Source: Patescibacteria group bacterium
GTDB taxonomy: Bacteria; Patescibacteriota; Microgenomatia; UM-FILTER-40-11
Length of the DNA: 64,000 nt
Assembly: GCA_035530075.1 (NCBI GenBank)
Contig: DATKVM010000002.1
Coordinates: forward strand, 24,818 to 88,817
Reading direction: 5' to 3'
Shown here: positions 1 to 64,000 of the stretch, piece after piece
Numbering within the stretch: position 1 is the stretch's first letter
Layout: each line of letters begins with the position of its first letter
Position numbers and translations under genes: made by a program
The notes under the pieces: model-generated
Databases searched by the model: none
What the model was told of the DNA's origin: nothing
The model's input: only the letters and a program-made list of their open reading frames with translations

Positions 1-598
1 AGGGAAAAGTTTCACCAGTAGAGAAGGTAGAACAATTGCGACTGGCGGGAGTAAAATTAGTTTCGCTCCTAGCTCGACTCTCGTTAGCGTCAAAAGCCCC
101 GCGTTTGAACTGGAAATTGCCGAGACTATCTTTATAAAGGAGGGTCATCTCGATTGCCGGTTTATTGTCTCCTTCCGCCCAATGGAGAGAAACCTGACGG
201 GGGCCTTGATAGGCGGCCGCGCTCACTGGAGGCTCAATCACTCCGGTACCTTCATTGTGGGGAATAAGCCAAAGAGTAACGGCTTCATTAGCGCTAACTT
301 TTCCCGGAAAAATAAAATCTACCCCCTCAAGCGGCCTCTTAACGACCGAATAATCCACACTTAACCCCGTATCACTGGTCAAAGGAATGTCGGCATTCGC
401 CTTAATCGCGTTTTCCAGGCCTGATTGAGCCACCCAAAGAGCGCGAGCAGCTTCTTGTGATTGTTGGGAAATTTTAATATCAGTCACAGAGCGAGAAACA
501 ATCGAAAGCCCAACAATTAACAAAACCGAAATGACCAGAAGAACAATTAGAAGGACTTGGCCCTCTGAATTTTTTAACTTAGGCAGGCCGCTATTCAT
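1..598 (-). CDS. PilX-like minor pilin / pseudopilin-type membrane protein. Only the N-terminal part is in the window; the gene runs off the window start.
   Basis: ATG at 596-598 (reverse strand). Translation begins MNSGLPKLKNSEGQVLLIVLLVISVLLIVGLSIVSRSV, a PilX_N-like hydrophobic N-terminus after Gly. The frame stays open towards position 1. It sits directly upstream of the pilin array. This feature is absent from the ORF track because the ORF is incomplete. Confidence 0.45.
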   Translation of the reverse strand, partial: MNSGLPKLKNSEGQVLLIVLLVISVLLIVGLSIVSRSVTDIKISQQSQEAARALWVAQSGLENAIKANADIPLTSDTGLSVDYSVVKRPLEGVDFIFPGKVSANEAVTLWLIPHNEGTGVIEPPVSAAAYQGPRQVSLHWAEGDNKPAIEMTLLYKDSLGNFQFKRGAFDANESRARSETNFTPASRNCSTFSTGETFP

Positions 599-632
599 AC
601 TAAAAAAAGTGTAACGAAAAAAGCCAGACAAG

Positions 633-1151
633 TCAATTAAGATTTCGCGGCATCACCTCGGTTTGGAATTCTAAGCTGGCTTTTTCGCCCGGACGGTCAG
701 TATCGCCGCCTTTTTGGACCGTAAATCCCAAGTGAACTTTGACCGGCAAGCCCGGGTTATCTTCACACCAAAAATCACACCCGAAAACAGTCACGCTGCT
801 GGAAGTCAAATCAACTGTCTGTGCCGAAACAGAAGATATCTTCTTTAGGTCCTCATCACAAACAAAATTAGTAACGATACCATTGGCGTCAGTCACCTGA
901 ACTTTTTGCATATCGCCCACCGAAGTACAGCCCACCCCCCGCGAATTAAGAATCATCCCTTCCATGACCGACAGGGCGTAATTACCATTTTGGCGAACTT
1001 CTTTAACTACCTCGGCTTTACCGGCGGCGGTCAAGGAGACTATCAAAAAACCGGAAGTCATCACCGCCACTAAACCCAAGATGGAAACCACCACAATCAT
1101 TTCAATCATCGTAAAACCTGACTGCGTCTGTTTTAAATTTTCAGCTCTCAT
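633..1151 (-). CDS. type IV pilin / prepilin-type N-terminal cleavage-methylation domain protein
   Basis: N-terminus QSGFTMIEMIVVVSILGLV: Gly, then F-T-M-I-E with Glu at +5, then a hydrophobic helix. Confidence 0.75.
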   Translation of the reverse strand: MRAENLKQTQSGFTMIEMIVVVSILGLVAVMTSGFLIVSLTAAGKAEVVKEVRQNGNYALSVMEGMILNSRGVGCTSVGDMQKVQVTDANGIVTNFVCDEDLKKISSVSAQTVDLTSSSVTVFGCDFWCEDNPGLPVKVHLGFTVQKGGDTDRPGEKASLEFQTEVMPRNLN

Positions 1152-1612
1152 TTATTGGTCACCGTCGTCTCAAATTTCAACTTATGATTAAAATCAGCTT
1201 CTCTGCATTCAGGATTGGAGCTTTTACTCTCCCAGAAAACATCAACACTAATTTTGACCATTTTTGCCTGGCCCCAATTGGGTGTTTCGGTAGGAAGATT
1301 ATTCGAATCTTCCAAAAGTCTAGTGAGTATGCAATAATCTTCCTCTTCGTTGTGCTCCGTGCCTGAAATATCTGGGGGGAGGGTCAAATACTCAGTTTCC
1401 CAAAACTTTTTGTAATTCTTGTTCTTATAATCAATAATCTGGGCAATTTTTTCTTGGGCCAAAGCAGTTAATCGACTTTGGTCGCTGGAGAAACGGGTGC
1501 TTTTGACCGAGGAACCGGTGGCCCGTACTAAACCTAAGGCAATTAAGCCCGCAATGCTTAAGGCAATAATTACTTCCCAAAGAGATTGGCCAGCCGAATT
1601 TTTTTGCGACAT
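1148..1612 (-). CDS. minor pilin-like protein (prepilin-type leader)
   Basis: AGQSLWEVIIALSIAGLIALGL: Gly-Gln cleavage-type site with Glu at +5 and a hydrophobic helix. It overlaps its neighbours by 4 nt. Confidence 0.6.
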   Translation of the reverse strand: MSQKNSAGQSLWEVIIALSIAGLIALGLVRATGSSVKSTRFSSDQSRLTALAQEKIAQIIDYKNKNYKKFWETEYLTLPPDISGTEHNEEEDYCILTRLLEDSNNLPTETPNWGQAKMVKISVDVFWESKSSNPECREADFNHKLKFETTVTNK

Positions 1613-2103
1613 TATCTTACTTCCTCCTCGCCTCGAATATTAATCGCTCCACCAGCATTAATATCAATAAGTTTACTTTTCCCAAAACCAAAAACAGTAA
1701 TCGTTGTCACCAAATCATTAGTAGGAAGTGAAGTAACTAAGCCCTGGCGTAAAACTTTGAATTTTATCCAATCGGGGCCACTAACAATTAGATTGCTTGA
1801 GACAAAATCAGCTTTAACTTGATAATCAGAACCACAATTGGCTTTAATAACATAGTTGGTACCATTAAGGTAAAAAGTATAGCCGGTTAGGGGAGTTGCT
1901 TGGCAATTAGGATGTTTCTGATTATTGCTCGCTAAGCTTTGGGCCAGTCTCAAATCTTGAGCGATTTTCCGAGCCGCCTGAGACACGAGTTGGTTCCGGC
2001 TGAAATTAATATAGGTGGCCAGACCGGTCACCGAGAGAATACCAATAATGGAAATAACTATTAAAAGCTCAATTAAAGTGAACCCCGCCGTTTGTCTTTT
2101 CAT
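1612..2103 (-). CDS. type IV pilin
   Basis: MKRQTAGFTLIELLIVISIIGILS, the canonical GFTLIELL class-III signal. Confidence 0.8.
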   Translation of the reverse strand: MKRQTAGFTLIELLIVISIIGILSVTGLATYINFSRNQLVSQAARKIAQDLRLAQSLASNNQKHPNCQATPLTGYTFYLNGTNYVIKANCGSDYQVKADFVSSNLIVSGPDWIKFKVLRQGLVTSLPTNDLVTTITVFGFGKSKLIDINAGGAINIRGEEEVR

Positions 2104-2129
2104 TCATTTAAGCATAGCTTGATTTTCAA

Positions 2130-2600
2130 TTAAGGATTAGCCGTTTCATAATTGCAAGCACTACTACCACCACAATTATTGGTGCAACTGGTAGGTTTTG
2201 CGGCCGCCCCTTCCAAATAGGCGCAAAGGAAATAGCTGTTTTTGGAGACTAAGCGATACTGATAATTATAAGTTGGCACCAGCGGGTCAGCCGGAACCTG
2301 CTGCATATAGACCACGCCTACACAGGGAGATCCGGCGGGCCCAGTGAGGGAACTACCCGAGATGACCGCGCTAGGATAAGTTTTACAGTCGTTGCGGTAA
2401 AGCTCCAGAGCCGAACGAATTTGTTCCAAATCGGCTTTCCTTTTGCTGTCCCGAGCGCTTTTTCTCGCCTGGGCAAAGCCCAAGAAGGAAAGTGAGACCA
2501 AAATCCCAATAATAGAAATTACCACTAATAACTCAATCAAGGTAAAACCGCACTTATTTTGGTCTTTCTTATTATTTTTATAATTTGGCAATTCAGGCAT
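2130..2600 (-). CDS. type IV pilin with a Cys-rich C-terminus
   Basis: KCGFTLIELLVVISIIGIL. The C-terminus reads TSCTNNCGGSSACNYETANP. Confidence 0.8.
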   Translation of the reverse strand: MPELPNYKNNKKDQNKCGFTLIELLVVISIIGILVSLSFLGFAQARKSARDSKRKADLEQIRSALELYRNDCKTYPSAVISGSSLTGPAGSPCVGVVYMQQVPADPLVPTYNYQYRLVSKNSYFLCAYLEGAAAKPTSCTNNCGGSSACNYETANP

Positions 2601-2606
2601 TTTTAC

Positions 2607-3245
2607 TTAGGGGCAGGTATTAGGCATTAAACTACAGACACCAGTACTTAAACAGGCGCTCTGGGTCATCCATGGCGGTAAACACGAAGAAACTCCAGAC
2701 AAAAAGACCCCCTTACAGGCTCCACTTTCACAACAATAACAAGTTGTTCCACTAGGTGGCGATGATGGAGCCACTGTTGGTTCAGATGAACCAGAAGAAC
2801 TCCCCACCGTGCAAGTACTACTTCCCGGGGTAGCTCCCTCACCACTCAAACCGTTGGAACAAACGATAAAATCCGATTCACTTCTCTCCAAATTTGCTGC
2901 CAAAACATAATCTATTCCGTCAGAAGAAGAATAGTACAGATAATCAGAATAAACTCCTTCTTCTGCCAAAACATCATTAAGGCAAGCGCCGCTTAAATAG
3001 TCAACCATCAGGGTACAAAGGTTATCAATATCACCGCTAGCCACCGGGTACATGGAACTATGAGCGGAAGCATAATTTTCCAGGGCGGTCCGATATTGAT
3101 TTAAATCGGATTTTCGCTGAGCGTCCCGAGCTCCTTTCTCGGCAGTTAAATAGCGAGCAGTGCCAAAAGCGGCCAAAATCCCAATGATAGAAATGACCAC
3201 CAATAATTCGATCAAGGTGAAGCCGATTTTTGTTTTTTCTCTCAT
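2607..3245 (-). CDS. type IV pilin with a Cys/Ser-rich C-terminal region
   Basis: KIGFTLIELLVVISIIGILAA. The C-terminal 60 aa contain about 10 Cys (TTCYCCESGACKG...). Confidence 0.8.
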   Translation of the reverse strand: MREKTKIGFTLIELLVVISIIGILAAFGTARYLTAEKGARDAQRKSDLNQYRTALENYASAHSSMYPVASGDIDNLCTLMVDYLSGACLNDVLAEEGVYSDYLYYSSSDGIDYVLAANLERSESDFIVCSNGLSGEGATPGSSTCTVGSSSGSSEPTVAPSSPPSGTTCYCCESGACKGVFLSGVSSCLPPWMTQSACLSTGVCSLMPNTCP

Positions 3246-3721
3246 GGCGCGTGAACCTCAAATTTTTTGCCGGAACTACAACCCCCATCCGCTTCTCCCT
3301 GAGGGTCGGAAGCGTTTTCCAAACAAGCCTTCAGAGTATAATCCAGAGGGTCAGTGTCATTCCGATCATAGTGATAAGCATACTCGCCGATATTAGCCGG
3401 GTCTGTCGGCACCGCCCTCATATAAACCGTGCCTCCCGTGCCCTCTAGGGCCGTGGCCATGGTATCCCAATCCGTGTCCGGAGGATAAGCCGGTTTTGGC
3501 TGGTCATGTTTATACATTTCCAAGGCTTTTTGAATCTCAATAAAATCACTTTTCCGTTGGGCATCCCGGGCTCTCTCTCTTACCCCCGTCATATTGCTAA
3601 TAAGCAGGGTGGCCAGAACCCCAATGATGGAAATGACCACCAATAATTCGATTAAGGTAAATCCCTTCTTTATCTCCTTAATACTTAATGCTTGATACTT
3701 GCTACTTAATACCCTTCTCAT
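3242..3721 (-). CDS. type IV pilin
   Basis: KKGFTLIELLVVISIIGVLATLL. Confidence 0.8.
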   Translation of the reverse strand: MRRVLSSKYQALSIKEIKKGFTLIELLVVISIIGVLATLLISNMTGVRERARDAQRKSDFIEIQKALEMYKHDQPKPAYPPDTDWDTMATALEGTGGTVYMRAVPTDPANIGEYAYHYDRNDTDPLDYTLKACLENASDPQGEADGGCSSGKKFEVHAP

Positions 3722-4305
3722 GGTGACAGATTAGAGCTGGCTACCCCATAATTATAACTTTTGTCGGTTACGCTCCCGCAATCTGCTTGGAGAGTCGCTT
3801 TTGGATCCTGTTTATTTTCCAGTTTAGCATAAAGTTTATAACCAGAAGGTAAGTCATTTTTAGAATAACAATATTCAGGATTGCCGGTAGGATCTTTGGG
3901 AAGCTCTTTCATATAAAGTGTGTTGCTATCCTTCATTTCTGCGCTTCCCCAAGTTAAGGCAACCTCAATCTTAATTTTTCCTCCTTCTGACCCCGGATAG
4001 TTACCATAGTCGTTGTAGTACATTTCTAAGGCCCGCTGCACCTGTTCCAAATCCGATTTTCTTTTAGCATCTCTGGATTTAAGCTGGCTACTACGGAAAC
4101 TATTTAAACCCACGGTTGCCAAAATGCCCAAAATCGCCATAACAATCAAAAGCTCAATCAAGGTAAAACCTTGACAAGCTTTGCTTATTAAAGTGAAGCC
4201 GCGTCGCGGCTGAACTTTATCAAGGTTCTTGCGAAGCAAGGTTCTTATAAGGGTGAAACCCTTGAAAGCTTTGCTTATCAAGGTGAAACCCGAACAATTT
4301 TTCAT
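3718..4305 (-). CDS. type IV pilin with a tandemly repeated GFTLI N-terminal motif. The start is reassigned to the ATG at 4305.
   Basis: The ORF-track entry 3718..4563 overlaps pilin 4310..4972, so its 5' end is unlikely to be real. The internal Met gives MKNCSGFTLISKAFKGFTLIRTLLRKNLDKVQPRRGFTLISKACQGFTLIELLIVMAILGILATVG. Confidence 0.6.
   Translation of the reverse strand: MKNCSGFTLISKAFKGFTLIRTLLRKNLDKVQPRRGFTLISKACQGFTLIELLIVMAILGILATVGLNSFRSSQLKSRDAKRKSDLEQVQRALEMYYNDYGNYPGSEGGKIKIEVALTWGSAEMKDSNTLYMKELPKDPTGNPEYCYSKNDLPSGYKLYAKLENKQDPKATLQADCGSVTDKSYNYGVASSNLSP
4141..4305 (-). repeat. imperfect tandem repeat of roughly 30-60 nt encoding repeated GFTLI(S/R) motifs at the pilin N-terminus
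   Basis: The reverse strand has four copies: ggtttcaccttgataagcaaagctttcaag, ggtttcacccttataagaacc..., ggcttcactttaataagcaaagcttgtcaa, ggttttaccttgattgag. Differences sit mainly at synonymous positions. Confidence 0.7.
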
Positions 4306-4309
4306 TTTC

Positions 4310-4972
4310 TTAATTGCACTCACGTAAAGGCTCCTCCGGCGTCCCGCACTTATTTTGACAACAAGCTTCGTCAATACAAGAACCAATATAAATATAATTG
4401 GGAGAACATTGCTCTGAGCCCGAAAGTTGCTGGCAAACCCCGCTAAAGCAGCCATAGAAGTCGGCGGGAGGGCTCGTTCCTCCACCGGGAGTAGTCCCGG
4501 GAGTAATGGTCGTCGTCTCCAGTCGGATATTGGAAACCACATAATTGCCTTTATCGGCGCCATAGGTGATAACCTTCTCTAATTCTAAGGTAGCATAAAT
4601 AGCGTATTGCTTACAATTGGGGTCAAGACGCTGATAAACATAAGGCTTTTTAGTCAGGGGATCACAAGGAACCGGATTTAAGTAAGCGGTAAAATCGGCG
4701 GCTGGCCGGCAAGTATTCGCGTCTTGGTAAACTTGCACCGGATAACAGGGATGGTCGCCCCCGTAATCTTCCACCGCCGTGACAATCTTTTTTAAATCGG
4801 ATTTCCGCCGACCATCACGAGCCTTAGCGATTTGATAACTAGGCTTAACGGCAAAAACCGTCAGTAAAATTAAAACTCCTAACGCAGCTACTACCACTAA
4901 GATTTCCGTTAAGGTCATTCCCGCCTTTAAAGAAAGAGTTTTTGACTGAAAGAGAGGATTTTTTCTCCCCAT
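4310..4972 (-). CDS. type IV pilin-like protein (G-MTLTEIL variant) with a Cys-rich C-terminus
   Basis: LSLKAGMTLTEILVVVAALGVLILL. The C-terminus is GCFSGVCQQLSGSEQCSPNYIYIGSCIDEACCQNKCG. It overlaps pilD by about 46 nt. Confidence 0.65.
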   Translation of the reverse strand: MGRKNPLFQSKTLSLKAGMTLTEILVVVAALGVLILLTVFAVKPSYQIAKARDGRRKSDLKKIVTAVEDYGGDHPCYPVQVYQDANTCRPAADFTAYLNPVPCDPLTKKPYVYQRLDPNCKQYAIYATLELEKVITYGADKGNYVVSNIRLETTTITPGTTPGGGTSPPADFYGCFSGVCQQLSGSEQCSPNYIYIGSCIDEACCQNKCGTPEEPLRECN

Positions 4973-5715
4973 AAAACGGTAATAATGATCGCGGCGGCCA
5001 AAAACGGGCCAAAAGCAATTTTTTGGCCAAACCTGGCTTTTTTAACTAAAATTAGTATGACCCCGACTATTGCCCCTGTCAAGAAAGCCAAATAAAAAGC
5101 AATTATTATTTTAGGAAAACCCAAAACTAAACCCATTAAAAAGGCCAGCTTCACATCACCCAATCCCATACCCCGGCCGCGGGTAACCACCCGAATTAAA
5201 AACAAAAATAAAGCGGCGCCGACGGCGGGGAGAAGAGTAGTAAGCAGTAAGTAGTGGGTAGTCAGGTGGGGAACGAAGATTTTTGATAAAAGAAAAAGAA
5301 AAATTACCGGCAGAAGAATTTCGTCGGGAATAATTTGCTGCTCAAGGTCAATAAAAAAGATGGCAATTAGGGCAGAAAACAAAACCCAAGTTAGCCCTAC
5401 CTCCGCTATCCCTAAGTAACCTAAGTTACTTAAGTTACCTAGGCAAGTTGCTCCTAAAACAAACAAAGTTCCGGTCAAAAGCTCAACTACCGGATAGCGC
5501 CAGGAAATAGGGGAGTGACAATACCGACAATGTCCCCTTAACCAAGCAAAAGATAAAAGGGGAACATTATCAAACCAAGCAATTTTCCGGCGGCACTTTG
5601 GGCAAAATGACCGCCCCCAAACTACCGACAATCCTCGGGGGAGCCGATAAATTACCACATTCAGAAAACTCCCGATACCCAAACCCAGCAGGCCCAAAAG
5701 GAATATCGGTATCAT
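4927..5715 (-). CDS. pilD: prepilin peptidase (A24 family)
   Basis: CPKCRRKIAWFDNVPLLSFAWLRGHCRYCHSPI zinc-binding tetracysteine. Multiple TM helices and a GLGDVKLAFLMG motif. Confidence 0.9.
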   Translation of the reverse strand: MIPIFLLGLLGLGIGSFLNVVIYRLPRGLSVVWGRSFCPKCRRKIAWFDNVPLLSFAWLRGHCRYCHSPISWRYPVVELLTGTLFVLGATCLGNLSNLGYLGIAEVGLTWVLFSALIAIFFIDLEQQIIPDEILLPVIFLFLLSKIFVPHLTTHYLLLTTLLPAVGAALFLFLIRVVTRGRGMGLGDVKLAFLMGLVLGFPKIIIAFYLAFLTGAIVGVILILVKKARFGQKIAFGPFLAAAIIITVLWGEKILSFSQKLFL

Positions 5716-5718
5716 CCT

Positions 5719-6321
5719 TTACAAGCAAACATAACACTCCCCCTTAGCCTCTTTCGGAGTCGCCGCATCGGTACAATCCGCGGAACAAGCTAAGTCATCC
5801 AGGCCGGTTCCCCAAACTTGAGTCTCGCTCTTGCAGGCGTTATACGCTTCGGTGGTAAATGACAGCGAAGCCGGGATAAAACACGCATAAGCACTGTTAT
5901 CGGTTACCGAAAAATACAAATAAACCTTTTTCCTGCTCGTTAATCTGGCCTTAAATCCACCCTTAACTTCCGCCGTATTTTCCAGATTCTCCAACATGGT
6001 CGGTGGAGAATTCCCATATACTATTACGGCTGAAGCCTCTAATAGCCCCGTGTCTAAACCTACATTTTGCGTACTGCCAACTGTATCTTGCCAAGGATAA
6101 TATTGAAGGGAAGCATAAAACCGGTCAATCGCGCTTAACAGTTGCTCCGAGTCCGACCGATCCCCGGTGTCCCGACCTTTATCGATTTGCTCAATCGGGT
6201 TAATCGCCGAAAGCACCGCTATTGCTAAAACTCCCAAAACCGCAATCACAATCAAGAGCTCAATCATCGTAAACCCCTGCCTTAATTTGGAAATTTGGAA
6301 TTTGAAATTAGAAATTTTCAT
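5719..6321 (-). CDS. type IV pilin. The start is moved to the second ATG, which has a strong RBS.
   Basis: RQGFTMIELLIVIAVLGVLAI. The upstream sequence gaaggggggtgaaATGaaa gives a GGGGGGTGA Shine-Dalgarno before MKISNFKF. The C-terminus has 5 Cys. Confidence 0.75.
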   Translation of the reverse strand: MKISNFKFQISKLRQGFTMIELLIVIAVLGVLAIAVLSAINPIEQIDKGRDTGDRSDSEQLLSAIDRFYASLQYYPWQDTVGSTQNVGLDTGLLEASAVIVYGNSPPTMLENLENTAEVKGGFKARLTSRKKVYLYFSVTDNSAYACFIPASLSFTTEAYNACKSETQVWGTGLDDLACSADCTDAATPKEAKGECYVCL

Positions 6322-6413
6322 TTCACCCCCCTTCATTTAGTAACTTTTAACACAATCTTGGTTATTTGCTAGTATGGCTTTTGGCGAACTGACTGTCAAG
6401 TCGAATTTCGGCT

Positions 6414-7619
6414 TTAAAATTGACTGGTCAAATTATAAATCGGCATAATAATCGCGATAACCAAAAAACCCACGCCCACACCCAGTAATATCATTATTAA
6501 GGGCTCGATAGCAGTTGTCAAGCCCTTTAAGGACTCTTCCGATTCGGACTGAAAGTAGTGGGAAACTTTTAACATCACCTCATCAACTTTACCCGTTTCT
6601 TCGCCCACCGAAAGCATTTGCGAGAGGATTTGAGGGAAAAAACGATTTTCCGAAAGTGCGCTTGAAAGAGGGAAACCTTTCTCTACCTGTTTGCGGGCCG
6701 ATAAAACTCCCTCTTCGATAATCGCGTTATCCGCGGTCTTGGAAGAAATTTCCAAAGCCTCAACAATGGAAATACCGGCGCCAACTAAAAGCCCCAAAGT
6801 CCGGGTTAGCTCGGCCAGGGCAATTTGAATTTGGAGTTTCCCGAAAATGGGGATTTTAAACTTTATTTCATCAATTCTCTTTTTACCTTCTTTGTCTCGA
6901 TTAATAGCTCGGTAAAGATAGGCCAAGCCGATTAAAAGGAAAATCAAAAGCCACCAGAAAGAAACCATAAACCGCGAGATGGAAATTAAAATTTTAGTCG
7001 CTTGAGGTAATTGAGCGTCAAACTCGGTATAAAGGGCGGTTAACTTGGGGATAACAAAGACCATCATCATAAACATCACCCCTCCCATTCCCACCACAAT
7101 GATAATCGGGTAAAGTAAGGCGCCTTTTATTTTTGCCTGAAATTCTCGTTGCATTTCCAGATTGTCCGCCAGCCGACCCAAGATGTTGTCCAAAACCCCG
7201 GCTGATTCACCCGCCTTGACTAAAGAGACATAAACGGTCGAAAAAATCTTCGGGTGTTTCTGCAGGGCATCGGCGAGACTGGCGCCACCTTCAACATCAC
7301 GCAAGATTGCGCCGACCGCCTCCGTCAACTGACTCTCCCGTTGAGATTTCAAAATCGTGAGTGCTTCAGTCAGGGGAAGGCCGGCGTTAATCATCGTCGA
7401 AAGCTGGCGAGTAAAGGTGGAAACCTCAGTTAAAGAAACTTTTTTGAATAGCCGCTTGTAAAGGCCAACAAAAAGCCCTTCGCTTTGCTGCCGAATGAAG
7501 TAGGGGAAATAGCGCTTTTCTCTTAAAATCGAGATTGCCTGTTTGCGGTCTTGAGCCTCCACCGTCCCTTTAATATCTCGGCCTTCATTATCCTTAACTT
7601 TATAGACGAAAGTTGGCAT
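6414..7619 (-). CDS. pilC: type IV pilus assembly platform protein PilC (GspF family)
   Basis: 401 aa with two T2SS-F repeats, three TM segments and a GspF-like layout. It lies between pilD and pilT. Confidence 0.85.
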   Translation of the reverse strand: MPTFVYKVKDNEGRDIKGTVEAQDRKQAISILREKRYFPYFIRQQSEGLFVGLYKRLFKKVSLTEVSTFTRQLSTMINAGLPLTEALTILKSQRESQLTEAVGAILRDVEGGASLADALQKHPKIFSTVYVSLVKAGESAGVLDNILGRLADNLEMQREFQAKIKGALLYPIIIVVGMGGVMFMMMVFVIPKLTALYTEFDAQLPQATKILISISRFMVSFWWLLIFLLIGLAYLYRAINRDKEGKKRIDEIKFKIPIFGKLQIQIALAELTRTLGLLVGAGISIVEALEISSKTADNAIIEEGVLSARKQVEKGFPLSSALSENRFFPQILSQMLSVGEETGKVDEVMLKVSHYFQSESEESLKGLTTAIEPLIMILLGVGVGFLVIAIIMPIYNLTSQF

Positions 7620-7633
7620 TTTTTTGGTTTTCC

Positions 7634-8695
7634 TTAAAATTGTTTCATCAGCCGGGAAACCTCTTCCGGCCGGAGGGCAAAGAGTCGAGCGGTGTCCAGG
7701 CTAATTTTACCTCCTTGAATTAATTGGACCAAAGATGTCTCCAGGGTTGACATCCCTAAACTGCCCGAGGTTTGCATAATATTATCAAGCATGTGGGTTT
7801 TTCCTTCACGGATAGCCGTTCTTACCGCCGGACTGGCAACCATTATTTCATAAGCCAAAACGCGACCGGAACTAACTCGCGGCACCAATCGCTGCGACAA
7901 GACAGCCTCTAAGGCAGTGGCCAATTGCATCCTGACCTGACTTTTAGAATCTTCGGGAAAGGCGTCAATAATCCGGTCAATTGTCTGAGAAGCGGAGTTA
8001 GTATGGAGAGTGGAAAAAACTAAGTGGCCGGTTTCAGCAATCGTCAAAGCGGCGGCAATGGTATCATAGTCCCGCATTTCCCCAATCAAGACGACATCGG
8101 GATCCTCCCGCAAAGTCGAGCGCAAGGCAGCGGTCCAGGAATGCGTATCCAAGCCTAACTCTCGTTGAGAAATCAAGGAGCGGCGACTAGTAAAAACAAA
8201 TTCAACCGGATCCTCAATCGTAATCACATTACAAGACCGCTGGCTCAGAATTTCTTTAATAATCGCAGCCAAAGTCGTTGATTTACCATGACCGGTTGGT
8301 CCAGTAACCAAAACGAATCCCTGCTTTAGCTTAGAAAATTCATAGCATATTTTTGGCAAACCCAATTCATCAATGCCTTTAATTTCCAAGGGGACAAACC
8401 GTAGAGCTCCCGCCAGTGTTCCTTTCTGATGATAAACATTGACCCGAAAACGGCCTTTGCCCGCCAATTCAAAAGAAAAATCAATTTCTTTGTTATTGGC
8501 CAGCAGTTCTTTTTGTTCTTCCTGCAAAAGAGAGAAAAGTAAAGTTTCCACCTCTTCCTTGGTCAAAAGGTTTTCGCCGCTCACTAGGGAAAGCTCGCCA
8601 TGAATTCTTAGGCAAGGTGGCATACCTACCTGTAAGTGCAAGTCCGAAGCCCCTTTATCAATCGTTAACTGTAAGAGATTCTGAATATCTGCCAT
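7634..8695 (-). CDS. pilT: twitching-motility / retraction ATPase PilT
   Basis: Walker A GPTGHGKSTT, Asp box, His box and a size of about 350 aa typical of PilT. Confidence 0.9.
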   Translation of the reverse strand: MADIQNLLQLTIDKGASDLHLQVGMPPCLRIHGELSLVSGENLLTKEEVETLLFSLLQEEQKELLANNKEIDFSFELAGKGRFRVNVYHQKGTLAGALRFVPLEIKGIDELGLPKICYEFSKLKQGFVLVTGPTGHGKSTTLAAIIKEILSQRSCNVITIEDPVEFVFTSRRSLISQRELGLDTHSWTAALRSTLREDPDVVLIGEMRDYDTIAAALTIAETGHLVFSTLHTNSASQTIDRIIDAFPEDSKSQVRMQLATALEAVLSQRLVPRVSSGRVLAYEIMVASPAVRTAIREGKTHMLDNIMQTSGSLGMSTLETSLVQLIQGGKISLDTARLFALRPEEVSRLMKQF

Positions 8696-8733
8696 ATATA
8701 CTATCTATAATACTTAATCTTGGATTTTTAATG

Positions 8734-10440
8734 CTAGTCCTGACCGACTCGCAACACTTCCTCTAAACTCGTCGTCCCCTCTATTGCTTTCAGATAACCG
8801 TCTTGCTTAAGAGTAATCATCCCTTCGGCAATGGCCGTTTTCTCAATATCGAGAGCCGCTGAATGCTCGATTACTAACCGGGCCACTTTCTCTGTCACCG
8901 GCAGGACTTCAAAAATCCCAATCCGACCGAAATAGCCCGTATTATTACACTCGGGGCAGCCCTTACCGCGGCTTAAAAGAAGCTTCCCGTCGCTTTTCAA
9001 GGGAAAGAGGGAGCCCAAAACTGTTTCGATGCCTGCCCGAACATCAGGTGGTGGTTCAAAGGTTTCCTTGCAACTAGCACAAATCCGACGGCAGATTCGC
9101 TGAGCGACAATCGCCGTTAAAGTAGAAGCGAGCAGAAAAGGTTCGGCTCCCATATCTAATAATCGGGGCATCGCCTGAGAAGCACTTTTTGTGTGAATCG
9201 TGGAAAAAACTAAGTGGCCAGTTAACGAAGCTTGAATCGCCAAATCGGTCGTCTCTCGATCGCGGATTTCCCCGACCATAATAATGTTCGGATCCTGCCG
9301 CAAAAAAGACCGCAAACCAGAAGCAAAGGTTAATCCGGCACCCGGATTAATTTGCACTTGATTGACGCCGAGAATCTGGTATTCAACCGGATCCTCAAGG
9401 GTAACAATATTGACTTTGGTCGTGTTAATCTTGGAAAGAATCGAGTAAAGAGTGGTCGTTTTCCCGCTTCCCGTCGGTCCACAGATAAGGATAATCCCAT
9501 GCGGTCGCAAGATAGCATCTTCCAGGTTTTTTAAGGCCCGGCCGCGCAAACCAAGCTCCAGCAATGTCGGCACTCCGCCACTTTTTTTCAAAAGCCGCAT
9601 CACGATTTTCTCACCGTGAACCGTAGGTAGGGTAGAAACACGCAAATCCACCTCTTGGCCGTCGGCCTTAAAATTAAAGCGGCCGTCTTGAGGAATCCGC
9701 TTTTCGTCAATTTTCATCCCCGTTAAAACCTTAATCCGAGAGACCAACGCTTCATGCACGCTTTTAGGCAAAACTAATTTTTCGTGCAAAATACCGTCAA
9801 TCCGGTAACGAATCCGGGTTTTTTCAGCTGACGGTTCAATGTGAATATCCGAGGCGCGGGAGCGGATCGCAAATTCTAAAATGGTGGAGACAATTTTAGC
9901 AATCGGCTCCCGGCGAATAACTTCAGCGTCACGAGTAATATCCAGGGTTTTCTCTTGGCCGACGGCTGTCTCTTTCAAAGCCGCCGTAACTTCCGTGGTT
10001 AAATTTTGAGAATACCGCTCATTAATCGCCCGGTTAATATCTTCCGCCAGAGCCAGATAGACTTTAATTTTCTTACCGGCTTTGGCTTCGATAAATTCAA
10101 TCGCCTCCAAATCCCAAGGGTTAGCAAAAGCGACGGATAACTCTTTACCATCGCCGGAAATAGCAAAGGGGATTAAATTAAATCTTTCGGCAACCGACTT
10201 GGGGACAAGAGCTAAAACTTCCGGAGCCGACCCGACTTCCTGCAGGCCAACAAAGGGAATATTAAAAAGTTCTCCCTTGACCTTGGCGATTTCTTTTTCC
10301 TCCACCCCTCCCAGTTTTTTTAGGATTTCCTCTTCTGGCCGGCCGGAGGCGGCAAACTCTAACTTAACCTTTTCCGCCTGTCCGGGAGTTAAAAGTTTTT
10401 TTGTGAGAAGAAGCTTTGTTATACTTAGGGAATCGGGCAT
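8734..10440 (-). CDS. pilB: type IV pilus assembly ATPase PilB (GspE family)
   Basis: 568 aa. Has an N-terminal GSPII-E_N-like region, Walker A GPTGSGKTTT, a tetracysteine CxxC...CxxC and the GspE signature. Confidence 0.9.
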   Translation of the reverse strand: MPDSLSITKLLLTKKLLTPGQAEKVKLEFAASGRPEEEILKKLGGVEEKEIAKVKGELFNIPFVGLQEVGSAPEVLALVPKSVAERFNLIPFAISGDGKELSVAFANPWDLEAIEFIEAKAGKKIKVYLALAEDINRAINERYSQNLTTEVTAALKETAVGQEKTLDITRDAEVIRREPIAKIVSTILEFAIRSRASDIHIEPSAEKTRIRYRIDGILHEKLVLPKSVHEALVSRIKVLTGMKIDEKRIPQDGRFNFKADGQEVDLRVSTLPTVHGEKIVMRLLKKSGGVPTLLELGLRGRALKNLEDAILRPHGIILICGPTGSGKTTTLYSILSKINTTKVNIVTLEDPVEYQILGVNQVQINPGAGLTFASGLRSFLRQDPNIIMVGEIRDRETTDLAIQASLTGHLVFSTIHTKSASQAMPRLLDMGAEPFLLASTLTAIVAQRICRRICASCKETFEPPPDVRAGIETVLGSLFPLKSDGKLLLSRGKGCPECNNTGYFGRIGIFEVLPVTEKVARLVIEHSAALDIEKTAIAEGMITLKQDGYLKAIEGTTSLEEVLRVGQD

Positions 10441-10477
10441 TACTCATTATTATGGTAAAAGTAAGCGGTAAAAGTCA

Positions 10478-11200
10478 ATGACAGGCAAAATGGTTTTAGC
10501 CACTCAACTTCCCAGTCTTTTAATCGCTGGCGGCCATAAGCAAGCCAGAGAGGAAAAGGTTGAAGAGATTATTGGCCAAAGTTTAATCAGCGCGGCCAAA
10601 ACCCCGGACTATCTTTTGCTTTCCTCAACCCCAAATATTGGCATTGAAGAAGTCAGAAACTTACAGCGTTTTTTACAATTTAAACCTTTTCAAGAGAAAC
10701 AAAAAATTGCCTTAATCCAAGAGTCGCAAAACTTAACTTTGGAGGCTCAAAACGCTCTCCTCAAAACCCTGGAGGAGCCACCAAGCCATTCTCTTATTAT
10801 TCTGACCGCTCCCAATGCTTCTCTACTTTTACCGACGATTGTTTCCCGCTGCGCCGTAATTCAACTCTCGCAAGCAGCGCCGGCCATCTTGGCCGATAAA
10901 GAAATGACGGCAATCAGTCAATCTTTGACAAAACTGCTGACCGCTTCCGTCGGAGAAAGATTGACGCTGGGGGAAAGTCTCAACCTTTATAAAGACCGGG
11001 AGAGCAGCCTAACTTGGCTCGACAAGCTAACCCTCGTTACTCGCCAACAAATGCTAACGGCAAGTAAAAAGGGTAAAGGTCAATTGACTTGGCTCTCCCT
11101 TCTTAAGGCCATTAACCGCGCCAAAAGATACCTTCGAGCTAACTGCAATGTCCGCCTGACCATGGAGGTTTTTTTAAGCGAGATTAGCCATTTGTTTTGA
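10478..11200 (+). CDS. holB: DNA polymerase III delta-prime-like clamp-loader subunit (short form)
   Basis: LIILTAPNASLLLPTIVSRCAVIQL carries the SRC motif in a degenerate AAA+ fold. 240 aa. Confidence 0.6.
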   Translation: MTGKMVLATQLPSLLIAGGHKQAREEKVEEIIGQSLISAAKTPDYLLLSSTPNIGIEEVRNLQRFLQFKPFQEKQKIALIQESQNLTLEAQNALLKTLEEPPSHSLIILTAPNASLLLPTIVSRCAVIQLSQAAPAILADKEMTAISQSLTKLLTASVGERLTLGESLNLYKDRESSLTWLDKLTLVTRQQMLTASKKGKGQLTWLSLLKAINRAKRYLRANCNVRLTMEVFLSEISHLF

Positions 11201-11304
11201 ACCTAAATCCGGTTGTTTTTTGCCTGCAAATTTGCTAAAATTAACTCATCTTTGATATTGTGATAAATGTTAAATAGAGAGGGGAAGAACTTCTTCCGCG
11301 ATAA

Positions 11305-13281
<1,977 letters not shown>

Positions 13282-13282
13282 C

Positions 13283-15931
13283 ATGCAAGAGAAAAACATT
13301 CATCACGATATCGGCAAAATCAAAACGGTTGAAATTACCGAAGAAATGGAAAAGTCCTACCTGGACTACGCTATGAGCGTGATTGTCCAGCGGGCCCTAC
13401 CTGATGTGCGCGACGGCTTAAAGCCGGTCCACCGCCGGATTTTGTACGCCATGAACCAGATGGGCTTGGGTCATAGCTCCAAATTCACCAAGTCGGCCAA
13501 AGTAGTCGGAGAAGTGATCGGCAAATACCATCCCCACGGCGATATGCCGATTTACCAAGCCTTGGTCAGACTGGCCCAAGATTTTGCCATGCGCTACCCC
13601 CTAATCACTGGCCAGGGGAATTTTGGCTCGATTGACGGCGACCCACCGGCGGCCATGCGTTACACCGAGGTGAAAATGGCTTCGATTGCTCAAGAAATGC
13701 TGGCCGACATTGAAAAAGAGACGGTTGATTATATTGATAATTTCGACCAGACTCTAAAAGACCCAGTTTTCCTACCTTCCGCCTTACCAAACCTCCTTTT
13801 AATGGGGGCAGAAGGTATTGCTGTCGGGATGGCCACAAAAATTCCTCCTCACAATTTAACGGAAGTGGTTGACGCCACTATCCTGCTAATCGAAAAAGGC
13901 AAGATGGGGGAATCCCATGAGGCCCGAGGCGAGGCCCAAATCGAGTTTCGGCGGATTTCTTTAGAAGAAGATGAAAAGAAAGAGGGAAAAGCCACCGACA
14001 GCCGATCACTCCGGTTTGAGAGCGAAGCGACCATTGACGAGATAATGCAGTTTATTAAAGGCCCGGATTTCCCGACCGCCGGTCAAATCTTTGACCAAAA
14101 CGAAATCCGGGAAGCTTATACCACCGGCAAGGGGAAAATCATTGTCCGGGGGAAGGCGGAAATTGAAGAGGGTAAGGCTGGCAAATTCCAAATCGTGATT
14201 ACTGAACTGCCTTATCAAGTCAATAAAGCTCAGCTGGTGGCCAAAATTGCTAATTTGGCCAAGGAAAAGAAAATTGACGGCATTGCTGATTTGCGCGATG
14301 AGTCTGACCGACACGGCATCCGAGTTGTGGTTGAACTTAAACGAGATGCCCGGCCAAAATCGACTCTTAATAATTTATTTAAGAAAACCGAGCTTCAGAC
14401 TTCTTTCCCGACTAACTTTGTCGCTCTGGTTGACGGGACCCCAATGACCTTAAACCTTAAACAAATTTTGACCGAGTATATTAATCACCGGCACTTAGTC
14501 GTGACTCGGCGAAGTGAATTTGAGCTGAAAGAAGCTCAGAATCGCGCTCATATTTTAGAAGGCTTATTGATTGCTCTGGGGAACCTAGACGCCGTAATTG
14601 AAACGATTAAGAAATCCAAAGATGCGGATGAAGCGCGAACTAACCTAATGACCAAATTCAAGCTGACCGAAATCCAGGCAACGGCGATTTTAGATATGCA
14701 ACTTCGGCGCTTGGCGGCCCTGGAAAGAAAAAAACTTGAGGATGAATATCAAGCAATTAAAGAAAAGATTGACTTTTTAACGGACCTTTTAGCTCATTCC
14801 GACAAAATCCTTAAAGTAATCAGTCAGAACCTAGCTGAAATTAAAGCCAAATACGGGGACGAGCGCCGGACAAAGATTTACAAAAAGAAAGCGGAAGAAT
14901 TTTCCGAAGAAGATTTGATCCCCAATGAAGAAGTGATTATTTCCATTACTTCTACTGGTTATATTAAAAGAGTGCCGCGAGGCACCTACCGGACTCAGCG
15001 CCGTGGCGGCAAGGGAGTTATGGGAATGAAAACTAAGGAAGAGGATGAAATTGCTCATCTGCTGAGTGCTAATACTCATGACTATCTTCTCTTTTTCACT
15101 AATAAGGGGCGGGTTTTCCGAATCAGAGTTTGGGAGCTACCTGAAAGTTCCCGCCAATCTAAAGGCCAGGCGATTGTTAACTTGATTAATGTGGCTCAAG
15201 GAGAAACTATTCAGTCAGTTCTGACCATCAGCGCTCAAGGCAATCCCAACCAAAAATATCTTTTTATGGTCACGAATAAGGGAACCGTCAAGAAAACGGA
15301 AATCTCTAAATATGATAATGTTCGCTCTTCCGGTTTAATCGCTATCAAGCTTGAAGAAGGGGATGAGCTTTGCTGGGCAAAGGTAACCTCGGGCAATGAC
15401 TATATCCTTCTGGTTTCCCACGAGGGAAAATCTATCCGTTTTAACGAAAACGATGTTCGGCCAACCGCGCGAGATACCATGGGGGTCATCGGCATCGCCC
15501 TAAAGAAAGAAGATTATGTCGTCGGAATGGAAGCTTTGTCCAGCCGCAGCAGAGATCCTAAAGATAAGAGAAAGAAAGTCTTTCGGGATATTTTGGTGGT
15601 AATGGAAAGGGGAGTGGGCAAGCGAACCGGCTTTACGGAATTCCCGGTTCAAAAACGAGGCGGAATGGGCGTTAAAGTGGCAGAAATTACCCCAAAGACC
15701 GGCAAGGTTGTTTGCTCGCAATTTGTGGACGAATCAGTGGAGCAAATTGTCCTTACCTCCAGGCAGGCCCAAATGATTAAACTGCCCCTGAAAAACATTC
15801 CCCGCTTAGGCCGGGCCACTCAAGGGGTCATCTTAATGCGCTTTGACAAAAGCACCACCGATGCCGTCTCCGCCGTCACTCATTTAGACAAAGAAGCCGA
15901 AGAAGAAGCCGCAGCGGTGGAAGAAAAATAA
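13283..15931 (+). CDS. gyrA: DNA gyrase subunit A
   Basis: Contains AMSVIVQRALPDVRDGLKPVHRRILYAM, an active-site Tyr region and a C-terminal beta-pinwheel. 882 aa. It starts 2 nt after the gyrB stop. Confidence 0.97.
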   Translation: MQEKNIHHDIGKIKTVEITEEMEKSYLDYAMSVIVQRALPDVRDGLKPVHRRILYAMNQMGLGHSSKFTKSAKVVGEVIGKYHPHGDMPIYQALVRLAQDFAMRYPLITGQGNFGSIDGDPPAAMRYTEVKMASIAQEMLADIEKETVDYIDNFDQTLKDPVFLPSALPNLLLMGAEGIAVGMATKIPPHNLTEVVDATILLIEKGKMGESHEARGEAQIEFRRISLEEDEKKEGKATDSRSLRFESEATIDEIMQFIKGPDFPTAGQIFDQNEIREAYTTGKGKIIVRGKAEIEEGKAGKFQIVITELPYQVNKAQLVAKIANLAKEKKIDGIADLRDESDRHGIRVVVELKRDARPKSTLNNLFKKTELQTSFPTNFVALVDGTPMTLNLKQILTEYINHRHLVVTRRSEFELKEAQNRAHILEGLLIALGNLDAVIETIKKSKDADEARTNLMTKFKLTEIQATAILDMQLRRLAALERKKLEDEYQAIKEKIDFLTDLLAHSDKILKVISQNLAEIKAKYGDERRTKIYKKKAEEFSEEDLIPNEEVIISITSTGYIKRVPRGTYRTQRRGGKGVMGMKTKEEDEIAHLLSANTHDYLLFFTNKGRVFRIRVWELPESSRQSKGQAIVNLINVAQGETIQSVLTISAQGNPNQKYLFMVTNKGTVKKTEISKYDNVRSSGLIAIKLEEGDELCWAKVTSGNDYILLVSHEGKSIRFNENDVRPTARDTMGVIGIALKKEDYVVGMEALSSRSRDPKDKRKKVFRDILVVMERGVGKRTGFTEFPVQKRGGMGVKVAEITPKTGKVVCSQFVDESVEQIVLTSRQAQMIKLPLKNIPRLGRATQGVILMRFDKSTTDAVSAVTHLDKEAEEEAAAVEEK

Positions 15932-15955
15932 AACTAATTTTGATATCATTGAATT

Positions 15956-17134
15956 ATGTCAGAACCGGGTCAAAGTGAATTCTCAAAATCTTTGGTTGGA
16001 GGTCTGGTCACTCCCCGCAACGACAAAGGTTTACCGTTTCTTCCCGAGACAAGCAGTCTCTATAGAAAAACTGAGCAAATATCGGCCGCTCACCACCGGT
16101 CAAATCGGCTACCGGAGAGTGGTATGACTATTTGGCAAGATGAATTTGGAAACTTATTAACCGAAAGGGGGTTTAAGGGAGTCCCCGAAAAGGACCCTTC
16201 CATACAATTGGACGATGATTACCCTGAGGGGTTTAGAATCTACGGTTTAATGGTTAAAGATTATCTTCCTAGGGTAATCAAGGCTTCACATTTTTTACGC
16301 TCTCACGGATTACCAACAGAAAGAGTAATAGAAGCAAGAAAATTAGAAAGAGTTCCTTTTGAGGGAAAACAAATTACTGTTGAAGAATGGAAGGAACCAG
16401 CCTTGGCAAGTTTTCTCCAAAAGACTGATTCAGAAGAATTAAGAAAAGAAAAGCCAAATTTTTTGGAAAAATTGAAAGAATCGTTAACCAACATGGAATT
16501 CGTAGTCGTGGAGAGAGACTACCCAATAGGAGAAAGACTTAAAGATTTGAGACAAATTCAAACATGGAAGGAGACGCCACTAACCCAAAAAAACGCAGAA
16601 ACATTTTTTAGAAAAGTTCTTAGACTTCACAATCTTAATGCAGACAAAGAAAGTTGCGAAATATTGGCCAAAAAACTTGATGCGACCAAAGAAGAAGATT
16701 GGGATTACTATCTAAGTATAGTTTTGCCGGTTAAAATGGGCCGTTATTTAGGAAGAATGCATTCGTTGGGACTTTATCACAATTTTCCAACTACTCACAA
16801 TTGGACTGTTTCCGGCGACTTAGTCGATCTTGATAGTGTAAAGGGTCTTCCAATATTTCCAACCGATTCACCAATTGGAGAGCCAGAGATTAAATTGGAT
16901 ATTGACCGCACATTTTCAACCTTAAAAGATCTTGGCTATTTAGGCCATATATGTACGGCAAAACATTTTTCTTATTTTATTGCCAGTTATATGAATACCT
17001 ACCGTAAAGGTCAATCCTGGCCGCAAAGATGGTTTCCGGGACCAATTGAAAAATTGATATATGAAAAGAACTTAAGATTTTACGCAGTTGCTCTAACTGA
17101 AGCCAAAAAATTGGCACAAACTCTAGATGTTTAG
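15956..17134 (+). CDS. hypothetical protein, 392 aa; composition looks AT-rich and Lys/Glu-rich
   Basis: Long ORF with no recognisable motif. Its codon usage and AT content look unlike gyrA next door. Confidence 0.5.
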   Translation: MSEPGQSEFSKSLVGGLVTPRNDKGLPFLPETSSLYRKTEQISAAHHRSNRLPESGMTIWQDEFGNLLTERGFKGVPEKDPSIQLDDDYPEGFRIYGLMVKDYLPRVIKASHFLRSHGLPTERVIEARKLERVPFEGKQITVEEWKEPALASFLQKTDSEELRKEKPNFLEKLKESLTNMEFVVVERDYPIGERLKDLRQIQTWKETPLTQKNAETFFRKVLRLHNLNADKESCEILAKKLDATKEEDWDYYLSIVLPVKMGRYLGRMHSLGLYHNFPTTHNWTVSGDLVDLDSVKGLPIFPTDSPIGEPEIKLDIDRTFSTLKDLGYLGHICTAKHFSYFIASYMNTYRKGQSWPQRWFPGPIEKLIYEKNLRFYAVALTEAKKLAQTLDV

Positions 17135-17193
17135 ACGCACGATCAAAGGGAGTGGACTAAATGAGAAAATTTCTGCTTTTTCAACCAAACATA

Positions 17194-17221
17194 ATGTAAC
17201 ATATATAAATATATGTTACAC
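17194..17221. other. 28-bp near-perfect palindrome arranged 11+6+11 (ATGTAACATAT ATAAAT ATATGTTACAC); candidate Xer dif-like site or operator
   Basis: Read directly from the sequence. The arms match at 10 of 11 positions. A Xer-type recombinase is 2.7 kb away. A split copy lies at 36086..36137. Confidence 0.35.
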
Positions 17222-17224
17222 AAC

Positions 17225-17251
17225 TTGCGTTGTTTAAGAGTTTGCTATAAT
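17225..17251 (+). promoter_or_regulatory. candidate sigma70-type promoter for the MazG-like gene (TTGCGT -35-like, then TGcTATAAT extended -10)
   Basis: TATAAT at 17246-17251 is preceded by TGC. The GTG start lies at 17259. Confidence 0.35.
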
Positions 17252-17258
17252 AGCTCTG

Positions 17259-17567
17259 GTGAAAGATGTCCAAAAACAAGTTGATGAGTGGGTCAGGCAA
17301 TACAAAATTGGCTATTTTAAGCCCTTGGAAATTTTGGCGAGATTGACTGAAGAGGTAGGGGAGTTAGCCCGAGAATTAAACCACCGCTTTGGCCCAAAAA
17401 AGAAAAAGCCTTCTGAAGAAACCCAGGAAATCGGTGACGAAATAGCGGATATCATTTTTACCCTTGCTTGCTTGGCCAATTCATTGAACATTGATCTGGA
17501 AACGCACTTCAAAAGAGTAATGGATAAATGTTATGGCCGCGATAATGATAGATATGAAAGAAAGTAA
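17259..17567 (+). CDS. MazG-like nucleoside triphosphate pyrophosphohydrolase, small single-domain form
   Basis: EILARLTEEVGELARELN...EIADIIFTLACLANSLNIDLE, an EExxE/D-type MazG fold. GTG start. Confidence 0.7.
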   Translation: MKDVQKQVDEWVRQYKIGYFKPLEILARLTEEVGELARELNHRFGPKKKKPSEETQEIGDEIADIIFTLACLANSLNIDLETHFKRVMDKCYGRDNDRYERK

Positions 17568-17618
17568 ACTTTCAGAAAAATCACTTGCTTTTGCTTCGAC
17601 TTTTGCTAAGATTAAGTT

Positions 17619-18125
17619 ATGAATAAAAAAGAAACCGCCCCTAAAGGAGAAAAGAAAACTACTTCCGCCTCTTCCAAACTTCCTAAGCTCCATCGGTCCG
17701 AGACCGACCGCGTCTTGGCGGGTATCGCCGGGGGTTTAGGCGAATATTTCCATCTTGATCCGGTAGTTATCCGTCTAATCTTTATTGTCCTTTTCTTACA
17801 AGGGGCGGGCTTTTTGCTTTATTTAATCCTTTGGATTGTCATCCCCACCCAGTCCAAACTGGAAAAATCTTCCCAGGAGATCTTTAGGGATAATGCTCAG
17901 GAAATTAAAGATAAAGCCGAGGCTTGGACGGCGGACTTAAGAGCTCAAGGGAGAAGGCAAAACACTCAGCTTTGGTTCGGAATTTTGGTTATCTTCTTAG
18001 GCCTTTGGCTACTTTTAGAAAATTTCGGCTTTTTCAGTTTTTTCCGTCTCGAAAAGTTTTGGCCACTGCTATTAATCCTTTTAGGGATGGCTATCTTAAA
18101 TAAAAGAGAAAATGAGCAAGGATAA
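17619..18125 (+). CDS. PspC-domain membrane protein
   Basis: RSETDRVLAGIAGGLGEYFHLDPVVIRLIFIVLFL, the PspC consensus. Confidence 0.8.
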   Translation: MNKKETAPKGEKKTTSASSKLPKLHRSETDRVLAGIAGGLGEYFHLDPVVIRLIFIVLFLQGAGFLLYLILWIVIPTQSKLEKSSQEIFRDNAQEIKDKAEAWTADLRAQGRRQNTQLWFGILVIFLGLWLLLENFGFFSFFRLEKFWPLLLILLGMAILNKRENEQG

Positions 18126-18528
18126 AGAATTGGCGAGAGCAGAAAAAGTTCCCGAGACCCCAGAATCAAAGGTAATTTATCGAGAAAAGAAAAGTGGCGG
18201 GAGCGGGGCTTGGGCGGTCTTCTTAATCGCCGGTGGAATAATTTTGCTTTTGAATAACTTAGGCTTTTTACCCTGGGAAATTTGGGCAGTTTTATGGCAA
18301 TTTTGGCCAATACTTTTAATCCTCGGCGGCATCGAAATCGCTTTAGGTCATTCTAGTTTCTCCCGCTTTCTTACTCTGCTTTTAGGGTTAGTGGTGGCCG
18401 CTTTTATTCTGGCCTTAGCGTTAGCCCCTCAGAGTCCGGCCATTGACCGCTTCCTTCAGCGATATTTTCCCCAGCTGCCGGAAAATTTCCGGATTCAGCC
18501 AAGGCAATCAGAAGAAGTCTTCACTTAG
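18112..18528 (+). CDS. membrane protein, LiaF/LiaI-like partner of the PspC proteins
   Basis: Four predicted TM helices. It sits between two PspC-domain genes and overlaps the upstream gene by 14 nt. Confidence 0.5.
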   Translation: MSKDKELARAEKVPETPESKVIYREKKSGGSGAWAVFLIAGGIILLLNNLGFLPWEIWAVLWQFWPILLILGGIEIALGHSSFSRFLTLLLGLVVAAFILALALAPQSPAIDRFLQRYFPQLPENFRIQPRQSEEVFT

Positions 18529-18588
18529 TGCCCCCAATTGTTACTAAAAACTAACCGATTTTAGACCCTCTGTTGATAGGCTGGGGCA

Positions 18589-19056
18589 ATGAGCCAAGAA
18601 TCGCTTTACCAATGCCCCAAGCCACCCCGGCTTTATCGTTCGGAAGATAACCGGGTTATGGGTGGAGTAGCGGCCGGCTTGGCGGCTTATTTTGACCTGG
18701 ACCCTAATTTTATCCGTCTGCTTTTCATCTTGTCGGCGCTTATCTTCGGAGTCGGCATTTTGGTTTATCTTTTCCTTTGGATTTTGTTGCCGACCGAATC
18801 AAAATTAAAACAACCGGAAAGTAAAAATATTAAAGAGAATGTCCAGGATATCGCTTACAAGAGTCGGGGAGCGGCTAAAGAGACAAGCTCTCTTTTTGAC
18901 GCCGAACCGCGGGTTTGGCTAGCCGTAGCTATTATTCTAATTGGCTTGCTCTTTGGCATCCTGACTGGTTTTGGGTTTTTAGACCTTTTTGGCCTAGGAC
19001 CGCTTTTGCTTTTAGCTCTAGCTTTTCTTGCCTTACTCATCCTCATCCGCCCCTAA
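18589..19056 (+). CDS. PspC-domain membrane protein
   Basis: LYRSEDNRVMGGVAAGLAAYFDLDPNFIRLLFIL. Confidence 0.8.
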   Translation: MSQESLYQCPKPPRLYRSEDNRVMGGVAAGLAAYFDLDPNFIRLLFILSALIFGVGILVYLFLWILLPTESKLKQPESKNIKENVQDIAYKSRGAAKETSSLFDAEPRVWLAVAIILIGLLFGILTGFGFLDLFGLGPLLLLALAFLALLILIRP

Positions 19057-19073
19057 ATTTAATCCAATTTTTC

Positions 19074-19102
19074 TTGACAGAAAAGTTAAAACTAGTTAAA
19101 CT
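19074..19102 (+). promoter_or_regulatory. candidate promoter TTGACA-17 nt-TAAACT, giving a leaderless or near-leaderless Nudix mRNA
   Basis: TTGACA at 19074-19079, a 17-nt spacer, then TAAACT at 19097-19102. The ATG lies at 19112. Confidence 0.4.
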
Positions 19103-19111
19103 TCTTGACAT

Positions 19112-19528
19112 ATGTCCCAAAACAAAAAAGAAGCCATTGTTGTGGGCTTAGGAATTATTGCCAAAGAGGGGAGAGTTCTTATCGGTCAAAGGAAGGACCC
19201 CGACCCTTATGTTAAAGAACTGACCTGGGTCTTCCCGGGCGGCAAATTCGAGAGCCTGGATCTTGAAAAGGAATTGATCAGGCATCTTAAAGAGGAAACC
19301 GGTCTTGACGTTAATATTAACCAGCTCGTTCATGCTCGGCTGATCCCTGACTCACCGGAAAAGAAAGTCAAAGTTATTGCCCTTTATTATCATTGCGCGG
19401 CGGTGTCAGGCCAAGAAAAGGCCGGTGGTAGCCTAGGTAAGCTAGAGTGGGTTCCGGCGATGAAGGTCTTTCACTTCTTCACCACTTCCACGGCTGATGA
19501 AGTGGTTGCCTTTCTGGGAACACTTTAG
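19112..19528 (+). CDS. Nudix hydrolase
   Basis: Nudix box GGKFESLDLEKELIRHLKEETGL (G-x5-E-x7-REuxEExGu). Confidence 0.8.
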   Translation: MSQNKKEAIVVGLGIIAKEGRVLIGQRKDPDPYVKELTWVFPGGKFESLDLEKELIRHLKEETGLDVNINQLVHARLIPDSPEKKVKVIALYYHCAAVSGQEKAGGSLGKLEWVPAMKVFHFFTTSTADEVVAFLGTL

Positions 19529-19881
19529 AAAGAGGCCTTATTTGCCTCAAATTTCTTCCACACTCTTTGAAGTGTTTCCTGGGGAACTATTTTAAGCTCA
19601 ACTTTGGTGAGCATAAAAATAATCTCAGCGGTTAAATACAACCAATCCCCAAACTCGACAACTGAATGCTCACGACAAGTACCCTTAATTTGGTCGTGCT
19701 TAGAGTACAGTTTATTTCCTTTAAACCAAAGCATTGGTATTTCAAAGAGATGTAAAAACCAAGCTTGTATCCGAGGAGATAGTCTACCATTCCAACGATC
19801 AAACTGAGGAATGAACTCTTGGTGAATTTTTTTGAGAGTTATGTTTGGCATCGATCTGTCTATTGACTTGCGTCTATGCAT
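19525..19881 (-). CDS. hypothetical protein, 118 aa
   Basis: ORF with no recognisable motif. The stop overlaps the Nudix stop region and the start abuts the xer stop. Confidence 0.4.
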   Translation of the reverse strand: MHRRKSIDRSMPNITLKKIHQEFIPQFDRWNGRLSPRIQAWFLHLFEIPMLWFKGNKLYSKHDQIKGTCREHSVVEFGDWLYLTAEIIFMLTKVELKIVPQETLQRVWKKFEANKASF

Positions 19882-20843
19882 TATTTTTTCTCTGATTCTT
19901 TTAAGGGATGGAATTTACGATGGGTTTCTTCAGCAAATTTATCGGAGGCGTGGACATACCTGGTAGTCGTATCCAAAGATTCGTGACCAAGGAGAATTTG
20001 AATCGCCGCCGGGTTAGCGCCGGATTCAGCCAAATAAGTGGCAAACCCGTGTCTTAAGGAATGGGCACTCGTCGGGACATTGATTTTCAACTTTTGCCGA
20101 TATTCTTTAATTTTCATCTGGATATAATTAGTCGAAAGCCTTTTTTTGTTTGAAGATACATTAGGACCGGCATAAGGGATAAAAAGGGCTTCTAGGCCAT
20201 CCTGGCGGGTTGCCAGGTAGCGCTCTAAGATATTTTGAGCTCGGGGAGTTAAATAAACAAACCGTTCCTTTTTGCCTTTGCCCATAATAAAGATTTTGCC
20301 GGAACCGTCAATGTCTTGCCGATTTAACTGACAAATCTCGGAAATCCTCATCCCGGTAGAAAATAAAATCTCCATAATTACCTGGTTTCTTAAAGCGATT
20401 TGCGGGTCGTTCTCGAGATATGCCGGTGACTCAATCAGCTTAACTAAGTCCGCCATCTCCGCCACCTGGCCGTGTTTCTTTTCGGTCTTGACCATCTTGA
20501 CTGCCTCCGGTGGCAAGGGACAAGGCAAATCCATTTCAATTAAATATTTAAGAAAGCTTCGCAAAGCCGACAGCATCCGATTCAAACTCTTGGAGGCCAA
20601 TTCCTCCTCCGCGACTTCATTTTTAATTGGGGTCCGGCGGTCACGCGAAGCTAAATAAGCTTTAAATTGAGCGACAATTTTTTTGTCAACCTTTTCAAGC
20701 GGGGTAGAGGAGTCAGCCAGGAATTGGGCAAAGACCTGCAGGTCCCGCTCATAGTTGTAAATAGTCTCTAAAGAATAATTGTTGGTCTTCAAGTGAAGCA
20801 GGAAATCGTCAAAATAAGGCAGCATTATTTTTAATGATACCAT
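19881..20843 (-). CDS. xerC: tyrosine site-specific recombinase, XerC/XerD-like
   Basis: C-terminal catalytic box HSLRHGFATYLAESGANPAAIQILLGHESLDTTTRYVH with R..HxxR..Y residues. An N-terminal SAM-like core-binding domain is present. Confidence 0.85.
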   Translation of the reverse strand: MVSLKIMLPYFDDFLLHLKTNNYSLETIYNYERDLQVFAQFLADSSTPLEKVDKKIVAQFKAYLASRDRRTPIKNEVAEEELASKSLNRMLSALRSFLKYLIEMDLPCPLPPEAVKMVKTEKKHGQVAEMADLVKLIESPAYLENDPQIALRNQVIMEILFSTGMRISEICQLNRQDIDGSGKIFIMGKGKKERFVYLTPRAQNILERYLATRQDGLEALFIPYAGPNVSSNKKRLSTNYIQMKIKEYRQKLKINVPTSAHSLRHGFATYLAESGANPAAIQILLGHESLDTTTRYVHASDKFAEETHRKFHPLKESEKK

Positions 20844-20896
20844 TTGCCAGAGGGGAGAAGAAGAAAAGTCCTATTAGGGTATTGGGCTACTTCTCC

Positions 20897-20929
20897 TCAA
20901 ACCCTGGACTGAGTGTAAGGGATATTATA
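20897..20929. other. perfect 9-bp-stem hairpin GGACTGAGT-(14 nt)-ACTCAGTCC in the 5' region of xer
   Basis: Read directly from the sequence. A possible minus-strand promoter (TTGACA 20966-20971 rc, TATAGA 20944-20949 rc) sits upstream of it. Confidence 0.3.
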
Positions 20930-21426
20930 CTCAGTCCTTCTTAGTCTATAACCCCACCGACTTATTTGTCAAACGACTGCCTGAAAAGCCCCAGGACGGC
21001 TCGTGAGAGAAACTAACGATTACTCAGTTATCTTTTCTCTCCTCTAAATGGAGCGTCCTCTTTTTAAAATCTGGAAATTTTTTCTAATTTCGCGTGTCCC
21101 CCGGCTAGTCTCAACTAAGCGAGGTGTCGGCTCAAAAAGTGCTCGCCAGTTATCCACAGTCGAGCGGCGGTAACTACTATCAAACTATATCATTTAAGCC
21201 TAATGCGGCTTCGGATGGGCCATATTTGCTACTGGTTTTCTTTGGCAATTCTTAACTTTCCTTGCCAAATCGTGAAAATAGCGCGAGCGTTCGTGAAAAA
21301 TAACTTTCTTGGTTATGGGATGTTCACATTATAGGCCTTTACAGCTACCCCCACTCCCCTTTTCCCTAACCTCTGTCAAAAAAATTATTTAAAACCGGGG
21401 CTCAAATAAATTAACCAATGCGCCCT

Positions 21427-22200
21427 TTAACCCCAGGCGGTATAAGCCAGAAGAACAACTAAGACTAAGAGACCGACGGTCAAGTACTCCTCTACTGTCT
21501 TTTTAAAAAGCCGGTCGTTTAATTTTGCTTGGACAATGCCTAAGGAAACGTAAACCAGTGAGGTGAGAAAAAGAGAGCCCAAAGTGATAGCCGTTGGCCA
21601 AAAGGAAAGGATGAGAGCTATCTCCCCCATTCCGAGCGCCATTAAAAGAGAATAAAGTAAAAGTTGACCAGAAATTTTTTCTTCTAAATTAACTGCCCAA
21701 GTGCCATGGAGAAATAAGAAGAAAGAAATAACGGCCACCAATAAAGCGCTTTGATAGAAGTGAAGCCGAAAGGAAAAAATCGTATCGTAAAGCAAAAAAG
21801 AGGTAATTAAAGTTAACAGAAAGCCAACGGCGGAGGCGGAGCGGAAAAGCTGAATCGTCCGAATCGCCGCCACAGCAAAAATGTTCTCGCTCAAAAAAAG
21901 AACGTACATCCCCACAAAGTAAATAAGAATAACCGGAATGGCGGTTAAAAGCGAGCCGGGTAAAAGAAAGTAAAAAAGGCCAACGCCAGCCGTGAAAAAC
22001 ATCGGCAAGATCCAAGAAACCAACCAAATCGGGCCATGCAAAGCTTCCTCTAATGACCAAAGCGTCAAAGGAATAGTTAAAAGGGAAAGTAAGAAAATCG
22101 CTTCGTAACGATTAGTGAAGCCGACCAATTGAATTAAAATAAAGCCCAAAGTAAGAAGGAGAGAGCTAAAAATGAACTTGCGACGTTTGGTTAAAAACAT
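21427..22200 (-). CDS. polytopic integral membrane protein, function unknown
   Basis: About 8 hydrophobic helices and no catalytic motif recognised. Confidence 0.6.
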   Translation of the reverse strand: MFLTKRRKFIFSSLLLTLGFILIQLVGFTNRYEAIFLLSLLTIPLTLWSLEEALHGPIWLVSWILPMFFTAGVGLFYFLLPGSLLTAIPVILIYFVGMYVLFLSENIFAVAAIRTIQLFRSASAVGFLLTLITSFLLYDTIFSFRLHFYQSALLVAVISFFLFLHGTWAVNLEEKISGQLLLYSLLMALGMGEIALILSFWPTAITLGSLFLTSLVYVSLGIVQAKLNDRLFKKTVEEYLTVGLLVLVVLLAYTAWG

Positions 22201-22220
22201 AACCTGGCGCTAAATTAACT

Positions 22221-22982
22221 TTAAGCAGCGGCCGGCTCGGGTAAAAATTCATCGGGAATATCAAAGTTAGCGTAAACCCGCTGAACATCATCTAAGGACT
22301 CCAGCTTCTCCAAAAGACCAAGCACTTGCTGAGCCGTCTTTTGGTCGGCAATAGCGACTAAGTTAACCGGCTTCATCTCAATTTCCACTGATGTCGGCTG
22401 AAGATTGGCAGCAGCGAGCTTCTCTTTAGTCGCCATTAGGTTTTCCGGACTAACATGAATTTCCAAGTTGTTATCCCCTGCTTCTTCAACATCGTCTACC
22501 CCCAAGTCAATAATCTTTAATATCGCTTCTTCTTTATTACCAGAAACATTCACAATCAGGGAACCAACTTTTTGGAAATTATAGACCACCGCTCCCGGAG
22601 AAGTTAAGCTTCCCCCATTACGGTCAAAGATATTTTTGACTTCTTGAACCGTTCTTTGCTTATTGTCGGTCGTTACCTCGACTAAAACCCCCACTCCGCC
22701 TGGGGCGTAGCCTTCATAGGTCGCCTCCATTAACGCCGCTTCTTCCCCTTTACCGCCCACTCGATCAATTGCCCGCTGAATATTATCTTTGGGCATATTG
22801 ACTGCTCGAGCCCTTTCAATCGCCAGTCGGAGCCGAAAGTTATGCTCGGGGTCAGTAATCCCTCCGCCATCGCGGACCGCTAAAGTGATAGCATTAGCGA
22901 TTTTAGTAAAAGCCTGACCGCGCTTTTGGTCGGTCGCTTCTTTCTGCCGATGAATAGTGGCCCATTTTGAGTGACCAGACAT
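22221..22982 (-). CDS. yebC: YebC/PmpR-family transcriptional regulator
   Basis: MSGHSKWATIHRQKEATDQKRG...KIANAITLAVRDGG, the canonical family N-terminus. Confidence 0.92.
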   Translation of the reverse strand: MSGHSKWATIHRQKEATDQKRGQAFTKIANAITLAVRDGGGITDPEHNFRLRLAIERARAVNMPKDNIQRAIDRVGGKGEEAALMEATYEGYAPGGVGVLVEVTTDNKQRTVQEVKNIFDRNGGSLTSPGAVVYNFQKVGSLIVNVSGNKEEAILKIIDLGVDDVEEAGDNNLEIHVSPENLMATKEKLAAANLQPTSVEIEMKPVNLVAIADQKTAQQVLGLLEKLESLDDVQRVYANFDIPDEFLPEPAAA

Positions 22983-22991
22983 GAGGGTATT

Positions 22992-23891
22992 TTACCATCT
23001 TTCGCCTCTTTTTTTCCAGTAATCCTCTCCTAAAATTAATATCAAGTCGGCGCGAGCGGTGGTTCCCTCTATCCTTTTTATCCTTCTTGTCGGGCAATCA
23101 AAGACTGTCGCTAACCAGCGGGCAGTATAACTCTCCACCGGGTTGGTAACCAAAAGATGGCAACTGCTTTCGCTCTCCTGAGCATCGCCGAAATGAACTA
23201 CTCGCCCCCCCGCTTTTTCCACAAAATAAGCTGCTTCTTGAGCTATGCCATTATGGTTGGTGGCGTTAAGAATTTCCAACGAAAGTGATTCTTCCCTCAA
23301 ACGCTGATCCGGCAAAAGAGTTTCCTCTCCCTGACGAAAGTCTCGCGTCTCACAAAGGGTTTCGTTCAAACGACTAGCGCGCCAAAAAAGTAAAGCTAAG
23401 TCGGCCCTTCTAAGATCGGTTTTTGCCTCACCCCAAAACGCTTCCCAAAAAATCCGTTTTAAAAAAGCTTTCGGTTTAGTCCAGGCCAATTGCTCAAGCG
23501 GCTGAGGATAATAAAGATAGCCAAAGATAGGGGCGAGTAAGAGCTCCCTCGTTGTCTCTTCCAAAAGCTGCCCCCCTCTCTTTTCCAGCTCACCTAAAGC
23601 ATAAACTTTTCCCAATTGATATTCTCCAAAGTCCCGCGGGACCTTGACCTTGTCCTCCGCCGGCAAGACTAAAACTTCTCCTGCCCGTCCCTCTAGCGAT
23701 AAGACCAAGAGCTGATTTTTAGCGGATAGAAGAACCAAATTTATTCGACTTAAAGCCAGTAATTTCAATTGCCGGAAACCAAGGTAAACCTTCAATGACA
23801 AACCAAAGAGAGAAAGAAATAAAATTAATCCCAGGCAAAAAACCCACTTTTTAGGGCGGTCTACTTGACGGCGATTTTTAGTCTTTCTCAT
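22992..23891 (-). CDS. membrane-anchored LytR_C-domain protein, possibly LCP-related
   Basis: An N-terminal TM anchor. The C-terminal region LEILNATNHNGIAQEAAYFVEKAGGRVVHFGDA resembles the LytR cell-envelope C-terminal domain. Confidence 0.45.
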   Translation of the reverse strand: MRKTKNRRQVDRPKKWVFCLGLILFLSLFGLSLKVYLGFRQLKLLALSRINLVLLSAKNQLLVLSLEGRAGEVLVLPAEDKVKVPRDFGEYQLGKVYALGELEKRGGQLLEETTRELLLAPIFGYLYYPQPLEQLAWTKPKAFLKRIFWEAFWGEAKTDLRRADLALLFWRASRLNETLCETRDFRQGEETLLPDQRLREESLSLEILNATNHNGIAQEAAYFVEKAGGRVVHFGDAQESESSCHLLVTNPVESYTARWLATVFDCPTRRIKRIEGTTARADLILILGEDYWKKRGERW

Positions 23892-23896
23892 CTATT

Positions 23897-25135
23897 TCAA
23901 TAACCGAGCCATTCTTCTTTTAATTGGGCAAAATTGCCCTCTTCGATCGCTTTTCGCATCTGACTAACCAATCCTTCCAAAAAACAAAGATTGTGGTAAG
24001 TGGCGAGCCGATAAGCCAAAAGTTCTTTCGCCCGGAAAAGGTGATGAACATAAGCCCGGCTATAATTATGACACACCCAACAGTCACATTGCTCATCAAG
24101 CGGCGATGAATCTCGAGCAGATTGAGATTTCATAATATCCATCATGTAGTTTTGAGTTTTGAGTTTTGAGTTTTTAACTAGTACCTGTCCCATCCGTCCG
24201 AGTCTCGTCGGCATAACGCAGTCAAAGCTGTCCACTCCTCTTTCCACTAGAGCAAAAATATCATCAATCTCCCCCACCCCTAATAGATGGCGGGGTTTAT
24301 TTTTCGGCAAAAGTGGCACTGTCCATTCCAAAACATTCGTCATTTCTTTTTTGCTCTCTCCCACGGATACTCCGCCAATGGCCAGACCATCGAAATCCAG
24401 TCCACTGATAAATCTGGCTGATTCCCGTCGTAAATCCTCAAACACTCCCCCCTGGACTACTCCGTAAAGCGCCTGATCGCTCTTTCCCAACTTTGAACTT
24501 TGCCTGCCCGACATTGCAAGTCGTTTGCAGGCGGCCACTTTGAACTTTGAACTTGCCGATAGGCATCTAGAGGCCCACCGATGAGTTCGCTCCATCGCCC
24601 GACGGGCATATTCATGGGTAGCCGGAAAGTAAAGACATTCATCAAAGGCAATCATTATATCGGCTCCTAGAATTACCTGGGCTTCAATTGATTTTTCCGG
24701 GGTAAACCCGTGTAAAGAGCCGTCCAAATGAGAGCGAAAAGTTACCCCCTCTTCGCCGATTTTCACTAAGGGCATTTCTGTTTCTGTCCCGCAAACCCGC
24801 GCCCGTTTTTGACGGTTAACCTCACCTAAAGAAAAAATCTGAAAGCCGGCGGAGTCGGTCATTAGCGGCCCTTCCCAATTCATAAATTGATGCAAACCCC
24901 CAAATTTTTCAATTACCGAAAGTCCCGGCCGAAGATACATATGGTAGGTATTGACAAAAAAAACTTGGGTGCCAATGGTGCGTAAATCCTCCATCGAGAG
25001 CGATTTAACCGTCGCCTGAGTCCCCACCGGGACAAAAGCCGGAGTTTTAATTAGACCATGTTCAGTTTGGATAATCCCGGTCCGGGCGTTGGTCTTTTTA
25101 TCCTTAGCCACAATTTGGAAACTAAAGGTGGTCAC
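23897..25135 (-). CDS. tgt: queuine tRNA-ribosyltransferase
   Basis: Contains VFFVNTYHMYLRPG, LMTDSAGFQIFSL and a C-terminal zinc site CDCWVCHNYSRAYVHHL. It carries an internal insert-like segment (see findings). Confidence 0.9.
   Translation of the reverse strand: MTTFSFQIVAKDKKTNARTGIIQTEHGLIKTPAFVPVGTQATVKSLSMEDLRTIGTQVFFVNTYHMYLRPGLSVIEKFGGLHQFMNWEGPLMTDSAGFQIFSLGEVNRQKRARVCGTETEMPLVKIGEEGVTFRSHLDGSLHGFTPEKSIEAQVILGADIMIAFDECLYFPATHEYARRAMERTHRWASRCLSASSKFKVAACKRLAMSGRQSSKLGKSDQALYGVVQGGVFEDLRRESARFISGLDFDGLAIGGVSVGESKKEMTNVLEWTVPLLPKNKPRHLLGVGEIDDIFALVERGVDSFDCVMPTRLGRMGQVLVKNSKLKTQNYMMDIMKSQSARDSSPLDEQCDCWVCHNYSRAYVHHLFRAKELLAYRLATYHNLCFLEGLVSQMRKAIEEGNFAQLKEEWLGY
24150..24175. repeat. 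(TTTTGAG)x3 tandem heptamer inside tgt
   Basis: ttttgagttttgagttttgagttttt read directly. It encodes KLKTQN on the reverse strand. Confidence 0.8.
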
Positions 25136-25156
25136 TCGCTCGCTACTCTCTCCTAA

Positions 25157-26872
25157 CTACCGACTATCGGTTTCATGCTCTTTTTTAACCTGCTTTATTT
25201 TAAGGCTAATGTCCTCTTTCTTTAAACCAAAATACTGCAAAATGCGGTGGCCCATTGATAAAGCCGCCTCGAATTCGGGCTGGATAATCTGGTCTACTCC
25301 CAAAGCTTTTAATTCCTGCCCTTCTCCTTCCAAGTGTGAACGGCAAATAACCGTCACCCGCCGATTAAGCGCCTGGCAATTGGTCATTACCATTCGCTGG
25401 GTCAAGGGATCAGGCAAGGCAATTACCACCAGTCTGGCCTTATCAACCTGGGCCAAGTCCAATACTTCCAGCTCGGTCGGGTCGCCAAAAATCACCGGTT
25501 TTTCCGCTAACTGTAAACTTCTTACTATCTCCGGATTATACTCGACGACCACATAGGGAATTTTGGCCTTATCCAAAATTGCCCCTACCCACTTGCCTAC
25601 CCGGCCGTAACCGAGAATGACCACATGTTTCTCAAAAGGAAGTTCCTCGGCCGGGGAGCGGCGGTCGAAACGGGCAAAAAACTGCTGATGTAAGACGGGC
25701 CATCGTTGAGAGAAGTGATTAGCCACCCAATAAAGCTTTTCCGCCGCGGTAAAAAACCAGGGGGTCAGAACCATCGTAAAAAGCGCCACCGAAACAATTA
25801 AAAAATAAGTTTCTTTATCAATAAAATGGCCAGAGAGAGCGGTCGCCGCCAGGACAAAAGAAAATTCCCCTACTTGAGCTAAGCCAAAAGAACAGGAAAA
25901 AATCGTCTGGGCATGATAGCCAAAACAAATTAAAAGCAGCGCCACCAAAAATAGCTTTAAAAGCAAAAAACAAAAACCGAGTAAAAGAATTTGGCCTCCA
26001 GAAGCAATAAAGAACCCAGGCTCAAGACTTAAACCCAAAGAAACAAAAAAAATGGCCAAAAAAACGTCCCGGAGTGGTCTTATCTCCGAAAAAACAGCAA
26101 AATGGGCCGAAGCTTGACTTAAGATCAGACCAGCCAAGAAAGCTCCTAAACCAAAAGAAAAGCCGAAGTTAGCGGAAAGAAGGGCAAAGAAAAAGACCAC
26201 CGCCACTGCGAATAGCAAAAGCAACTCCCGGTTCTTAAGGGAGGAAACAAAGTCCGCCAACTTAGGCACCACTTTACTGGCGGCGGCCCAAGTCAAAAGC
26301 AAAATCACCAGCGCCTTGCCCATCATCAACAAATTTGCCACCATTCCAGCACCGTTAAAAAGCGCCGGCATTAGGCTAATCATCGGCAAAACCGCTAAAT
26401 CTTGGACTAAGAGCCAGCCAACCATAATCTCGCCCGGTAAGCTTTCCAATCGGGCTTTTTCGCTCAAAATCTTGACCACAATTGCCGTTGAAGAAAGAGA
26501 AAAAGCGCTGGCCGCAATAAAAGCGGCAGGAAATGAAAAATCAAAAAATCTTTCCAAAAGCCAAGCGCCAATTAAAACCGTCAGGATAATTTGGCTTCCC
26601 CCGCCTCCAAAAGCAACTTTCTTAAGTTTGTCAACCTTCTTTAAAGAAAATTCCAATCCCAATGAAAACATCAAAAAGGCCAAACCGATTTCCGCTACCG
26701 TTCCCAAGCTTTCGCGGGCCAAACCTAACCGGCCAACCAGACTGGAAATACTCAAGCCGGCCAGGAGGTAACCAAAGATAATTGGTTGTTTTATTTGTCT
26801 GGCCAGCAAACCGCCAATGAAGGCGCCGCCTATAACTACCAGCAACCCCAAAAGCAGGGAAAAATTGAGCAT
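25157..26872 (-). CDS. monovalent cation:proton antiporter (CPA2/Kef type) with a C-terminal RCK/TrkA-N domain
   Basis: 12-13 TM helices followed by the Rossmann motif VVILGYGRVGKWVGAIL. Confidence 0.85.
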   Translation of the reverse strand: MLNFSLLLGLLVVIGGAFIGGLLARQIKQPIIFGYLLAGLSISSLVGRLGLARESLGTVAEIGLAFLMFSLGLEFSLKKVDKLKKVAFGGGGSQIILTVLIGAWLLERFFDFSFPAAFIAASAFSLSSTAIVVKILSEKARLESLPGEIMVGWLLVQDLAVLPMISLMPALFNGAGMVANLLMMGKALVILLLTWAAASKVVPKLADFVSSLKNRELLLLFAVAVVFFFALLSANFGFSFGLGAFLAGLILSQASAHFAVFSEIRPLRDVFLAIFFVSLGLSLEPGFFIASGGQILLLGFCFLLLKLFLVALLLICFGYHAQTIFSCSFGLAQVGEFSFVLAATALSGHFIDKETYFLIVSVALFTMVLTPWFFTAAEKLYWVANHFSQRWPVLHQQFFARFDRRSPAEELPFEKHVVILGYGRVGKWVGAILDKAKIPYVVVEYNPEIVRSLQLAEKPVIFGDPTELEVLDLAQVDKARLVVIALPDPLTQRMVMTNCQALNRRVTVICRSHLEGEGQELKALGVDQIIQPEFEAALSMGHRILQYFGLKKEDISLKIKQVKKEHETDSR

Positions 26873-26878
26873 ACCTTT

Positions 26879-27301
26879 TTATGATAGCTTCTTGGTTTTT
26901 AGCAAGTCAACGAGAAGAAGAAGCCCCCCGAAACCAATAGTTATATCCGCCAAATTGAAAACGGGAACGAAAGGTAAGTGGATAAAATCCACTACTCCCC
27001 CCAAAAACAGCCGGTCAATTAAGTTGGAAAGACCGCCGATAAAAATCAGGGCCAACTCAAATCTTCTTAATGGCCAAAAAAGAAATAAGAAACCACAGAA
27101 AATAAGGATTAAAAGTGAGAGAAAAATCAGAAAGGGGGTAGAAAAAGTTAAGGCTACCCCCCAAGAAAGGCCTTGATTAACAATCGCCTGAGAATTTCTT
27201 AAAAAGAAGAGTTTGCTTAAGCGGTCAGCCAACCAAATCCCTATAAGACCCCCCGGAAGCGCCTTGTTTACTGTTCTTTCTTTTTCTCGCATTTGACGCA
27301 A
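26879..27301 (-). CDS. lspA: lipoprotein signal peptidase II
   Basis: NQGLSWGV...FNLADITIGFGGLLLL. 140 aa with four TM segments. Confidence 0.8.
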   Translation of the reverse strand: MRQMREKERTVNKALPGGLIGIWLADRLSKLFFLRNSQAIVNQGLSWGVALTFSTPFLIFLSLLILIFCGFLFLFWPLRRFELALIFIGGLSNLIDRLFLGGVVDFIHLPFVPVFNLADITIGFGGLLLLVDLLKTKKLS

Positions 27302-27678
27302 AAGGTAGCTTCGGGAAAAATTGTCAGCCGATCGGTATCAATCATTTGGCCACATTTTTCGCAAATACCGTATTTGCCGACCTTAATGCGAGTAAGGGCT
27401 TTTCTAACTTGGACTAATTTGCGGTCAATTTCTTTCTTAAGTCCCTCAACATTGGCATGGCCAAATTGCTCCGCCGCATCAGCGTCAGAAGAGGCGTTGT
27501 TCATCAAGCGCTTCGGGTCTTTAAACGGATCTTGCTCCTCTAGCCTTTTTTTGCGCTCATTTAATTTTCTTTCCTCCAAGTGGAGGAATTGCTTAATCGG
27601 TTCTAGTAAGGTGGCCGGGAAAACGACTTTTGCCATTTTTATCCTCCTTGAATGAAAGGCGACCCTTAAAGAGTCCAC
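27268..27678 (-). CDS. DksA/TraR-family C4 zinc-finger protein
   Basis: C-terminal CEKCGQMIDTDRLTIFPEATFCVKCEKKK. The likely real start is the internal Met (MAKVVFP) near 27636. Confidence 0.75.
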   Translation of the reverse strand: MDSLRVAFHSRRIKMAKVVFPATLLEPIKQFLHLEERKLNERKKRLEEQDPFKDPKRLMNNASSDADAAEQFGHANVEGLKKEIDRKLVQVRKALTRIKVGKYGICEKCGQMIDTDRLTIFPEATFCVKCEKKKEQ

Positions 27679-28393
27679 CCCAATCTTTCTTAAGGTCGCG
27701 TTCGGACCGATAATAAAGAATACCTAAACAAACCAAAATTGAAAACAACCATGCCCAATTACTTAAGTATATCTTACCATTTTCTAAGAAAGCAAGCAAG
27801 AAAAGCAAAGCGAAAATCCAAGAGCCAGAGAAAGAAATTAAAAAACCGGTTTTGCCGCTTTGGTACCAGGTAAAAGAGCGGTATTTTCTTTTCAGCCAAG
27901 GAAAGGTTAAAATCCCCCAGAGACCAAGACCTAAATAGGCCAAGCTCCAATACCGACCAGTGGTCAAAAAAGTGCCGCCTCCGCCGGCCACTAGAAAAAA
28001 GAAAATGGGCAGAGTTAAAGCATCCAAAAATTCCCAGGGGTTCCGTTTTGAACGGGCATTCTGCCAATAAGCAATTAAAACGGCCCCCATAAAGGCCCCC
28101 ACCAAAGAAAAGTTTTCTCGGACCGATAAAGTCAACCAATTAACCAGGGAAAGGCCAAAGTCATTTAGATTAAAAAGAACGAAAAACAAGCGAGAAAAAA
28201 TCAAAGCCATTACCCCGACGGCGAGACTGGAACCGAAGATTATTTCCTCTGGATAATCTTCTTTCAAGTAACGCCAGATGGCAAAGGAAGAAATCACCGT
28301 CGCCCCCGCTAAACCCCAGAAAAGAGGGGTAACCATAATTGGGCCAATAGCAAAAGAAAGATCGGGAATCATTGTGTCTTTGACATTTGTCAT
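27593..28393 (-). CDS. lgt: probable prolipoprotein diacylglyceryl transferase
   Basis: N-terminus PDLSFAIGPIMVTPLFWGLAG...IFSRLFFVLFN resembles Lgt DPVAF.IGP...GARLGYVLF. 7 TM helices. Adjacent to lspA. Confidence 0.5.
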   Translation of the reverse strand: MTNVKDTMIPDLSFAIGPIMVTPLFWGLAGATVISSFAIWRYLKEDYPEEIIFGSSLAVGVMALIFSRLFFVLFNLNDFGLSLVNWLTLSVRENFSLVGAFMGAVLIAYWQNARSKRNPWEFLDALTLPIFFFLVAGGGGTFLTTGRYWSLAYLGLGLWGILTFPWLKRKYRSFTWYQSGKTGFLISFSGSWIFALLFLLAFLENGKIYLSNWAWLFSILVCLGILYYRSERDLKKDWGGLFKGRLSFKEDKNGKSRFPGHLTRTD

Positions 28394-28507
28394 TTTATCA
28401 CATTATACCCAAAACACTTTGATTTTAATTCTAACTATAACATTTTGGGTTCAAAATCACTTATGAAGAGTTGCAAACTCAAGTAAGATGAGTTTATACT
28501 TATCTTT

Positions 28508-28972
28508 ATGCTTGAGCTTGCCCACGCCTTAACCGGCGCGACTCTCGCGATTAAAATCCAAAATCCCTGGCTCTCACTCCCCTTTTCCTTTCTTTCCCAC
28601 TTCCTGATAGACCTTCTCCCTCACTGGAACCCAAACCTGAAAATGACCAAAAAAAAGGAGGGTCTTTTTTATTTACCGCCAAAAACCGTTATCCTAATTG
28701 TCATTGATTGTTTAGTTGGTCTTTTTTTGAGCCTCTTTTTGACTTTTCGAGCTTTACCTGATTTTAACCGAGCCTTAATAATTGCCGCGGGGACATTTTT
28801 GGCCATTCTACCAGATTTGGCGGAAGCACCTTACTTTTTCTTTGGCTATAAAAGTCAGTTTGTCAAACACTTAATCTTTTTTCAAAAGAAACTCCAATGG
28901 AAAGCTTCTTTCCTACCCGGAATTCTTTTCCAAATCCTTTATGTTACCCTCCTTTTAGCCTGGGTTCTTTAA
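28508..28972 (+). CDS. small integral membrane protein, unknown function
   Basis: 154 aa with four hydrophobic segments. Confidence 0.45.
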   Translation: MLELAHALTGATLAIKIQNPWLSLPFSFLSHFLIDLLPHWNPNLKMTKKKEGLFYLPPKTVILIVIDCLVGLFLSLFLTFRALPDFNRALIIAAGTFLAILPDLAEAPYFFFGYKSQFVKHLIFFQKKLQWKASFLPGILFQILYVTLLLAWVL

Positions 28973-29021
28973 GGCCAATCAGCCTATCAAAACACCCCCT
29001 AATTTGGTAAAATATAGGCAG

Positions 29022-29105
29022 GCTGCGGTGCTGGAATGGTAGACAGGCTAGTCTCAAAAACTAGTGGCTCAAAAAGCCGTGAGAGTTCGACTCTCTCCCG
29101 CAGCA
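29022..29105 (+). tRNA. tRNA-Leu (anticodon CAA), type II with a long variable arm; CCA not encoded
   Basis: Acceptor GCTGCGG pairs with CCGCAGC. Has U8, a 3-bp D stem, anticodon stem CTAGT/ACTAG with loop CTCAAAA, a long variable arm GGCTCAAAAAGCC, T arm GAGTTCGACTCTC and discriminator A. Confidence 0.85.
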
Positions 29106-29206
29106 CAAAGAGGGTTCGCCTGCCCTGAGCGAACTTGTACTGAGCAGTTCGATAAACTCACTGTAAACTTCGTCGAAGTAGTCGAAGGGACTCCCTCCCC
29201 CGGCAC

Positions 29207-30769
29207 TTACCTAACCGAAAAAATCTCTTTAGGCAACTCGTACTTCTGGATTGAAGTCTGATTCTGACTGCTTCTCTTAAGAAAGATAATTGACCAGTTA
29301 TCCACATAAACCGGCGCCCAAGCGGAGTCTTTAATCCGGCTGACCAGGAAGTTTTGGCCCCAGGGAGTTAAATCAAGACGGTAAAAAAAGATGGCGTTGA
29401 AATGATACTCCTTCTCCACCTCCTGCCACTTTTCCTCACTTTCCTGCATGGGAATATAAGTTTTTTCAAAGAATTCTTTTGGATAAGCTTCCGGCCGATT
29501 ATCAACAAAAACTCTTTCTTTTGGAAACAAATAATAAATCAAATAACCCCCATTATCATAATTATCAAAAATTGGTCCGGAAAGATGATTTTCTAGAAAA
29601 AATTCTGCCGCCTTTTCGTTCCCCTTTTCTAAACCAAACCCTAGCGAAAGTCGGGCTAGCCAATAAGAAGAATTCAGCAAAAACAATCCCAAAAGCAAAA
29701 GCCCTCCCAAAGAGGCAGCCATAAAGTCCTCTAGTTCTGGTCTTTCCCCTGTCTTCTCCCCTCGTCCGATTTCCCTTAAGTTGCCAGCAATAATCGGCCA
29801 GGCGAAATAGCCAAAAAGAGTTAAATTGCGAACAGCGGTCCAACCCATAAAAGAAAAGAATAAAGAAAACAGGAAACAACGATGAGTCACTTTCCTTTTG
29901 GCTAGAAAAGCGTAAACCCAGCTTAAAACCAAAACCCCAAAAACAATTTTGAAATAGAGGCTAGGCGGATAATTAACCAGTTTGTCTAAGAACCAAACGG
30001 TTTGATTTTCAAACAGTCGGTAGCCGTAACCTTTAAAAATTTGCAAGGGATACCAAAGGCCCTTTAATCCCGCCGGATTCAAAAAAGAAGCGACTAAACA
30101 AAGTCCTCCCGCAATACTTAAGTTTCTTAAGTAACTTAAGTCCCTTAACCCCCCAGTCTTTTTAAGAACAAAAACCAATTCCTCTAAAAAGAAAACCCCG
30201 ATTAGAAAAAATCCTAAGAAAAAATAGATATGTAAATTGACCCAGAAAAGCATAAGAAGCGGCAAGAGAAAAAGAAAACGAGAAGAAAGTCTCTTTTGCC
30301 TGAAATTATCTAAAATCCACCAAAAAACGCCGGCGAATAAATAGCTGAAGATCTCTGGGCGAATTTCAGTTCGCGAAACCAAAACCGGTAACACCAAAAT
30401 TGCGGTCAGCCAAGCAACCGAAAAGCGGGAACCTTTCCAAGCCAATCGAAAAAAAAGCCAGAAAGTGACCAAGGTAATTAAGCTAAAGAAAATTGAAAGA
30501 CCAACAAAGCCGGCAATCCGCCAAATCAGAAAAAAAATTATCCCACTTCCCCAATGATGATTAAGAAAGGGATAATCCGAATGAGTATAGGAGTAAGAAT
30601 TAGTCCGCCATATCTGCCAGGGGTCGCCTTGCAGAATAATCTCGCCGTTTTTTAGATGGCGTCCTAAGTCAGCCGTCGCTAAGTTAATTTTGCTGGACTG
30701 AAGAAAAATAAAAAGCAAAACCAAAACGGCCGTCAAGATTAAGCGCACTTTAACTAAAAAGGTCACCAT
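29207..30769 (-). CDS. large polytopic membrane protein, possibly a GT-C-fold glycosyltransferase (PMT/ArnT-like)
   Basis: 520 aa with about 12 TM helices and loops rich in aromatics. The assignment is fold-level only. Confidence 0.4.
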   Translation of the reverse strand: MVTFLVKVRLILTAVLVLLFIFLQSSKINLATADLGRHLKNGEIILQGDPWQIWRTNSYSYTHSDYPFLNHHWGSGIIFFLIWRIAGFVGLSIFFSLITLVTFWLFFRLAWKGSRFSVAWLTAILVLPVLVSRTEIRPEIFSYLFAGVFWWILDNFRQKRLSSRFLFLLPLLMLFWVNLHIYFFLGFFLIGVFFLEELVFVLKKTGGLRDLSYLRNLSIAGGLCLVASFLNPAGLKGLWYPLQIFKGYGYRLFENQTVWFLDKLVNYPPSLYFKIVFGVLVLSWVYAFLAKRKVTHRCFLFSLFFSFMGWTAVRNLTLFGYFAWPIIAGNLREIGRGEKTGERPELEDFMAASLGGLLLLGLFLLNSSYWLARLSLGFGLEKGNEKAAEFFLENHLSGPIFDNYDNGGYLIYYLFPKERVFVDNRPEAYPKEFFEKTYIPMQESEEKWQEVEKEYHFNAIFFYRLDLTPWGQNFLVSRIKDSAWAPVYVDNWSIIFLKRSSQNQTSIQKYELPKEIFSVR

Positions 30770-30799
30770 TTCAGTTTAGCAAATCTCGAAAGAAGGCGA

Positions 30800-31420
30800 C
30801 TAAACTGACAAGCTCTCAAACCTCTCCCCTGCCCCTCGCCAATTAACAATCTGCCACCAGTTATCAACATACCGACCTCTGGCGCTTTCATAATCGAGAT
30901 AGTAGGCGTGCTCCCAAACGTCCAAAACCACAATGATGGGAAGAGTCGGATAAAGATTATCTTGGTGGTTACCAATTTGAGTCAAGAGCAAACGCCCAAT
31001 CAGATGTTCGTAAGTTAGAGCCACCCACCCCGAACCCTGCAAACCTAAGGCCATTCGACCAAACTCGTCTTTAAACCGCTCCAAACTGCCAAAATCGCGG
31101 TCAATTGCTTCGGCCAAAATTCCCTCCGGGCCGGTACCGCCTGCCTCAGGCGAAGACAGAGAGGACCAAAAAAGGGAATGCAAAATATGACCCGCGACAT
31201 TAAAAGTTAAGTCCTGAACGACGGCGTTCATATTAAGTTTAGTTTTTTCATCCTTTGCCTTACTCATCCGCTGCAAAATTGAATTGGCCGCACCGATATA
31301 AGACTGATGGTGTTTTTCATAATGAATCCGCAATTGCTTTTCGGAAATAAACGGTTCTAAATCCGACAGACCATAAGGCAAAGGCGGTAAACTATAAATC
31401 TCTTTTTCCATTGGCTTCAC
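30800..31420 (-). CDS. sodA: Fe/Mn superoxide dismutase
   Basis: HHQSYIGAANS, DVWEHAYYLDY and metal-ligand His/Asp residues present. Confidence 0.92.
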   Translation of the reverse strand: MKPMEKEIYSLPPLPYGLSDLEPFISEKQLRIHYEKHHQSYIGAANSILQRMSKAKDEKTKLNMNAVVQDLTFNVAGHILHSLFWSSLSSPEAGGTGPEGILAEAIDRDFGSLERFKDEFGRMALGLQGSGWVALTYEHLIGRLLLTQIGNHQDNLYPTLPIIVVLDVWEHAYYLDYESARGRYVDNWWQIVNWRGAGERFESLSV

Positions 31421-31497
31421 CTCCTTTCAACCCCATCTTAGAAAATAAAAAAGCTTTCTTGCAAGCAAAAAGATACTTATCGTTTAGACGCTGGACG

Positions 31498-32817
31498 CTA
31501 ACCTTTTGTTTCTCTTCTAGTTTCCAGGGGATAAAAGGAGACGCGCGAAGGGACAAAACGCAAGTGAATCGCTCCAGTCGGACCATTACGATGTTTAGCG
31601 ATTTCTAGGGTAATGTTCTCTTGATTTTCCTCATCCTCTCGATATAGAAACATCACCACATCCGCATCCTGCTCAATGCTACCCGACTCCCGCAAGTCTG
31701 CTAAACGCGGCCGGGCGCCACCGCGGACTTCCACTGCCCGCGATAGCTGTGACATAGCAATAATAGGAATTTTCAACTCGCGAGCCAAATTTTTAATGCC
31801 CATTGAAATTTCGGAAACTTCTTGAACCCGGTTTTCCAAATTGCGGCCGTGAACTAATTGCAAATAATCAATAATTAAAAGCTGCAACCCTTTCTCCACT
31901 TGTAATCGCCGGGCTTTGGTCCTCATTTCCAAAAGAGAAATACCGGGAGTATCATCAATAAACAAAGGGGCGTCGGCCAGCACGCCCATTGCTTCCGAAA
32001 AACGAGTAAAGTCATCTTCCTCCAGTTTGCCGGTTTTTAGTTTCCAAGCGTCTATTTCCGATTGGCGGACCAAAAGCCGGTCGGTCAATTCCTCTTTGCT
32101 CATCTCCACCGAAAAAATACCCACGGGAATTTTATAGTCAACGGCCACACTCCGCGCAATATTTAAACCAAAAGCGCTTTTCCCTATCCCCGGCCGAGCC
32201 GCCAGAATAAGCAAGTTAGAGGGCTGCAGGCCGGCGAGAAGATTATCCAAATCCCGAAAGCTGGTGGGAACTCCCCTTAGGCCGCCGGCCCGCTTGTGAA
32301 GCTCATCCAAGCGGTCAAAGCTCTCCGCCAAAGCATCCTTAATCGGCATAAAACTTTGCTTAAGATGTTTTTGCGAGAGAGAGAAAACTTCCATCTCTGC
32401 CTGGTCCATTGCCTCACCCGCCCCTTTCCCCTCATCAAAAGCAACGTTAACAATTCGCGAAGCGGCGGAAATTAATTGTCTTTTGACATAAAGATCCTTA
32501 ACGATTTGGCCATATTTTTCGACGTTGGCGGCCGTTGGCACTTGATTAACCAATTCTACTAAGTAAGTGCTGCCGCCGATTTTGGTCAAGCCCCGGTTTT
32601 TCTTTAACTTGTCCCCCAGTGTCACCAAATCAATAGGCGAGCGCTCTTCATAAAGGTCGAGGACTGATTTAAAAATGAGGCCGCGGACATCACTGTAAAA
32701 ATGTTCCGGCCGCAAAAAGTCTGCCACATTAATAATGGCATCTTTGTCAATCAAGATTGAGCCCAAAATCGAAACTTCAGCCTCATCTGAATGGGGAGGA
32801 ATTTTAATCTCTGCCAT
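31498..32817 (-). CDS. dnaB: replicative DNA helicase DnaB
   Basis: An N-terminal DnaB domain, Walker A GIGKSAFGLNIARSVA and RecA-fold motifs. 439 aa. Confidence 0.95.
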   Translation of the reverse strand: MAEIKIPPHSDEAEVSILGSILIDKDAIINVADFLRPEHFYSDVRGLIFKSVLDLYEERSPIDLVTLGDKLKKNRGLTKIGGSTYLVELVNQVPTAANVEKYGQIVKDLYVKRQLISAASRIVNVAFDEGKGAGEAMDQAEMEVFSLSQKHLKQSFMPIKDALAESFDRLDELHKRAGGLRGVPTSFRDLDNLLAGLQPSNLLILAARPGIGKSAFGLNIARSVAVDYKIPVGIFSVEMSKEELTDRLLVRQSEIDAWKLKTGKLEEDDFTRFSEAMGVLADAPLFIDDTPGISLLEMRTKARRLQVEKGLQLLIIDYLQLVHGRNLENRVQEVSEISMGIKNLARELKIPIIAMSQLSRAVEVRGGARPRLADLRESGSIEQDADVVMFLYREDEENQENITLEIAKHRNGPTGAIHLRFVPSRVSFYPLETRRETKG

Positions 32818-32847
32818 ATCTCGGATTTAGAACTACAAGGGCAGGAC

Positions 32848-33486
32848 TTAAGATTTTTTCTCCAAAACGACCACCCTGGTTTCTTCAGGCAGCTTATCTT
32901 TAGTTAAAGAAAGTTTATCTAATCTTTCCGTCTTTTCCGCTCCCATTTCAGTCAAGAATTCGTTCAAATCAGCTAGTTCAGTTAAGCCAGGGACCCGAAA
33001 ATGCATTGGCAAAACTATCGAAGGCTCAATTTGGTTAACCGCCTCCACTGCTTCCTCCGGGCCCAAAGTGTATTTGCCACCGACCGGGACCATCAAAACA
33101 TCAACGCCGATAATTTCTTCCATTACTTCCGCTGGTGGCAAAACCCCCAAATCACCCAGGTGGCAAAGTCGCAAACCTTCCGCTTCAATGACAAAAATCG
33201 TATTTGGGCCTCTCTCTGCCCCCTTATTTTTATCATGGAACGAGGAATAACCAAAGATGGAAATACCCTTAATTTCATATTCCCCCGGCAGAGAAACGAT
33301 AAATGGCTCCCCTCCTACCGCCTCAACTTGATTGTGGTCTTGGTGCTGATGGGAAACCGTGACGATATCCGCTTCTGTTTTGGGAAATTTCCAGCCAACC
33401 ACTGCCGAAGAAAATGGGTCAGCAATAATCGTGGCAGATCTAGTCTTGATTCTAAATGAAGAATGGCCAAGGTATAAGATATCCAT
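32848..33486 (-). CDS. MBL-fold metal-dependent hydrolase (UPF0173-like)
   Basis: HQHQDHN metal-binding motif. 212 aa. Confidence 0.8.
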   Translation of the reverse strand: MDILYLGHSSFRIKTRSATIIADPFSSAVVGWKFPKTEADIVTVSHQHQDHNQVEAVGGEPFIVSLPGEYEIKGISIFGYSSFHDKNKGAERGPNTIFVIEAEGLRLCHLGDLGVLPPAEVMEEIIGVDVLMVPVGGKYTLGPEEAVEAVNQIEPSIVLPMHFRVPGLTELADLNEFLTEMGAEKTERLDKLSLTKDKLPEETRVVVLEKKS

Positions 33487-33547
33487 TTAAGCGACTATGA
33501 AATAAAGTAACAATCAATCAAGGTTATATTAACATTCCCTACTTTTC

Positions 33548-33576
33548 TTGACAAGAAGTGTCTTTTTGCTTAAGAT
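33548..33576 (+). promoter_or_regulatory. candidate promoter TTGACA-17 nt-TAAGAT
   Basis: TTGACA at 33548-33553 and TAAGAT at 33571-33576. The ATG lies at 33597. Confidence 0.4.
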
Positions 33577-33596
33577 AAGTGGCAATTGAGAAATAG

Positions 33597-34028
33597 ATGA
33601 AAAAGGAAGTTGTTTTAGCGATCGCCATCGGTTTCGGCATTGGCCTTATCGCCACCTTTGGTGTTTATAATGCTCGGAAAGCGATCGAAGAAGCCGATCA
33701 AATTCAAACTCCACTGGCTTCAAGCGAGGAAGACAAAGCAAATAATTCCGCAAGCGGGAGCCAAATCCTTTCCCTGGCATCTCCTCTGGATCAATCAATA
33801 ATTAAAGAGGGCAAAACGGCCATCAACGGGACCACCTCCCCTTCTTCCTGGGTAATTATTTTGACGGAAAAAGGGGAAAAGATGATTCAAGCAGATAAAA
33901 AAGGCAATTTTGAAACAGAAATCAACTTAATTTCTGGTGAAAACGAAATTGAGGTCCAAGCAATTAACGGTTTAGGTGAGAAAGCGAGCAAAACGATTAC
34001 GGTTGTTTACAGCACGGTTGAAATCTGA
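33597..34028 (+). CDS. secreted or membrane-anchored protein with an Ig-like beta domain
   Basis: An N-terminal TM/signal anchor and a C-terminal beta-rich region (NGTTSPSSWVIILTE...EIEVQAINGLGEKASKTITVVYS). Confidence 0.5.
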   Translation: MKKEVVLAIAIGFGIGLIATFGVYNARKAIEEADQIQTPLASSEEDKANNSASGSQILSLASPLDQSIIKEGKTAINGTTSPSSWVIILTEKGEKMIQADKKGNFETEINLISGENEIEVQAINGLGEKASKTITVVYSTVEI

Positions 34029-34765
34029 TGATAACTAAAAACTTAAAACTTAAAACTCCTGTCTGCCGACAGGCAAGATTTGCGCTTTTAACTCTAATTC
34101 TTAGCTTGGCACTTTTAGCTTTTCGCTTGCCAGCGAATGCCATTACCACTACTCCCTCACCCACCAGCTCTTCAACCCCCAGTCCCGCCAACACCGAAGA
34201 TGAAAAAGTCAAAGAAATCCGGGACGCAATAAAGGAAAAAGTAAGCGAAATTAAAGAGAAAATCGAAAAACGGGCTTATGTAGGAACGATTAATCAGATT
34301 ACCGACTCAACGATTACCGTTAGTAATTTTCGGGGGAAACAAAGAGTGAGATTAACCGAAGAGACGACGATTATCGGTCTGAGCAAGAAAGAAATAAAAC
34401 CGAATGAATTGGCCTTGGACGATAAAGTAATTGCGATGGGAAATTTGGGCGATAACGAAATCTTAGAGGCAAAGCGCGTGGTGGTCTTAACTAGTCCGAA
34501 AAACCCGCCCGCCAAAAGGTTGGTCTTCTTTGGCCAGATTACTAAAATTGACAGCAAAAACTCACTTCTTACTTTAACTGATCCTAAAAATAGCGAAATG
34601 ACACTGACGACTAAGGTGGAACAAGCCACTGGCCTTTATGCTCCCGACCAAAAGACCAACCCCAAATTTAAGGATTTGGCTGAAGGCCAAAAGGTAGTCG
34701 CCGTTTACCCCGAACCGGCTGAAGGCAAAACGGCCGTGGCTAAAAGCTTTTTTGTTCTTCAATAA
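34028..34765 (+). CDS. secreted hypothetical protein
   Basis: A signal peptide with an AxA site, then a Thr/Ser/Pro linker. The start overlaps the upstream stop, as in an operon. Confidence 0.5.
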   Translation: MITKNLKLKTPVCRQARFALLTLILSLALLAFRLPANAITTTPSPTSSSTPSPANTEDEKVKEIRDAIKEKVSEIKEKIEKRAYVGTINQITDSTITVSNFRGKQRVRLTEETTIIGLSKKEIKPNELALDDKVIAMGNLGDNEILEAKRVVVLTSPKNPPAKRLVFFGQITKIDSKNSLLTLTDPKNSEMTLTTKVEQATGLYAPDQKTNPKFKDLAEGQKVVAVYPEPAEGKTAVAKSFFVLQ

Positions 34766-34804
34766 TTTCCCTCCAAGCAATTGAGTATTCTCCCTTAAAA
34801 TTGT

Positions 34805-36082
34805 ATGATAAAAAAGATGCCAAACATAATTCCCCCCGTTAAAGGGACTCGGGATTTTTACCCAAAAGATTGGGCGTTTATTCAGTGGCTTTATGACAAA
34901 GTCAAAGAAGTTTCCCGGCTTTTTGGGTTTGAAGAATACGAAGGTCCGACTCTGGAAAGCCTGGACCTTTATGCCGCCAAATCCGGCGAAGAGCTGGTGA
35001 AAAAGCAAGCTTTTACTTTAACCGACCAGTCAGGTAAGGTCTTGGCTTTGCGGCCGGAAATGACGCCGAGCCTGGCCCGAATGGTCGCCCAAAAAGCCGG
35101 TTCCCTTACTTTTCCAGTCAAGTGGTTCACTTTTGGCCGGCGCTTTCGCTACGAAAAGCCCCAAAAAGGCCGGGGCCGAGAGTTTTTTCAATGGGACTGC
35201 GATATCTTAGGCGTAGATAATCCGGAAGCGGACACGGAAGTAATTGCTATCGCTGCTACTTTGCTTAAAAAGTTAGGACTGGAACCAACCGAGGTTAAAA
35301 TTAAAGTTAATGACCGCCAACTCTTGCAAGGAAGGCTCCAGGATTTAGGGATTACTGAGGAAAAAATTGTCCCTGCTTTTCGGTTGATTGATAAAGTTGA
35401 TAAGGTCAGCCGAAAGGATTTTTTTGAAATGGGCCAAGAGGCCGGCCTGACTGATGAGCAAACGGAAGCGATTTTGGGAGTGATTGAAGAAAAGAATGCC
35501 TACCTGGATTCATCTTGGTTATTACGGGTTTTTGAGCTTTTGAAAAAATACGGTGTTTCCGAATTTATTGAATATGACCCGCGAATTGTTCGGGGGCTGG
35601 AATATTACACCGGCGTTGTCTTTGAAGCCTGGGACGCCAAGGGCGAGTTCCGCTCCATCCTAGGCGGCGGCCGCTACGATAATTTAACCGCCGAGGTTGG
35701 CGGGCGAAAGATTATTCCCGGCACCGGCTTTGCTTCCGGCGATATGGTAGTGGCCGAGGTTCTCCGAGCTTACGACAAATATCCCAAGTTATCGGTCAAT
35801 CCAACGCAAGTTTTAGTCACCGCTTTTTCGGTTGAGCTTTTGGGGCCATCAATTGAACTGGCAAATAAACTGCGAGAAAGCGAGATTAACACCGAAGTCT
35901 TTCTGGAACCGGGAGAAAAGCTGGAAAAACAAATCAAATATGCCGACAGAAAAGGTATTCCATACGTGGCTATTCTTGGACCAGATGAGGCGGCCAAAGG
36001 AACAGTTACCCTTAAAAACCTTCGCGATGGCACTCAAGAGACTATTCCCCAATCCGAGATGGCGAAAATCTTAAAGCAGTAG
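34805..36082 (+). CDS. hisS: histidyl-tRNA synthetase
   Basis: Class II motifs including LRPEMTPSLAR, FRYEKPQKGRGREFFQWDCDI and GGGRYDNL, plus a C-terminal anticodon-binding domain. Confidence 0.95.
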   Translation: MIKKMPNIIPPVKGTRDFYPKDWAFIQWLYDKVKEVSRLFGFEEYEGPTLESLDLYAAKSGEELVKKQAFTLTDQSGKVLALRPEMTPSLARMVAQKAGSLTFPVKWFTFGRRFRYEKPQKGRGREFFQWDCDILGVDNPEADTEVIAIAATLLKKLGLEPTEVKIKVNDRQLLQGRLQDLGITEEKIVPAFRLIDKVDKVSRKDFFEMGQEAGLTDEQTEAILGVIEEKNAYLDSSWLLRVFELLKKYGVSEFIEYDPRIVRGLEYYTGVVFEAWDAKGEFRSILGGGRYDNLTAEVGGRKIIPGTGFASGDMVVAEVLRAYDKYPKLSVNPTQVLVTAFSVELLGPSIELANKLRESEINTEVFLEPGEKLEKQIKYADRKGIPYVAILGPDEAAKGTVTLKNLRDGTQETIPQSEMAKILKQ

Positions 36083-36085
36083 TCA

Positions 36086-36137
36086 ATGTAACATATATAA
36101 GCAAAGCTTGATTTTCCGAATTAAATATATATTACAT
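36086..36137. other. split inverted repeat ATGTAACATATATA-(23 nt)-AAATATATATTACAT, related to the 17194 palindrome
   Basis: Read directly from the sequence. It shares the ATGTAACATATATA arm with 17194..17207. Confidence 0.3.
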
Positions 36138-37104
36138 GGAGCCCAGGATAATGAGCGAAGAAAGAAGAAAGGCTTATTTGACCCTTCTAACAACTGCCTT
36201 TATTTGGGGACTAGCACCGCCAATTATCAAATACACCCTGCGCTATACTTCTCCCCTCACTTTCCTTTTTTACCGCTTTTTGATTGTTTCATTAATTCTA
36301 ATCGTCCCCTTAACCATTAAGTTCATAAAGCAAAGACCAAGCTTAAATCTTTGTTTTCAGTATTTAGCTTTAGGCTTTATCGGTACTCCCCTTACCCTGC
36401 TGCTGCTTTTCTTTGGGATGCAAAAAACCGCGGCCATTAACGCCTCGCTCATTTCTATTTTCACCCCGATTTTGATTATTTTGGGCGGGGTGGTTTTCTT
36501 AAGAGAAACAGTTACCCGTCAGGAAAGATTCGGTATCAGTTTCATTTTCTTGGGAGCTTTTTTAAGCATCCTTGAACCACTTTTTAAAAATGGTCTAAGC
36601 CTCAACCAAGGACTCTGGGGCAATTTACTAATATTCGGGGGGTCAGTCGCCTGGGCCAGCTTCTCCTTGCTCCGGCGAAAAGCAGGAGAGGCCCTTGATT
36701 CTTTTGTCTTATCCGCCTCTTCGTTCCTGGTCGGCCTAATCACTCTTCTCCCCTTCGTCACATTTAACTTTTCACTTTTAGCTCTTAACTCAAATGCCTG
36801 GCCGGGCATTTGCTATATGGCGATTTTGGGCTCGGTGATTGCTTATTTCACCTATATCTACGGCTTTTCTAAAATTGAGGCGTCCGAAGCAACTCTTTTT
36901 ACTTATCTGGAACCGATATTCGCGATTCCAATAGCGGTTGCCTTTTTACACGAAGAACTCAGTTTTATTTTCCTCTTGGGAGCTTTTTTTATCGTTATTG
37001 GCGTTCTGGTTAGCCAAACCAGAAAATTAAGACTTCCTCGGCAATTCCGACTGCTCATTTTTCAGCCGAAGATAAGCCGTGCCGAGAAGAGCTTCAAAAA
37101 ATAA
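36136..37104 (+). CDS. EamA/DMT-superfamily transporter
   Basis: 10 TM helices in two EamA repeats. Confidence 0.8.
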   Translation: MEPRIMSEERRKAYLTLLTTAFIWGLAPPIIKYTLRYTSPLTFLFYRFLIVSLILIVPLTIKFIKQRPSLNLCFQYLALGFIGTPLTLLLLFFGMQKTAAINASLISIFTPILIILGGVVFLRETVTRQERFGISFIFLGAFLSILEPLFKNGLSLNQGLWGNLLIFGGSVAWASFSLLRRKAGEALDSFVLSASSFLVGLITLLPFVTFNFSLLALNSNAWPGICYMAILGSVIAYFTYIYGFSKIEASEATLFTYLEPIFAIPIAVAFLHEELSFIFLLGAFFIVIGVLVSQTRKLRLPRQFRLLIFQPKISRAEKSFKK

Positions 37105-37317
37105 TATAGGTGGCCCAAAGCAACAACTATTCAATCCCCTTAACCGAGGGTCTAAAATTACTCCTGCCGTCAGAAACAGGGGCGGCAAAGCGGCTAAAAC
37201 CGCAATTGTCTTCTTCTGATTTTTGAGTAGCCGTTCCCTTTCTATTGAACTCATTCGCGCTTTACTATATAATGGTTTTAGCAATTAGCAAGATAATTTT
37301 TAATACTTTTTTGTGTT

Positions 37318-37629
37318 ATGAAGACTGATATTCATCCTAAATGGTATCCCAACGCCAAAGTAGTTTGCGCTTGCGGCCACACTTTTACTACCGGTTCCAC
37401 AAAAGAGGAAATCCGGGTTGAAGTTTGCTCCGCTTGCCATCCCTTCTTTACCGGTCAGCAAAAATTTGTTGATACTCTGGGCCGAGTAGAAAGATTTAAA
37501 AAGCGAAAAGAGGCGGCCGTTCCTGACTTAGTCAGTAAAAGAAAAAAGAAACTTCAGAAAAAGATCGCAATTGCCAAAGAAGAAGAAAAGCGGCCTAAGA
37601 CCCTGAAAGAAATGCTTTCTAAGAAATAA
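37318..37629 (+). CDS. rpmE: 50S ribosomal protein L31 with a Lys-rich C-terminal extension
   Basis: [27 protein letters not shown]...[14 protein letters not shown]. About 35 extra K/E-rich residues follow. Confidence 0.9.
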
Positions 37630-38328
37630 ATGAACCCCAATATCGTCACTCTCGAAATAAGACCTGGTCCGGGCGGTGAAGAAGCCCGGCTTTGGGCGAG
37701 TGATTTACTGCGGATGTACAGCCGCTATGCTTTTTCCCAAGGCTGGAAAGTCACCCCCATTGACGAAGGGGTGGTCAAAATTAGTGGTTCTAACGCTTAC
37801 AGCGTCCTAAAAAATGAGGCAGGAGTTCATCGGGTTCAAAGAGTGCCCCTAACCGAAAAAAGGGGTCGGATTCATACTTCGACCGCTTCGGTCGCCATTT
37901 TAGGCGAAGTGCCGGAAACTCAAGTTCAAGTTAACCCCAATGAGTTAGCTTGGGAATTTTACCGGGCTTCCTCTCATGGCGGCCAAAATGTTCAAAAAGT
38001 CTCGACAGCAGTCAGACTGCGACATTTGCCTACCGGTATCGTCGTTACTGCTCAATCGGAAAGGTTTCAGGAACAAAATCGCGCCAATGCTTTAGCAATT
38101 TTACGCTCAAAACTCTGGGAAATTGAGAAAGACAAAAAAGTCAAAGCCATTGGCGACCAGCGAGCGATTATTGGTCGAGCGATGCGCAATGAAAAAGTTC
38201 GGACCTACAACTTTTTGCAAGATCGCGTCACTGATCACCGAATAAATAAGTCTTTCCACAACATTGAGGCAATTCTTGATGGGAAAATAGACAAAATTAT
38301 CGAAGCGGTGAAGGTTATTGGTAGTTGA
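37630..38328 (+). CDS. class-I peptide chain release factor lacking domain 1 (GGQ present; PLT where RF1 has PxT)
   Basis: It begins at the RF domain-2 sequence IRPGPGGEEARLWASDLLRMYSRYA. Contains GVHRVQRVPLTEKRGRIHTS and SHGGQNVQK. The ATG immediately follows the rpmE stop. Confidence 0.8.
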   Translation: MNPNIVTLEIRPGPGGEEARLWASDLLRMYSRYAFSQGWKVTPIDEGVVKISGSNAYSVLKNEAGVHRVQRVPLTEKRGRIHTSTASVAILGEVPETQVQVNPNELAWEFYRASSHGGQNVQKVSTAVRLRHLPTGIVVTAQSERFQEQNRANALAILRSKLWEIEKDKKVKAIGDQRAIIGRAMRNEKVRTYNFLQDRVTDHRINKSFHNIEAILDGKIDKIIEAVKVIGS

Positions 38329-38331
38329 TAG

Positions 38332-39552
38332 CTAGTTTTGTTCTTTCAGACTCACGGTAACCTTTTTCTCTTCCCCATCTCGCCAAACTGTAAGATCTAC
38401 TTTATCCCCCACTTTTTTCTTCGCAATTACTTGAGCCAAGTTAGTTTTCTCGGTTAATTTTTCCCCGTCGATTTTAATAATAATATCTCCTGGTTTAAGA
38501 CCGTCTTTTTCCGCCGGGGAGCCGGCTACCACCTCGACAATCCCCGCTCCTTCCATCCAACCCTTGGCAACCGCCTCCTCACGATTAATCATCCGATAGC
38601 GAACACCCAAAAACGGCCGGGAAAATTGGCCGGTTTTATTAAAGTTGTCAAGCATTTCTTTGACCACATTAATCGGTAAGGCAAAACCGATATTCTGGGC
38701 TCCGGAAGCAACCGCGGCATTAACCCCAATTACCTGACCGGCCGAGTTAATAAGCGGCCCTCCGGAGTTACCGGGGTTAATGGCAGCATCGGTTTGAATC
38801 ACATTATCCAAGCTTTCTGAGCCCTCGAAGGGGCTACCGGCAACGATTCCCCGTCCAAGACCGGAAATAACTCCCGTTGTCACTGTATTGCGAAATTCTC
38901 CTAAGGCAGTCCCAATAGCGATCACAAACTGACCCACCTTCAGTTTAGAAGAGTCACCTAGCTCCACCGCCTTAAGCTCCCCCGCCGGCGCCGAAACCTT
39001 TAAAATTGCCAAATCATTAGTCGGATCGCGAAAGATTTTTCCTACTTCATAAAGCTTGTTATCACGGCTAAAAACTCGATAACTGGCCGAGGTATCAGCC
39101 ACTACATGTTTGTTAGTGACGATAAGGCCGTCGCTAGAAACGACAAAGCCGGTGCCGATATCCTGCTCGATTTTTTGCTCTTGCGGTTGCCGACCGTTGC
39201 GCGGAAGGTTGAAAAAACCAAAGGGGTCAAATATCCCCTCAAAAGGGTCTAAAACCTTCTCTGTTTTTTTAATCCCCACCGTGACTACTGACGGAGAGTA
39301 TTTTTCCACCACCTCAATTACTATCGACTCCTCGGTCAGGACTTTCCTTTCCAAAACCTTTTCCCCTATCAATCGTTGAGGGAAGATTTTGTCCAACCAA
39401 GTAAAATTTCTTCCTTGGCTGGCCGCCACACCACCCAAAGTAATAAACACCAGAAAAATTCCGGCCGCCAGACCAATGAAAAACCTTTTTAATTCTTTCA
39501 TTTTCGTCATCTTATTAAGAACAAATTTAAGGTTTTTGGGCTTTTCTGTCAA
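38332..39552 (-). CDS. htrA: HtrA/DegP-family serine protease with a PDZ domain
   Basis: Catalytic triad region GNSGGPLIN, a trypsin fold, a C-terminal PDZ and an N-terminal TM anchor. Confidence 0.9.
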   Translation of the reverse strand: MTEKPKNLKFVLNKMTKMKELKRFFIGLAAGIFLVFITLGGVAASQGRNFTWLDKIFPQRLIGEKVLERKVLTEESIVIEVVEKYSPSVVTVGIKKTEKVLDPFEGIFDPFGFFNLPRNGRQPQEQKIEQDIGTGFVVSSDGLIVTNKHVVADTSASYRVFSRDNKLYEVGKIFRDPTNDLAILKVSAPAGELKAVELGDSSKLKVGQFVIAIGTALGEFRNTVTTGVISGLGRGIVAGSPFEGSESLDNVIQTDAAINPGNSGGPLINSAGQVIGVNAAVASGAQNIGFALPINVVKEMLDNFNKTGQFSRPFLGVRYRMINREEAVAKGWMEGAGIVEVVAGSPAEKDGLKPGDIIIKIDGEKLTEKTNLAQVIAKKKVGDKVDLTVWRDGEEKKVTVSLKEQN

Positions 39553-39560
39553 GGATAGAC

Positions 39561-40853
39561 TCAGCGACTTAGAAGTTCAATTGCTTTTTCCAGGGGTAAA
39601 TCTTTGGTCTCGTCTTGATCTGCTTTCACTTCCAAGTCAGGCTTAACTCCCTCCTGATCAATTGACTGACCGGAAGGCAGCAGCCAACGGGCAACCGTGA
39701 TATGTAAGCCGGCCCCACCGGCTAAATCCTCTGCCTCTTGAACTGTTCCTTTACCAAAACTTTTCTCGCCCACGACCTTCGCCCGCTTAGTTTCCTGAAG
39801 AGCGCCGGCAACAATTTCCGAAGCGGAAGCAGATCCGCCATTAACTAATACCACCAACGGCTCTTTCAAGAGTTTTCCCTGACGGTTAACCGAATGAACC
39901 TCTTTGCCGTTGACCCCCCGATCTTGTTGGACCACAATTCCTGACGGTAAAAATTCGCTGCTGATAAAAACCGCTCCTTGTAAAAAGCCGCCGGGATTAT
40001 TACGCAAATCCAAAATTACCCCGGCGAAATTTTTGGCTTTAGCCTGCTCAACTTTTATTTCATCCACGGCTTCTTCCCATTCATCATAAGTCCTTTCCCC
40101 AAAGCGGGAAAGCTTTAAAACTGCCACTTCCTTATTATTGCTCTCTTCGAATTTAACCTCGACGCTCTTAATGACAATGGTACTTCTCTTCAAGCTGACC
40201 TCGAAAGGTTTCCCTTCCTCCCCCCGCAAAATTGTCAACTTAACGCTAGAACCCTTTGGCCCGCGAATTAACTTAACCGCTTCGGGCAAAGAAATACTCA
40301 TCGTTTCTCGATCAACCTTTTGCGCTTCATCCACAATTTTTAAGATTAAATCCCCGGCTTTAAGACCCGCCGCTTCGGCTGGCGTTCCGGAGAGAGGGGC
40401 CACCACCGCCAAGCGTTTTTCCTTGTCGTAGCCAATTTGAATCCCCACGCCCTCGAAATCTCCCCGCAAGTCGTCTTTCGTTTCTTTATTCTCTTCGGGA
40501 GGCAAGAAAACGGTATAAGGATCATCAAGGGAAGCAACCATTCCGGAAACAGCACCATAAACCATCTTTTTCCGGTCGATCTCTTTACGGCCCAAGAAGT
40601 TAGTTTCGAGTTTATCCCAAACTTCCCAGAAAAGGTTGAAATCAAGCCCTTCCTTACTGGCGGGAACTTTTCTTTCGAGCTTAACCTCACTTGAGGAGTG
40701 ACCAAAGTTAGAAAAAGCCTGATTTTGGCCGAGGCGGTAACTCACACCGCCGACTAAAACCAATAAACTGACGCCCAGGATAAATATCCTGATTTGTTTT
40801 AAAGTCAATCTCATACGGAGCATAAAGTCAATTTTACTTGACCCGGACGACAA
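39561..40853 (-). CDS. ctpA: carboxyl-terminal processing peptidase (S41) with a PDZ domain
   Basis: S41 core GGSASASEIVAGALQ, Lys region and PDZ. Confidence 0.88.
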   Translation of the reverse strand: MSSGSSKIDFMLRMRLTLKQIRIFILGVSLLVLVGGVSYRLGQNQAFSNFGHSSSEVKLERKVPASKEGLDFNLFWEVWDKLETNFLGRKEIDRKKMVYGAVSGMVASLDDPYTVFLPPEENKETKDDLRGDFEGVGIQIGYDKEKRLAVVAPLSGTPAEAAGLKAGDLILKIVDEAQKVDRETMSISLPEAVKLIRGPKGSSVKLTILRGEEGKPFEVSLKRSTIVIKSVEVKFEESNNKEVAVLKLSRFGERTYDEWEEAVDEIKVEQAKAKNFAGVILDLRNNPGGFLQGAVFISSEFLPSGIVVQQDRGVNGKEVHSVNRQGKLLKEPLVVLVNGGSASASEIVAGALQETKRAKVVGEKSFGKGTVQEAEDLAGGAGLHITVARWLLPSGQSIDQEGVKPDLEVKADQDETKDLPLEKAIELLSR

Positions 40854-41082
40854 ATGGAAGAAGGCCTAAAAACCGCGCTCTTTTAATTGCCACTGCCAGG
40901 TGCCGTTGATGTTTAGAACACAAACCGGAGCGGTCTTTACCCACTATCTTCCCTCTTTCAGTCAAATAATTCCTTAAGGTTTCGGGATTTTTATAATCAG
41001 GAGCCAGCTTGTTCTGACAAAAATAACAATTTTTCGGGCTAACTTTGATTCTTCTGGCTGATAATCGTTTTCTTCTTATCAT
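40834..41082 (-). CDS. rpsR: 30S ribosomal protein S18
   Basis: CYFCQ...YKNPETLRNYLTERGKI, the S18 signature. Confidence 0.9.
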   Translation of the reverse strand: MIRRKRLSARRIKVSPKNCYFCQNKLAPDYKNPETLRNYLTERGKIVGKDRSGLCSKHQRHLAVAIKRARFLGLLPFVVRVK

Positions 41083-41100
41083 TATTTTCTCCTCGCTTCG

Positions 41101-41610
41101 TTAAAAAGGAATGTCAACTTCCTGTAGCTCATCTGTTTCCGCTTTCGGCCCTGATTTAGTCTTAACCTTCTTAGGAGCCGGAGCTTCTGCGGCAGTTGGT
41201 TCTTCGGCCGGCGGGGTTTCTGGTACCGGCGGTTCAGTTGCGGCGGGAGCCATTTCCCTTTCCGCTTCCGCTTGCCGGCTATCTAAAATAATCATCTCTT
41301 CAATTACGATTTCCGTCGCTTGTCGTTGACTCCCGTCTTGAGCTGCCCAAGTGCGGGTCTGCAGTCTCCCTTCAACATAAACCTTACGGCCTTTAAATAA
41401 GAGTTGGGAACAAAGTTCGGCTAATTTGTTCCAAGCGACAATCCGGTGAAACTCAGTTTCTTCCCGCTTCTCCCCACTTTCGGTGGTCCAAGAGCGATTA
41501 GTCGCTAAACCTAAAGTGCAAACTGCTGTTCCCTGAGGCGTATATCTTAATTCGGGATCTCTCGTTAAATTACCAATCAGTTGAACTTTATTAAGTGACC
41601 TTGAAGACAT
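41101..41610 (-). CDS. ssb: single-stranded DNA-binding protein
   Basis: An OB fold, a Pro/Ala-rich linker and an acidic tail ending DIPF. Confidence 0.92.
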   Translation of the reverse strand: MSSRSLNKVQLIGNLTRDPELRYTPQGTAVCTLGLATNRSWTTESGEKREETEFHRIVAWNKLAELCSQLLFKGRKVYVEGRLQTRTWAAQDGSQRQATEIVIEEMIILDSRQAEAEREMAPAATEPPVPETPPAEEPTAAEAPAPKKVKTKSGPKAETDELQEVDIPF

Positions 41611-41624
41611 TTAATTTACCTCCT

Positions 41625-41966
41625 TTACTTTTCTTTGACCTTTTTGGTCTTTTTTTCCTTCGGAGCTTCCTCCTCTCCTCTTTCCCGACTAATAACTAAG
41701 TAACGTAAGATTTTTTCTTCCAAGAGGAGCTTTTGGCTCAAAGAAGATAAAGAAGTCACCGGAGCAGAAAATTCCATCAAATAAAAAGCTCCCTCGGTTT
41801 GTTTTTTAATCGGGGTAGCCAAGTTTTTTTTACCTAAATCCTTTGCTTGAGAAGCTTTGCCCTCGGAGTCGGTAATTTGTTTTTGGATTTTATCAAGCAG
41901 TTTCTCTTGTTCCGCCGCCGATAACTCCGGACTCAAGATAACCACCAACTCGTAATTACGGTTCAT
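41625..41966 (-). CDS. rpsF: 30S ribosomal protein S6
   Basis: MNRNYELVVILSPELS... Sits in the conserved rpsF-ssb-rpsR order. Confidence 0.9.
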   Translation of the reverse strand: MNRNYELVVILSPELSAAEQEKLLDKIQKQITDSEGKASQAKDLGKKNLATPIKKQTEGAFYLMEFSAPVTSLSSLSQKLLLEEKILRYLVISRERGEEEAPKEKKTKKVKEK

Positions 41967-42124
41967 TTCCCTTTTTCTTTGTTGAAAACCTCAAAACGTT
42001 TTTTCTTTGTCCCTTATTTTACCTTCAAGTCGATTTATTGTCAATGAGTAGCGATTGTCTCCTTGTCAAATTGTTCCATTGCTAAAATAATCAACAATGA
42101 AGCCATGAAACAATGAATCAATTT

Positions 42125-43033
42125 TTAAGCGTTGAATTTAAATTCAATAATATCTCCTTCTTTTACGAAGTAATCTCTTCCTTCAAGTCTGACTTTCCCT
42201 GTCTCCGCCGCGCCTTTCCATCCCCCACTTTCCACCAATTCCTCAAACCCCACTACTTCTGCCTTAACAAACCCTTTGGCCATATCAGTATGGACCTCTC
42301 CGGCTGCATCAAGGCTGGTTTTCCCTTTTTGCAGGCTCCAGGCGCGGACCTCCTTTCCTCCTTTAATCGTATAAAAAGTTATTAAGCCCAGGAGCTGATA
42401 TGCTTTTTTGATTAATTTGTCCAAACCGCTTTCTTCGATTCCCATTTCTTTAAGATACTGTTTTCTCTCTTCTGAAGAAAAATCTGCCAAGTCTGCCTCC
42501 AGTTTGGCGCAAACAGGCACTAGTTCAACTTCTTCCTCTCCCACCTTAATCCTAGACGGCCATTTTTGGTCTTTTAGTTGATCTTCAGAAACATTAAGAA
42601 CATAAATCGTCGGCTTTTTGATTCCCCCCAACTGAAGCTCAATATTCACTATCTCAATATCCCTTCTGGGATCAATTGTCTCATAATAATGGCTGACATC
42701 AGGATTGGTAAACATCCGGACAATATGAACAATGGCCGCTACCTCTCTTATCTTTCCCAAAAATTGATTTCCCAGTCCTTCTCCTTTATGAGCGCCTTTA
42801 ATTAAACCAGCAATATCAATAAATTCCACTGAAGCAGGAGTGGTTGTTTGGGGTTTTATTAGTTGAGAGAGTCTTTCTAATCTTTCATCAGGAACCGGAA
42901 CAATGCCCACATTTGGCTCAATGGTGGTAAAAGGAAAGCTCTCGACCTTGGCCATTTGCCGAGAAAGCAAGGCATTAAACAAGGTGGATTTCCCGGCATT
43001 AGGAAGACCGACTATCCCCAAAGAAAGACTCAT
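42125..43033 (-). CDS. ychF: ribosome-binding ATPase YchF (Obg-family GTPase/ATPase), short form
   Basis: GIVGLPNAGKSTLFNAL, a DIAGLIKGA switch, NxxD variant and a C-terminal TGS domain GDIIEFKFN. Confidence 0.88.
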   Translation of the reverse strand: MSLSLGIVGLPNAGKSTLFNALLSRQMAKVESFPFTTIEPNVGIVPVPDERLERLSQLIKPQTTTPASVEFIDIAGLIKGAHKGEGLGNQFLGKIREVAAIVHIVRMFTNPDVSHYYETIDPRRDIEIVNIELQLGGIKKPTIYVLNVSEDQLKDQKWPSRIKVGEEEVELVPVCAKLEADLADFSSEERKQYLKEMGIEESGLDKLIKKAYQLLGLITFYTIKGGKEVRAWSLQKGKTSLDAAGEVHTDMAKGFVKAEVVGFEELVESGGWKGAAETGKVRLEGRDYFVKEGDIIEFKFNA

Positions 43034-43958
43034 AATTTCCTCTCAACAATTTAGCAATTAATAGCGAAATTAGACTTAAAGCTTAAATCTAATTTCGTCT
43101 AACAAAATATACTTCACATTGATCACTCAATGAAAATCTCTCTGGTTCTGAAAAACTATTTCCCATCGATTTTAAAACGGCATCCGTCCCCTGATCAGTA
43201 TAAGTAAAATTGTCAAAAAGAACTCCGCCCCTAAACACTAACAATCTAAAATATTCTTCTAGCACTCTTGGCTCATAACGCGTTGCCCCAAAAAAATCAT
43301 AAATTAAAGAAAAACTTCCGCTTGCAAAGGGAGCCTCCCGGGCATCAAACCGGAGGTATGGAATGTTACCCCCCGACTGTAATTTTGCAATATCTCCACA
43401 AACCAACTGATAAGGATCGCCAAGAGCACTTCTAAGTCTTTTTTCAACACTCGCATTGTTTGAAGCTGGGGACAAAATGCGTATTTTATCATTACCTGAC
43501 AGAGGCAAAGAAAGTCCTTGGATAACCTTGGATAATGCTACAATTTCCTCTTCATTTAGACTGGACGACCAATTTTCCAAACTTCCCCCACGAGAATAAG
43601 TATTTACAAGATATTCTGCTAAATCATCCATAAACTAAAGTATAGCAAAATTTATATATCTTTTAAAAAAACAAAATCTTTTCTATTATAAATTTCTCCT
43701 TGCCTTTATAAAAAATGCCAATCAATTGCTTTCGATTCAATTTTGACATAAATAAAATAGTGAAATGATGTGTGGGTATATTTTGTTATTAGACAAAAAT
43801 AGTTGTTGCCTCCGGAACCTTAGCTTTAACAATTCTGCCCAAGTAATCTCTCTGAAGAATTTCCCTTGCTTTATTTTTCTTTGGAAGCACTAGTTTGAAG
43901 TAAAAATCAAAAGTAGGGGCAGTGAAAAGTGAATCCCGATAGAAAGTGACATATGAAA
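43015..43958. repeat. direct repeat copy A (about 0.95 kb): ychF 5' end, paralog A gene and about 330 bp upstream
   Basis: Three blocks are near-identical to copy B: 43015-43046, 43089-43150 (about 60/60) and 43876-43958 (about 90%). The coding middle has diverged. Confidence 0.8.
43089..43631 (-). CDS. small class-I methyltransferase-fold protein (degenerate motif I), paralog A
   Basis: FDAREAPFASGSFSLIYDFFGA...LEEYFRLLVFRGGVLFD matches methyltransferase motifs post-I, II and III. The Gly-rich motif I is not conserved (IRILSPASNNAS). About 50% identical to 46217..46810. Confidence 0.6.
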   Translation of the reverse strand: MDDLAEYLVNTYSRGGSLENWSSSLNEEEIVALSKVIQGLSLPLSGNDKIRILSPASNNASVEKRLRSALGDPYQLVCGDIAKLQSGGNIPYLRFDAREAPFASGSFSLIYDFFGATRYEPRVLEEYFRLLVFRGGVLFDNFTYTDQGTDAVLKSMGNSFSEPERFSLSDQCEVYFVRRN

Positions 43959-44021
43959 CCATTTTACTTCCTATTTAGCTTAAATTACAGCTCTTCTCTG
44001 AGATAAGAGGGAGGTTGTTAG

Positions 44022-46076
44022 CTATCCCAAATTCAAATCTCTGGTTTGCAGAATCCAAATCTGTCCTTCCTTATCTATAGCCCACTCTATATCCTGTGGG
44101 GTTTCACCAAACTCAGATCTTAAGCGTTCCGACAGCATAAACAAAGCTTTTGCCTCTGAAGGAGAAAGAATCTTTGGTCCTTTTTGTTCAATTACACGCC
44201 TCTCAGAGCGAGAAAATTTATATCGCTCAACATCCTTCGCTTCTCCCGAAACTATTCCTTCACCTAAGCCTTCATTCGCCTCTATCTCAACTATATCCAG
44301 GTTTTTGGTCTGCACATTCACACCAAAAATCACGCCCGCACACCTGGCTGGAACCATTTCTTGAACAACAACTGCCATTTTGAGTTTCGCAACAAGACTT
44401 GAGTTTTCTTTCAGATACCTCTCGATCTTTAGCGAGAATGCTGAACGGACAACTTCAAGCATTTTCAGAGAAAGAGCTTCTCCAGAAACATTCAAAAAAG
44501 TATCAAACATCCCTGCCATAGAATTCTTACTATCATCTTCTATGGTTACCGAGGAACGAACAGCAAACACCTTACCCGATTTTATGTAATCGGCTAAAAC
44601 TTTATTCACAAGGTCAATCACATCTCTATCAGGATCCTTAAGTTGTTCATAAATCTTCGGAAAATCTTCAATAGAAACAGGGCTAGAAAAACCCAGTTTC
44701 TTAATAATTTCATCAAACGACAAAGTTGTAAGAACCGCTCCATGTGGAACCTGAAAACCCAAAATTTTAAGCTTAGAAAGCCTATCTGCCTTCCCGCCAC
44801 AGAGCTCCACCCCAAGCAAAGATGCATCCCAAAGTGAAACGTATTGTTGAGATTGTGTTCGGGACAAATTGGTCACTCTAACTTTTCCATTAGTAACCAC
44901 AATCTGTGCTTCATCTCCATTCTCAAATTTTTGATTTCCAACAAGAAAAGCCTTATGACCTTTATCAGTTAACACTCTCATCGCATGCTGTGTAGCAGCA
45001 ACCCCAGGATAAAGCACATAGAGTTTATCCTTCCAAACCGCAAGAGCTCCCAAGATGTCATAATTACGATTACTGATTATTTGTTCGCTTATTTTTACAA
45101 TAACTTTCCCAGAAAGCAGATCTTCTGACGGAACCTGTGCGAGTTTGTGAAAATCCTCCACATTCTTGATTACTCTTACAATACCCTTTATCCGCAAATT
45201 CTTGTCGCTCTCTTCTTTTGCCTCTTTCCAGTAATCTGCCACTTCGTTGAAACAAATACCATTCTCGTCTGTTGAAAATTCAACTCTCTGAGAACCATAT
45301 TTTTGAGAAAGTTCATGGACGACTCTGGCTACTTCCGTAATCTCCGAATCAGAAAGCACCTGATCAAACTGCATGTCTACAGGAACTTGAAATAGCTTTG
45401 CCCCAGACTCTTTTGTGGTGCAAAGCATCAAATTCTTTTGCGGTATCTCCTTGCGAATAATGAAGCCTCGATTTTGTTTAAACTCTATCTCATATCTATC
45501 TGCCACCAAAGATTGCACGCCTTCATTAATTCCAAAAACTGCATAAATAGTTACCCTTCCATTTTCTGATATTCCATAACCACCGTAGGGAATCAAAGCA
45601 GAATGGGGATCCTTGTTAAATTTTTCAATGTCCAAAACTGTAGATGGAGGCTCTATCCACCCGCTTATCTGATTTCCATTTACTTCATGATATTTTTGTT
45701 CTATTGCAAACTGGAAAAGGTCTTTTATGGCAGTTGTAACTTTTTCTGGAGTTGTTAAACCAAGAAAGCGGGGCCCTGGAGGATTTTCAAGGCCAGGCAC
45801 TACAAAGGCCCTACGAACTAATGCTGCATGTGAAGCACTTTCTTCAATTACTTTCTTCGCAGCAGCCTCAGCCTCACTAATAAATTCTTGAGGTAATTCT
45901 CTGTGTTTTAAAAAATACTTAAATATGTCTAAGGGAAAAACATATATATTAACTATCCGAGCACGAACTTCCTCTAATTTCTTCCAGCCATCTATCCTTG
46001 GATTTGGAAGTAAATATTCTGATGGTGAGATTAAATTTTTCATAGTAAAAAATAGGTTTGGGTATGATTTCCCCAA
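44022..46076 (-). CDS. PEP-utilising phosphotransferase with permuted domains: partial ATP-grasp half, phosphohistidine swivel domain, then a complete PPDK_N ATP-grasp
   Basis: The C-terminal 260 aa match the PpsA N-terminal ATP-grasp (FAVRSSVTIEDDSKNSMAGMFDTFLNV; PQDIEWAIDKEGQIWILQTRD). The middle PGVAATQHAMRVLTDKGHKAFLVG matches the swivel domain [21 protein letters not shown]. The N-terminal third resembles a second ATP-grasp half. Confidence 0.75.
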   Translation of the reverse strand: MGKSYPNLFFTMKNLISPSEYLLPNPRIDGWKKLEEVRARIVNIYVFPLDIFKYFLKHRELPQEFISEAEAAAKKVIEESASHAALVRRAFVVPGLENPPGPRFLGLTTPEKVTTAIKDLFQFAIEQKYHEVNGNQISGWIEPPSTVLDIEKFNKDPHSALIPYGGYGISENGRVTIYAVFGINEGVQSLVADRYEIEFKQNRGFIIRKEIPQKNLMLCTTKESGAKLFQVPVDMQFDQVLSDSEITEVARVVHELSQKYGSQRVEFSTDENGICFNEVADYWKEAKEESDKNLRIKGIVRVIKNVEDFHKLAQVPSEDLLSGKVIVKISEQIISNRNYDILGALAVWKDKLYVLYPGVAATQHAMRVLTDKGHKAFLVGNQKFENGDEAQIVVTNGKVRVTNLSRTQSQQYVSLWDASLLGVELCGGKADRLSKLKILGFQVPHGAVLTTLSFDEIIKKLGFSSPVSIEDFPKIYEQLKDPDRDVIDLVNKVLADYIKSGKVFAVRSSVTIEDDSKNSMAGMFDTFLNVSGEALSLKMLEVVRSAFSLKIERYLKENSSLVAKLKMAVVVQEMVPARCAGVIFGVNVQTKNLDIVEIEANEGLGEGIVSGEAKDVERYKFSRSERRVIEQKGPKILSPSEAKALFMLSERLRSEFGETPQDIEWAIDKEGQIWILQTRDLNLG

Positions 46077-46216
46077 CTCTATGCCTCAATTTTAATCCAC
46101 GGCCTGTTAATTAGCAATTACTGGAGGCTCAGAATGAACAATCCTCCCCATCTTATCCCTCTCCATGATAATTCTCGATTTTCTTGGGCTTGGGAGGATG
46201 AAGTCAAACTTGAAGT

Positions 46217-46810
46217 CTAAGAATGAGGTTGCGTAAGTTCTATCCCCAAAGAAAGACTCATAATTTCCTCTTTACGTCTAACAAAATATACTTCACATTG
46301 ATCACTCAATGAAAATCTCTCTGGTTCTGAAAAACAATCCTCCATTGATTTCAAAACCTCATCAGTCCTCGGAGAGGTATAAGTGAAATAGTCAAGAATA
46401 ACTCCGCCACCAGGCACTAACAATCTGAAATATTCTTTTAATGCTTCTGGATCGTAATATGCTGCTCCCAAAAAATCGCAAATTAAAGAGAAACTCTTAT
46501 CAGCGAAGGGGACCTTCCTGGCATCTAAATGAATAAACGTCTCTTTATCTACAGGTTTTACTAAGGAAATATCCCCACAAACTAGTTGGTAAGGAGCTCC
46601 TAAGCACTCTGCAAGTCTTCTTTCAAACCCTGCTTTGTTTGCAGAGGGTGATAAGATTCGTATCTTGTTTTCGCCCGATAGAGGCAAAGAAAGCCTTTTA
46701 ATAAACTCAGATAATGCTTGGGTCTCTTCCTCATTTCTTAAACTTTCCCAATTTTCAAGAACTCCACCAGGAGAATATTGCCATATAATGTTTTCTGTTG
46801 CCTTGTCCAT
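46217..46810 (-). CDS. small class-I methyltransferase-fold protein, paralog B, with a captured ychF N-terminus at its C-terminus
   Basis: FADKSFSLICDFLGA...LKEYFRLLVPGGGVILD. The C-terminal IMSLSLGI repeats the YchF start MSLSLGI. Confidence 0.6.
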   Translation of the reverse strand: MDKATENIIWQYSPGGVLENWESLRNEEETQALSEFIKRLSLPLSGENKIRILSPSANKAGFERRLAECLGAPYQLVCGDISLVKPVDKETFIHLDARKVPFADKSFSLICDFLGAAYYDPEALKEYFRLLVPGGGVILDYFTYTSPRTDEVLKSMEDCFSEPERFSLSDQCEVYFVRRKEEIMSLSLGIELTQPHS

Positions 46811-46932
46811 TAATATATTATAGCAAAGTATTTAAAAACTCTTCACTCTTTTTCTTCGGAAGCACTAATTTGAAGTAAAAATCAAAAGTAGGGGCAGTGA
46901 AAAGTGTATCCCAATAGACAGTGACATATGGC
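46237..46932. repeat. direct repeat copy B (about 0.7 kb), lacking the 45-bp palindrome found in copy A
   Basis: See copy A. Here the ychF fragment (atgagtctttctttggggata, reverse strand) is fused to the paralog B reading frame. Confidence 0.8.
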
Positions 46933-46976
46933 AATTATACTTGAATTAAGGCTGAAACGGTAGTTTTCCCAAGTGC

Positions 46977-47459
46977 TTAAGGGGCATCGCTTGAAGTGCA
47001 ATGACGAATAAATTCTTCCTTTGTACTTAAAGTTGTCTTCACTAAACAATCCTTACCATCGCTAGTTGCTTGATAGAAAAAATCTGCTTTAGTGTCCGGA
47101 TCCACGGGAATCTCCTTTAAATAACCTTTTTGCTGAACTTCAATTATACTTGTTGGACACTGTCCGATATCTAAACAAAAACGTCTCGCCTGAGTAGATA
47201 TTTCTTGTACTCCCGCCCTCCTAATTGCATCCCTAGCACTTGATAACTGATTTTTAGGCGAAGTAAAAACTAACATCAAAGAAACTAAGATTCCCAAAAG
47301 GGGTACTCCCAGTCCTATCCCCGTAACCCACCACTTCGCTCTTTTACTCCAGGGGGCAATAAACCACATAACGATAAGCCCAATAAGGAAGGTCGGAACA
47401 AACAAAAGAAGAATAATAGTTACCCAACTACGCCAATCCTGGTACCACTTTTTTCCCAT
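46977..47459 (-). CDS. pseudopilin-like membrane protein (GspG/pilin-type C-terminal domain) with an atypical double-TM N-terminus
   Basis: The C-terminus GYLKEIPVDPDTKADFFYQATSDGKDCLVKTTLST resembles the PxDPWG...Y.Y..DG pseudopilin fold. Two N-terminal TM helices. Confidence 0.4.
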   Translation of the reverse strand: MGKKWYQDWRSWVTIILLLFVPTFLIGLIVMWFIAPWSKRAKWWVTGIGLGVPLLGILVSLMLVFTSPKNQLSSARDAIRRAGVQEISTQARRFCLDIGQCPTSIIEVQQKGYLKEIPVDPDTKADFFYQATSDGKDCLVKTTLSTKEEFIRHCTSSDAP

Positions 47460-47471
47460 AATTCTATTGAA

Positions 47472-47801
47472 TCACCACCAAGGGATAATTGCAAATATGT
47501 CAGGAAATAGTTCTACTAGGGTCATCCAAACGGCAACAAAAATAACCACCCAACCCGCAAGTTTATAAACTTTTAGTTTTTGCTGAAGAAAAAGCCAGGC
47601 CATGCTTAGTAGAAAAAAATTAAAAATTATCAAAAAGGGAAATTTTGACTTTATATTCCATCGTTCGATTAAATATATCACCAAAAGCAAGAGAAAAATT
47701 GTAGACCGACCTAGCAACCTTACAACAATCAAAACTGGATTTTTCGTTTTAGGCCATCTGAATTTCTGGTCTGAATTGTCTCTATTTTCCATATATCTCA
47801 A
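47472..47801 (-). CDS. small membrane protein, 109 aa
   Basis: Three hydrophobic helices. Confidence 0.45.
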   Translation of the reverse strand: MRYMENRDNSDQKFRWPKTKNPVLIVVRLLGRSTIFLLLLVIYLIERWNIKSKFPFLIIFNFFLLSMAWLFLQQKLKVYKLAGWVVIFVAVWMTLVELFPDIFAIIPWW

Positions 47802-47820
47802 CTTCCCATAATACCACTAA

Positions 47821-47850
47821 TAGCTTACTTGAGGCTAAAAGACGAGGCTC
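47821..47850. promoter_or_regulatory. 30-nt conserved motif copy 1 (TAGCTTACTTGAGGCTAAAAGACGAGGCTC), a candidate operator
   Basis: 28 of 30 positions match 48791..48820. On the minus strand it lies just upstream of a TGgTATTAT -10-like box for gene 47472..47801. Confidence 0.45.
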
Positions 47851-47852
47851 GG

Positions 47853-48032
47853 TTACTTTCGTTTATATCCCCAAGGCATTCTGCCAAAACCGTGACCCTT
47901 TTGGTCAATTCGATGGATATTGAAAGATTGGCACTTTGGACATTTCATTTCCACGACTCTTTTACCTGTCCCAAATGGCGCTTCCCAAATATGGCCGCAA
48001 TCCTCACATTTAATTTTTTTAACTCCATTCAT
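47853..48032 (-). CDS. zinc-ribbon mini-protein (59 aa, CxxC-18-CxxC), not in the ORF track
   Basis: MNGVKKIKCEDCGHIWEAPFGTGKRVVEMKCPKCQSFNIHRIDQKGHGFGRMPWGYKRK. A strong GGAGGTGA Shine-Dalgarno sits 7 nt upstream of the ATG. Confidence 0.6.
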   Translation of the reverse strand: MNGVKKIKCEDCGHIWEAPFGTGKRVVEMKCPKCQSFNIHRIDQKGHGFGRMPWGYKRK

Positions 48033-48038
48033 TAACCC

Positions 48039-48320
48039 TCACCTCCCTTTTTCAATCCTAATCGCCTTACCCAAGATAATTGCCCGGGCAATTTTTTTAT
48101 GAGCACTTTCCAAAAGCCGGGCAAAGGTCGGTTGGGAAATTTTCATTTTAGCGGCCGCCTCTTTTTGTTCCAAGCCATCAACTTCATGGAGTTTTAAGGC
48201 TTCAAGCTCATCGGGCAATAAAATCTCCTCTTCAAGTAATCGGAGAGGAACGCCTCGAGGCTTAAAGTAATAAACATTAGGCTTAAAGCGCAAACAGCGT
48301 GGTCTTCTTGGCCTGGGCAT
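48039..48320 (-). CDS. DUF134-type HTH DNA-binding protein (sigma-70 region-4-like helix)
   Basis: RFKPNVYYFKPRGVPL...LEALKLHEVDGLEQKEAAAKMKISQPTFARLLESAHKKIARAI, an HTH of family UPF0251/DUF134. Confidence 0.7.
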   Translation of the reverse strand: MPRPRRPRCLRFKPNVYYFKPRGVPLRLLEEEILLPDELEALKLHEVDGLEQKEAAAKMKISQPTFARLLESAHKKIARAIILGKAIRIEKGR

Positions 48321-48330
48321 ATTTATTAAT

Positions 48331-48573
48331 TTATTTTAATTCTTCTTCTTCCTTCTTAACATCTTCCAGCTCTTCCTCTAAAGCTTTTCGGTATTCGGAA
48401 AGAGCCTGCTTTTGGTCTTCCGTTGTTTGCGGCCAATTCCAGCCGAAATAACGGCCCAATCCTCTTCCGGCACCAAATCTTCTTCTCCAGCCTAAGCCCA
48501 AACCACAAGGCCCAAATCCTCTCCCGGTTCCTGGCCCTTGACCGAGAGGACCAGTTCCATCAAATCCTGACAT
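48331..48573 (-). CDS. Gly-rich small protein with a C-terminal acidic coiled coil, DUF5320-like
   Basis: GFDGTGPLGQGPGTGRGFGPCGLGLGWRRRFGAGRGLGRYFGW followed by EEELEDVKKEEEELK. This class is often paired with DUF134. Confidence 0.55.
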   Translation of the reverse strand: MSGFDGTGPLGQGPGTGRGFGPCGLGLGWRRRFGAGRGLGRYFGWNWPQTTEDQKQALSEYRKALEEELEDVKKEEEELK

Positions 48574-48790
48574 ATTAACCCACCTCCTTTGCTCTCAGTG
48601 TTATGAATATATATTCATTATATCAGGCAACAAAGCTTTGTCAAGCAGTCAATTAAAACTCAAATTATGGCATTATGGAGTGGGCTATCCCCCCCTTTTT
48701 CATCTCTCTTGGTTAATCTTCTGAAGTTAAAAAATATCGATTCCGACTTAAACTATCCCAATTGAAAAGCTTGACATAGTAGGCCAATCA

Positions 48791-48820
48791 TAGCTTACTT
48801 GAAGCTAAAAGACGAGGTTC
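48791..48820. promoter_or_regulatory. 30-nt conserved motif copy 2 (TAGCTTACTTGAAGCTAAAAGACGAGGTTC)
   Basis: It sits about 13 nt upstream of GATATAAT (48831-48838) and the ATG at 48847. That places it over the -35 region of a probably leaderless methyltransferase mRNA. Confidence 0.45.
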
Positions 48821-48846
48821 TCAAGCAAATAAGATATAATTATTTC

Positions 48847-49425
48847 ATGTACACGCTCGATGAATTAAGGAAGGATATTTGCTTTGAAAAAACCTTAAGA
48901 GGCCAAGAGTTTAAATTTTGCAGCACTTGGGGGCTTTTCAGTCCTGAAAGAGTTGACGAGGGAACCGAACTTTTGATAAATCACCTCGATATAAAACCAA
49001 ATGACATATCTCTAGATTTAGGTTGTGGGTATGGGGCTATTGGCTTAACCGTAGCTAAGCTTTCACCTCAAGGAAAGGTTCATTTGGTAGATAAAGATTA
49101 TGTGGCAGTTGAGTATTCAAAGAAAAATGCCCAAGCTAACAAGATTGAAAATTGTGAAATTTACTTAAGTGACGCCTTTGAGAAAGTTCCAGATATTCAA
49201 TTCGATAACATTATTTCTAATTTGCCCGCCAAAGTCAGCAAAGAGCTTTTCTGGATTATCTTCCTAGGGTCAAAAAAGTATTTAAAGCCAGACGGAAAGT
49301 TTTATGTGGTAACTATTTCCGGGCTAAAGGAATTCATTAAAAGAAACTTTAATGAAATTTTTGGCAACTACGAAAAATTAGGGCAAAGTAAAACTTATAC
49401 TGCCGCCGTGGCTATCAACGAGTAA
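48847..49425 (+). CDS. class-I SAM-dependent methyltransferase (small-domain RsmC/RlmG-like). The ATG at 48847 is preferred over the track TTG at 48799.
   Basis: Motif I LDLGCGYGAIGL. Also has an acidic residue in VHLVDKD and an NLPA site in place of NPPF/Y. Confidence 0.7.
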   Translation: MYTLDELRKDICFEKTLRGQEFKFCSTWGLFSPERVDEGTELLINHLDIKPNDISLDLGCGYGAIGLTVAKLSPQGKVHLVDKDYVAVEYSKKNAQANKIENCEIYLSDAFEKVPDIQFDNIISNLPAKVSKELFWIIFLGSKKYLKPDGKFYVVTISGLKEFIKRNFNEIFGNYEKLGQSKTYTAAVAINE

Positions 49426-49747
49426 TCGATTATAGCTTAATAAGAGGCTCACTTTTTTGGAAGAAATCAAGCCCTGGTTTATCCAGAAATTCTAAAATCA
49501 TTTACCTGATTGAGTGAATAAATCCTTCAGCTTCGCTCCACTTCGCTAAGGCAACGACGGCCGTGATTGAGAAACAAAAATCAAGCAATAAGGCTTTAGA
49601 TATTGCAAATTGGATGCTGGGTCCCTTAATTAAAAGTCTAGAACAAAACTAAAACTTTTTGCACCGGAGGCTTATGTTAGGAGCGCAACCAAAAGAAAAA
49701 GCCTCCCTTTCCTTGGGTCAAATAATCCTCGACAATAATCTGAACAA

Positions 49748-50329
49748 CTAATCATTTTTTTTTCGCTTTTTACTCCACTCTTTTATCCTTTCCTGAGGAG
49801 GGATTTTTCTTTTTTTCTGTTCTGTCCTAAATTTGGTTGATTCCATAATCTCTTCTTTCAAAACTTCTAGCGAAGGCAAACCCAAGGCAAATCTTTCTTC
49901 ATCAGTCGTATCAAGACTAACCGGATATTGAATATAACGTTGTTGTTCTTCGTTCCACCTGGATTGAGTTCCATATTTTTGCGGTTCACCAATATGCTTT
50001 AAATAACGGTCCAAGGTGTTGGCGACCATTCTTCCCGATCCAACCACGCCACTCTCAAAAGCTTTTTTGGCGTATTCATGCGCCTGCCAGTAATCTTCAG
50101 GGGTTTCTCCGTGCTGCAAAATTAATGAAAGCTGGTAATAGATCTCCCCATCAGCTTCTTTCAACAAGCCATTAGAAATTAAACCTTGAACTTTCTTTCT
50201 TCTCTCCCAGTCGTGTTGTCGCATTAACTCTTTTGCCTCTTGGTCATTCCAGTCAATATTTATTCTCTCATTCTTATCTTCGTCAAAAAGTCTCTTTAGT
50301 TTTCCTTTTAAAGTAATTCCTGTATCCAT
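49748..50329 (-). CDS. hypothetical protein, paralog of 50355..50924
   Basis: It shares the pattern ...LI.QH....PE...A...A.......G...A...DRY....G..Q.YGTQ with the divergently transcribed neighbour. Confidence 0.5.
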   Translation of the reverse strand: MDTGITLKGKLKRLFDEDKNERINIDWNDQEAKELMRQHDWERRKKVQGLISNGLLKEADGEIYYQLSLILQHGETPEDYWQAHEYAKKAFESGVVGSGRMVANTLDRYLKHIGEPQKYGTQSRWNEEQQRYIQYPVSLDTTDEERFALGLPSLEVLKEEIMESTKFRTEQKKRKIPPQERIKEWSKKRKKND

Positions 50330-50354
50330 ATTATTAGACGTAGTATACTTCGCT

Positions 50355-50924
50355 TTGATGAGGAATGGAATTCTAAAAAGACAAGAAATTGCTCAAGAAC
50401 TGGTTCAAATGGGTTTGGCTGACCAGGAAATGAGAACTAAACATTTTGAGAAAAAAATAGCTGGGTCCTGGGACGAGAATCTAGCTCTAAGAAATGTTCA
50501 AAGATTGAAAGAAATTATCCAAGAAATCGGTTGGCCAACAATCAACAAGGTTGGTTCTGAAGCTTCCTGGGCTGCTTGGTTAATTGTTCAACACGCTGAC
50601 CATGACCCTCAATTCCAAAAAGAATGTTTAAATTTAATCGAAATGGCTTTCCAAAGGAAAGACGTTCACCCCGTCAATCTTGCCTTCTTGACAGATAGAG
50701 TTGCCAAAAATTTTGGTCAAGAACAAACTTACGGAACAAACCGCAAGGCTCTGATTAAAGACCCTGATTATCTTGACGACAGGAGAAGATCAATCGGACT
50801 TCTTCCCTCCAACTTTGAGCAAAAGCTAGCTGAAGGTAAAGCAACGCCAGAAGACATTGAAAGATACCACTCAATAAAAGCTCAACCTAAAATTGGGCCT
50901 TTCTTGATTCTTACCTTCTATTAA
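50355..50924 (+). CDS. hypothetical protein, paralog of 49748..50329
   Basis: WAAWLIVQHADHDPQFQ...AFLTDRVAKNFGQEQTYGTN. It is divergent from the neighbour, with a 25-bp shared upstream region. Confidence 0.5.
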   Translation: MMRNGILKRQEIAQELVQMGLADQEMRTKHFEKKIAGSWDENLALRNVQRLKEIIQEIGWPTINKVGSEASWAAWLIVQHADHDPQFQKECLNLIEMAFQRKDVHPVNLAFLTDRVAKNFGQEQTYGTNRKALIKDPDYLDDRRRSIGLLPSNFEQKLAEGKATPEDIERYHSIKAQPKIGPFLILTFY

Positions 50925-51023
50925 TTCAAGACTTCTCGCGATCTAAAATCAATCCAACAAAATAAGAAATTGATAAAAGAAATCTGACTTCGGCCGAAAG
51001 TACTTCCCCACTCCCACTTGGTC

Positions 51024-51461
51024 TTATCTTCCCCTTGACGTCCTTGGTCCTCCTGACACTCCTCCCGGTCTTTCAGGAGTTGGGGCCGCCCCCGGCCGAC
51101 GCTCCATCGCCTGAACCTCAATATTGTTGGCAACATCTCTAACACCAGGAGTCCAATAAGCGTCAGTGTAAGCCAAAGGACTGGTTCGAGGGTTGCGGAC
51201 TGCTCCCGAAAGGGTGGCGGTCGCGCCGCTAACATGAACGTCAATGTTGTGAGCATCAGACATCGGAATTCCCGGATCAGCGACAATATTATCTTTAACC
51301 AGATCGACTATTTCGTTATCATCTAAAACATAATTATTGTTGTAGTCATACAAGTCCAGGTCGGTCCAGCCCGTCGGCGCTCCCCACCAGAATGGTCCAG
51401 TCGTTCCCCCTCCTGGGCCCATTCCTCCCCAGCCGTATCCTCCATACCCATATGGTGGCAT
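51024..51461 (-). CDS. BON-domain protein with a Gly/Tyr/Trp-rich N-terminus
   Basis: IDVHVSGATATLSGAVRNPRTSPLAYTDAYWTPGVRDVANNIEV is a BON domain. The N-terminus is MPPYGYGGYGWGGMGPGGG. Confidence 0.6.
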   Translation of the reverse strand: MPPYGYGGYGWGGMGPGGGTTGPFWWGAPTGWTDLDLYDYNNNYVLDDNEIVDLVKDNIVADPGIPMSDAHNIDVHVSGATATLSGAVRNPRTSPLAYTDAYWTPGVRDVANNIEVQAMERRPGAAPTPERPGGVSGGPRTSRGR

Positions 51462-51550
51462 ATATTATCACCCCCTTTCTTAAGATAAATTTACCCCGAC
51501 TTATTGAAGTTTAAGTTAAAAGACGGTAATCTTTCGGCAAGAAAGAGGGA

Positions 51551-52411
51551 TTACGGTCTTAGAGCCCGAGAGAGAACTTTCAAGTCGTCATTATTCAGCT
51601 GTCCAAAGGGTTTATCTAAAACTTCGGGGGGGAGATTCATTTTGGCAATGATGGCCCGAGCTTGATTCTGAGTAAGTTGATTGGCTTCGATTAATCCTTC
51701 TTTCAAGACATTCTTGATCAAAGGACTTTTTTGGGCAGTTAAGAATAGGCGACGAAAAAGAAAAAGCCTTCGGTCAGCCCGAAATTCGGGCTCCTTTCTG
51801 GGAAGCAACCGGACAATGGCCGCGTTCGTTCGGGGAACGGGGTAAAATTGCGACTTTTTGACTTCCGCCAGAAGATTAACGTCAAAAAAAGTCTGGGCCA
51901 GTAAAGTTAATTGGCCAAAATAAGGACTTTCCTCACTTTGAGCCGTAATCGCGCCGGCTGACCTATCACCAACCATTAAAGTAATACTACTAAGAGGCAG
52001 ATCAACAATTTTTTGCCAAAATGGCTCTGAAATATGAAACGGCAAACTGGCGACAACTTGGGCTTTTTGATCTGTCTTTGAGATATACCGGTGGAAATCC
52101 ACGGCTAAAGCGTCTCCGAAAACAACCTCAACATTTTGACAATCTTTAGCCACTTGGGCCAAAACGGGCTCAAAGCGCCGATCAATTTCTATCGCAATTA
52201 CTCTCCCTGCTCTGCCGGCCAAAGCTTCTGTCAGTTGCCCCACTCCGGCACCGACCTCAATAACCAGACTCCCCGGAGAAACCGTTCTGGCTAAAGTGGC
52301 AACCGTCTCATCGTCAATCAAAAAGTGCTGCCCCAAGCTTTCCCTCGGCTCAACCCCTAATTCTTCAAGGCGAGCCTTAACTTTTGGTAAAGAAGTACTG
52401 TCCCCGCTCAT
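51551..52411 (-). CDS. ksgA: 16S rRNA (adenine1518/1519-N6)-dimethyltransferase
   Basis: LGQHFLIDD, the SAM motif EVGAGVGQLTEAL and the KsgA C-terminal domain. Confidence 0.9.
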   Translation of the reverse strand: MSGDSTSLPKVKARLEELGVEPRESLGQHFLIDDETVATLARTVSPGSLVIEVGAGVGQLTEALAGRAGRVIAIEIDRRFEPVLAQVAKDCQNVEVVFGDALAVDFHRYISKTDQKAQVVASLPFHISEPFWQKIVDLPLSSITLMVGDRSAGAITAQSEESPYFGQLTLLAQTFFDVNLLAEVKKSQFYPVPRTNAAIVRLLPRKEPEFRADRRLFLFRRLFLTAQKSPLIKNVLKEGLIEANQLTQNQARAIIAKMNLPPEVLDKPFGQLNNDDLKVLSRALRP

Positions 52412-52602
52412 TTTATTACCTATGCTACCCTCTTTTCAGGCGAGCAAAAAGGATGATAAATTATACCACGCCAAAGGTCTCTCCTTTTTAGATGACTAGT
52501 CTTCAAATGCCTCAAAAAAGCTGTCTTTCACAATTCTTGCTCATTTCATATCCATTTAATACGGCGCAAATCTATCCTTCTTCATGCGAAAGGAGGTGAA
52601 TT

Positions 52603-53175
52603 ATGATGGAAGAAAAAGTAAAAATTGCCGATACGGTTTTAGGGGTTTTTCCTGACCACGATAGCGCTGACGGAGCCGTTAAAGACTTGCAGGCGGGCGG
52701 CTTTGAAACAAAGGACATTTCCGTTATTATGCGTGGCCCTAAAGAAGGAGAAATCGTCACCAAAAAACCCAAGACTTCTTTAATTAAGGGAGTGGTTACC
52801 GATGCCGGACAAGGAGCGGGAACGGGAGCAATCATCGGCGGTCTGGCCGGGCTTTTAATTGGTATTGTCGCAATTGCCGTTCCCGGTTTTGGCTTCCTGC
52901 TTTTTGCCGGACCCTTGGCAGAAGCTTTGGGACTCGGTACCGCGGTGGCCACTACCCTGACCGGCGTTCTGGCCGGAGCGGCCGGCGGTGGTTTAATCGG
53001 GGCCTTTACCGGCTTGGGTGTCCCGGGCAAAGAAGCGGCTCAATACGCCGAAAGATTACAGGCGGGAGCGGTTATTATCGGCGTTACCATTAAACCGGAA
53101 CAAGAAACCGAAGTAGCCAATATTATGACTAGAAACGGTGCCGAAGAGGTCAGAACTCTCCCGGTTAAAGGCTAA
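52603..53175 (+). CDS. general stress protein (YflT/GSP17M-like N-terminal domain plus a Gly-zipper membrane segment)
   Basis: ADTVLGVFPDHDSADGAVKDLQAGGFETKDISVIMRG, then a GxxxG-rich hydrophobic stretch. A strong AAGGAGGTGA RBS precedes it. Confidence 0.65.
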   Translation: MMEEKVKIADTVLGVFPDHDSADGAVKDLQAGGFETKDISVIMRGPKEGEIVTKKPKTSLIKGVVTDAGQGAGTGAIIGGLAGLLIGIVAIAVPGFGFLLFAGPLAEALGLGTAVATTLTGVLAGAAGGGLIGAFTGLGVPGKEAAQYAERLQAGAVIIGVTIKPEQETEVANIMTRNGAEEVRTLPVKG

Positions 53176-53212
53176 AAGACTAAAGGCCAGCAAAACTTTC
53201 TTCTTGGCAGAG

Positions 53213-54265
53213 CTAGCTCTTGAGCCAAGAAGGGAGTTTGTGCTTATTTCGAGAGATAATTTCTTCAAACACAATCTGAATTACCACCGTAATTGGGACC
53301 GCCAAAAATACCCCGCCAAAGCCAAAAAGCCGGCCAAAAAACACCACCGATAAAATGACCAGAAGTGGATCCAAACCAATGGTTCCCCCAACGACTAAAG
53401 GGACAATTAAGTGACCTTCAATTTCCTGAATAATTAAATAGGCCAAAGCCACCATCAGGGTCCGCGAAGGAGAAACCGCCAAAGCTAAAAGAACAGCGGG
53501 AGCGGCGGCCAAGAAGGGGCCAAATATCGGCACAAACTCAAAAATCGCCCCCAAAACCGCCAAAGAAGGAGCAAAGGGAATCCCTAAAACCGTTAAGGCA
53601 ATAAAATAAAGAAAGCCGACGACGACTCCTGCCAATACTTCGGCTCTCACCCAACTACCCAATCGGCTCTCAATTCGAGCGAAAATGGTCTTTTCCCAAG
53701 GTTGACCGACCAGAAAAGAGATAAAGCGCTCGTATCTTCCTCTTTCTGCCAAAAGGTAAACAGTAAAAACAATCACCGTAAAAATCAGCAAAAGATTTTG
53801 GAAAAAGCCGACAATGAGGCCGAACAAGCCGCTCGCTAAACCTCTAATCTCTCTTTCAATCAAGCTAACGTTAATAAAATCACCCAGGGTGGTTTGGCTA
53901 ATTTGGTTAATAACGGCGATAAGGCTATCAATAAAGTCTCTGAGCTGGGCCACAATTGGCAAAATTCCGACAAACAAAAAAAGGGCTAAAAACAGAATTA
54001 AACCCAATACTACTAAACCGACGGCCAAAAGATGAGGAATTTTCCGCTTGGTTAACCGCCTAACCAAGGGGCTTAAAGAGGCAAAAAAAATGTAAGAAAC
54101 AAAAAAAAGCAAAATAAGGTCCCTAACAATAAAAATAATAGCCGCAATTGAGATGAGAGCCAAAGTCAGAATAATAGTTTTGGGGGCAATCTCGATTTTC
54201 TTGGTCATCAGTCGGGAAAGTTCAATAACTCTTCCCAAGTTAAAAAACCGACGGTCTAAAATCAA
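53213..54265 (-). CDS. AI-2E (PerM/UPF0118) family transporter
   Basis: 8 TM helices with the family-typical topology. Confidence 0.8.
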   Translation of the reverse strand: MILDRRFFNLGRVIELSRLMTKKIEIAPKTIILTLALISIAAIIFIVRDLILLFFVSYIFFASLSPLVRRLTKRKIPHLLAVGLVVLGLILFLALFLFVGILPIVAQLRDFIDSLIAVINQISQTTLGDFINVSLIEREIRGLASGLFGLIVGFFQNLLLIFTVIVFTVYLLAERGRYERFISFLVGQPWEKTIFARIESRLGSWVRAEVLAGVVVGFLYFIALTVLGIPFAPSLAVLGAIFEFVPIFGPFLAAAPAVLLALAVSPSRTLMVALAYLIIQEIEGHLIVPLVVGGTIGLDPLLVILSVVFFGRLFGFGGVFLAVPITVVIQIVFEEIISRNKHKLPSWLKS

Positions 54266-54543
54266 GCAAATAGTAGCTTACTCTCTTTTTTTCTTAAAAG
54301 AGTGAATCCGGCTTAAAACCATAAAACCAATTATAATTGGCAGCCAAGAATTAAAAAAGGCACGACGGCCAAGTGCTCCAAAATTGCCTCCAGCAAAACC
54401 GGCAAAAGTTCTCTTGAGTAAATCAGAAAACTGATGACTAAAAGCCAAAGCAACCACCTAAGGACCGATAAGAAACCATTATTACCGGGTTATCACCAAA
54501 CCCCCAATGGCCTCTTAAGATAAAACTCTATTTAGATAGAGGT

Positions 54544-56004
54544 ATGTCATTGAGAAATAATGGCGAGGATTGGCTCGAAGGATTAACCAACGGCCTGGGT
54601 TTCGGGGCGCGAATTTTGGGGAGAATCGGACCGGTTCGCAAATCTTTCATTAAAGCCTATGACCAGCATATTCGGTCCACTTACGAAAATTTAGCGCGAG
54701 CCTCCGGTCAACCGACACTCGTAGAACAGCGACGGGATATGGCTTTGGCGATTTTGCACACGATGGACCGGGCTGTCACCCGAGACCTTTTAGGACCGGC
54801 GACGCTTAAAGGCACGCTTAACATTATTGCCAGAGAAATTCTCTTTCCCGAAACTAATCAACAGATTAAAGCGGACTTTATCGCTCGAAACGACTGTCTA
54901 CCCCCGGGTTTACTGGTTATTAGCCCGACTAAAGCCTGCAATTTGCATTGTTCTGGTTGCTATGCCGATTCAAATCAGCGAGGGGAAAAACTGGATTGGT
55001 TAACCTTGCAAAGAATCATTGATGAGGCCAAAAAGCTTTGGGGAACAAACTTTTTTGTCATTAGCGGCGGGGAACCTTTTCTATATCAAGACCAAAAAAA
55101 GGGCATCCTGGACTTAGTCGAACGAAATCAGGACGTTTTTTTCCAGCTATTTACTAATGGGACTTTAATTGATGAAGGTGTGGCCCAAAGGCTGGGAAAG
55201 GCTGGCAATGTTACCCCCGGCATCTCCATTGAAGGACTGAAAGAAACTACCAACCGCCGCCGAGGACCGGGAGTTTTTGACAAAGTCGTTAATACAATGG
55301 ATCTTTTAAATCAGGCCCGTGTGCCTTTCGGCGTTTCCATAACCGCTACTAGGGCTAACTTCGGAGAAATTTTATCCGACCAGACCTTGAACTTCTTTTT
55401 TGAAGAAATGGGGGCTTTATACGGCTGGCTGTTTCAATATATGCCTATCGGCCGCACTCCTGACCTTTCCTTAATGCCTACTCCCAAGCAAAGACTTTTC
55501 TTGTTTCAAAGAATGTGGGAAACGGTGAGAAACAAACAGTATTTTTTAGCTGATTTTTGGAACAGCGGAGTTTTAAGCGACGGTTGCATTGCCGCCGGCG
55601 GCCGAGGCGGTTACCTTCATGTCGATTGGAATGGCAATGTCGCTCCCTGCGTCTTTATGCCCTATTCGCCCATAAATATTAAAAATGCTTTTGCCCAAGG
55701 CAAAAACCTAAATGATATTTGGGCGGAGCCTTTTTTTGCCGCTCTCAGAAAATGGCAGCAGGATTACAACCCCGGGTTCAATTCCCCCCAGCCTCATCCT
55801 AACGGCAATCTTTTAAGGCCTTGCCCCATTCGGGACCATTACCGAGAATTTCGCCAGCTTTTGGACCAGTATCAACCTCAGCCAATTGACGAAAATGCCC
55901 GCCAAGCCCTAGAAGACCCCGATTATCAGAAAGGAATGGAAAAGTTTGACCGAAAATGGGCTTCTCTCGTGGACCCAATTTGGAAAAAAGACTATTCTTC
56001 TTAA
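54544..56004 (+). CDS. radical SAM enzyme with a C-terminal SPASM/twitch-like Cys cluster and an unusually long N-terminal extension of about 125 aa
   Basis: The CNLHCSGCY (Cx3Cx2C) motif sits at about residue 130. A SAM-binding GGEP motif (FVISGGEPFLY) is present. C-terminal Cys residues occur in CIAAGG...VAPCVF...LRPCPIRD. Confidence 0.7.
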   Translation: MSLRNNGEDWLEGLTNGLGFGARILGRIGPVRKSFIKAYDQHIRSTYENLARASGQPTLVEQRRDMALAILHTMDRAVTRDLLGPATLKGTLNIIAREILFPETNQQIKADFIARNDCLPPGLLVISPTKACNLHCSGCYADSNQRGEKLDWLTLQRIIDEAKKLWGTNFFVISGGEPFLYQDQKKGILDLVERNQDVFFQLFTNGTLIDEGVAQRLGKAGNVTPGISIEGLKETTNRRRGPGVFDKVVNTMDLLNQARVPFGVSITATRANFGEILSDQTLNFFFEEMGALYGWLFQYMPIGRTPDLSLMPTPKQRLFLFQRMWETVRNKQYFLADFWNSGVLSDGCIAAGGRGGYLHVDWNGNVAPCVFMPYSPINIKNAFAQGKNLNDIWAEPFFAALRKWQQDYNPGFNSPQPHPNGNLLRPCPIRDHYREFRQLLDQYQPQPIDENARQALEDPDYQKGMEKFDRKWASLVDPIWKKDYSS

Positions 56005-56061
56005 GAACTTCCTCCGACTTTTCCGACTCAAAAATCCGGCAAACTTCACCAACCATTTTCT

Positions 56062-57264
56062 TTATAACCCGTAATCGGCCAAGTCTTCTCGGCCGGAACG
56101 AACTTGGAGCCAAAGGATAATATCCCGCCGGCTAACTAAACCGACTAATTTTTCGTCCTTAACTACCGGCAATTGGTTAACATCTTCCCTCGCCAGGGTT
56201 TTCAGCGCCTCCGTCGCTTTATTCTCCGGAGTAACGGTGATTAGCTTTTCTCTCGGAGTCATAATTTGCTCTACCCTTGCCTTTTGCCATTGATTGCGGG
56301 GGATCTTACGAATATCATCCAAAGTCACTAGTCCCAAAAGCTTCTCGTCGGTCATTACCGGGAAAGCCCTATTCTCACTACCCATAATATGTTCGTTCAC
56401 CAGCTCCTCGACCGAAATATCCGGCCTAACCGCCGGGAATTTCTGGCGCATAATCTCGGCCACCGAGACCTTGCCTAAAACATCTTCCGCTACCACCTGT
56501 TGGTAGCCCTGAACCGCCAAACTACTTAAAAACCAGCCAATAAAAACCAGCCAAAGGCCGCCAATTAAACCGCTGCCAAAAAAAGGGACCTCAATCCCTA
56601 AAGCCATCGCCACCCCGATAGCGATAAACAGCCAGCCAAAAGCTTGACCGGCAAAAGCGGCGTACTGAGTAGCCTTTTTCAAATCATCAGTGACCGCCCA
56701 TAAAATTGAGCGGAGTAATCGACCGCCATCCAGCGGAAAACCCGGGATAAGATTAAAAACACCCAGTAAAATATTTATCGGCCCCAGCCACAAAAGTAAG
56801 GTTGAAAAAGGCCCCAAACGACCTAATGATTCCCCCAAATTAGCGCCGGTAAAGCCTTCCGTCCGCGCTAATCCCACTCCAAGAAGCAAAAAAATCACTC
56901 CCAAGATAATGCTGGTTAAGGGGCCAACAAAGGCTATCAGAAATTCTGTCCCGGGCGAAGGTGGTTCTTCTTCGATATTGGAAACCCCACCAAATAAAAA
57001 GAGAGTGATTTTGTCTACCGGTAAACCGCGACGGCGAGCAACCAAAGAATGAGCCAGCTCATGAGCTAAGACCGAACCAAAAAAAAGGAGTGAGGCCAAA
57101 AGGCCAATGCCCCAATTTAAAATTGCCCCCCACCCGGGGTGGAGGGCGGGAAAAACCCCGAGGGCTAAATTAAAAGTCACCAGCAAAAAAATTAAAAACC
57201 AGCTGGCATCAATATCAACCTCAATGCCGAAAACTCGACCGAGACGAATCCCTCCCCGGAACAT
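56062..57264 (-). CDS. site-2 protease family (M50) metalloprotease with tandem C-terminal CBS domains
   Basis: HELAHSLVARRRG is an HExxH motif in a TM helix. Has an LDG motif, multiple TM helices and two CBS domains. Confidence 0.88.
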   Translation of the reverse strand: MFRGGIRLGRVFGIEVDIDASWFLIFLLVTFNLALGVFPALHPGWGAILNWGIGLLASLLFFGSVLAHELAHSLVARRRGLPVDKITLFLFGGVSNIEEEPPSPGTEFLIAFVGPLTSIILGVIFLLLGVGLARTEGFTGANLGESLGRLGPFSTLLLWLGPINILLGVFNLIPGFPLDGGRLLRSILWAVTDDLKKATQYAAFAGQAFGWLFIAIGVAMALGIEVPFFGSGLIGGLWLVFIGWFLSSLAVQGYQQVVAEDVLGKVSVAEIMRQKFPAVRPDISVEELVNEHIMGSENRAFPVMTDEKLLGLVTLDDIRKIPRNQWQKARVEQIMTPREKLITVTPENKATEALKTLAREDVNQLPVVKDEKLVGLVSRRDIILWLQVRSGREDLADYGL

Positions 57265-57388
57265 ATTCCCCCTTTAAGGTCAGGATAGCCTCTTAATGGA
57301 TTTTTAAGATGAAAGCTAAGTAAGGATTGTGTAAATGGGTCGAAAGAAAACGTCCGGCCCAAGGGAAAAACATCTCCTGCCCGAGAGT

Positions 57389-57997
57389 TTATAAATCAAG
57401 CAAAAAATCAAGTTCCTTAATCCGTCCTAGTTCTTGTTCTATCTTTTCAACCAAAACCCCAACTGGCTCGTTCCCATCCATAACTAAGTCAGCATATTTC
57501 TTTTGAGGAAAGACAAATTTTCTTTGACTCTCAAGAAATTTCGTCTTTAGGTATTGGGAATTATCCCAGTGTTTATTTCCTTTCCTCCTGGCTATCCTCC
57601 TTTTTAAGATTTCGTCTTCCGGCAGTTCAATAAATATTCTTTTGTCAAAAAAACTTCTCGCAACGGGATGATAATAAATTAAAAAACCTTCAACGATAGT
57701 TAAGGCCTTGGGGGGAACAGTTTTTTCTTTTATTCCTTCATCATCACTCTCTCGAGAATGACTTTCAAATCTAATCTCTTGGCCCTGTTTAAGTCTGCTC
57801 AAATCATCAATGAATTTTTCATAGTCATAAAGGTTCGGGCTTTCCCAATCAGTGACCTTCTCATAATCAAGTTTATCTGCTCCCAAAAAATAATCATCAA
57901 AGGAAACAACGGCAATTTTATCCAGCAGTTTAGCCTGAAGCTCTTTTACTAAAGCGGTTTTCCCGGAGCAACTCCCGCCGCAAATCCCAACCAGCAT
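57389..57997 (-). CDS. uridine kinase / PRK-family P-loop nucleoside kinase
   Basis: Walker A GICGGSCSGKT near the N-terminus and VVSFDDYF. 202 aa. Confidence 0.65.
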   Translation of the reverse strand: MLVGICGGSCSGKTALVKELQAKLLDKIAVVSFDDYFLGADKLDYEKVTDWESPNLYDYEKFIDDLSRLKQGQEIRFESHSRESDDEGIKEKTVPPKALTIVEGFLIYYHPVARSFFDKRIFIELPEDEILKRRIARRKGNKHWDNSQYLKTKFLESQRKFVFPQKKYADLVMDGNEPVGVLVEKIEQELGRIKELDFLLDL

Positions 57998-58076
57998 TAG
58001 CTAAATATTAACATATTCCGGGTTCTGACAAAAAACTTTCCCAATTATTACCAAAATCCTAAAAATAAAAGTTATT

Positions 58077-58985
58077 GTGGTCTTCGTGAAGAAGAGAACT
58101 TGGGCGAGCATCCTCTTGGTTATCGGAACCGTGATTACTCCCCTAGCCATTATTACCCTCTGGCTTAATAGCACCCTTCTTAACACCAATCAATATGTTG
58201 CCACGATCGCCCCTTTAAGCAAAAATCAGGCGATTGCCTCCGACCTGGCCGACAGTCTGGCCAACCGAGTCTTTACTCAAGTGCCAGTTCAGCAGGAAAT
58301 CAGCGCGGCCATACCTGTCAGCTTTCAATTCCTCGCCCCAATTTTGACTCAAGCGCTAAAAAATTTCTTCACCCAGGAAACGGAGGCCCTAATCACCTCC
58401 GATCAATTCAATCAAGTTTGGATTAGCCTAAACCGCTTTGCCCACGAGCAAATCGTGGCTCTTTTAACCGGTCAAGGGGGGGCTTTGGTGACCAAGAACG
58501 GTCAAGTAACCCTCGATCTTCAGGCAATCTTTGACCAGGTTAAGACTCGCCTCTCTCAAAAAGGCATCACTCTTTTTCAAAATGTCACTTTATCTGCGGA
58601 AAACAACCAGGTGGTATTGTTTCAATCGCAATTTTTAGCCCAAGCCCAAAGTTTCATCAGTCTTATCGCCAAGCTCAGGATTATTCTCCCGATTTTGGCA
58701 CTGGCGGCTTTTATTTTCGGAATAATACTTTATTCAAATTATGCCCGAGGATTATTCTGGACAGGAATTGGCTTACTGCTCGTCGGAATTGCTTTAATAA
58801 TTATTATCGCTATCGCCCGCTCCTCTTTCCCGTCTTACACCCCAAATTTATCTCCCACTGCCTCCGCCGCTTTTTATGATACGATTGTCCGCTATCTGCA
58901 AAATGCCGCCTGGATTACAATTACCGTCGGTTTAATCCTGACCCTGGTCTTCTTCTTTATCTCCAGAAGGGAAGCTAAATCTTAA
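58077..58985 (+). CDS. membrane protein, unknown function
   Basis: An N-terminal TM, a soluble middle and two C-terminal TM helices. No motif recognised. Confidence 0.5.
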   Translation: MVFVKKRTWASILLVIGTVITPLAIITLWLNSTLLNTNQYVATIAPLSKNQAIASDLADSLANRVFTQVPVQQEISAAIPVSFQFLAPILTQALKNFFTQETEALITSDQFNQVWISLNRFAHEQIVALLTGQGGALVTKNGQVTLDLQAIFDQVKTRLSQKGITLFQNVTLSAENNQVVLFQSQFLAQAQSFISLIAKLRIILPILALAAFIFGIILYSNYARGLFWTGIGLLLVGIALIIIIAIARSSFPSYTPNLSPTASAAFYDTIVRYLQNAAWITITVGLILTLVFFFISRREAKS

Positions 58986-58996
58986 CGCGAAAAGGT

Positions 58997-59025
58997 CAGA
59001 AACTTTTGGGGAGAGAAAGCAAGGG
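58997..59025. repeat. intergenic repeat family 1, copy A (TCAGAAACTTTTGGGGAGAGAAAGCAAGGG)
   Basis: One of four near-identical 28-30-nt copies; the others are at 59753, 60218 and 60869. Confidence 0.8.
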
Positions 59026-59029
59026 CTTG

Positions 59030-59620
59030 TCAAACCCTTGGGCAGACATCGACAATATCAGAATTTTTCAAAAGAACTGTCTTGTCGGTTGTGTAAATTA
59101 ATCCTTTGTTGGGCTTAATTTCAAAACCCAAATAAACAATTTTTACTTTTCTTTTTTTAAGCTCAGTTACCGCTGGCTGTAAATCAGAATCAGAGCTACA
59201 AAGAATAGCGGTATCAATCTCCTTGCCACAAGCCAAAGAAACCAAATCAACGGCAATTTTAACATCCACTCCTTTTTCCCTAAAGATAACTTTTTTGTGC
59301 CCATTAATGGTTACTGTTTGGCCACGAACATTGCCTGCCATAATAAAAGTAAAGCCTTGTTTTTCCAAATTCGTTCTTAATCTCCGCTGGAAATTAACTA
59401 GTTCCTTTGACTTTTTAAGAGTCTCTTTGTTCTCGTGTAGCCGAGCCCCATAAAAAAACATTTTCGACAATTTATAATCTGAAAGGCGCTTCCCGAAGAG
59501 CTCTTTTAAATTAATCCGAGCAAGATCAATCTTAGCTTCACTAATTTTTCTCGCTTCTAGAACTTCTTCGACTTTGTGAAGAAAATTTTCTCCGTCAATG
59601 AAAAGAAAGGTTTTGGGCAT
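59030..59620 (-). CDS. NYN-domain (LabA/DUF88-like) protein
   Basis: FLFIDGENF...GVDVKIAVDLVSLAC...AILCSSDSDLQPAV, with NYN/PIN-like acidic residues. Confidence 0.7.
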   Translation of the reverse strand: MPKTFLFIDGENFLHKVEEVLEARKISEAKIDLARINLKELFGKRLSDYKLSKMFFYGARLHENKETLKKSKELVNFQRRLRTNLEKQGFTFIMAGNVRGQTVTINGHKKVIFREKGVDVKIAVDLVSLACGKEIDTAILCSSDSDLQPAVTELKKRKVKIVYLGFEIKPNKGLIYTTDKTVLLKNSDIVDVCPRV

Positions 59621-59752
59621 CTCGCCTATTATGCCACAAAAAACCTCGCCGAGCTAGAAGCAAAGGCGAGGCGTTGATAATCCAAATATACCCCACTAAC
59701 AGGCGCCTGTCAAGGACTGAACTGGCACAGTTTGGTATATTTGAAAAATAGG

Positions 59753-59780
59753 GAGAAATTTTTGGGAGAAAAAGCAAGGG
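59753..59780. repeat. intergenic repeat family 1, copy B
   Basis: GAGAAATTTTTGGGAGAAAAAGCAAGGG. Confidence 0.8.
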
Positions 59781-59786
59781 ATTCTT

Positions 59787-60188
59787 TTAGGTTTTGGGTT
59801 GATTTAAAAGTTCGTCGAGAATATGATTTTTTGGCTCTCTTTCGGCATAGTATTCTCGCCAGTTGGGATCAAATTCATCTAAAAGCAGCTTAATCGGTTT
59901 GCCCAATTTAATCGCGTGATGCATTTCGTTTAAAGGGCCATGAGAAACACCAAAAAGCCAAAATTCATCAGCGATTTCCACCAACCTTAAACAAAACTCC
60001 CAGGTTCTCGCTTTCCCGATCGGTCCGCCTTCATATCGGGCAAATGGCAATGCTTGAAAAGGATGAAGAGGACCTTTCCCTTCTTTGGTTACCTCGTCCA
60101 TTTGCTTCTCAACGTCTGAAGGATCCTTAATCAGTCTTGAAGGAACAGCCATGTAAACAAGGTTTGCTTTACTCTCTGGATTAAGCAT
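59787..60188 (-). CDS. DUF4406-like protein (nucleoside 2-deoxyribosyltransferase-like fold)
   Basis: KANLVYMAVPS...LFGVSHGPLNEMHHAIKLGKPI resembles the YLAGP...GT.FE.G.A.A.GKP pattern. Confidence 0.45.
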   Translation of the reverse strand: MLNPESKANLVYMAVPSRLIKDPSDVEKQMDEVTKEGKGPLHPFQALPFARYEGGPIGKARTWEFCLRLVEIADEFWLFGVSHGPLNEMHHAIKLGKPIKLLLDEFDPNWREYYAEREPKNHILDELLNQPKT

Positions 60189-60217
60189 ATTAATAAGTTA
60201 ATCTTACCACAACAAGG

Positions 60218-60247
60218 CCAGAAATTTTTGGGGAGAGAAAGCAAGAG
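60218..60247. repeat. intergenic repeat family 1, copy C
   Basis: CCAGAAATTTTTGGGGAGAGAAAGCAAGAG. Confidence 0.8.
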
Positions 60248-60296
60248 ACTCTCTAGCCTTCGCACTCGACGAGTGTGAAGGCTAACACTTTTTTAA

Positions 60297-60785
60297 TTAA
60301 TCCCGCCCTGTAAACGGAATAGTTCTCCATCCTTTGCCTGTTTCTTCTCTGGCTTGAGCCTCTTTTCCATTCAATAAAGAATGATAACTTTTAACCATAT
60401 TTCCCAGTACCCTTATTGGACTACCCTCTGTGCTGTCTTGATTAAAAGCTACTCCTTGGACAAAACGACCTAAATCCCGAGCGATATCAAACACGTGCCT
60501 TTCTAAATTCGGCGGATAACCAATACAACCAGGGCCAAAGTTTTCTCTTAGATCTACAAAAACTTGTCTTGCAACAAAGCATGAGGCCATAAGTTCATCG
60601 CTAGCTACTCCCGCTAAATCACGAATCTCTAGGCCTGTTTTCAACTTGTTTTGGGGGTCTAACAATTCTTCCATCTCAAAAAAAGCTTCCATACTCCCTT
60701 TGGCCATCTCTTGTGAAAGCCTACCCATGCTCGTGGCAAAGGACTGACTTACCTCTTGAATTTTTGCCTGTTCTATCGTTGTCAT
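60297..60785 (-). CDS. hypothetical protein. The start is reassigned to the ATG at 60785, which has GGAGGTGG 6 nt upstream.
   Basis: The upstream sequence caagagaggaggtggaaaaATG gives MTTIEQAKIQEV. No family recognised. Confidence 0.5.
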   Translation of the reverse strand: MTTIEQAKIQEVSQSFATSMGRLSQEMAKGSMEAFFEMEELLDPQNKLKTGLEIRDLAGVASDELMASCFVARQVFVDLRENFGPGCIGYPPNLERHVFDIARDLGRFVQGVAFNQDSTEGSPIRVLGNMVKSYHSLLNGKEAQAREETGKGWRTIPFTGRD

Positions 60786-60868
60786 TTTTCCACCTCCTCT
60801 CTTGATAAAAATACTGCCCCTTAAGGCAGTTTTGTTGTCATTATAGCATAATCCCACATAGCCCAAAG

Positions 60869-60896
60869 TCAGAAGTTTTTGGGGAGAGAAAACAGG
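60869..60896. repeat. intergenic repeat family 1, copy D
   Basis: TCAGAAGTTTTTGGGGAGAGAAAACAGG. Confidence 0.8.
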
Positions 60897-60953
60897 ATGC
60901 GATTCAAATATACCAAAAGCTAACTTTTTCTTAATCTCAAATTTTTCTTGAAA

Positions 60954-62069
60954 TTAACTTTTGGCAAAGGGTTTATCTTTTGTGTTTCTTGCCAAATATA
61001 CTGAAATCTTATCACAGTAACTTTTTACACACTCAGTATTTTCCAGATCTGAAACTACATAAGTTTGTACAGGTATTCTAATATCTGAAGAATAAAATTC
61101 TTTTCTCCTAATAAGTCTAGAAATAGTGTCTTCTCTCCCGTGGGAAATCCAGTCCATACCCTTTACTCCACTTACTCGAGAAACAACATCCAATGTTCCA
61201 TCAAATTTATGAGTTGTGTATAACTTTGTGGCAAAACTAACAACCGGTGTGAAAATCTTTATAAAACCCGACTCAGATATTTCGGTATTAATTTTCCTGC
61301 TATCACAAAGGTTAAAGACAACTTCTCCACCGCAACCAACTGCAACCCTGGTAAAAAAAATCTTTCCGTATCCTTTTTCTTCTGCAAGCCAATATTTTCC
61401 ACCGTATCCAAATTCCCACCCAATACCCCCAGACACTCCTAGCGGGTTCGCCGCACTAATAATTCCTATTGGTTCAAGCTTAGAATACAACTGGTCCGGA
61501 TAAGATAATTTTTCAAAAACGTCAATTTTCCTCCGCGGATATATCCCCAAGCTAATTATAATGACGTCTTCGCCAGCATCTTCAATTCCAGAAATGAACT
61601 CGTCAAATTCATTAACTATCTCAATCTGCCGCATTTGGGAGACTCTGTCTAACCCCTGCATCAATTGATTTAATTGCCCAAGCACGTAATTCTCTCTCGC
61701 CTCGTCTAAAACGTCTGTTAGCCATACTGTGGGAAACATATTTTTAGCGTTTGCTGTGTAATATGTTTTTGAGACTGAAGAGTCAATTTTTTCGTCCATC
61801 AAAACAACGATTCTTAAATCTGCCGATGACTGATGCAAATTATTAATATCGTTGAGAACCATACTTTCTGAAGCAATTAGTTCAACGTGAATTATCTTTC
61901 CATCCCAAAGGAAAGTCGCAGTATCCAATCTTCCGCTTGTGACACCGTAAGCTTCCTTGAGTGTACAAGATCCCTGGTACGCTTTGTCGAATAATTCCTT
62001 TAACCTAGCTTCGACAATTCCATGAAGTTTCTTGTCCTTCCGGAGTTGTAAAATATCCTCATTCTTCAT
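60954..62069 (-). CDS. hypothetical protein, 371 aa
   Basis: Long ORF with AT-rich composition. No family recognised. Confidence 0.5.
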   Translation of the reverse strand: MKNEDILQLRKDKKLHGIVEARLKELFDKAYQGSCTLKEAYGVTSGRLDTATFLWDGKIIHVELIASESMVLNDINNLHQSSADLRIVVLMDEKIDSSVSKTYYTANAKNMFPTVWLTDVLDEARENYVLGQLNQLMQGLDRVSQMRQIEIVNEFDEFISGIEDAGEDVIIISLGIYPRRKIDVFEKLSYPDQLYSKLEPIGIISAANPLGVSGGIGWEFGYGGKYWLAEEKGYGKIFFTRVAVGCGGEVVFNLCDSRKINTEISESGFIKIFTPVVSFATKLYTTHKFDGTLDVVSRVSGVKGMDWISHGREDTISRLIRRKEFYSSDIRIPVQTYVVSDLENTECVKSYCDKISVYLARNTKDKPFAKS

Positions 62070-62104
62070 TAACTAATTTTATCACTACAACCCAAATCCA
62101 TGCG

Positions 62105-62163
62105 TAAGAATCTTTGGGGGCTATGGTTGGGGAATTATGGGGTATGGAGTTTCTGCTTTTTCT
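62105..62163. repeat. intergenic repeat family 2, copy E
   Basis: TAAGAATCTTTGGGGGCTATGGTTGGGGAATTATGGGGTATGGAGTTTCTGCTTTTTCT. Confidence 0.8.
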
Positions 62164-63100
62164 AAATGAGGACTACTTCCTTGGGCCCAAAATCAGTGTA
62201 ACTTTTGACTGTCTTTCCCACCTGGAGTCGAGGGTCGCTTTGGTAAAGAGCTAAGATTTCGGCAAAAGAGCTGTCATCTTCTCTCGAGGTTAAAGTAGCA
62301 ATTTTGTCAATCAATTCCAGTTCACTTTTGGCCAGTACGGACAAATCTTTAAAATGTTTATCCATAAATTTCGTGTAGTCCCAAGGCAGAAGTTCAATTT
62401 TATTCAAGGCTGCTAAATCACGGAAGACGCTTCCCCTCATAAACCAAAATCCCTGAACCAAAGTCTCGTTTATGCCAAATAAGTTAGCGTCCATCTTCCC
62501 CGCCCGGCAAATGTTCCAAGCTTTTCCAGATGGCATAAATTGATCTCTCGTTAAATCTAGCGGATTAATTGTTATCCTATACGTTTCAATCTCTTCCTTA
62601 CCCACCTCCGGATCAACTAAAATCCATTGCTTTTTTATCCCATCCCAATACTCACAAACCCAATGATCCCAAAAGTAGCCAGGAAGAAAGTAAGTCGCAA
62701 AACCACTGCGAAGGCGGGCAGGAACACTTTTTTGCCTTAAAAACGAACAAAGCAGTAAAGCAAAATCGCGACAAGTGCCAACAAACCTTTTTTTCGGTGA
62801 TCGAGTCTTAGCCAACGGAGAATCATCCAGTTCGATAATTCTAGCCAAAATTTCTTCAATATACCGAGTATTTGATTCAAGGATCCTATCTCTAGACAGC
62901 TTAAAACCATAGAGATCTTCGGTATTATTTTTATGGATAATCAGCCCGTGAATCACCTTACATAAATCAGCCACTAAATTAGGTAACTGATTCAACAGCG
63001 GGGCATATCTTCCAGGGTTGGTCACCGAGCTTTGGGTTGAATAATATTTTTGGGGACTAACTGGCTTTTTCATTAATATCATTATAGCTGACAAAGCCAA
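62162..63100 (-). CDS. transglutaminase-like cysteine protease superfamily protein
   Basis: Cys in GTCRDFALLL, His in DHWVCEYW and Asp in ILVDPE form a C-H-D triad with core spacing. Confidence 0.6.
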   Translation of the reverse strand: MALSAIMILMKKPVSPQKYYSTQSSVTNPGRYAPLLNQLPNLVADLCKVIHGLIIHKNNTEDLYGFKLSRDRILESNTRYIEEILARIIELDDSPLAKTRSPKKRFVGTCRDFALLLCSFLRQKSVPARLRSGFATYFLPGYFWDHWVCEYWDGIKKQWILVDPEVGKEEIETYRITINPLDLTRDQFMPSGKAWNICRAGKMDANLFGINETLVQGFWFMRGSVFRDLAALNKIELLPWDYTKFMDKHFKDLSVLAKSELELIDKIATLTSREDDSSFAEILALYQSDPRLQVGKTVKSYTDFGPKEVVLI

Positions 63101-63168
63101 ATTTTATGTCTAAGAAAATTTTGAGGCTATGGGGAAGAAATTATGGAATGAGGTTTTTACTTTTTCTT
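63096..63168. repeat. intergenic repeat family 2, copy F
   Basis: CCAAATTTTATGTCTAAGAAAATTTTGAGGCTATGGGGAAGAAATTATGGAATGAGGTTTTTACTTTTTCTT. Confidence 0.8.
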
Positions 63169-63618
63169 GGTGAGCTTGATGTTGCCGACTTCTGTCATCC
63201 CTTCTTGCTCAAAGCCCAAGCTCTCGTAAAACTTTGTCAGCCAAGGCTCTTTGGGACTGTGGGTAACGGAAAAGTATTGATATTCCGGCGGATAATCCTG
63301 CTTTAAGGCAAACTCAACTAATCTTTCGCCTATCCCCTGCCGGCGAAACTCTTCTTTGACGAATAGTTCATCAAGAAAGATTGAATTGGGAAAGTGAGGA
63401 TGAGTTTTGTCCAACAGCCGGACCAGAAGATAGCCAACTGATTTTGAGTCAGATAAAGCCACGAAGAGAAGCTTCTCTTCCAAGGCCAACTTTAGTTTTA
63501 CCCCTTCTTCCTTGGCCTCATTTTTTGAAAGTTGTCGGCCATAGTAAGCCTGAAGCTCAAGCATCAGCTGATAAATTTCCTCTAGCTGTTCCAAAACCGC
63601 AACTTTAATCTCAACCAT
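63157..63618 (-). CDS. GNAT-family N-acetyltransferase
   Basis: EFRRQGIGERLVEFAL is an acetyl-CoA-binding motif A (Q/RxxGxG/A). Confidence 0.8.
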   Translation of the reverse strand: MVEIKVAVLEQLEEIYQLMLELQAYYGRQLSKNEAKEEGVKLKLALEEKLLFVALSDSKSVGYLLVRLLDKTHPHFPNSIFLDELFVKEEFRRQGIGERLVEFALKQDYPPEYQYFSVTHSPKEPWLTKFYESLGFEQEGMTEVGNIKLTKKK

Positions 63619-63640
63619 AAGGAAATTGTATCCTATCGAG

Positions 63641-63711
63641 CCAAATTTTGTGTAGGATTTTTGGGGGCTATGTTTGGGGAATTATGGGTTAGGAAGTTTT
63701 TGCTTTTTCTT
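63641..63711. repeat. intergenic repeat family 2, copy G
   Basis: CCAAATTTTGTGTAGGATTTTTGGGGGCTATGTTTGGGGAATTATGGGTTAGGAAGTTTTTGCTTTTTCTT. Confidence 0.8.
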
Positions 63712-63999
63712 CCTGTACTTGGCGTAAAGGAAACCAGAGAGGACGATAAAGGGAATAGCGGTAACAATATACCAAAAAGTCATGTCGCTAAGGTCTTTAA
63801 TTCTATTTGAAATGTAAAATTGCCAGATAAAAAGATATGGAAGCGGCGTAACGACTGAAACTAAAATATACGGCAAGAACTTCATTTTGGTTAAACCAAA
63901 GCCGTAAGAAATAAAGTCAAGCAGATTTCCCTGAAAAAGGCGGAGCAGGATCAGGCTTTTAATTCCGTGTTCTTTGGTAAACTCATCAACCTTATCCAT
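63682..63999 (-). CDS. membrane protein, DedA/SNARE-associated-like C-terminal region. The Met at 63999 may be internal, and the gene may continue past the window end.
   Basis: Three TM helices and a K-rich C-terminus. The ATG falls exactly at the window edge. Confidence 0.4.
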   Translation of the reverse strand: MDKVDEFTKEHGIKSLILLRLFQGNLLDFISYGFGLTKMKFLPYILVSVVTPLPYLFIWQFYISNRIKDLSDMTFWYIVTAIPFIVLSGFLYAKYRKKKQKLPNP

Positions 64000-64000
64000 A

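What the first reader, a model, noticed from the sequence alone, without database searches (positions are those of the whole stretch)
4141..4305. Pilin gene carries three extra in-frame copies of the GFTLI prepilin cleavage motif ahead of the canonical one
Seen in sequence: the N-terminus reads MKNCS-GFTLISKAFK-GFTLIRTLLRKNLDKVQPRR-GFTLISKACQ-GFTLIELLIVMAILG.

The DNA repeats differ mostly at synonymous positions (ggtttcacc / ggcttcact / ggttttacc), so the peptide motif is conserved. This argues that the repeats are translated and under selection, not a random slippage scar.

Only the last copy has Glu at +5 and a following hydrophobic helix, as PilD processing and assembly require.

Inference: the extra copies could form an unusually long leader, act as decoy cleavage sites, or be a substrate for length variation.
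Basis: partly seen in the sequence, partly recalled or inferred. Interest (0 to 1): 0.55.

Follow-up and report, generated by a model that had tools for sequence, protein, structure and literature searches.

The report
Hairpin repeat modules in pilin leader
A pilus-subunit gene of an uncultured ultra-small (Patescibacteria) bacterium has a long cleaved-off leader made of three in-frame repeat modules that form base-paired hairpins; the extra "GFTLI" cleavage motifs look like translated hairpin arms, not selected extra cleavage sites, and the same modules recur and move among pilin genes of related bacteria.

Summary
The minus-strand pilin gene (stop 3718; start ATG 4305, or more likely GTG 4323 behind a GGAGGAG Shine-Dalgarno) has four in-frame GFTLI motifs. 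Only the last is a canonical prepilin site. The identical block occurs in 11 independently assembled contigs, so it is not an assembly artefact.

The leader consists of two recurrent module types:
- Module A: GFTLI-SKA[C/F][K/Q], 30 nt.
- Module B: GFTLI-RTLLRKNLDKVQPRR, 60 nt.
- The order here is A-B-A.

Each module is a nested palindrome made of sense and antisense copies of the cleavage-site codons.

Evidence that pairing, not peptide, is conserved:
- Across related pilins the stems keep pairing through compensatory changes. Some are at synonymous sites and some change the peptide.
- Upstream GFTLI copies decay in orthologues (GFILR, RFVLI, DSVLI).

Evidence that the modules are mobile and specific to pilin leaders:
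- They are 90-99% identical between different pilin paralogues and genomes, while the flanking coding DNA is 52-62% identical.
- They were found only in pilin leaders.
- Copy number differs between two near-identical Daviesbacteria contigs.

Best reading: a pilin-leader-specific hairpin cassette that spreads by recombination. It is tolerated because PilD removes the leader. It probably acts in cis on the mRNA, but that function is inferred, and RNA versus DNA pairing is unresolved. I found no Rfam match or literature precedent.

The parts
3718..4323 (-). Pilin gene (T2SS-G-like type IV pilin). The ORF runs from the likely start GTG 4323 (PGAP uses ATG 4305) to the stop at 3718. The mature protein starts at Phe codon 4167.
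   Evidence: ORF. PF07963 E=2.4e-12 (residues 42-65) and PF08334 E=6.5e-7. NCBI HUW24058.1 'prepilin-type N-terminal cleavage/methylation domain-containing protein', Patescibacteria group. 1386 homologues.
4331..4337 (-). Shine-Dalgarno GGAGGAG, 7 nt upstream of the in-frame GTG at 4323-4321.
   Evidence: Several gene callers start the protein at this GTG (P0001, P0127-P0129).
4261..4290 (-). Module A, copy 1 (GFTLISKAFK). GFTLI copy 1 is at 4290-4276. The hairpin AUAAGC-AAA-GCUUUC lies at about 4278-4264.
   Evidence: The covariance model R1, built without this copy, hits 4237-4296 at 53.5 bits, E=2e-9.
4201..4260 (-). Module B (GFTLIRTLLRKNLDKVQPRR). GFTLI copy 2 is at 4260-4246.
   Evidence: R2 hits 4180-4260 at 92 bits, the only significant hit in the 64-kb window.
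4249..4263 (-). Stem-loop AAGGGU-UUC-ACCCUU centred on the Phe codon of copy 2 (HP2-type).
   Evidence: Read from the sequence. Covariation of this stem type.
4228..4240 (-). Small stem-loop HPb, CUUGC-UUC-GCAAG, inside module B.
   Evidence: Other stems at the same place in relatives: CCUGG..CCAGG, CUUGAC..GUCAAG, UUGGC..GCCAA, UUUCUU..AAGAAA.
4184..4224 (-). Long stem-loop HPc. An antisense-like arm (LDKVQPR codons, 4224-4205) pairs with the codons of RGFTLIS (copy 3, 4203-4184).
   Evidence: Inverted repeat I1, 20 nt, 80% complementary. Covariation on alignment A2, including synonymous-site pairs 48-78 and 54-72.
4171..4200 (-). Module A, copy 2 (GFTLISKACQ). GFTLI copy 3 is at 4200-4186. 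Stem-loop HP1, AUAAGC-AAA-GCUUGU, is at 4188-4174.
4153..4173 (-). Canonical prepilin site (Q-G|FTLIE). Stem-loop HP2, CAAGGU-UUU-ACCUUG, at 4173-4159 is centred on the Phe+1 codon. Glu+5 is at 4155-4153.
   Evidence: (6/6 Watson-Crick pairs versus 1-3/6 in the 7 other pilin genes of the window).
4927..5715 (-). Prepilin peptidase PilD (A24_N_bact + Peptidase_A24), the enzyme expected to remove the leader.
4310..4972 (-). Upstream 220-aa pilin-like gene (KAG|MTLTEILVV). Its stop lies 4 nt before ATG 4305 and it overlaps GTG 4323. It is a conserved syntenic neighbour.
   Evidence: Synteny.

Best explanation
The extra GFTLI motifs are the translated sense arms of three in-frame hairpin modules (A-B-A) that occupy the cleavable leader of this type IV pilin.

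Each module is a nested palindrome. It is built from sense and antisense copies of the roughly 15-20 nt that encode the prepilin cleavage site, plus short private stems.

What is conserved is base pairing in the nucleic acid, not the peptide.

The modules form a family specific to pilin leaders in Patescibacteria. They are flanked by the GFTLI(E) codons that all pilin genes share. Through this shared sequence they can be copied or lost between pilin paralogues by homologous recombination or gene conversion, and they expand or contract by slippage.

They are tolerated in frame because PilD cuts at the last G|FTLIE and discards everything upstream.

Most likely role (inferred, not shown): cis-acting mRNA stem-loops that set the translation rate and/or stability of this cistron. 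The operon is tightly packed and translationally coupled and has no intergenic space for such signals.

Shown: the anatomy, recurrence, covariation, mobility between paralogues, restriction to pilin leaders, and likely translation.

Inferred: RNA rather than DNA as the level at which pairing matters, the regulatory role, and the recombination route of spread.
For: 1. Structure
- The leader RNA folds at -64.2 kcal/mol against -43.3 for shuffles, z=-5.4.
- Of 8 pilin genes in the window, only this one has a structured 5' region: z=-5.2 against -0.6 to +1.7.
- Folding is stronger than the peptide alone forces. With synonymous recoding the window gives z=-3.5 (0 of 300 recodings as stable). All 8 orthologues tested are negative, from -0.4 to -3.5.

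2. Covariation
- Module A, 15 instances: 89% of cells paired, 4 pairs with changes on both sides, score 0.187 against 0.091 in shuffles (0/500). Sliding the partners gives 28-54% paired.
- Module B, 12 instances: 17 double-sided cells against 5.2 in shuffles, score 0.238 against 0.120 (0/500).
- Some covarying pairs are at synonymous sites, where the peptide cannot be the cause: Lys AAA/AAG with Thr ACT/ACC, and Gln CAG/CAA with Gly GGC/GGT.
- Some compensatory pairs change the peptide: AGC/GCT to AAC/GTT, CUUG/CAAG to CUGG/CCAG, and CAGCC/GGC to CAGGC/GCC.
- The cleavage-site stem has 5.4 of 6 Watson-Crick pairs behind module A (n=16) against 2.7 of 6 at 74 other pilin sites, p=7e-9.

3. Peptide constraint is weak
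- Upstream GFTLI copies decay in orthologues.
- The Cys position varies at codon position 2 (C/F/Y/S/H).

4. Mobility
- Module B is 90-99% identical to copies in other paralogues (L065:1909, L065:3032, L076:4587). The adjacent N-terminal-helix codons are about 60% identical and the rest about 52%.
- L065 is 100% identical to window 3814-7770 but carries module B in two more paralogues, whose positional counterparts in the window lack it.
- L054 and L021 differ only by a 60-nt, two-unit indel.

5. Specificity
- Covariance models R1 and R2 hit only 4147-4296 in the 64-kb window, and only pilin leaders in the loci searched with R2.
- BLAST of the leader against all fetched loci hit pilin genes only, either their leaders or the shared GFTLIE-coding start.
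- No viral copies were found.

6. Translation
- SD plus GTG at 4323, and no downstream in-frame ATG or GTG.
Against: - No expression or structure-probing data exist. The regulatory role is pure inference.
- G-U and A-C counts at paired positions are equal (11 vs 11 in A1; 4 vs 4 in the core of HPc). An mRNA structure therefore cannot be told apart from a DNA hairpin or cruciform.
- The synonymous-recoding excess is strong only in the window and L072. It is weak in L070, L073 and L075.
- Several orthologues carry only degenerate remnants, which also fits birth and decay of tolerated repeats.
- Covariation could partly come from template-switch 'correction' of quasi-palindromes rather than from selection.
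- The instances are phylogenetically non-independent. The module-A set was also ascertained with a pattern that requires two intact GFTLI motifs.
- No promoter- or terminator-like site was found on the coding strand in this leader.
Confidence: 0.5

Rival explanations
1. Selfish or neutral in-frame palindromic repeat with no host function. The modules arise by slippage or template switching at the naturally palindromic GGT-TTC-ACC cleavage-site codons. They spread between pilin genes by gene conversion. They persist only because the leader is disposable, in the manner of Rickettsia palindromic elements.
For: - Patchy distribution among paralogues and genomes.
- Copy-number difference between near-identical contigs.
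- Decay series in orthologues.
- Perfect 30-nt tandem units in L008.
- Module identity far above that of the flanks.
- In-frame palindromic elements are a known phenomenon (RPEs; PMC10969869).
Against: - Stems are kept by compensatory changes across diverged lineages, including five different HPb stems. This suggests selection for pairing, although quasi-palindrome correction could mimic it.
- Copies occur only in pilin leaders.
- No terminal inverted repeats with a target-site duplication, and no transposase, were seen.
- The same modules occur in distant Patescibacteria lineages: Daviesbacteria, Jorgensenbacteria and Microgenomates-like contigs.
Confidence: 0.25
2. Peptide-level function. 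The extra G|FTLI sites would be real PilD substrates or decoys, or a selected long leader. For example, they could slow or order processing, or release N-methylated decapeptides (FTLISKAFKG, FTLISKACQG).
For: - All four copies in the window are intact, with only synonymous differences.
- The first copy is always preceded by a typical short basic leader (M-K-K-x-G) in relatives.
- The reading frame stays open through every module, including a 42-nt insertion in L069.
- PilD is encoded about 600 nt upstream.
Against: - Upstream copies lose Gly-1, Phe+1 or Thr+2 in many orthologues (NFTLR, RFVLI, GLALR, DSVLI, GFILR).
- Spacer residues vary in chemistry while the nucleotides keep pairing.
- Covariation at synonymous sites has no peptide explanation.
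- The open frame is required anyway, because the start codon is upstream.
Confidence: 0.13
3. DNA-level recombination signal. The hairpin-forming direct and inverted copies of the shared cleavage-site codons would promote exchange of mature-pilin cassettes between paralogues or strains, giving pilin variation.
For: - No G-U over A-C bias, so DNA pairing is not excluded.
- Modules are shared by different paralogues.
- The pilin array downstream of 3814 is replaced between the window and the otherwise identical L065.
Against: - The window/L065 breakpoint is at 3814, in the 3' part of the gene, and not at the modules.
- All pilin genes are co-oriented and no silent cassettes were seen.
- No dedicated recombinase is adjacent. 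The nearest tyrosine recombinase (19881-20843) is Xer-like and about 10 kb away.
- In the window only one of 8 pilin genes carries modules.
Confidence: 0.1
4. Artefact: an assembly error, or an untranslated 5' UTR with translation starting downstream.
For: One gene caller (Logan, P0130) started the protein at an internal Met after the repeats.
Against: - The DNA of that contig is identical to the window across the whole leader.
- 11 contigs from independent assemblies carry the block.
- A start at that internal Met would lack the cleavage site.
- There is no in-frame ATG or GTG between 4305 and the site, and a strong SD precedes GTG 4323.
Confidence: 0.02

Closest known systems
Type IV prepilin class III signal peptide (PilD substrates; Pfam PF07963 N_methyl)
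   Same: The last copy is a textbook site: G-1, F+1, E+5 and a hydrophobic helix. PilD is encoded in the same operon.
   Different: Textbook leaders (my own knowledge) are short, up to roughly 30 aa, and carry one cleavage motif. This leader is 45-51 aa with three additional G|FTLI motifs. I found no description of tandem prepilin motifs in three full-text searches or in a Saccharibacteria T4P paper.
Rickettsia palindromic elements (RPEs) and other MITE-like repeats inserted in frame in genes
   Same: Palindromic repeat DNA that sits in frame inside protein-coding genes, is translated, and recurs in several genes (PMC10969869).
   Different: RPEs are about 150 bp and insert into many unrelated genes. 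These modules are 30-60 nt and are built from the host gene's own cleavage-site codons. They were found only in pilin leaders, and PilD would remove them from the protein.
Stabilising or regulatory mRNA stem-loops in polycistronic operons (REP elements, puf or pap operon hairpins; structure-mediated translational coupling)
   Same: Stable stem-loops at a cistron boundary in a long operon could set differential expression. This comparison rests on my own knowledge and is inference.
   Different: Those elements are intercistronic. Here the stems lie inside the coding sequence, in the part of the protein that is cleaved off. No functional data exist. No Rfam family matches.
Translational bypass elements (phage T4 gene 60; mitochondrial 'byps')
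   Same: A short inserted segment with a hairpin, flanked by identical codons that could serve as take-off and landing sites.
   Different: There is no stop codon or frame disruption in the segment, so bypassing is not needed. Read-through gives a processable prepilin.
In-frame VNTR or contingency repeats in surface-protein genes
   Same: 30-nt in-frame tandem units whose number differs between near-identical contigs (L054/L008 against L021).
   Different: The units lie in the discarded leader, not in the mature protein or promoter. No copy-number variation was seen in this lineage.

Membership tests
Type IV pilin / prepilin (PilD substrate) | N-terminal motif G|F-T-L-I-E followed by a hydrophobic helix of about 20 residues | tested here: met
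   PF07963 E=2.4e-12 at residues 42-65. Sequence.
Type IV pilin / prepilin (PilD substrate) | Prepilin peptidase and assembly genes (PilB, PilC, PilT) in the genome or operon | tested here: met
   PilD at 4927-5715 by Pfam. The ORFs at 6414-7619, 7634-8695 and 8734-10440 are read as PilC, PilT and PilB. PilB is named GspE/PulE family protein or PilB by sources. T2SSF genes sit at the matching syntenic position in related loci. PilT is assigned from the sequence only.
Type IV pilin / prepilin (PilD substrate) | Single short basic leader before the cleavage site | tested here: not met
   The leader is 45 aa from ATG 4305 or 51 aa from GTG 4323, and it contains three extra G|FTLI motifs.
Type IV pilin / prepilin (PilD substrate) | Actual cleavage and N-methylation by PilD | not testable with these tools
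   Needs N-terminal proteomics or an in vitro assay.
MITE / RPE-like mobile palindromic repeat | Many dispersed copies in unrelated genes or intergenic DNA | tested here: not met
   R1 and R2 (filters off) hit only 4147-4296 in the 64-kb window. All R2 hits in the loci are pilin leaders, and BLAST of the leader hits pilin genes only. Only 64 kb of this genome could be searched.
MITE / RPE-like mobile palindromic repeat | Terminal inverted repeats with a target-site duplication | tested here: inconclusive
   The modules are palindromic and flanked by direct GFTLI-coding repeats. The flanking copies differ at synonymous sites, so they are not a fresh duplication.
MITE / RPE-like mobile palindromic repeat | In-frame insertion into ORFs, with translation | tested here: met
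   Every module is a multiple of 3 nt and free of stop codons.
Conserved structured RNA (cis-regulatory element) | Base pairs maintained by compensatory substitutions across homologues | tested here: met
   (0/500 shuffles reach the observed covariation score). Synonymous-site covariation. Caveat: the sequences are related, and the module-A set was ascertained with a pattern.
Conserved structured RNA (cis-regulatory element) | Strand-specific signal (G-U tolerated, A-C avoided) showing RNA rather than DNA | tested here: inconclusive
   G-U and A-C counts are equal.
Conserved structured RNA (cis-regulatory element) | Match to a described Rfam family | tested here: not met
   There are only chance-level hits, E of at least 1.5.
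Intrinsic terminator / attenuator | G+C-rich stem followed by a U tract on the coding strand | tested here: not met
   The scan finds no minus-strand terminator in 4100-4350.
Translational bypass element | Stop codon or frame disruption in the gap that makes bypass necessary | tested here: not met
   The reading frame is open through the whole leader.
In-frame VNTR (length-variable repeat) | Copy-number differences between closely related genomes | tested here: inconclusive
   Met for the Daviesbacteria pilin: L054/L008 have four GFTLI copies and L021 has two, and the contigs are otherwise 99.96-100% identical. Not met in this lineage, where 11 contigs are identical. Read-level data were not available.

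The most novel reading that the evidence does not exclude
A previously undescribed, pilin-specific mobile cis-regulatory cassette. Short hairpin modules would use the universally conserved prepilin cleavage-site codons in two ways. The codons serve as stem arms, and they serve as the homology that lets the cassette hop between pilin paralogues. The cassette lives inside the disposable leader-peptide codons of streamlined Patescibacteria genomes and tunes which pilins are made and how much. A second possible layer is that PilD also cuts the upstream sites and releases N-methylated decapeptides.
Probability: 0.2. Interest if true: 0.8.

Novelty: new variant of a known kind. Interest (0 to 1): 0.62.

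Why it matters
Type IV pili are thought to be central to how Patescibacteria (CPR) attach to hosts and take up DNA. How these bacteria control the many pilin genes in one operon is unknown.

- If the modules are functional, the discarded leader-peptide codons are being used to carry nucleic-acid signals in genomes with almost no intergenic space. That would be a new place to look for regulation.
- Annotation is affected already. Three gene callers chose three different starts for this gene.
- Any prediction tool that assumes one cleavage site per prepilin could be misled by the extra motifs.
- The module family gives a concrete, testable system for three questions: whether PilD needs Glu+5 or membrane proximity to cleave, how hairpins inside coding regions affect translation, and how short repeats spread between paralogues by gene conversion.

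Tried and rejected
- Tandem Repeats Finder found nothing in 3900-4500. The copies are too diverged and interleaved.
- Rfam at a permissive threshold gave only chance hits.
- The promoter/terminator scan showed nothing on the coding strand in the leader.
- A leader-only search of the 5.8-billion-protein index returned no candidates, so one search was wasted.
- The leader-only HMMER search of representatives gave only 7 hits with E of 0.001 or better. Four are pilins carrying the modules (one, P0132, is the L065 paralogue); the others are unrelated repeats or were not examined.
- Most pattern hits for GFTLI-N16-GFTLI in genomes and metagenomes are unrelated simple repeats, or an oxidoreductase-like protein with GFTFI..GFTLI. 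I set these aside.
- One encoding contig (P0057) could not be fetched.
- Integron-like or invertase-like cassette shuffling was rejected. All genes are co-oriented, the inverted arms are 1 nt apart, no recombinase is adjacent, and the strain breakpoint is not at the modules.
- A lipobox reading of 'SKAC' was rejected. The Cys position varies (C/F/Y/S/H) and Lys at -2 is atypical.
- Internal translation starts after the SD-like GAGG/AAGG in the stems were rejected. No start codon that preserves the cleavage site follows them.
- The G-U versus A-C test to separate RNA from DNA was uninformative.
- Viral contigs contain neither module.
Full report
**1. What is there**

The finding lies on the minus strand, in a type IV pilus operon: PilB 8734-10440, PilT 7634-8695, PilC 6414-7619, a pilin 5719-6336, PilD 4927-5715, a 220-aa pilin-like gene 4310-4972, this pilin, and then six more pilin-like genes down to 633. 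PilC and PilT are assigned from the ORF translations and from synteny with related loci; Pfam was run only on PilD and the pilin genes.

The four GFTLI-coding copies are at 4290, 4260, 4200 and 4170. The pattern occurs 9 times in the window against 0.16 expected by chance. All differences among the four 15-nt copies are synonymous. Only the last copy matches the N_methyl profile.

The protein is HUW24058.1, from a Patescibacteria-group metagenome-assembled genome.

**2. Is it translated, and is it real?**

- A strong Shine-Dalgarno sequence (GGAGGAG, 4337-4331) lies 7 nt before an in-frame GTG at 4323. Several gene callers start the protein there.
- There is no in-frame ATG or GTG between 4305 and the canonical site, only TTG at 4281 and 4239. 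Any functional prepilin must therefore include at least copy 3.
- The same block is present base for base in 11 contigs from NCBI, ENA, JGI and Logan assemblies.

**3. Anatomy beyond the peptide**

The block is not only a direct repeat (44 nt, 90 nt apart, 77% identity). It also contains inverted repeats.
- The codons of LDKVQPR are an antisense-like copy of the codons of RGFTLIS: 20-nt arms, 80% complementary, 1 nt apart.
- The codons xK/Q-G-F-T-L form stems of 6 base pairs around the Phe codon.
- I-S-K-A-C forms AUAAGC-AAA-GCUUGU.

As RNA the leader folds at -64.2 kcal/mol against -43.3 for dinucleotide shuffles, z=-5.4. None of the other seven pilin genes in the window has a structured 5' region (z from -0.6 to +1.7) or a complementary cleavage-site stem (1-3 of 6 pairs against 6 of 6).

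The structure exceeds what the peptide alone imposes. With synonymous recoding the window gives z=-3.5, and 0 of 300 recodings are as stable.

**4. Relatives**

Syntenic orthologues sit in the same order: PilC, pilin, PilD, a gene of about 220 aa, then this pilin. They carry variable versions of the leader:
- GFTLISEAFK-GFTLIELL;
- GFTLIRTLTNVKNLDKSKTYKSR-GFTLIELL;
- three copies in P0117;
- only the antisense arm plus the canonical site in L076;
- degenerate copies (GFILR, GLALR, RFVLI, DSVLI).

A pattern scan for two GFTLI-coding motifs 30 nt apart found further pilin cases:
- Daviesbacteria, with GFTLISRASK three times;
- Jorgensenbacteria;
- an 858-kb contig with three such pilin genes;
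- several others.

A leader-only HMMER search added P0131 (A+B), P0133 (four A-like units plus B) and P0137.

Two module types emerge:
- Module A: GFTLI-S-K-A-[CFYS]-[KQE], with core ATA AGC AAA GCT TGT.
- Module B: GFTLI-RTLLRKNLDKVQP..

The window gene is A-B-A followed by the canonical site.

**5. Peptide or nucleic acid?**

Module A, 15 distinct instances:
- The two-hairpin model has 89% of cells paired and 4 pairs with changes on both sides.
- The covariation score is 0.187 against 0.091 for shuffles (0/500). Slid controls give 28-54% paired.
- Codon -2 and the Leu+3 codon covary as AAG-CTT, GAG-CTC and CAA-TTG.

Module B, 12 instances:
- There are 17 double-sided cells against 5.2 in shuffles. 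The score is 0.238 against 0.120 (0/500).
- Two covarying pairs are at synonymous sites: Lys AAA/AAG with Thr ACT/ACC, and Gln CAG/CAA with Gly GGC/GGT.

Other observations:
- Several compensatory pairs change both amino acids: S/A to N/V, I/C to M/H, L/K to W/Q. In L074, P to A is coupled with Gly-1 to Ala.
- The small module-B stem exists in five different sequence versions.
- The Cys position varies at codon position 2 (C/F/Y/S/H), and charged positions flip sign. This is the opposite of what peptide selection produces.
- Across all fetched loci, canonical sites behind module A have 5.4 of 6 Watson-Crick pairs, against 2.7 of 6 for 74 other pilin sites (p=7e-9).

Caveats:
- The sequences are related.
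- The module-A set was ascertained with a pattern that requires intact motifs.
- G-U and A-C counts are equal, so RNA and DNA hairpins cannot be distinguished.
- The recoding excess is weak in some orthologues.

**6. Mobility and specificity**

- Module B in the window is 99% and 90% identical to copies in two other pilin paralogues of L065, and 90% identical to a copy in a different paralogue of L076. The adjacent N-terminal-helix codons are about 60% identical and the rest about 52%.
- L065 is 100% identical to window 3814-7770. It carries module B in two paralogues whose positional counterparts in the window lack it.
- L054/L008 and L021 are 99.96-100% identical over 3.7 kb except for a 60-nt, two-unit indel.
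- Covariance models of A and B, run with filters off, hit only 4147-4296 in the 64-kb window. All R2 hits in other loci are pilin leaders.
- No copies are present in viral contigs.
- Neighbouring genes are housekeeping (holB-like, gyrB, gyrA). The nearest recombinase is Xer-like and about 10 kb away.

**7. Mechanism**

Best supported: hairpin modules built from sense and antisense copies of the cleavage-site codons sit in the leader, and the extra GFTLI motifs are their translated arms.

The modules spread and are lost through the GFTLI(E) homology that all pilin genes share, and they expand by slippage. PilD cleavage at the last site makes them harmless to the mature pilin.

I infer a cis-acting mRNA role, either tuning translation or stabilising the transcript. 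The gene overlaps or abuts its upstream neighbour, so there is no intergenic room for signals. This step is not shown.

Rivals, in order of weight:
- a neutral or selfish in-frame palindromic repeat;
- a peptide-level decoy or multi-site processing role;
- a DNA recombination signal;
- an artefact (rejected).

**8. Comparison with what is known**

The gene is a bona fide type IV pilin, but it fails the 'single short leader' feature.
- The closest analogue for the modules is the in-frame Rickettsia palindromic element (PMC10969869). Those are larger and insert in unrelated genes.
- Operon stem-loops, bypass elements and in-frame VNTRs each share one aspect.
- No Rfam family matches.
- Full-text searches found no description of tandem prepilin motifs or of such leader modules.

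**9. Verdict**

What is there is a recurrent, covarying, paralogue-hopping family of hairpin modules specific to Patescibacteria pilin leaders. I rate it a new variant of known kinds (in-frame palindromic repeats; structured cis elements). The function is unproven. Interest 0.62.

Noticed in passing
window 3718-3814 versus L065 3113-3233: L065 is 100% identical to window 3814-7770 but diverges downstream. The last ~30 residues of this pilin differ (…ENKQDPKATLQADCGSVTDKSYNYG… against …ENGQDPHCIGGICTPPSADCGGLTKAYNYG…), and the downstream pilin array is different. This looks like a recombination breakpoint inside the gene's 3' part, giving a mosaic pilin locus between strains.
   Followed up: partly
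window 4310-4972 (-): A 220-aa gene between PilD and this pilin. It has a non-canonical pilin-like N-terminus (KAG|MTLTEILVV), no Pfam hit and a Cys-rich C-terminus. It overlaps the end of PilD by 46 nt. A gene of similar size with no Pfam hit sits at the same position in seven related loci.
   Followed up: partly
window 4303-4337 (-): Three gene callers chose three starts for the same DNA: PGAP uses ATG 4305, the ENA and JGI gene calls use GTG 4323, and Logan uses the internal ATG at 4143. The SD GGAGGAG favours GTG 4323.
   Followed up: yes
L048 (about 817 on the minus strand) and L057: More G+C-rich pilin genes, unlike the Patescibacteria ones, have an independent duplication of the cleavage-site codons with unrelated spacers: GFTLIEDVER-GFTLIELL (duplicated through Glu+5) and GFTLMRKHQK-GFTLIELL. 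Leader duplications at this site therefore also arise outside the module family.
   Followed up: no
L017, L025, L032, L037, L052, L060, L068: A recurrent freshwater-metagenome sequence reads 'GFTLIF.RIYGFTLIFYFI…' in one frame and is full of stops downstream. It is conserved across seven contigs, so it may be a non-coding or RNA locus rather than a pilin.
   Followed up: no
L009, L031, L046, L062 (Nanopelagicaceae-like) and L013, L022, L036, L066: There are 15- to 30-nt tandem repeats that read (GFTLI)n or (IIGFGLGFTFI)n in one frame. They are unrelated to pilins and explain most of the pattern hits.
   Followed up: no
window 2607-3245 (-): The 212-aa pilin has a Ser/Pro-rich linker and a Cys-rich C-terminal tail (…TCYCCESGACKGVFLSGVSSCLPPWMTQSACLSTGVCSLMPNTCP). 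It resembles the Cys-rich tail of the 220-aa gene at 4310-4972.
   Followed up: no
window 17619-20843: Paired PspC and LiaF-TM genes (17619-19056), a NUDIX gene and a Xer-like tyrosine recombinase (19881-20843) lie next to gyrB/gyrA (11311-15931). One tRNA-Leu(CAA) is at 29022-29106.
   Followed up: no
L069 4810-4932: A module B copy carries a 42-nt in-frame internal duplication. The duplicated small stem is rewritten from CUUG…CAAG to CUGG…CCAG, a compensatory change within one gene.
   Followed up: partly

What the first reader, a model, noticed from the sequence alone, without database searches (positions are those of the whole stretch)
17194..17221. 28-bp dif-like palindrome 2.7 kb from the Xer-type recombinase, with a split second copy upstream of the EamA gene
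Seen in sequence: ATGTAACATAT-ATAAAT-ATATGTTACAC is a perfect 11+6+11 arrangement with 10 of 11 arm matches. This is the architecture of Xer recombination sites such as dif.

A Xer-type tyrosine recombinase lies at 19881..20843.

A second site at 36086..36137 keeps both arms (ATGTAACATATATA ... AAATATATATTACAT) but separates them by 23 nt.

Inference: the first copy may be the chromosome dimer-resolution site, or an attachment site of an integrated element. The AT-rich hypothetical gene at 15956..17134 just upstream could be such an element. The second copy is either a degenerate pseudo-site or shows that the motif is an operator for a shared regulator.
Basis: partly seen in the sequence, partly recalled or inferred. 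Interest (0 to 1): 0.5.

Follow-up and report, generated by a model that had tools for sequence, protein, structure and literature searches.

The report
Young AT-rich palindrome, not dif
The 28-bp "dif-like" site is a real, perfect AT-rich palindrome, but it lies in DNA that only this one species has. Its second copy is stitched together from short pieces copied from elsewhere in the same genome, so it looks like a recent by-product of DNA copying rather than the chromosome dimer-resolution site.

Summary
The sequence is as described, and is better read as a perfect 12+2+12 inverted repeat (17195-17220). The same 12-mer arms recur at 36087-36098 and 36125-36136: four half-sites against 0.10 expected by chance.

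The dif reading fails every test I could run:
- A profile built from 36 published dif sites scores it at -5 bits. The weakest true site scores 19.
- Third-codon GC skew keeps the same sign on both sides across 83 kb.
- No relative carries it (about 440 kb of related Patescibacteria DNA; no Patescibacteria hit in a scan of 185,579 species genomes).
- It sits inside a 1.3-kb insertion that the closest relative lacks.

Site 2 lies in a 58-nt spacer that three of five related species lack. Its 52 nt are tiled by three patches that overlap by TAA:
- 16 nt identical to site 1;
- 27 nt copied from a pilin-gene spacer (2109-2133);
- 15 nt matching site 1.

Its outer AATGTAAC is the ancestral end of hisS. 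The spacer at site 1 also holds a 19/20 copy of a segment of the PspC gene.

Best reading: a young palindrome and a templated mosaic insertion made by template switching. Site 1 occupies the slot where the closest relative has a GC-rich hairpin after gyrA, so it may serve as a weak 3' hairpin. Interest is low.

The parts
17195..17220 (.). Site 1: perfect 12+2+12 AT-rich palindrome TGTAACATATAT-AA-ATATATGTTACA.
   Evidence: As RNA it forms an 11-bp stem with a 4-nt loop, -10.2 kcal/mol, z -4.5.
17220..17233 (+). Small second hairpin (ACAAC-UUGC-GUUGU) directly after the palindrome.
   Evidence: the two hairpins together give -12.8 kcal/mol. No U-tract terminator is called.
15933..17240 (+). Species-specific 1308-nt segment between the gyrA stop and the conserved MazG promoter. 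It holds the 392-aa ORF (15956-17134) and site 1.
   Evidence: BLAST against the closest relative, L112: homology ends at 15932 and resumes at 17241, and L112 has 81 nt there. GC is 0.396 against 0.44-0.49 around it.
17164..17183 (+). 20-nt patch in the site-1 spacer, a 19/20 copy of a coding segment of the PspC gene (18017-18036).
   Evidence: (E 1e-3) and the shuffle test. The orthologous coding segment exists in L112, so the gene is the donor.
17243..17251 (+). Extended -10 box TGCTATAAT of the MazG operon, conserved in L112. The GTG start at 17259 is 7 nt downstream, so the mRNA is probably leaderless.
36093..36150 (+). 58-nt spacer between hisS and EamA that relatives L200, L201 and L210 lack. 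In them the two genes abut or overlap.
36085..36100 (+). Site 2, patch A: AATGTAACATATATAA, identical to 17193-17208. Its first 8 nt (AATGTAAC, with the old hisS stop TAA) are ancestral at this locus.
   Evidence: 16/16. Searches show ...CCAATGTAAC / ...TCAACGTAAC in the relatives.
36098..36124 (+). Site 2, patch B: TAAGCAAAGCTTGATTTTCCGAATTAA. It matches the pilin-gene spacer with 24 identities, 1 mismatch and a 2-nt gap.
   Evidence: E 1.3e-4 to 2.5e-4; at most 1 of 500 shuffles.
36122..36136 (+). Site 2, patch C: TAAATATATATTACA, 14/15 identical to 17206-17220. It overlaps patch B by TAA.
2109..2133 (+). Spacer between two pilin genes. It is the donor, or a sister copy, of the interior of site 2.
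   Evidence: It is present in three strain variants, L204-L206.
19881..20843 (-). Xer-family tyrosine recombinase gene. It was considered as a partner, but no link to the palindrome could be shown.
   Evidence: It is not syntenic with MazG in relatives: only 1 of 84 loci has a homologue nearby, at 34% identity.

Best explanation
Site 1 is an evolutionarily young, perfect AT-rich inverted duplication. It lies in the spacer created when a foreign 392-aa gene was inserted between gyrA and the MazG operon.

Site 2 is not an independent functional site. It is a 58-nt templated mosaic insertion at the hisS-EamA junction.

Inferred mechanism for site 2:
1. A nascent DNA end finishing in the native ...AATGTAAC paired with the identical 8-mer at site 1.
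2. It copied ATATATAA from site 1.
3. It switched at a TAA microhomology to the pilin-gene spacer and copied about 24 nt.
4. It switched at another TAA back to site 1 and copied its right arm.
5. It then returned to its own locus.

This is serial template switching of the microhomology-mediated (MMBIR) or quasipalindrome type. It explains the identical arms, the odd 26-nt spacing and the ancestral left end without invoking any binding protein.

If site 1 has a role, the most likely one is a modest RNA or DNA hairpin marking the 3' end of the gyrB-gyrA-ORF392 transcript, just upstream of the MazG promoter. That is the slot where the closest relative has a GC-rich hairpin.

Shown: the sequence facts, the absence from relatives, the patch homologies and the positional equivalence. 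Inferred: the template-switch mechanism, its direction, and any hairpin function.
For: - Site 1 lies in a 1308-nt segment absent from the closest relative. That relative has an 81-nt spacer with a -22.5 kcal/mol hairpin in front of the same TTTGCTATAATAGCTCT promoter.
- Site 2 lies in a 58-nt spacer absent from L200, L201 and L210, where hisS and EamA abut or overlap.
- The left 8 nt of site 2 align with the ancestral hisS stop region.
- Positions 36085-36136 are completely tiled by three patches with donors at 17193-17208, 2109-2133 and 17206-17220. The patches overlap by TAA.
- The site-1 spacer carries a 19/20 copy of a PspC coding segment whose orthologue exists in L112.
- Such matches occur in at most 3 of 500 shuffles.
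- Short intergenic duplications are frequent in this window.
- Template switching that perfects or homogenises inverted repeats, and templated insertions at microhomology, are documented (PMC7202029, PMC8604942, PMC8421209).
- Other hairpins sit just after genes in this window.
Against: - The direction of copying is not proven. Site 1 could instead be site 2 with its interior deleted between the two TAA repeats.
- Only about 83 kb of this genome could be read, so more copies elsewhere cannot be excluded.
- All 13 strain-level contigs are identical, so there is no polymorphism to date the events or to test for selection.
- The hairpin (-10.2 kcal/mol) is weaker than the other post-gene hairpins here (-17 to -25) and has no U tract. 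A terminator role is therefore weakly supported.
- The last 14 nt of the site-2 insertion (36137-36150) have no identified donor.
Confidence: 0.5

Rival explanations
1. Operator. The palindrome is the binding site of a helix-turn-helix regulator encoded elsewhere in the genome. That regulator would control the MazG-PspC-NUDIX operon and EamA.
For: Both sites lie just upstream of same-strand genes. Site 1 is centred about 51 nt upstream of the probable leaderless start of MazG. The same 12-mer arms flank a conserved operator-like element upstream of XRE-type HTH genes in Bacillales. There, 15 of 16 Firmicutes loci examined have a 66-83-aa HTH_3 ORF 1-29 nt away, and at least 30 of the 55 hits with 14-16-nt spacing have the HTH motif nearby.
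Against: - Arm spacing is 2 nt at one site and 26 nt at the other, which one dimer geometry cannot bind.
- The Bacillales element is two 18-bp boxes (TGYAAY-N6-RTTRCA). Site 1 has TGTAAC-N14-GTTACA and no inner half-sites.
- No XRE-like gene is found in 83 kb.
- The motif is not conserved upstream of MazG in 80 relatives or upstream of EamA in 5.
- Site 2's arms are explained by copying, which removes the regulon argument.
- Site 1 lies upstream of an extended -10 promoter, a poor place for a repressor.
Confidence: 0.13
2. Chromosomal dif. Site 1 is the dimer-resolution site used by the nearby Xer-like recombinase, as a single-recombinase system with a nearly symmetric site.
For: The 11-6-11 geometry can be drawn on it. 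A Xer-family gene lies 2.7 kb away. The site is intergenic. Single-recombinase dif sites such as difSL, difH and archaeal dif are atypical (PMC5357621), so a poor match to the XerCD profile is not decisive. GC3 skew is weaker towards the left end of the region, so a terminus some tens of kb away cannot be excluded.
Against: - The profile of 36 published dif sites gives -5.3 and -4.5 bits, rank 151-183 of 165,918 positions. Training sites score 19.4 or more (sites from PMC3025954, additional file 2).
- It matches the invariant core ATAA-N6-TTATGT at only 8 of 10 positions. That level is found 100 times in the window (75 expected), and the two mismatches are the innermost arm bases.
- GC3 skew is negative for genes of both orientations on both sides. 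Cumulative skew has no extremum at 17.2 kb.
- It sits in DNA absent from the closest relative.
- No Patescibacteria genome among 185,579 species matched the arms, and nothing was found in about 440 kb of relatives.
- The arms recur at site 2, whereas published dif predictions rely on a single occurrence per genome (PMC3025954).
- The Xer gene is not syntenic with this locus in relatives.
Confidence: 0.04
3. Mobile-element ends. The unit is a tiny non-autonomous element (MITE/REP-like, TG...CA termini). Alternatively it is a recombinase attachment or cassette site (pdif-module or attC-like) that brought in the 392-aa gene.
For: - The copies are near-identical and both lie in newly gained intergenic DNA.
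- The arms start with TG and end with CA, as many transposon ends do (from my own knowledge of IS families).
- The palindrome lies at the 3' edge of an inserted gene, as attC and pdif sites do.
- GTTACAC/ATGTAAC resemble the integron core GTTRRRY/RYYYAAC at 6 of 7 positions (by eye, from memory of the consensus).
Against: - Only two copies in 83 kb, and none in relatives.
- No target-site duplication at either copy.
- The left arm of site 2 is ancestral sequence, which a self-contained element would not provide.
- No partner site at the left boundary of the gene insertion.
- Homologues of the 392-aa gene elsewhere have no such site.
- No transposase or integron integrase is adjacent.
- At 26-28 bp it is too short for an attC with R''/L''/L'/R' boxes.
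- No inversion or excision variant among 13 strain contigs.
Confidence: 0.13

Closest known systems
Quasipalindrome or template-switch mutations, and microhomology-mediated templated insertions (MMBIR/FoSTeS-type)
   Same: The inverted repeat has perfect arms. The insertion is tiled by short patches whose donors lie elsewhere in the same genome, joined at 3-nt (TAA) and 8-nt microhomologies. The mechanism is documented in E. coli, yeast and human cells (PMC7202029, PMC8604942, PMC8421209).
   Different: Here it is inferred from comparative sequence only. The donors are up to 34 kb away. Neither the direction of copying nor the enzymes involved are known for a Patescibacteria cell.
XerCD dif and the single-recombinase sites difSL, difH and archaeal dif
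   Same: An 11-6-11 reading is possible. The core is AT-rich. The site is intergenic, with a Xer-family gene nearby.
   Different: It fails the canonical profile. It is not at a skew switch, not conserved in relatives and not unique (site 2). It is not adjacent to the recombinase gene in the way difSL is to xerS (PMC5357621). The symmetry also runs through the would-be central region.
Operator upstream of small XRE-family (HTH_3) regulators paired with a DUF6773-like membrane protein in Bacillales
   Same: The outer 12-mer arms, TGTAAYATATAT / ATATATRTTACA, are identical.
   Different: In Bacillales the arms belong to two 18-bp palindromic boxes 21 bp apart, placed 20-30 nt upstream of the regulator's own gene. 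Site 1 has no inner half-sites, and no such regulator is found nearby.
Post-gene hairpins (terminator-like stem-loops), including the GC-rich hairpin after gyrA in relative L112
   Same: Site 1 holds the same position, between the end of the upstream operon and the conserved MazG -10 box. Several other hairpins follow genes in this window.
   Different: The stem is all A-U apart from two G-C pairs. It gives -10.2 kcal/mol against -17 to -25, has no U tract, and is not called by the terminator scan.
MITE/REP elements and Acinetobacter pdif modules
   Same: Short palindromic units in intergenic DNA, with one next to an inserted gene.
   Different: Only two copies, no target duplication, no second flanking site and no associated transposase. 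One arm is ancestral host sequence.

Membership tests
dif (XerCD type) | Two 11-bp arms around a 6-8-bp central region | tested here: met
   ATGTAACATAT-ATAAAT-ATATGTTACAC. This is a sub-reading of a perfect 12+2+12 palindrome.
dif (XerCD type) | Sequence fits the conserved dif profile (ATAA-N6-TTATGTnAAnT core) | tested here: not met
   A position weight matrix from 36 published sites (PMC3025954, supplement) gives -5.3 and -4.5 bits. Training sites score 19.4 or more. The core match is 8/10, a level seen 100 times in the window.
dif (XerCD type) | Lies at the GC-skew switch (terminus), within about 1-3% of genome length | tested here: not met
   GC3 skew has the same sign on both sides from -6.5 to +73 kb, and cumulative skew has no extremum at 17.2 kb. 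Only 83 kb could be read, so a terminus tens of kb away is not excluded.
dif (XerCD type) | Single occurrence per replicon | tested here: inconclusive
   The full 28-mer occurs once in 83 kb, but both arms recur at 36087-36136. The rest of the genome was not readable.
dif (XerCD type) | Conserved among related genomes | tested here: not met
   No Patescibacteria hit in the genome-contig scan. None in about 440 kb of relatives. The surrounding DNA is absent from the closest relative.
dif (XerCD type) | Bound and cleaved by the cognate Xer recombinase | not testable with these tools
   Needs EMSA and cleavage assays with the product of 19881-20843.
Single-recombinase dif module (XerS/difSL type) | Site immediately adjacent to the recombinase gene, forming one module | tested here: not met
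   The site is 2.7 kb and six genes away. The Xer gene is not linked to this locus in relatives.
IMEX / pdif gene module | Inserted DNA flanked by Xer-type sites on both sides | tested here: not met
   The left boundary, 15932-15955, has no related sequence, and no half-site occurs elsewhere in the insert.
MITE / REP repeat | Many dispersed copies, target-site duplication, terminal inverted repeats | tested here: not met
   Two copies in 83 kb and no duplication at the flanks. Inverted termini are present. The genome-wide count is unknown.
XRE-type operator (Bacillales kind) | Two 18-bp boxes TGYAAY-N6-RTTRCA next to the regulator's own gene | tested here: not met
   Site 1 is TGTAAC-N14-GTTACA without inner half-sites. 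tblastn finds no homologue in 83 kb.
Intrinsic terminator | G+C-rich stem followed by a U tract | tested here: not met
   The scan finds none at either site. The stem is A-U rich, -10.2 kcal/mol.
Integron attC | R''-L''...L'-R' structure of about 55-140 nt next to a cassette, with an integron integrase | tested here: not met
   The unit is 28 nt with a single pair of arms. The recombinase matches the integron-integrase models only partially (86 bits against a cut-off of 265).
Templated (template-switch) insertion | Inserted DNA made of patches with donors elsewhere in the genome, joined at microhomologies, absent from relatives | tested here: met
   Three patches tile 36085-36136 with TAA overlaps and an 8-nt ancestral anchor. 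The PspC patch lies at site 1.

The most novel reading that the evidence does not exclude
Site 1 could still be the working recombination site of the neighbouring lone Xer-like recombinase of this Patescibacteria species. It would be either an unusually symmetric dif that has relocated into young DNA, or a Xer-dependent capture site through which the 392-aa gene was acquired. Site 2 would then record a past interaction with a pseudo-site at the end of hisS.
Probability: 0.05. Interest if true: 0.55.

Novelty: new member of a known kind. Interest (0 to 1): 0.15.

Why it matters
It matters little in itself. The result removes a false dif candidate. It also shows that, in a small Patescibacteria genome, new intergenic spacers can be assembled from short patches copied from elsewhere in the same chromosome, and that a perfect palindrome can arise in this way.

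The practical lesson for genome scans is that an 11-6-11 AT-rich palindrome near a Xer-family gene is not enough to call dif. Comparison with the nearest relatives, and a search for donor sequences, settle the question quickly.

If the minority reading were true, it would give the first handle on chromosome dimer resolution or gene capture in this phylum.

Tried and rejected
1. Chance: rejected.
2. Association with the 392-aa gene family. Homologues at 33-50% identity sit in unrelated contexts and have no such palindrome.
3. Phylogenetic footprinting upstream of MazG in 80 metagenome loci. Only the -10 box is conserved, not the palindrome.
4. A pattern scan of 185,579 species genomes. It found mostly Bacillales operators and (TA)n runs, and no Patescibacteria. 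A viral-contig scan gave 4 irrelevant hits.
5. Search for an XRE regulator in the window and its extensions: none. Pfam and NCBIfam searches of about 45 window proteins found no helix-turn-helix regulator; only a DksA-type zinc-finger protein and a YebC/TACO1-family protein turned up.
6. Known RNA family or tRNA at either site: none.
7. Terminator and promoter consensus scans: nothing convincing.
8. Strain-level inversion or excision between the two sites: all 13 contigs are collinear and identical.
9. Extending the genome sample by 19 kb: no new copies.
10. Literature search for the 12-mers and for dif in Patescibacteria: nothing relevant.
11. The 13.9-bit profile hit at 17184-17211, which overlaps site 1 in another register. 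It is below the weakest true dif, and I judge it within the range expected by chance for 166,000 positions (my estimate; no shuffle control).

Full report
**What is there.** The repeat finder shows that the symmetry goes further than an 11+6+11 reading. It is a perfect 12+2+12 inverted repeat, TGTAACATATAT-AA-ATATATGTTACA, at 17195-17220. The same 12-mer occurs at 36087-36098, and with one mismatch on the other strand at 36125-36136, leaving 26 nt between those arms. With at most one mismatch there are 4 half-sites in the window against 0.10 expected, and none of 100 shuffles reaches 4. The recurrence is real, although perfect 12-nt-arm palindromes as such are not rare here. The organism is an uncultured Patescibacteria (Microgenomates-like) bacterium, judged from the names attached to identical and related proteins.

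**Context.**
- Site 1 lies between a 392-aa ORF with no family match (15956-17134) and a MazG-like gene (17259-17567). The MazG gene heads a MazG-PspC-LiaF-like-PspC-NUDIX cluster.
- An extended -10 box, TGCTATAAT (17243-17251), ends 7 nt before the GTG start. The same arrangement is seen in most of 80 relatives, so the mRNA is probably leaderless.
- Site 2 lies between the stop codon of hisS (36082) and an EamA transporter gene. Gene callers start that gene at 36151, behind a GGAG.
- The Xer-family gene at 19881-20843 is real but scores below the curated cut-offs for XerC, XerD and XerA.

**Tests of the dif reading.**
1. *Sequence.* I built a position weight matrix from 36 dif sites of six phyla listed in additional file 2 of Kono et al. 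(PMC3025954). I scored every 28-mer in 83 kb of this genome. Site 1 scores -5.3 and -4.5 bits (rank 151-183 of 165,918), while the training sites score 19.4-37.2. Its 8/10 match to the invariant core ATAA-N6-TTATGT is shared by 100 positions in the window, against 75 expected.
2. *Position.* The skew of the + strand is negative over almost the whole window, with a bump only where genes lie on the + strand. At third codon positions the skew is negative for genes of both orientations from -6.5 kb to +73 kb, on both sides of site 1. There is no replichore boundary at the site. Only 83 kb could be read, so a terminus some tens of kb away is not excluded.
3. *Conservation.* A scan of one genome from each of 185,579 species for TGTAAYATATAT-N0-30-ATATATRTTACA returned 93 places, none in Patescibacteria. 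Eighty metagenome loci carrying MazG orthologues (66-95% identity) have neither the palindrome upstream of MazG nor a paired half-site anywhere in about 440 kb.
4. *Age.* In the closest relative, L112 (MazG 95% identical, DNA about 79%), gyrA is followed by 81 nt with a strong GC-rich hairpin and then the same TTTGCTATAATAGCTCT promoter. This genome has 1308 nt there instead, namely the 392-aa gene and the palindrome. A dimer-resolution site would not be expected inside species-specific DNA.
5. *Linkage.* The Xer gene is not linked to this locus in relatives.

Published descriptions require a single site near the terminus (PMC3025954, PMC5357621). The reading is therefore not supported.

**What site 2 is.**
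- In relatives L200 and L201, hisS ends ...CCAATGTAA-C or ...TCAACGTAA-C, and the EamA start codon follows one base after the stop codon. In L210 the two genes overlap by 8 nt.
- This genome has 58 extra nt (36093-36150).
- The outer AATGTAAC of the left arm is therefore ancestral hisS sequence. The old TAA stop is still in frame, two codons after a new TAG.
- A sensitive self-comparison shows that 36085-36136 is completely tiled by three patches:
  - 16 nt identical to 17193-17208;
  - 27 nt matching the spacer between two pilin genes at 2109-2133 (24 identities, one mismatch, a 2-nt gap; E 1e-4);
  - 15 nt matching 17206-17220 at 14/15.
- Neighbouring patches overlap by TAA.
- The spacer at site 1 contains a comparable patch. 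Positions 17164-17183 are a 19/20 copy of a coding segment of the PspC gene 850 nt downstream, and the orthologous segment exists in L112, so the gene is the donor.
- Matches of this quality occur in at most 3 of 500 shuffles.
- Short intergenic duplications are common in this window.

**Most likely mechanism.** A mosaic of short patches joined at microhomologies, anchored on an 8-nt identity with native sequence, is the signature of serial template switching. Quasipalindrome-associated template switching perfects inverted repeats in E. coli (PMC7202029) and homogenises repeat arms in yeast lineages (PMC8604942). Templated insertions at microhomology are the hallmark of MMBIR (PMC8421209). I therefore read site 1 as a young inverted duplication in the junction DNA of a gene insertion. 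I read site 2 as a templated insertion that used site 1 and the pilin spacer as donors. This accounts for the identical arms, the 26-nt spacing and the ancestral left end without any binding protein. The reverse order, in which site 1 arose from site 2 by deletion between the TAA repeats, is not excluded.

**Possible function.** Site 1 occupies the slot that holds a -22.5 kcal/mol hairpin in L112, between the upstream operon and the MazG -10 box. As RNA it folds into an 11-bp stem (-10.2 kcal/mol, z -4.5) followed by a 5-bp hairpin. Other genes in this window are followed by hairpins of -17 to -25 kcal/mol. A weak 3' hairpin or insulator role is plausible. It is unproven, because there is no U tract and the terminator scan finds nothing. 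As + strand RNA, site 2 folds no better than shuffled sequence.

**Rivals.**
- *Operator.* The genome scan unexpectedly showed that the same arms flank a conserved 38-40-bp element 20-30 nt upstream of small XRE-type HTH_3 genes paired with a DUF6773-like membrane protein in Bacillales. That element is two 18-bp boxes 21 bp apart, an architecture site 1 lacks. No such regulator is encoded in 83 kb. The two spacings here cannot fit one dimer, and neither site is conserved upstream of the orthologous genes.
- *Mobile element or attachment site.* There are only two copies, no target duplication and no partner at the left edge of the gene insertion. Homologues of the gene have no palindrome, and 13 strain contigs show no rearrangement. 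The 392-aa protein models as a kinase-like fold with weak similarity to SelO/YdiU, not as a recombinase or transposase.

**Verdict.**
- The dif interpretation is not supported.
- The remark that the neighbouring gene is an insertion is correct.
- The feature is an ordinary product of recent sequence turnover, with at most a minor hairpin role.
- Confidence is about 0.5 for this reading, 0.13 each for an operator or a mobile/attachment site, and 0.04 for dif.

Noticed in passing
window 20844-21426: A 583-nt gene-free stretch directly upstream of the Xer-like gene, with a 13+6+13 hairpin at 20906-20937. It has no tRNA or Rfam match and no similarity in any fetched relative. It could hold an unrecognised RNA gene or a regulatory region.
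   Followed up: partly
window 4534-4561 (- strand): GGCGCCGATAA-AGGCAA-TTATGTGGTTT is the only perfect match in the window to the invariant dif core ATAA-N6-TTATGT. It lies inside an ORF of the pilin cluster and scores only 7.9 bits with the dif profile, so it is probably chance.
   Followed up: partly
window 17184-17211 (- strand): The best generic-dif profile hit in 83 kb (13.9 bits: TATTTATATAT-GTTACA-TTATGTTTGGT) overlaps the left half of site 1 in a different register. It is below the weakest true dif (19.4 bits), and I judge it within chance expectation for 166,000 positions (no shuffle control).
   Followed up: yes
window 17243-17261, and loci L112-L191 upstream of MazG: The MazG-like gene appears to be leaderless. 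A -10 box (often TGnTATAAT) ends 6-7 nt before the start codon in this genome and in most of 80 related Patescibacteria loci.
   Followed up: partly
window 15956-17134: The species-specific 392-aa ORF has no Pfam or NCBIfam match and only five other homologues. Its AlphaFold model (pLDDT 69) gives weak Foldseek hits to the SelO/YdiU kinase-like AMPylase/UMPylase fold (E 9e-4, TM 0.38). It has invariant H275, N282 and D291-x-D293.
   Followed up: partly
loci L021-L111 (Bacillaceae, Paenibacillaceae and others): A conserved double palindrome, TGTAAYATATATATTRCA-N3-TGYAATATATATRTTACA, sits 20-30 nt upstream of a 66-83-aa HTH_3 (XRE) gene followed by a ~140-aa DUF6773-like membrane protein gene. 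It is probably the autoregulatory operator of that widespread gene pair.
   Followed up: partly
window 43874-43955 / 46849-46930; 58978-59025 / 59754-59785 / 60200-60252 / 60868-60891; 62113-62161 / 63660-63708; 47820-47847 / 48790-48817: Several other families of short intergenic repeats (22-82 nt, 87-96% identical). Some lie next to paralogous genes, and some recur between tandem genes on the - strand. They are probably shared promoter or 5' regions.
   Followed up: no
window 36080-36092: hisS ends at a TAG two codons before the in-frame TAA used by relatives, so the C-terminus is two residues shorter than the ancestral one.
   Followed up: yes
window 633-6336 versus locus L204: The type IV pilin gene cluster differs strongly between strains of the same species; a naive positional comparison over the 11-kb overlap gives 69% identity, against 99.99% at the other end of the window. 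This points to hypervariable pilins.
   Followed up: no
loci L019, L026, L050, L065, L082, L102; L035, L041, L052, L067, L106: Eggerthellaceae MAGs share TGTAATATATATCTTGCATGCAAGATATATATTACA. The tiny Stammera capleta genomes carry repeated 50-bp palindromes with the same outer arms. Their function is unknown.
   Followed up: no

What the first reader, a model, noticed from the sequence alone, without database searches (positions are those of the whole stretch)
43015..46932. Pyruvate,water-dikinase-like phosphotransferase with permuted domain order, sandwiched between paralogous methyltransferase-fold genes
Seen in sequence: ORF 44022..46076 (684 aa) ends with a complete PPDK_N-type ATP-grasp domain. 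Its middle carries a phosphohistidine swivel domain, and its N-terminal third resembles a second, partial ATP-grasp half.

Established knowledge: PEP synthase is ordered ATP-grasp, swivel, TIM barrel. Rifampin phosphotransferase is ordered ATP-grasp, substrate domain, swivel. A swivel domain followed by an ATP-grasp domain, with no TIM barrel, is in neither known layout.

The two flanking genes (43089..43631 and 46217..46810) are paralogs. Both keep methyltransferase motifs post-I to III but have lost the Gly-rich SAM loop, so they may act as non-catalytic partners or adaptors.

Inference: this three-gene cassette could phosphorylate, and possibly methylate, a small molecule or antibiotic-like substrate. 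It may be a permuted kinase class that is not yet characterised. Inactivation of the substrate is only one possibility.
Basis: partly seen in the sequence, partly recalled or inferred. Interest (0 to 1): 0.72.

Follow-up and report, generated by a model that had tools for sequence, protein, structure and literature searches.

The report
Dikinase-like enzyme with two ATP-grasp domains
A gene in a tiny-genome (Patescibacteria) bacterium encodes an uncharacterised relative of PEP synthase and rifampin phosphotransferase, in which a phosphate-carrying histidine domain sits between a remodelled ATP-grasp domain and a normal one; the two methyltransferase-like genes beside it are a local duplication, not conserved partners.

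Summary
ORF 44022..46076(-), with its true start probably at Met12 (46043), is one gene. More than 100 full-length relatives share its layout.

It has three domains:
- Residues 291-412 are a divergent swivelling phosphohistidine domain with invariant T362-x-H364.
- Residues 413-684 are a canonical ATP-grasp that keeps every tested ATP-site residue.

The family also exists as two adjacent genes (N+swivel, then ATP-grasp) and once in the order C-N-swivel. This shows the modules work together.

The most likely mechanism is as follows. ATP is used at the C-domain, His364 carries the phosphate, and an unknown acceptor binds the remodelled N-domain.

The order acceptor domain, His domain, ATP-grasp is not new. 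Glucan, water dikinase and the split HpeHI/PpsAB kinases already have it. What is new is that the acceptor-side domain is a second ATP-grasp.

The three-gene cassette idea fails:
- The methyltransferase-like genes have no homologues outside this organism.
- They are absent from about 24 other loci of the family.
- They belong to a 3.2-kb duplication bounded by an exact 32-nt repeat of the ychF start.

Verdict: a new variant of a known kind, of moderate interest.

The parts
44022..46043 (-). CDS of the three-domain dikinase-like protein. It is 673 aa from Met12. The mechanical ORF runs on to a TTG at 46076, giving 684 aa. Residue numbers used here follow the 684-aa ORF.
   Evidence: Homologues of 640-727 aa are full length and start at the position of Met12.
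45207..46043 (-). N-domain, residues 12-290. It is a PPDK_N-type ATP-grasp fold with a remodelled nucleotide/phosphate site: invariant N98-P-P-G-P102, R27, R89, R264, E266 and E278. It is the proposed acceptor-binding domain.
44841..45206 (-). Swivelling phosphohistidine-type domain, residues 291-412, with the invariant motif Y-P-G-x-x-x-T362-x-H364-A-M-R.
   Evidence: There is no direct PF00391 hit.
44985..44987 (-). Codon of His364, the predicted phosphate-carrying histidine.
   Evidence: Invariant in 41 of 41 sequences. It aligns with the GGxTSH histidine of relatives that carry PF00391.
44022..44840 (-). C-domain, residues 413-684 plus the stop codon. It is a canonical PPDK_N ATP-grasp with K429, R507, T526, E664, Q677 and R679.
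   Evidence: PF01326 E 3e-50. phmmer to Rph-Lm E 2e-19, with ATP-site motifs aligned. Residue roles come from PMC4844700.
46217..46810 (-). Upstream methyltransferase-like ORF (MT-B, 197 aa). Its last 17 residues come from the duplicated ychF start and the junction sequence.
43089..43631 (-). Downstream methyltransferase-like ORF (MT-A, 180 aa), a paralogue of MT-B.
   Evidence: Ka/Ks 0.30.
46240..46271 (.). Upstream copy of an exact 32-nt direct repeat. The repeat is the Shine-Dalgarno region plus the first 22 nt of ychF.
43012..43043 (.). Downstream copy of the 32-nt repeat, at the real start of ychF.
46849..46930 (.). Upstream copy of an 82-nt direct repeat (94% identical), lying upstream of MT-B.
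43874..43955 (.). Downstream copy of the 82-nt repeat, just after the kinase stop codon. It overlaps the start of a 57-aa ORF.
43789..43962 (-). 57-aa ORF between the kinase gene and MT-A. It is called as a gene in the public contig. Its function is unknown.
   Evidence: No PADLOC hit.
42125..43033 (-). ychF-type GTPase gene. Its 5' end is the sequence duplicated at the left edge of the 3.2-kb unit.
   Evidence: MMR_HSR1, YchF-GTPase_C.

Best explanation
The gene encodes a self-contained, ATP-dependent phosphotransferase of the PEP synthase / PPDK / rifampin phosphotransferase / glucan-water-dikinase superfamily. It probably works by the swivelling-histidine mechanism.

Proposed steps:
1. The C-terminal ATP-grasp (residues 413-684) binds MgATP and phosphorylates, or first pyrophosphorylates, His364 on the middle domain (residues 291-412).
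2. That domain then swings to the N-terminal domain (residues 12-290). This is a duplicated ATP-grasp that has lost its phosphate-lid loop and now serves as the acceptor site.
3. There the phosphate is passed to a still unknown, probably anionic or nucleotide-like, small molecule.

What is shown: the three folds, their order, the conservation of the ATP-site residues and of the histidine, and the fact that N+swivel and ATP-grasp also occur as two adjacent genes.

What is inferred: the direction of transfer, the role of the N-domain as acceptor site, and the nature of the acceptor.

The flanking methyltransferase-like genes are not part of the machine. With the kinase gene they form a low-GC, 3.2-kb segmental insertion or duplication at the 5' end of ychF.
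For: C-domain.
- It hits PF01326 at E 3e-50.
- It keeps the equivalents of Rph-Lm Lys22, Arg117, Thr136 and Glu297. These are K429, R507, T526 (T or S) and E664, plus Q677 and R679. All are invariant or nearly so in 41 sequences.

Middle domain.
- T362 and H364 are invariant.
- The domain aligns with PF00391-positive relatives.
- Its fold is collinear with the PPDK ATP-grasp plus central domain.

N-domain.
- An HMM of the N-domain cross-hits canonical PPDK_N domains.
- The Gly-rich lid is replaced by an invariant NPPGP. The Asp and Arg of the Mg/phosphate site are changed to R264 and A280, while E266 and E278 stay invariant.

Module coupling.
- 101 relatives are fused N-SW-C and one is C-N-SW.
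- In 5 of 5 metagenome loci, a ~373-aa N+SW gene is followed within 0-3 nt, or overlapped, by a ~280-aa PPDK_N gene.

Precedent for each step comes from Rph (PMC4844700), HpeHI (PMC12167813), GWD (PMC13553574) and VadK (PMC13400623).

No conserved neighbour was found in 19 contexts, which fits a stand-alone enzyme.
Against: - No biochemical data exist for any member.
- The swivel domain is not recognised directly by Pfam or by a profile search of PDB sequences. Profile-profile scores are weak: hhalign E 0.002 with 12-14% probability.
- I could not inspect model coordinates, so I do not know whether His364 can dock into either cleft.
- The N-domain could be a scaffold rather than an acceptor site.
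- The hint of nucleotide-metabolism neighbours is not statistically convincing.
Confidence: 0.6

Rival explanations
1. Regulatory autokinase, like VadK. The C-domain phosphorylates His364, and the phosphate is passed to another protein or simply signals ATP status. The N-domain would be a structural or regulatory pseudo-enzyme domain. In some lineages the output would be transcriptional, through a fused ribbon-helix-helix domain.
For: - VadK shows that a PPDK-derived ATP-grasp plus His-domain protein without a TIM barrel can act as a histidine kinase (PMC13400623).
- The archaeal, Dojkabacteria and Shapirobacteria branch carries an N-terminal RHH/CopG-like extension.
- No small-molecule pathway genes are conserved nearby.
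Against: - The N-domain is as strongly conserved as the catalytic domains. Invariant charged residues line the former nucleotide site. That is more than a scaffold would need.
- No conserved partner protein is encoded nearby.
- Metabolic enzymes also carry RHH fusions (PutA, from my own knowledge).
Confidence: 0.15
2. The kinase and the two methyltransferase-like proteins act together, with the latter as non-catalytic adaptors or as methylases, to modify an antibiotic-like small molecule.
For: - The three genes are co-directional and adjacent.
- Both methyltransferase-like copies have evolved under purifying selection (Ka/Ks 0.2-0.4).
- The MT-B to kinase junction is seen in several independent assemblies.
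- Rph-type enzymes do inactivate antibiotics (PMC4844700).
Against: - The methyltransferase-like proteins have no homologues beyond each other in 5.8 billion proteins.
- They are absent from all other loci of the family, including the 83%-identical homologue.
- Their flanking arrangement follows from a duplication of the whole unit 'intergenic region, MT gene, ychF start'.
Confidence: 0.07
3. A non-orthologous PEP synthase or PPDK. The N-domain binds pyruvate/PEP in place of the TIM barrel, as the automatic label 'pyruvate, water dikinase' implies.
For: - Sources label some members pyruvate, water dikinase.
- NCBIfam PEP-synthase models are the top partial hits.
- T at position -2 from the histidine is the PEPS/PPDK state rather than the Rph/HpeH state.
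Against: - The hits cover only the ATP-grasp and lie far below the family cut-offs (145 bits against 883).
- There is no PEP-utilizers_C TIM barrel.
- The family is rare and patchy: 17 loci among 185,579 species genomes. That is unlike a central-metabolism enzyme.
- The gene has a low GC content and sits in an inserted segment.
Confidence: 0.05

Closest known systems
Glucan, water dikinase (GWD1/PWD; EC 2.7.9.4/5)
   Same: The linear order is the same: acceptor-side domain, then His domain, then a C-terminal PPDK_N-type ATP-binding domain, with no TIM barrel. A swivelling or pivoting His mechanism is proposed for it (PMC13553574).
   Different: - GWD has CBM45 modules and an all-helical central domain as its acceptor side. 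Here the acceptor side is a second ATP-grasp, and no CBM is present.
- GWD is a ~1400-aa plant and algal enzyme. This protein is ~670 aa and occurs in Patescibacteria and some archaea.
Two-component small-molecule dikinases HpeHI, PpsAB (phenylphosphate synthase) and CreHI
   Same: A carrier subunit (substrate domain plus swivel) is encoded upstream of a separate ATP-grasp subunit. The present family also exists in this split form and as the corresponding fusion. HpeI is among the top structural matches for both ATP-grasp domains.
   Different: - The HpeH/PpsA substrate domain is homologous to the helical rifampin-binding domain of Rph (PMC12167813). Here it is a degenerate ATP-grasp.
- The residue at -2 from the histidine is Met in HpeH and Rph, and Thr here.
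Rifampin phosphotransferase (Rph) and PigC/RedH-type enzymes
   Same: It has the best sequence and structure match for the ATP-grasp (E 2e-19; Foldseek E 3e-18). It is a three-module dikinase that yields AMP and Pi through a His intermediate (PMC4844700).
   Different: - The order in Rph is ATP-grasp, substrate domain, swivel. Only one relative, P0094, has that order.
- The substrate domains are unrelated.
- NCBIfam Rph scores 118.8 bits against a cut-off of 999.
PEP synthase / pyruvate, phosphate dikinase
   Same: Residues 12-412 are collinear with the PPDK N-terminal ATP-grasp plus central His domain. The T-x-H motif is shared.
   Different: The third domain is a second ATP-grasp instead of the PEP/pyruvate TIM barrel. 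The first ATP-grasp has lost its ATP-lid loop.
VadK (Rv1127c), a truncated PPDK
   Same: It is an ATP-grasp plus His domain without a TIM barrel, and autophosphorylation on the histidine has been shown (PMC13400623). It resembles the N+SW half and the ~375-aa stand-alone relatives.
   Different: The ATP-grasp of VadK is its working ATP site. Here the adjacent ATP-grasp is degenerate, and a separate canonical one is appended or encoded next door.

Membership tests
Swivelling-histidine dikinase superfamily (PEPS/PPDK/Rph/GWD) | PPDK_N-type ATP-grasp nucleotide-binding domain with intact phosphate- and Mg-binding residues | tested here: met
   PF01326 E 3e-50. K429, R507, T526, E664, Q677 and R679 are conserved. 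Residue roles are taken from PMC4844700.
Swivelling-histidine dikinase superfamily (PEPS/PPDK/Rph/GWD) | Mobile phosphohistidine domain (PF00391 fold) with a conserved catalytic His | tested here: met
   PF00391 does not hit directly. Collinear relatives hit it above the cut-off. H364 aligns with their catalytic His and is invariant. The fold is collinear with the PPDK central domain.
Swivelling-histidine dikinase superfamily (PEPS/PPDK/Rph/GWD) | ATP-dependent autophosphorylation on His, with AMP + Pi (or PPi) as products | not testable with these tools
   This needs enzyme assays.
PEP synthase / PPDK proper | C-terminal PEP/pyruvate-binding TIM barrel (PEP-utilizers_C) | tested here: not met
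   There is no such Pfam hit, and the protein ends in an ATP-grasp. NCBIfam PEPS models score 145 bits against cut-offs of 598-972.
Rph / HpeH / PpsA-type small-molecule dikinases | Helical rifampin-binding-like substrate domain | tested here: not met
Glucan, water dikinase | Domain order acceptor side, His domain, C-terminal ATP-binding domain | tested here: met
   Searches compared with PMC13553574.
Glucan, water dikinase | Carbohydrate-binding modules (CBM45/CBM20) and a helical central domain | tested here: not met
   There are no CBM hits. The secondary structure of residues 12-290 is alpha/beta ATP-grasp.
Class I SAM-dependent methyltransferases (flanking ORFs) | Rossmann-like core, motifs post-I, II and III | tested here: inconclusive
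   MT-B hits Methyltransf_11 at 23.0 bits against a cut-off of 21.2, on the C-terminal half of the model only. MT-A scores 13 bits, E 0.17. The best PDB sequence match has E 0.011.
Class I SAM-dependent methyltransferases (flanking ORFs) | Motif I, the glycine-rich SAM loop (E/D-x-G-x-G-x-G) | tested here: not met
   The sequence at that position reads KIRILSP(A/S)(S/A)N(N/K)A in both copies. The Pfam matches start only at model position 44-49.

The most novel reading that the evidence does not exclude
This would be a previously unrecognised class of swivelling-histidine dikinase. A duplicated ATP-grasp has been converted from an ATP site into the acceptor site, so that phosphate is relayed from ATP in one ATP-grasp to a nucleotide-like or other phospho-anionic metabolite held in the other. 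An example would be a (d)NMP or NDP used in nucleotide salvage. The enzyme would be used by ultra-small Patescibacteria and some archaea.
Probability: 0.2. Interest if true: 0.75.

Novelty: new variant of a known kind. Interest (0 to 1): 0.5.

Why it matters
- **A fourth acceptor module.** The dikinase superfamily is known with three kinds of acceptor module: the TIM barrel (PEPS/PPDK), the helical rifampin-binding-type domain (Rph, HpeH, PpsA), and CBMs plus a helical central domain (GWD). A fourth kind, a recycled ATP-grasp, would show that the swivelling-histidine relay can be rebuilt by duplicating its own ATP domain. It would also point to a new substrate class.
- **Unknown biochemistry in reduced genomes.** The family is confined to poorly understood, metabolically reduced lineages. 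Each retained 670-aa enzyme there is likely to matter, so it is a reasonable target for finding unknown biochemistry.
- **Annotation.** The labels 'pyruvate, water dikinase' and 'PEP synthase' carried by these proteins in public records are almost certainly wrong.
- **A caution on adjacency.** The flanking-gene result shows that apparent cassettes in a single genome can be by-products of local duplication.

Tried and rejected
- **Direct Pfam and PDB sequence searches of the middle domain.** Each of 23 family members was scanned against Pfam. PF00391 was not among the matches, and the few weak ones (down to E 0.0014) were to unrelated small domains. A profile search of PDB sequences gave only a chance hit at E 3.1.
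- **hhalign.** N-domain against C-domain gave local E 0.0019 and 14% probability. Swivel against canonical swivel domains gave E 0.0023 and 12%. The alignments are topologically sensible but too weak to stand alone, so I relied on intermediate sequences and folds instead.
- **PADLOC.** No hit for any of the four ORFs, so there is no sign of a known defence system.
- **Rfam over 42900-47100.** Only sub-threshold eukaryotic snoRNA noise.
- **A split gene in L040.** It looked like a natural two-gene form, but it is a frameshift inside the last hairpin of the swivel domain. It was rejected as evidence. True two-gene forms were then found in L042-L046.
- **P0070 contig.** It ends 68 nt after the gene, so its partner could not be seen.
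- **Metagenome scans.** The scan with P0159 found nothing. Alignment A6 was too divergent to search with.
- **afdb50 fold library.** It was unavailable.
- **Phenylphosphate-synthase-type fusion.** I considered this and rejected it, because the PpsA/HpeH substrate domain is Rph-like and helical, not an ATP-grasp.
- **MarK as a precedent.** It belongs to an unrelated fold family, UPF0261.
- **Chimeric assembly at the 32-nt repeat.** I considered this as an explanation of the flanks. It is unlikely, because the MT-B to kinase junction recurs in several independent assemblies.
- **Neighbour enrichment for nucleotide metabolism.** Suggestive, but not above what a reduced genome would give by chance.
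Full report
**1. What is at the coordinates**

The region 43015-46932 holds three co-directional ORFs on the minus strand:
- 46217..46810, 197 aa, called MT-B here.
- 44022..46076, 684 aa.
- 43089..43631, 180 aa, called MT-A here.

The ychF-type GTPase gene (42125..43033) follows. A 57-aa ORF (43789..43962) lies in the 390-nt gap after the large gene.

The surroundings are housekeeping genes: RF2-like, HtrA, CtpA, S18, SSB, S6, YchF, KsgA. Public records name the organism as a Patescibacteria MAG.

Forty homologues of the large ORF begin at the residue matching Met12 (MKYL...). The real CDS is therefore probably 44022..46043. Residue numbers below follow the 684-aa ORF.

**2. The large protein is one gene with a conserved architecture**

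A search of 5.8 billion proteins returned 74 relatives. Most are 640-727 aa and cover 96-99% of the query at 34-83% identity. They come from Woesebacteria, Parcubacteria, Dojkabacteria, other Patescibacteria and Bathyarchaeia.

A profile of residues 12-412, run against 1.84 billion cluster representatives, gave 517 hits. I classified the 218 collected proteins with HMMs of the three segments:
- 101 have the order N-SW-C.
- 17 are N-SW only.
- 1 (P0094) is C-N-SW.

A frameshift artefact is therefore excluded.

**3. C-terminal domain, residues 413-684**

Pfam PPDK_N matches at E 3e-50. NCBIfam models for PEP synthase, PigC and Rph match the same stretch only, far below their cut-offs.

phmmer against PDB sequences aligns it with the Listeria Rph ATP-grasp at E 2e-19. 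The motifs FAVRSS..ED...AG..DT.LN and PQDIEW...LQ.R line up.

In Rph-Lm, the residues Lys22, Arg117 and Thr136 position the polyphosphate, and Glu297 binds Mg (PMC4844700). Their equivalents here are:
- K429, in 41 of 41 sequences.
- R507, in 41 of 41.
- T526, as T or S in 41 of 41.
- E664, in 40 of 41.
- Q677, in 40 of 41, and R679, in 41 of 41, are also conserved.

This is a working-looking ATP site.

**4. Middle domain, residues 291-412**

Direct tests fail:
- PF00391 does not hit the protein.
- It does not hit any of 23 family members scanned singly.
- A profile search of PDB sequences finds nothing.
- hhalign against a small alignment of canonical swivel domains gives a full-length, topologically correct alignment, but only E 0.0023.

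The case rests on intermediates and on fold:
- The profile search recovered ~375-aa proteins that align end to end with residues 12-412 (for example P0145 at E 5e-16 and P0159 at E 3e-11).
- Pfam finds PPDK_N followed by PEP-utilizers in them: P0159 28.6 bits and P0201 29.0 bits, against a cut-off of 23.1.
- In the joint alignment, H364 falls under their G-x-x-T-S-H-A-A-T-I-L-R-E histidine. P0091 (E 1e-65 to the profile) has FPGGITSH at that place.
- T362, H364, R367, D371 and H374 are invariant.
- The AlphaFold2 model is confident (pLDDT 86.3 for the whole protein and 87.8 for residues 12-412). It shows the strand-helix order expected of the domain.
- Foldseek aligns the 12-412 model with PPDK structures over ~580 columns at TM 0.51. 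That covers the ATP-grasp and the central domain together.

I regard the swivel assignment as established at the level of homology and fold. It is untested at the level of chemistry.

**5. N-terminal domain, residues 12-290**

It is a complete ATP-grasp.
- Foldseek agrees (E 2.5e-12).
- The N-domains of relatives hit PF01326 above threshold (P0070 34.8 bits, P0145 64.2 bits).
- The N-domain profile cross-hits the second half of canonical PPDK_N domains in ordinary 750-900-aa PEPS/Rph-like proteins.

The nucleotide site has been rebuilt. This reading comes from alignments A1 and A4 and from the hhalign register:
- Where the canonical domain has the flexible lid ED...S(F/M)AG..DT, the N-domain has V-P-G-L-E-N-P-P-G-P-R, with N98 conserved in 40 of 41 sequences and P99, P100, G101 and P102 in all 41.
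- The QDIEW aspartate is R264 here.
- The LQxR arginine is A280 here.
- The two metal-ligand positions remain acidic and invariant (E266, E278).
- R27 and R89 occupy the places of the Lys22 and Arg117 equivalents.

A domain this conserved, yet this altered, is unlikely to be either an ATP site or a mere spacer. I infer that it is the acceptor site.

**6. The modules work together**

Five metagenome loci, diverged from each other (47-85% identity to the query P0085), carry a ~373-aa N+SW gene. It is followed, with overlap or a gap of 0-3 nt, by a 278-288-aa gene:
- L042: 3-1190, then 1187-...
- L043: 939-2060, then 2060-2911
- L044: 1-1053, then 1053-1919
- L045: 2-1114, then 1107-1967
- L046: 531-1655, then 1658-2494

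The second gene is PPDK_N (E 4e-64 to 2e-48). It is 29-31% identical to our C-domain.

Fusion in one lineage, adjacent genes in another and a permuted fusion in a third (P0094) form the classical signature of parts of a single machine joined by flexible linkers. This parallels HpeH/HpeI and PpsA/PpsB compared with the fused Rph (PMC12167813).

L044 and L045 also carry a fused paralogue next to the split pair.

**7. Mechanism proposed**

By analogy with Rph, HpeHI, GWD and PPDK:
1. ATP binds the C-domain.
2. His364 attacks the beta-phosphate. The gamma-phosphate is lost to water, or to phosphate.
3. The His-P domain swings to the N-domain pocket and phosphorylates the acceptor there.

Shown here: the folds, the order, the conserved residues and the coupling of the modules. 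Inferred: the direction of transfer, the dikinase stoichiometry, the acceptor site and the acceptor itself.

On the acceptor:
- The many invariant Arg/Lys residues plus two acidic metal ligands suggest an anionic, possibly nucleotide-like ligand.
- Some neighbours belong to nucleotide metabolism: NUDIX directly upstream in L007 and nearby in L029 and L031; a NadD-like nucleotidyltransferase 4 nt downstream in L001 and nearby in L022; NT5C and an amino-acid-kinase-family gene upstream in L020; a dCTP-deaminase-like gene 11 nt downstream in L046.
- Such genes are common in reduced genomes, and my rough count gives no clear enrichment. I treat this only as a lead.

**8. The flanking genes and the 'cassette'**

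- MT-A and MT-B are 61% identical over 180 residues without gaps.
- They match only the second half of class I methyltransferase models and lack GxGxG.

What argues against a functional link:
- They have no relative other than each other in 5.8 billion proteins.
- tblastn finds them only in contigs of this same organism. None is found in any of the loci fetched for other members of the family, including the 83%-identical one.
- In 19 contexts with 126 neighbouring ORFs, the only recurring neighbour is a NUDIX protein, seen three times.

The DNA explains the symmetry:
- The whole unit 'intergenic region, MT gene, Shine-Dalgarno plus first 22 nt of ychF' is present twice.
- An 82-nt block is 94% identical at its 5' end. 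A 32-nt block is 100% identical at its 3' end.
- The interior is much more diverged (Ks 1.4-1.9 in the first two thirds, 0.37 in the last third; Ka/Ks 0.2-0.4).
- The upstream copy reads through the duplicated ychF start, which gives it the tail ...EEIMSLSLGIELTQPHS.

Further points on the locus:
- The kinase and MT genes have lower GC (0.38-0.40; GC3 0.28-0.32) than HtrA, CtpA or KsgA (0.46-0.47; GC3 0.43-0.48).
- The MT-B to kinase junction recurs in several assemblies, so it is not an assembly chimera.
- The simplest reading is that a 3.2-kb segment (kinase, intergenic region, MT-A, ychF start) from a related genome entered at the 5' end of ychF. It would have been anchored by homology on one side and joined illegitimately on the other. 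This is inference.
- Whatever the history, the flanking arrangement is a by-product of it, not evidence of function.

**9. Comparison with what is known**

The statement that a swivel followed by an ATP-grasp without a TIM barrel is 'in neither known layout' overlooks two cases:
- Glucan, water dikinase has the order CBM45 x2, helical central domain, His domain, C-terminal ATP-binding domain (PMC13553574).
- The two-component kinases have a gene order that corresponds to it.

The protein works like these enzymes and belongs to their superfamily. It fails the defining feature of each named family:
- no TIM barrel, so it is not PEPS or PPDK;
- no helical Rph-type substrate domain, so it is not Rph, HpeH or PpsA;
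- no CBMs or helical central domain, so it is not GWD;
- its swivel-adjacent ATP-grasp is not a working ATP site, so it is not VadK.

The distinguishing feature is that the acceptor-side module is itself a recycled ATP-grasp. I found no paper describing this. That is absence of evidence in an incomplete library.

**10. Verdict**

The family is an uncharacterised dikinase-like family, but not an unknown layout, and not a three-gene cassette.
- Novelty: a new variant of a known kind.
- The family is rare. It occurs at 17 loci among 185,579 species genomes, all of them MAGs.
- Interest is moderate. It would rise if the acceptor proves to be a new substrate class.

Noticed in passing
window 43012-43043 and 46240-46271: An exact 32-nt direct repeat, made of the Shine-Dalgarno region and the first 22 nt of ychF, bounds a 3228-bp unit. 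The upstream copy is fused in frame to the end of MT-B. This looks like the scar of a homology-anchored insertion or duplication at the 5' end of ychF.
   Followed up: partly
window 43874-43955 and 46849-46930: An 82-nt repeat (94% identical) lies 47-67 nt after the stop codon of the preceding gene in both copies. It opens with ATG TCA CTx TCT ATx GGG ATx, which reads 'MSLSIGI'. That is curiously close to the ychF start 'MSLSLGI' and may be an older relic of the same junction.
   Followed up: no
window 43789-43962 (-): A 57-aa ORF sits between the kinase gene and MT-A and is called as a gene in the public contig. Its first third lies in the 82-nt repeat. The remainder lies in about 200 nt that the upstream copy lacks.
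   Followed up: no
window 42000-50000: A block of lower GC (0.38-0.40, against 0.44-0.47 on either side) covers the kinase gene, both MT-like genes, two small membrane-protein ORFs (46977..47459 and 47472..47801) and an MTS-type methyltransferase gene (48799..49425).
   Followed up: partly
L042-L046 (JGI metagenome contigs): This is the two-gene form of the family: an N+swivel gene directly followed by a ~280-aa PPDK_N gene. In L044 (1999-3993) and L045 (2779-4098) a fused three-domain paralogue lies next to the split pair. In L046 the next gene (2505-3017) is dCTP-deaminase-like.
   Followed up: yes
P0094 (654 aa, representative library): The only member found with the order canonical ATP-grasp (19-288), degenerate ATP-grasp (294-543), swivel (554-645). 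This is the Rph-like order.
   Followed up: partly
P0055-P0065, P0069; L007 6001-8184: The branch annotated as Bathyarchaeia, Shapirobacteria and Dojkabacteria carries an N-terminal ribbon-helix-helix (CopG-like) extension of about 50 aa (RHH_1 E 8e-4 in P0056). This suggests DNA binding or autoregulation.
   Followed up: no
L040 568-2597: An apparent split of the gene in a Logan contig is a frameshift inside the last hairpin of the swivel domain. It is either a sequencing error or a pseudogene. A HicA toxin gene lies just upstream.
   Followed up: yes
L024, L025, L028-L030, L032 (genome contigs titles): Several contigs that carry close homologues, next to typical Patescibacteria housekeeping genes, are titled 'uncultured Gammaproteobacteria' or 'Woesearchaeota' in the TPA bins. 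The taxonomic labels of these records look unreliable.
   Followed up: no
L020 1-1951 (-): A canonical long PPDK_N + PEP-utilizers (Rph/PEPS-like) gene lies three genes upstream of the stand-alone N+swivel gene P0070, with NT5C and amino-acid-kinase-family genes between them.
   Followed up: no
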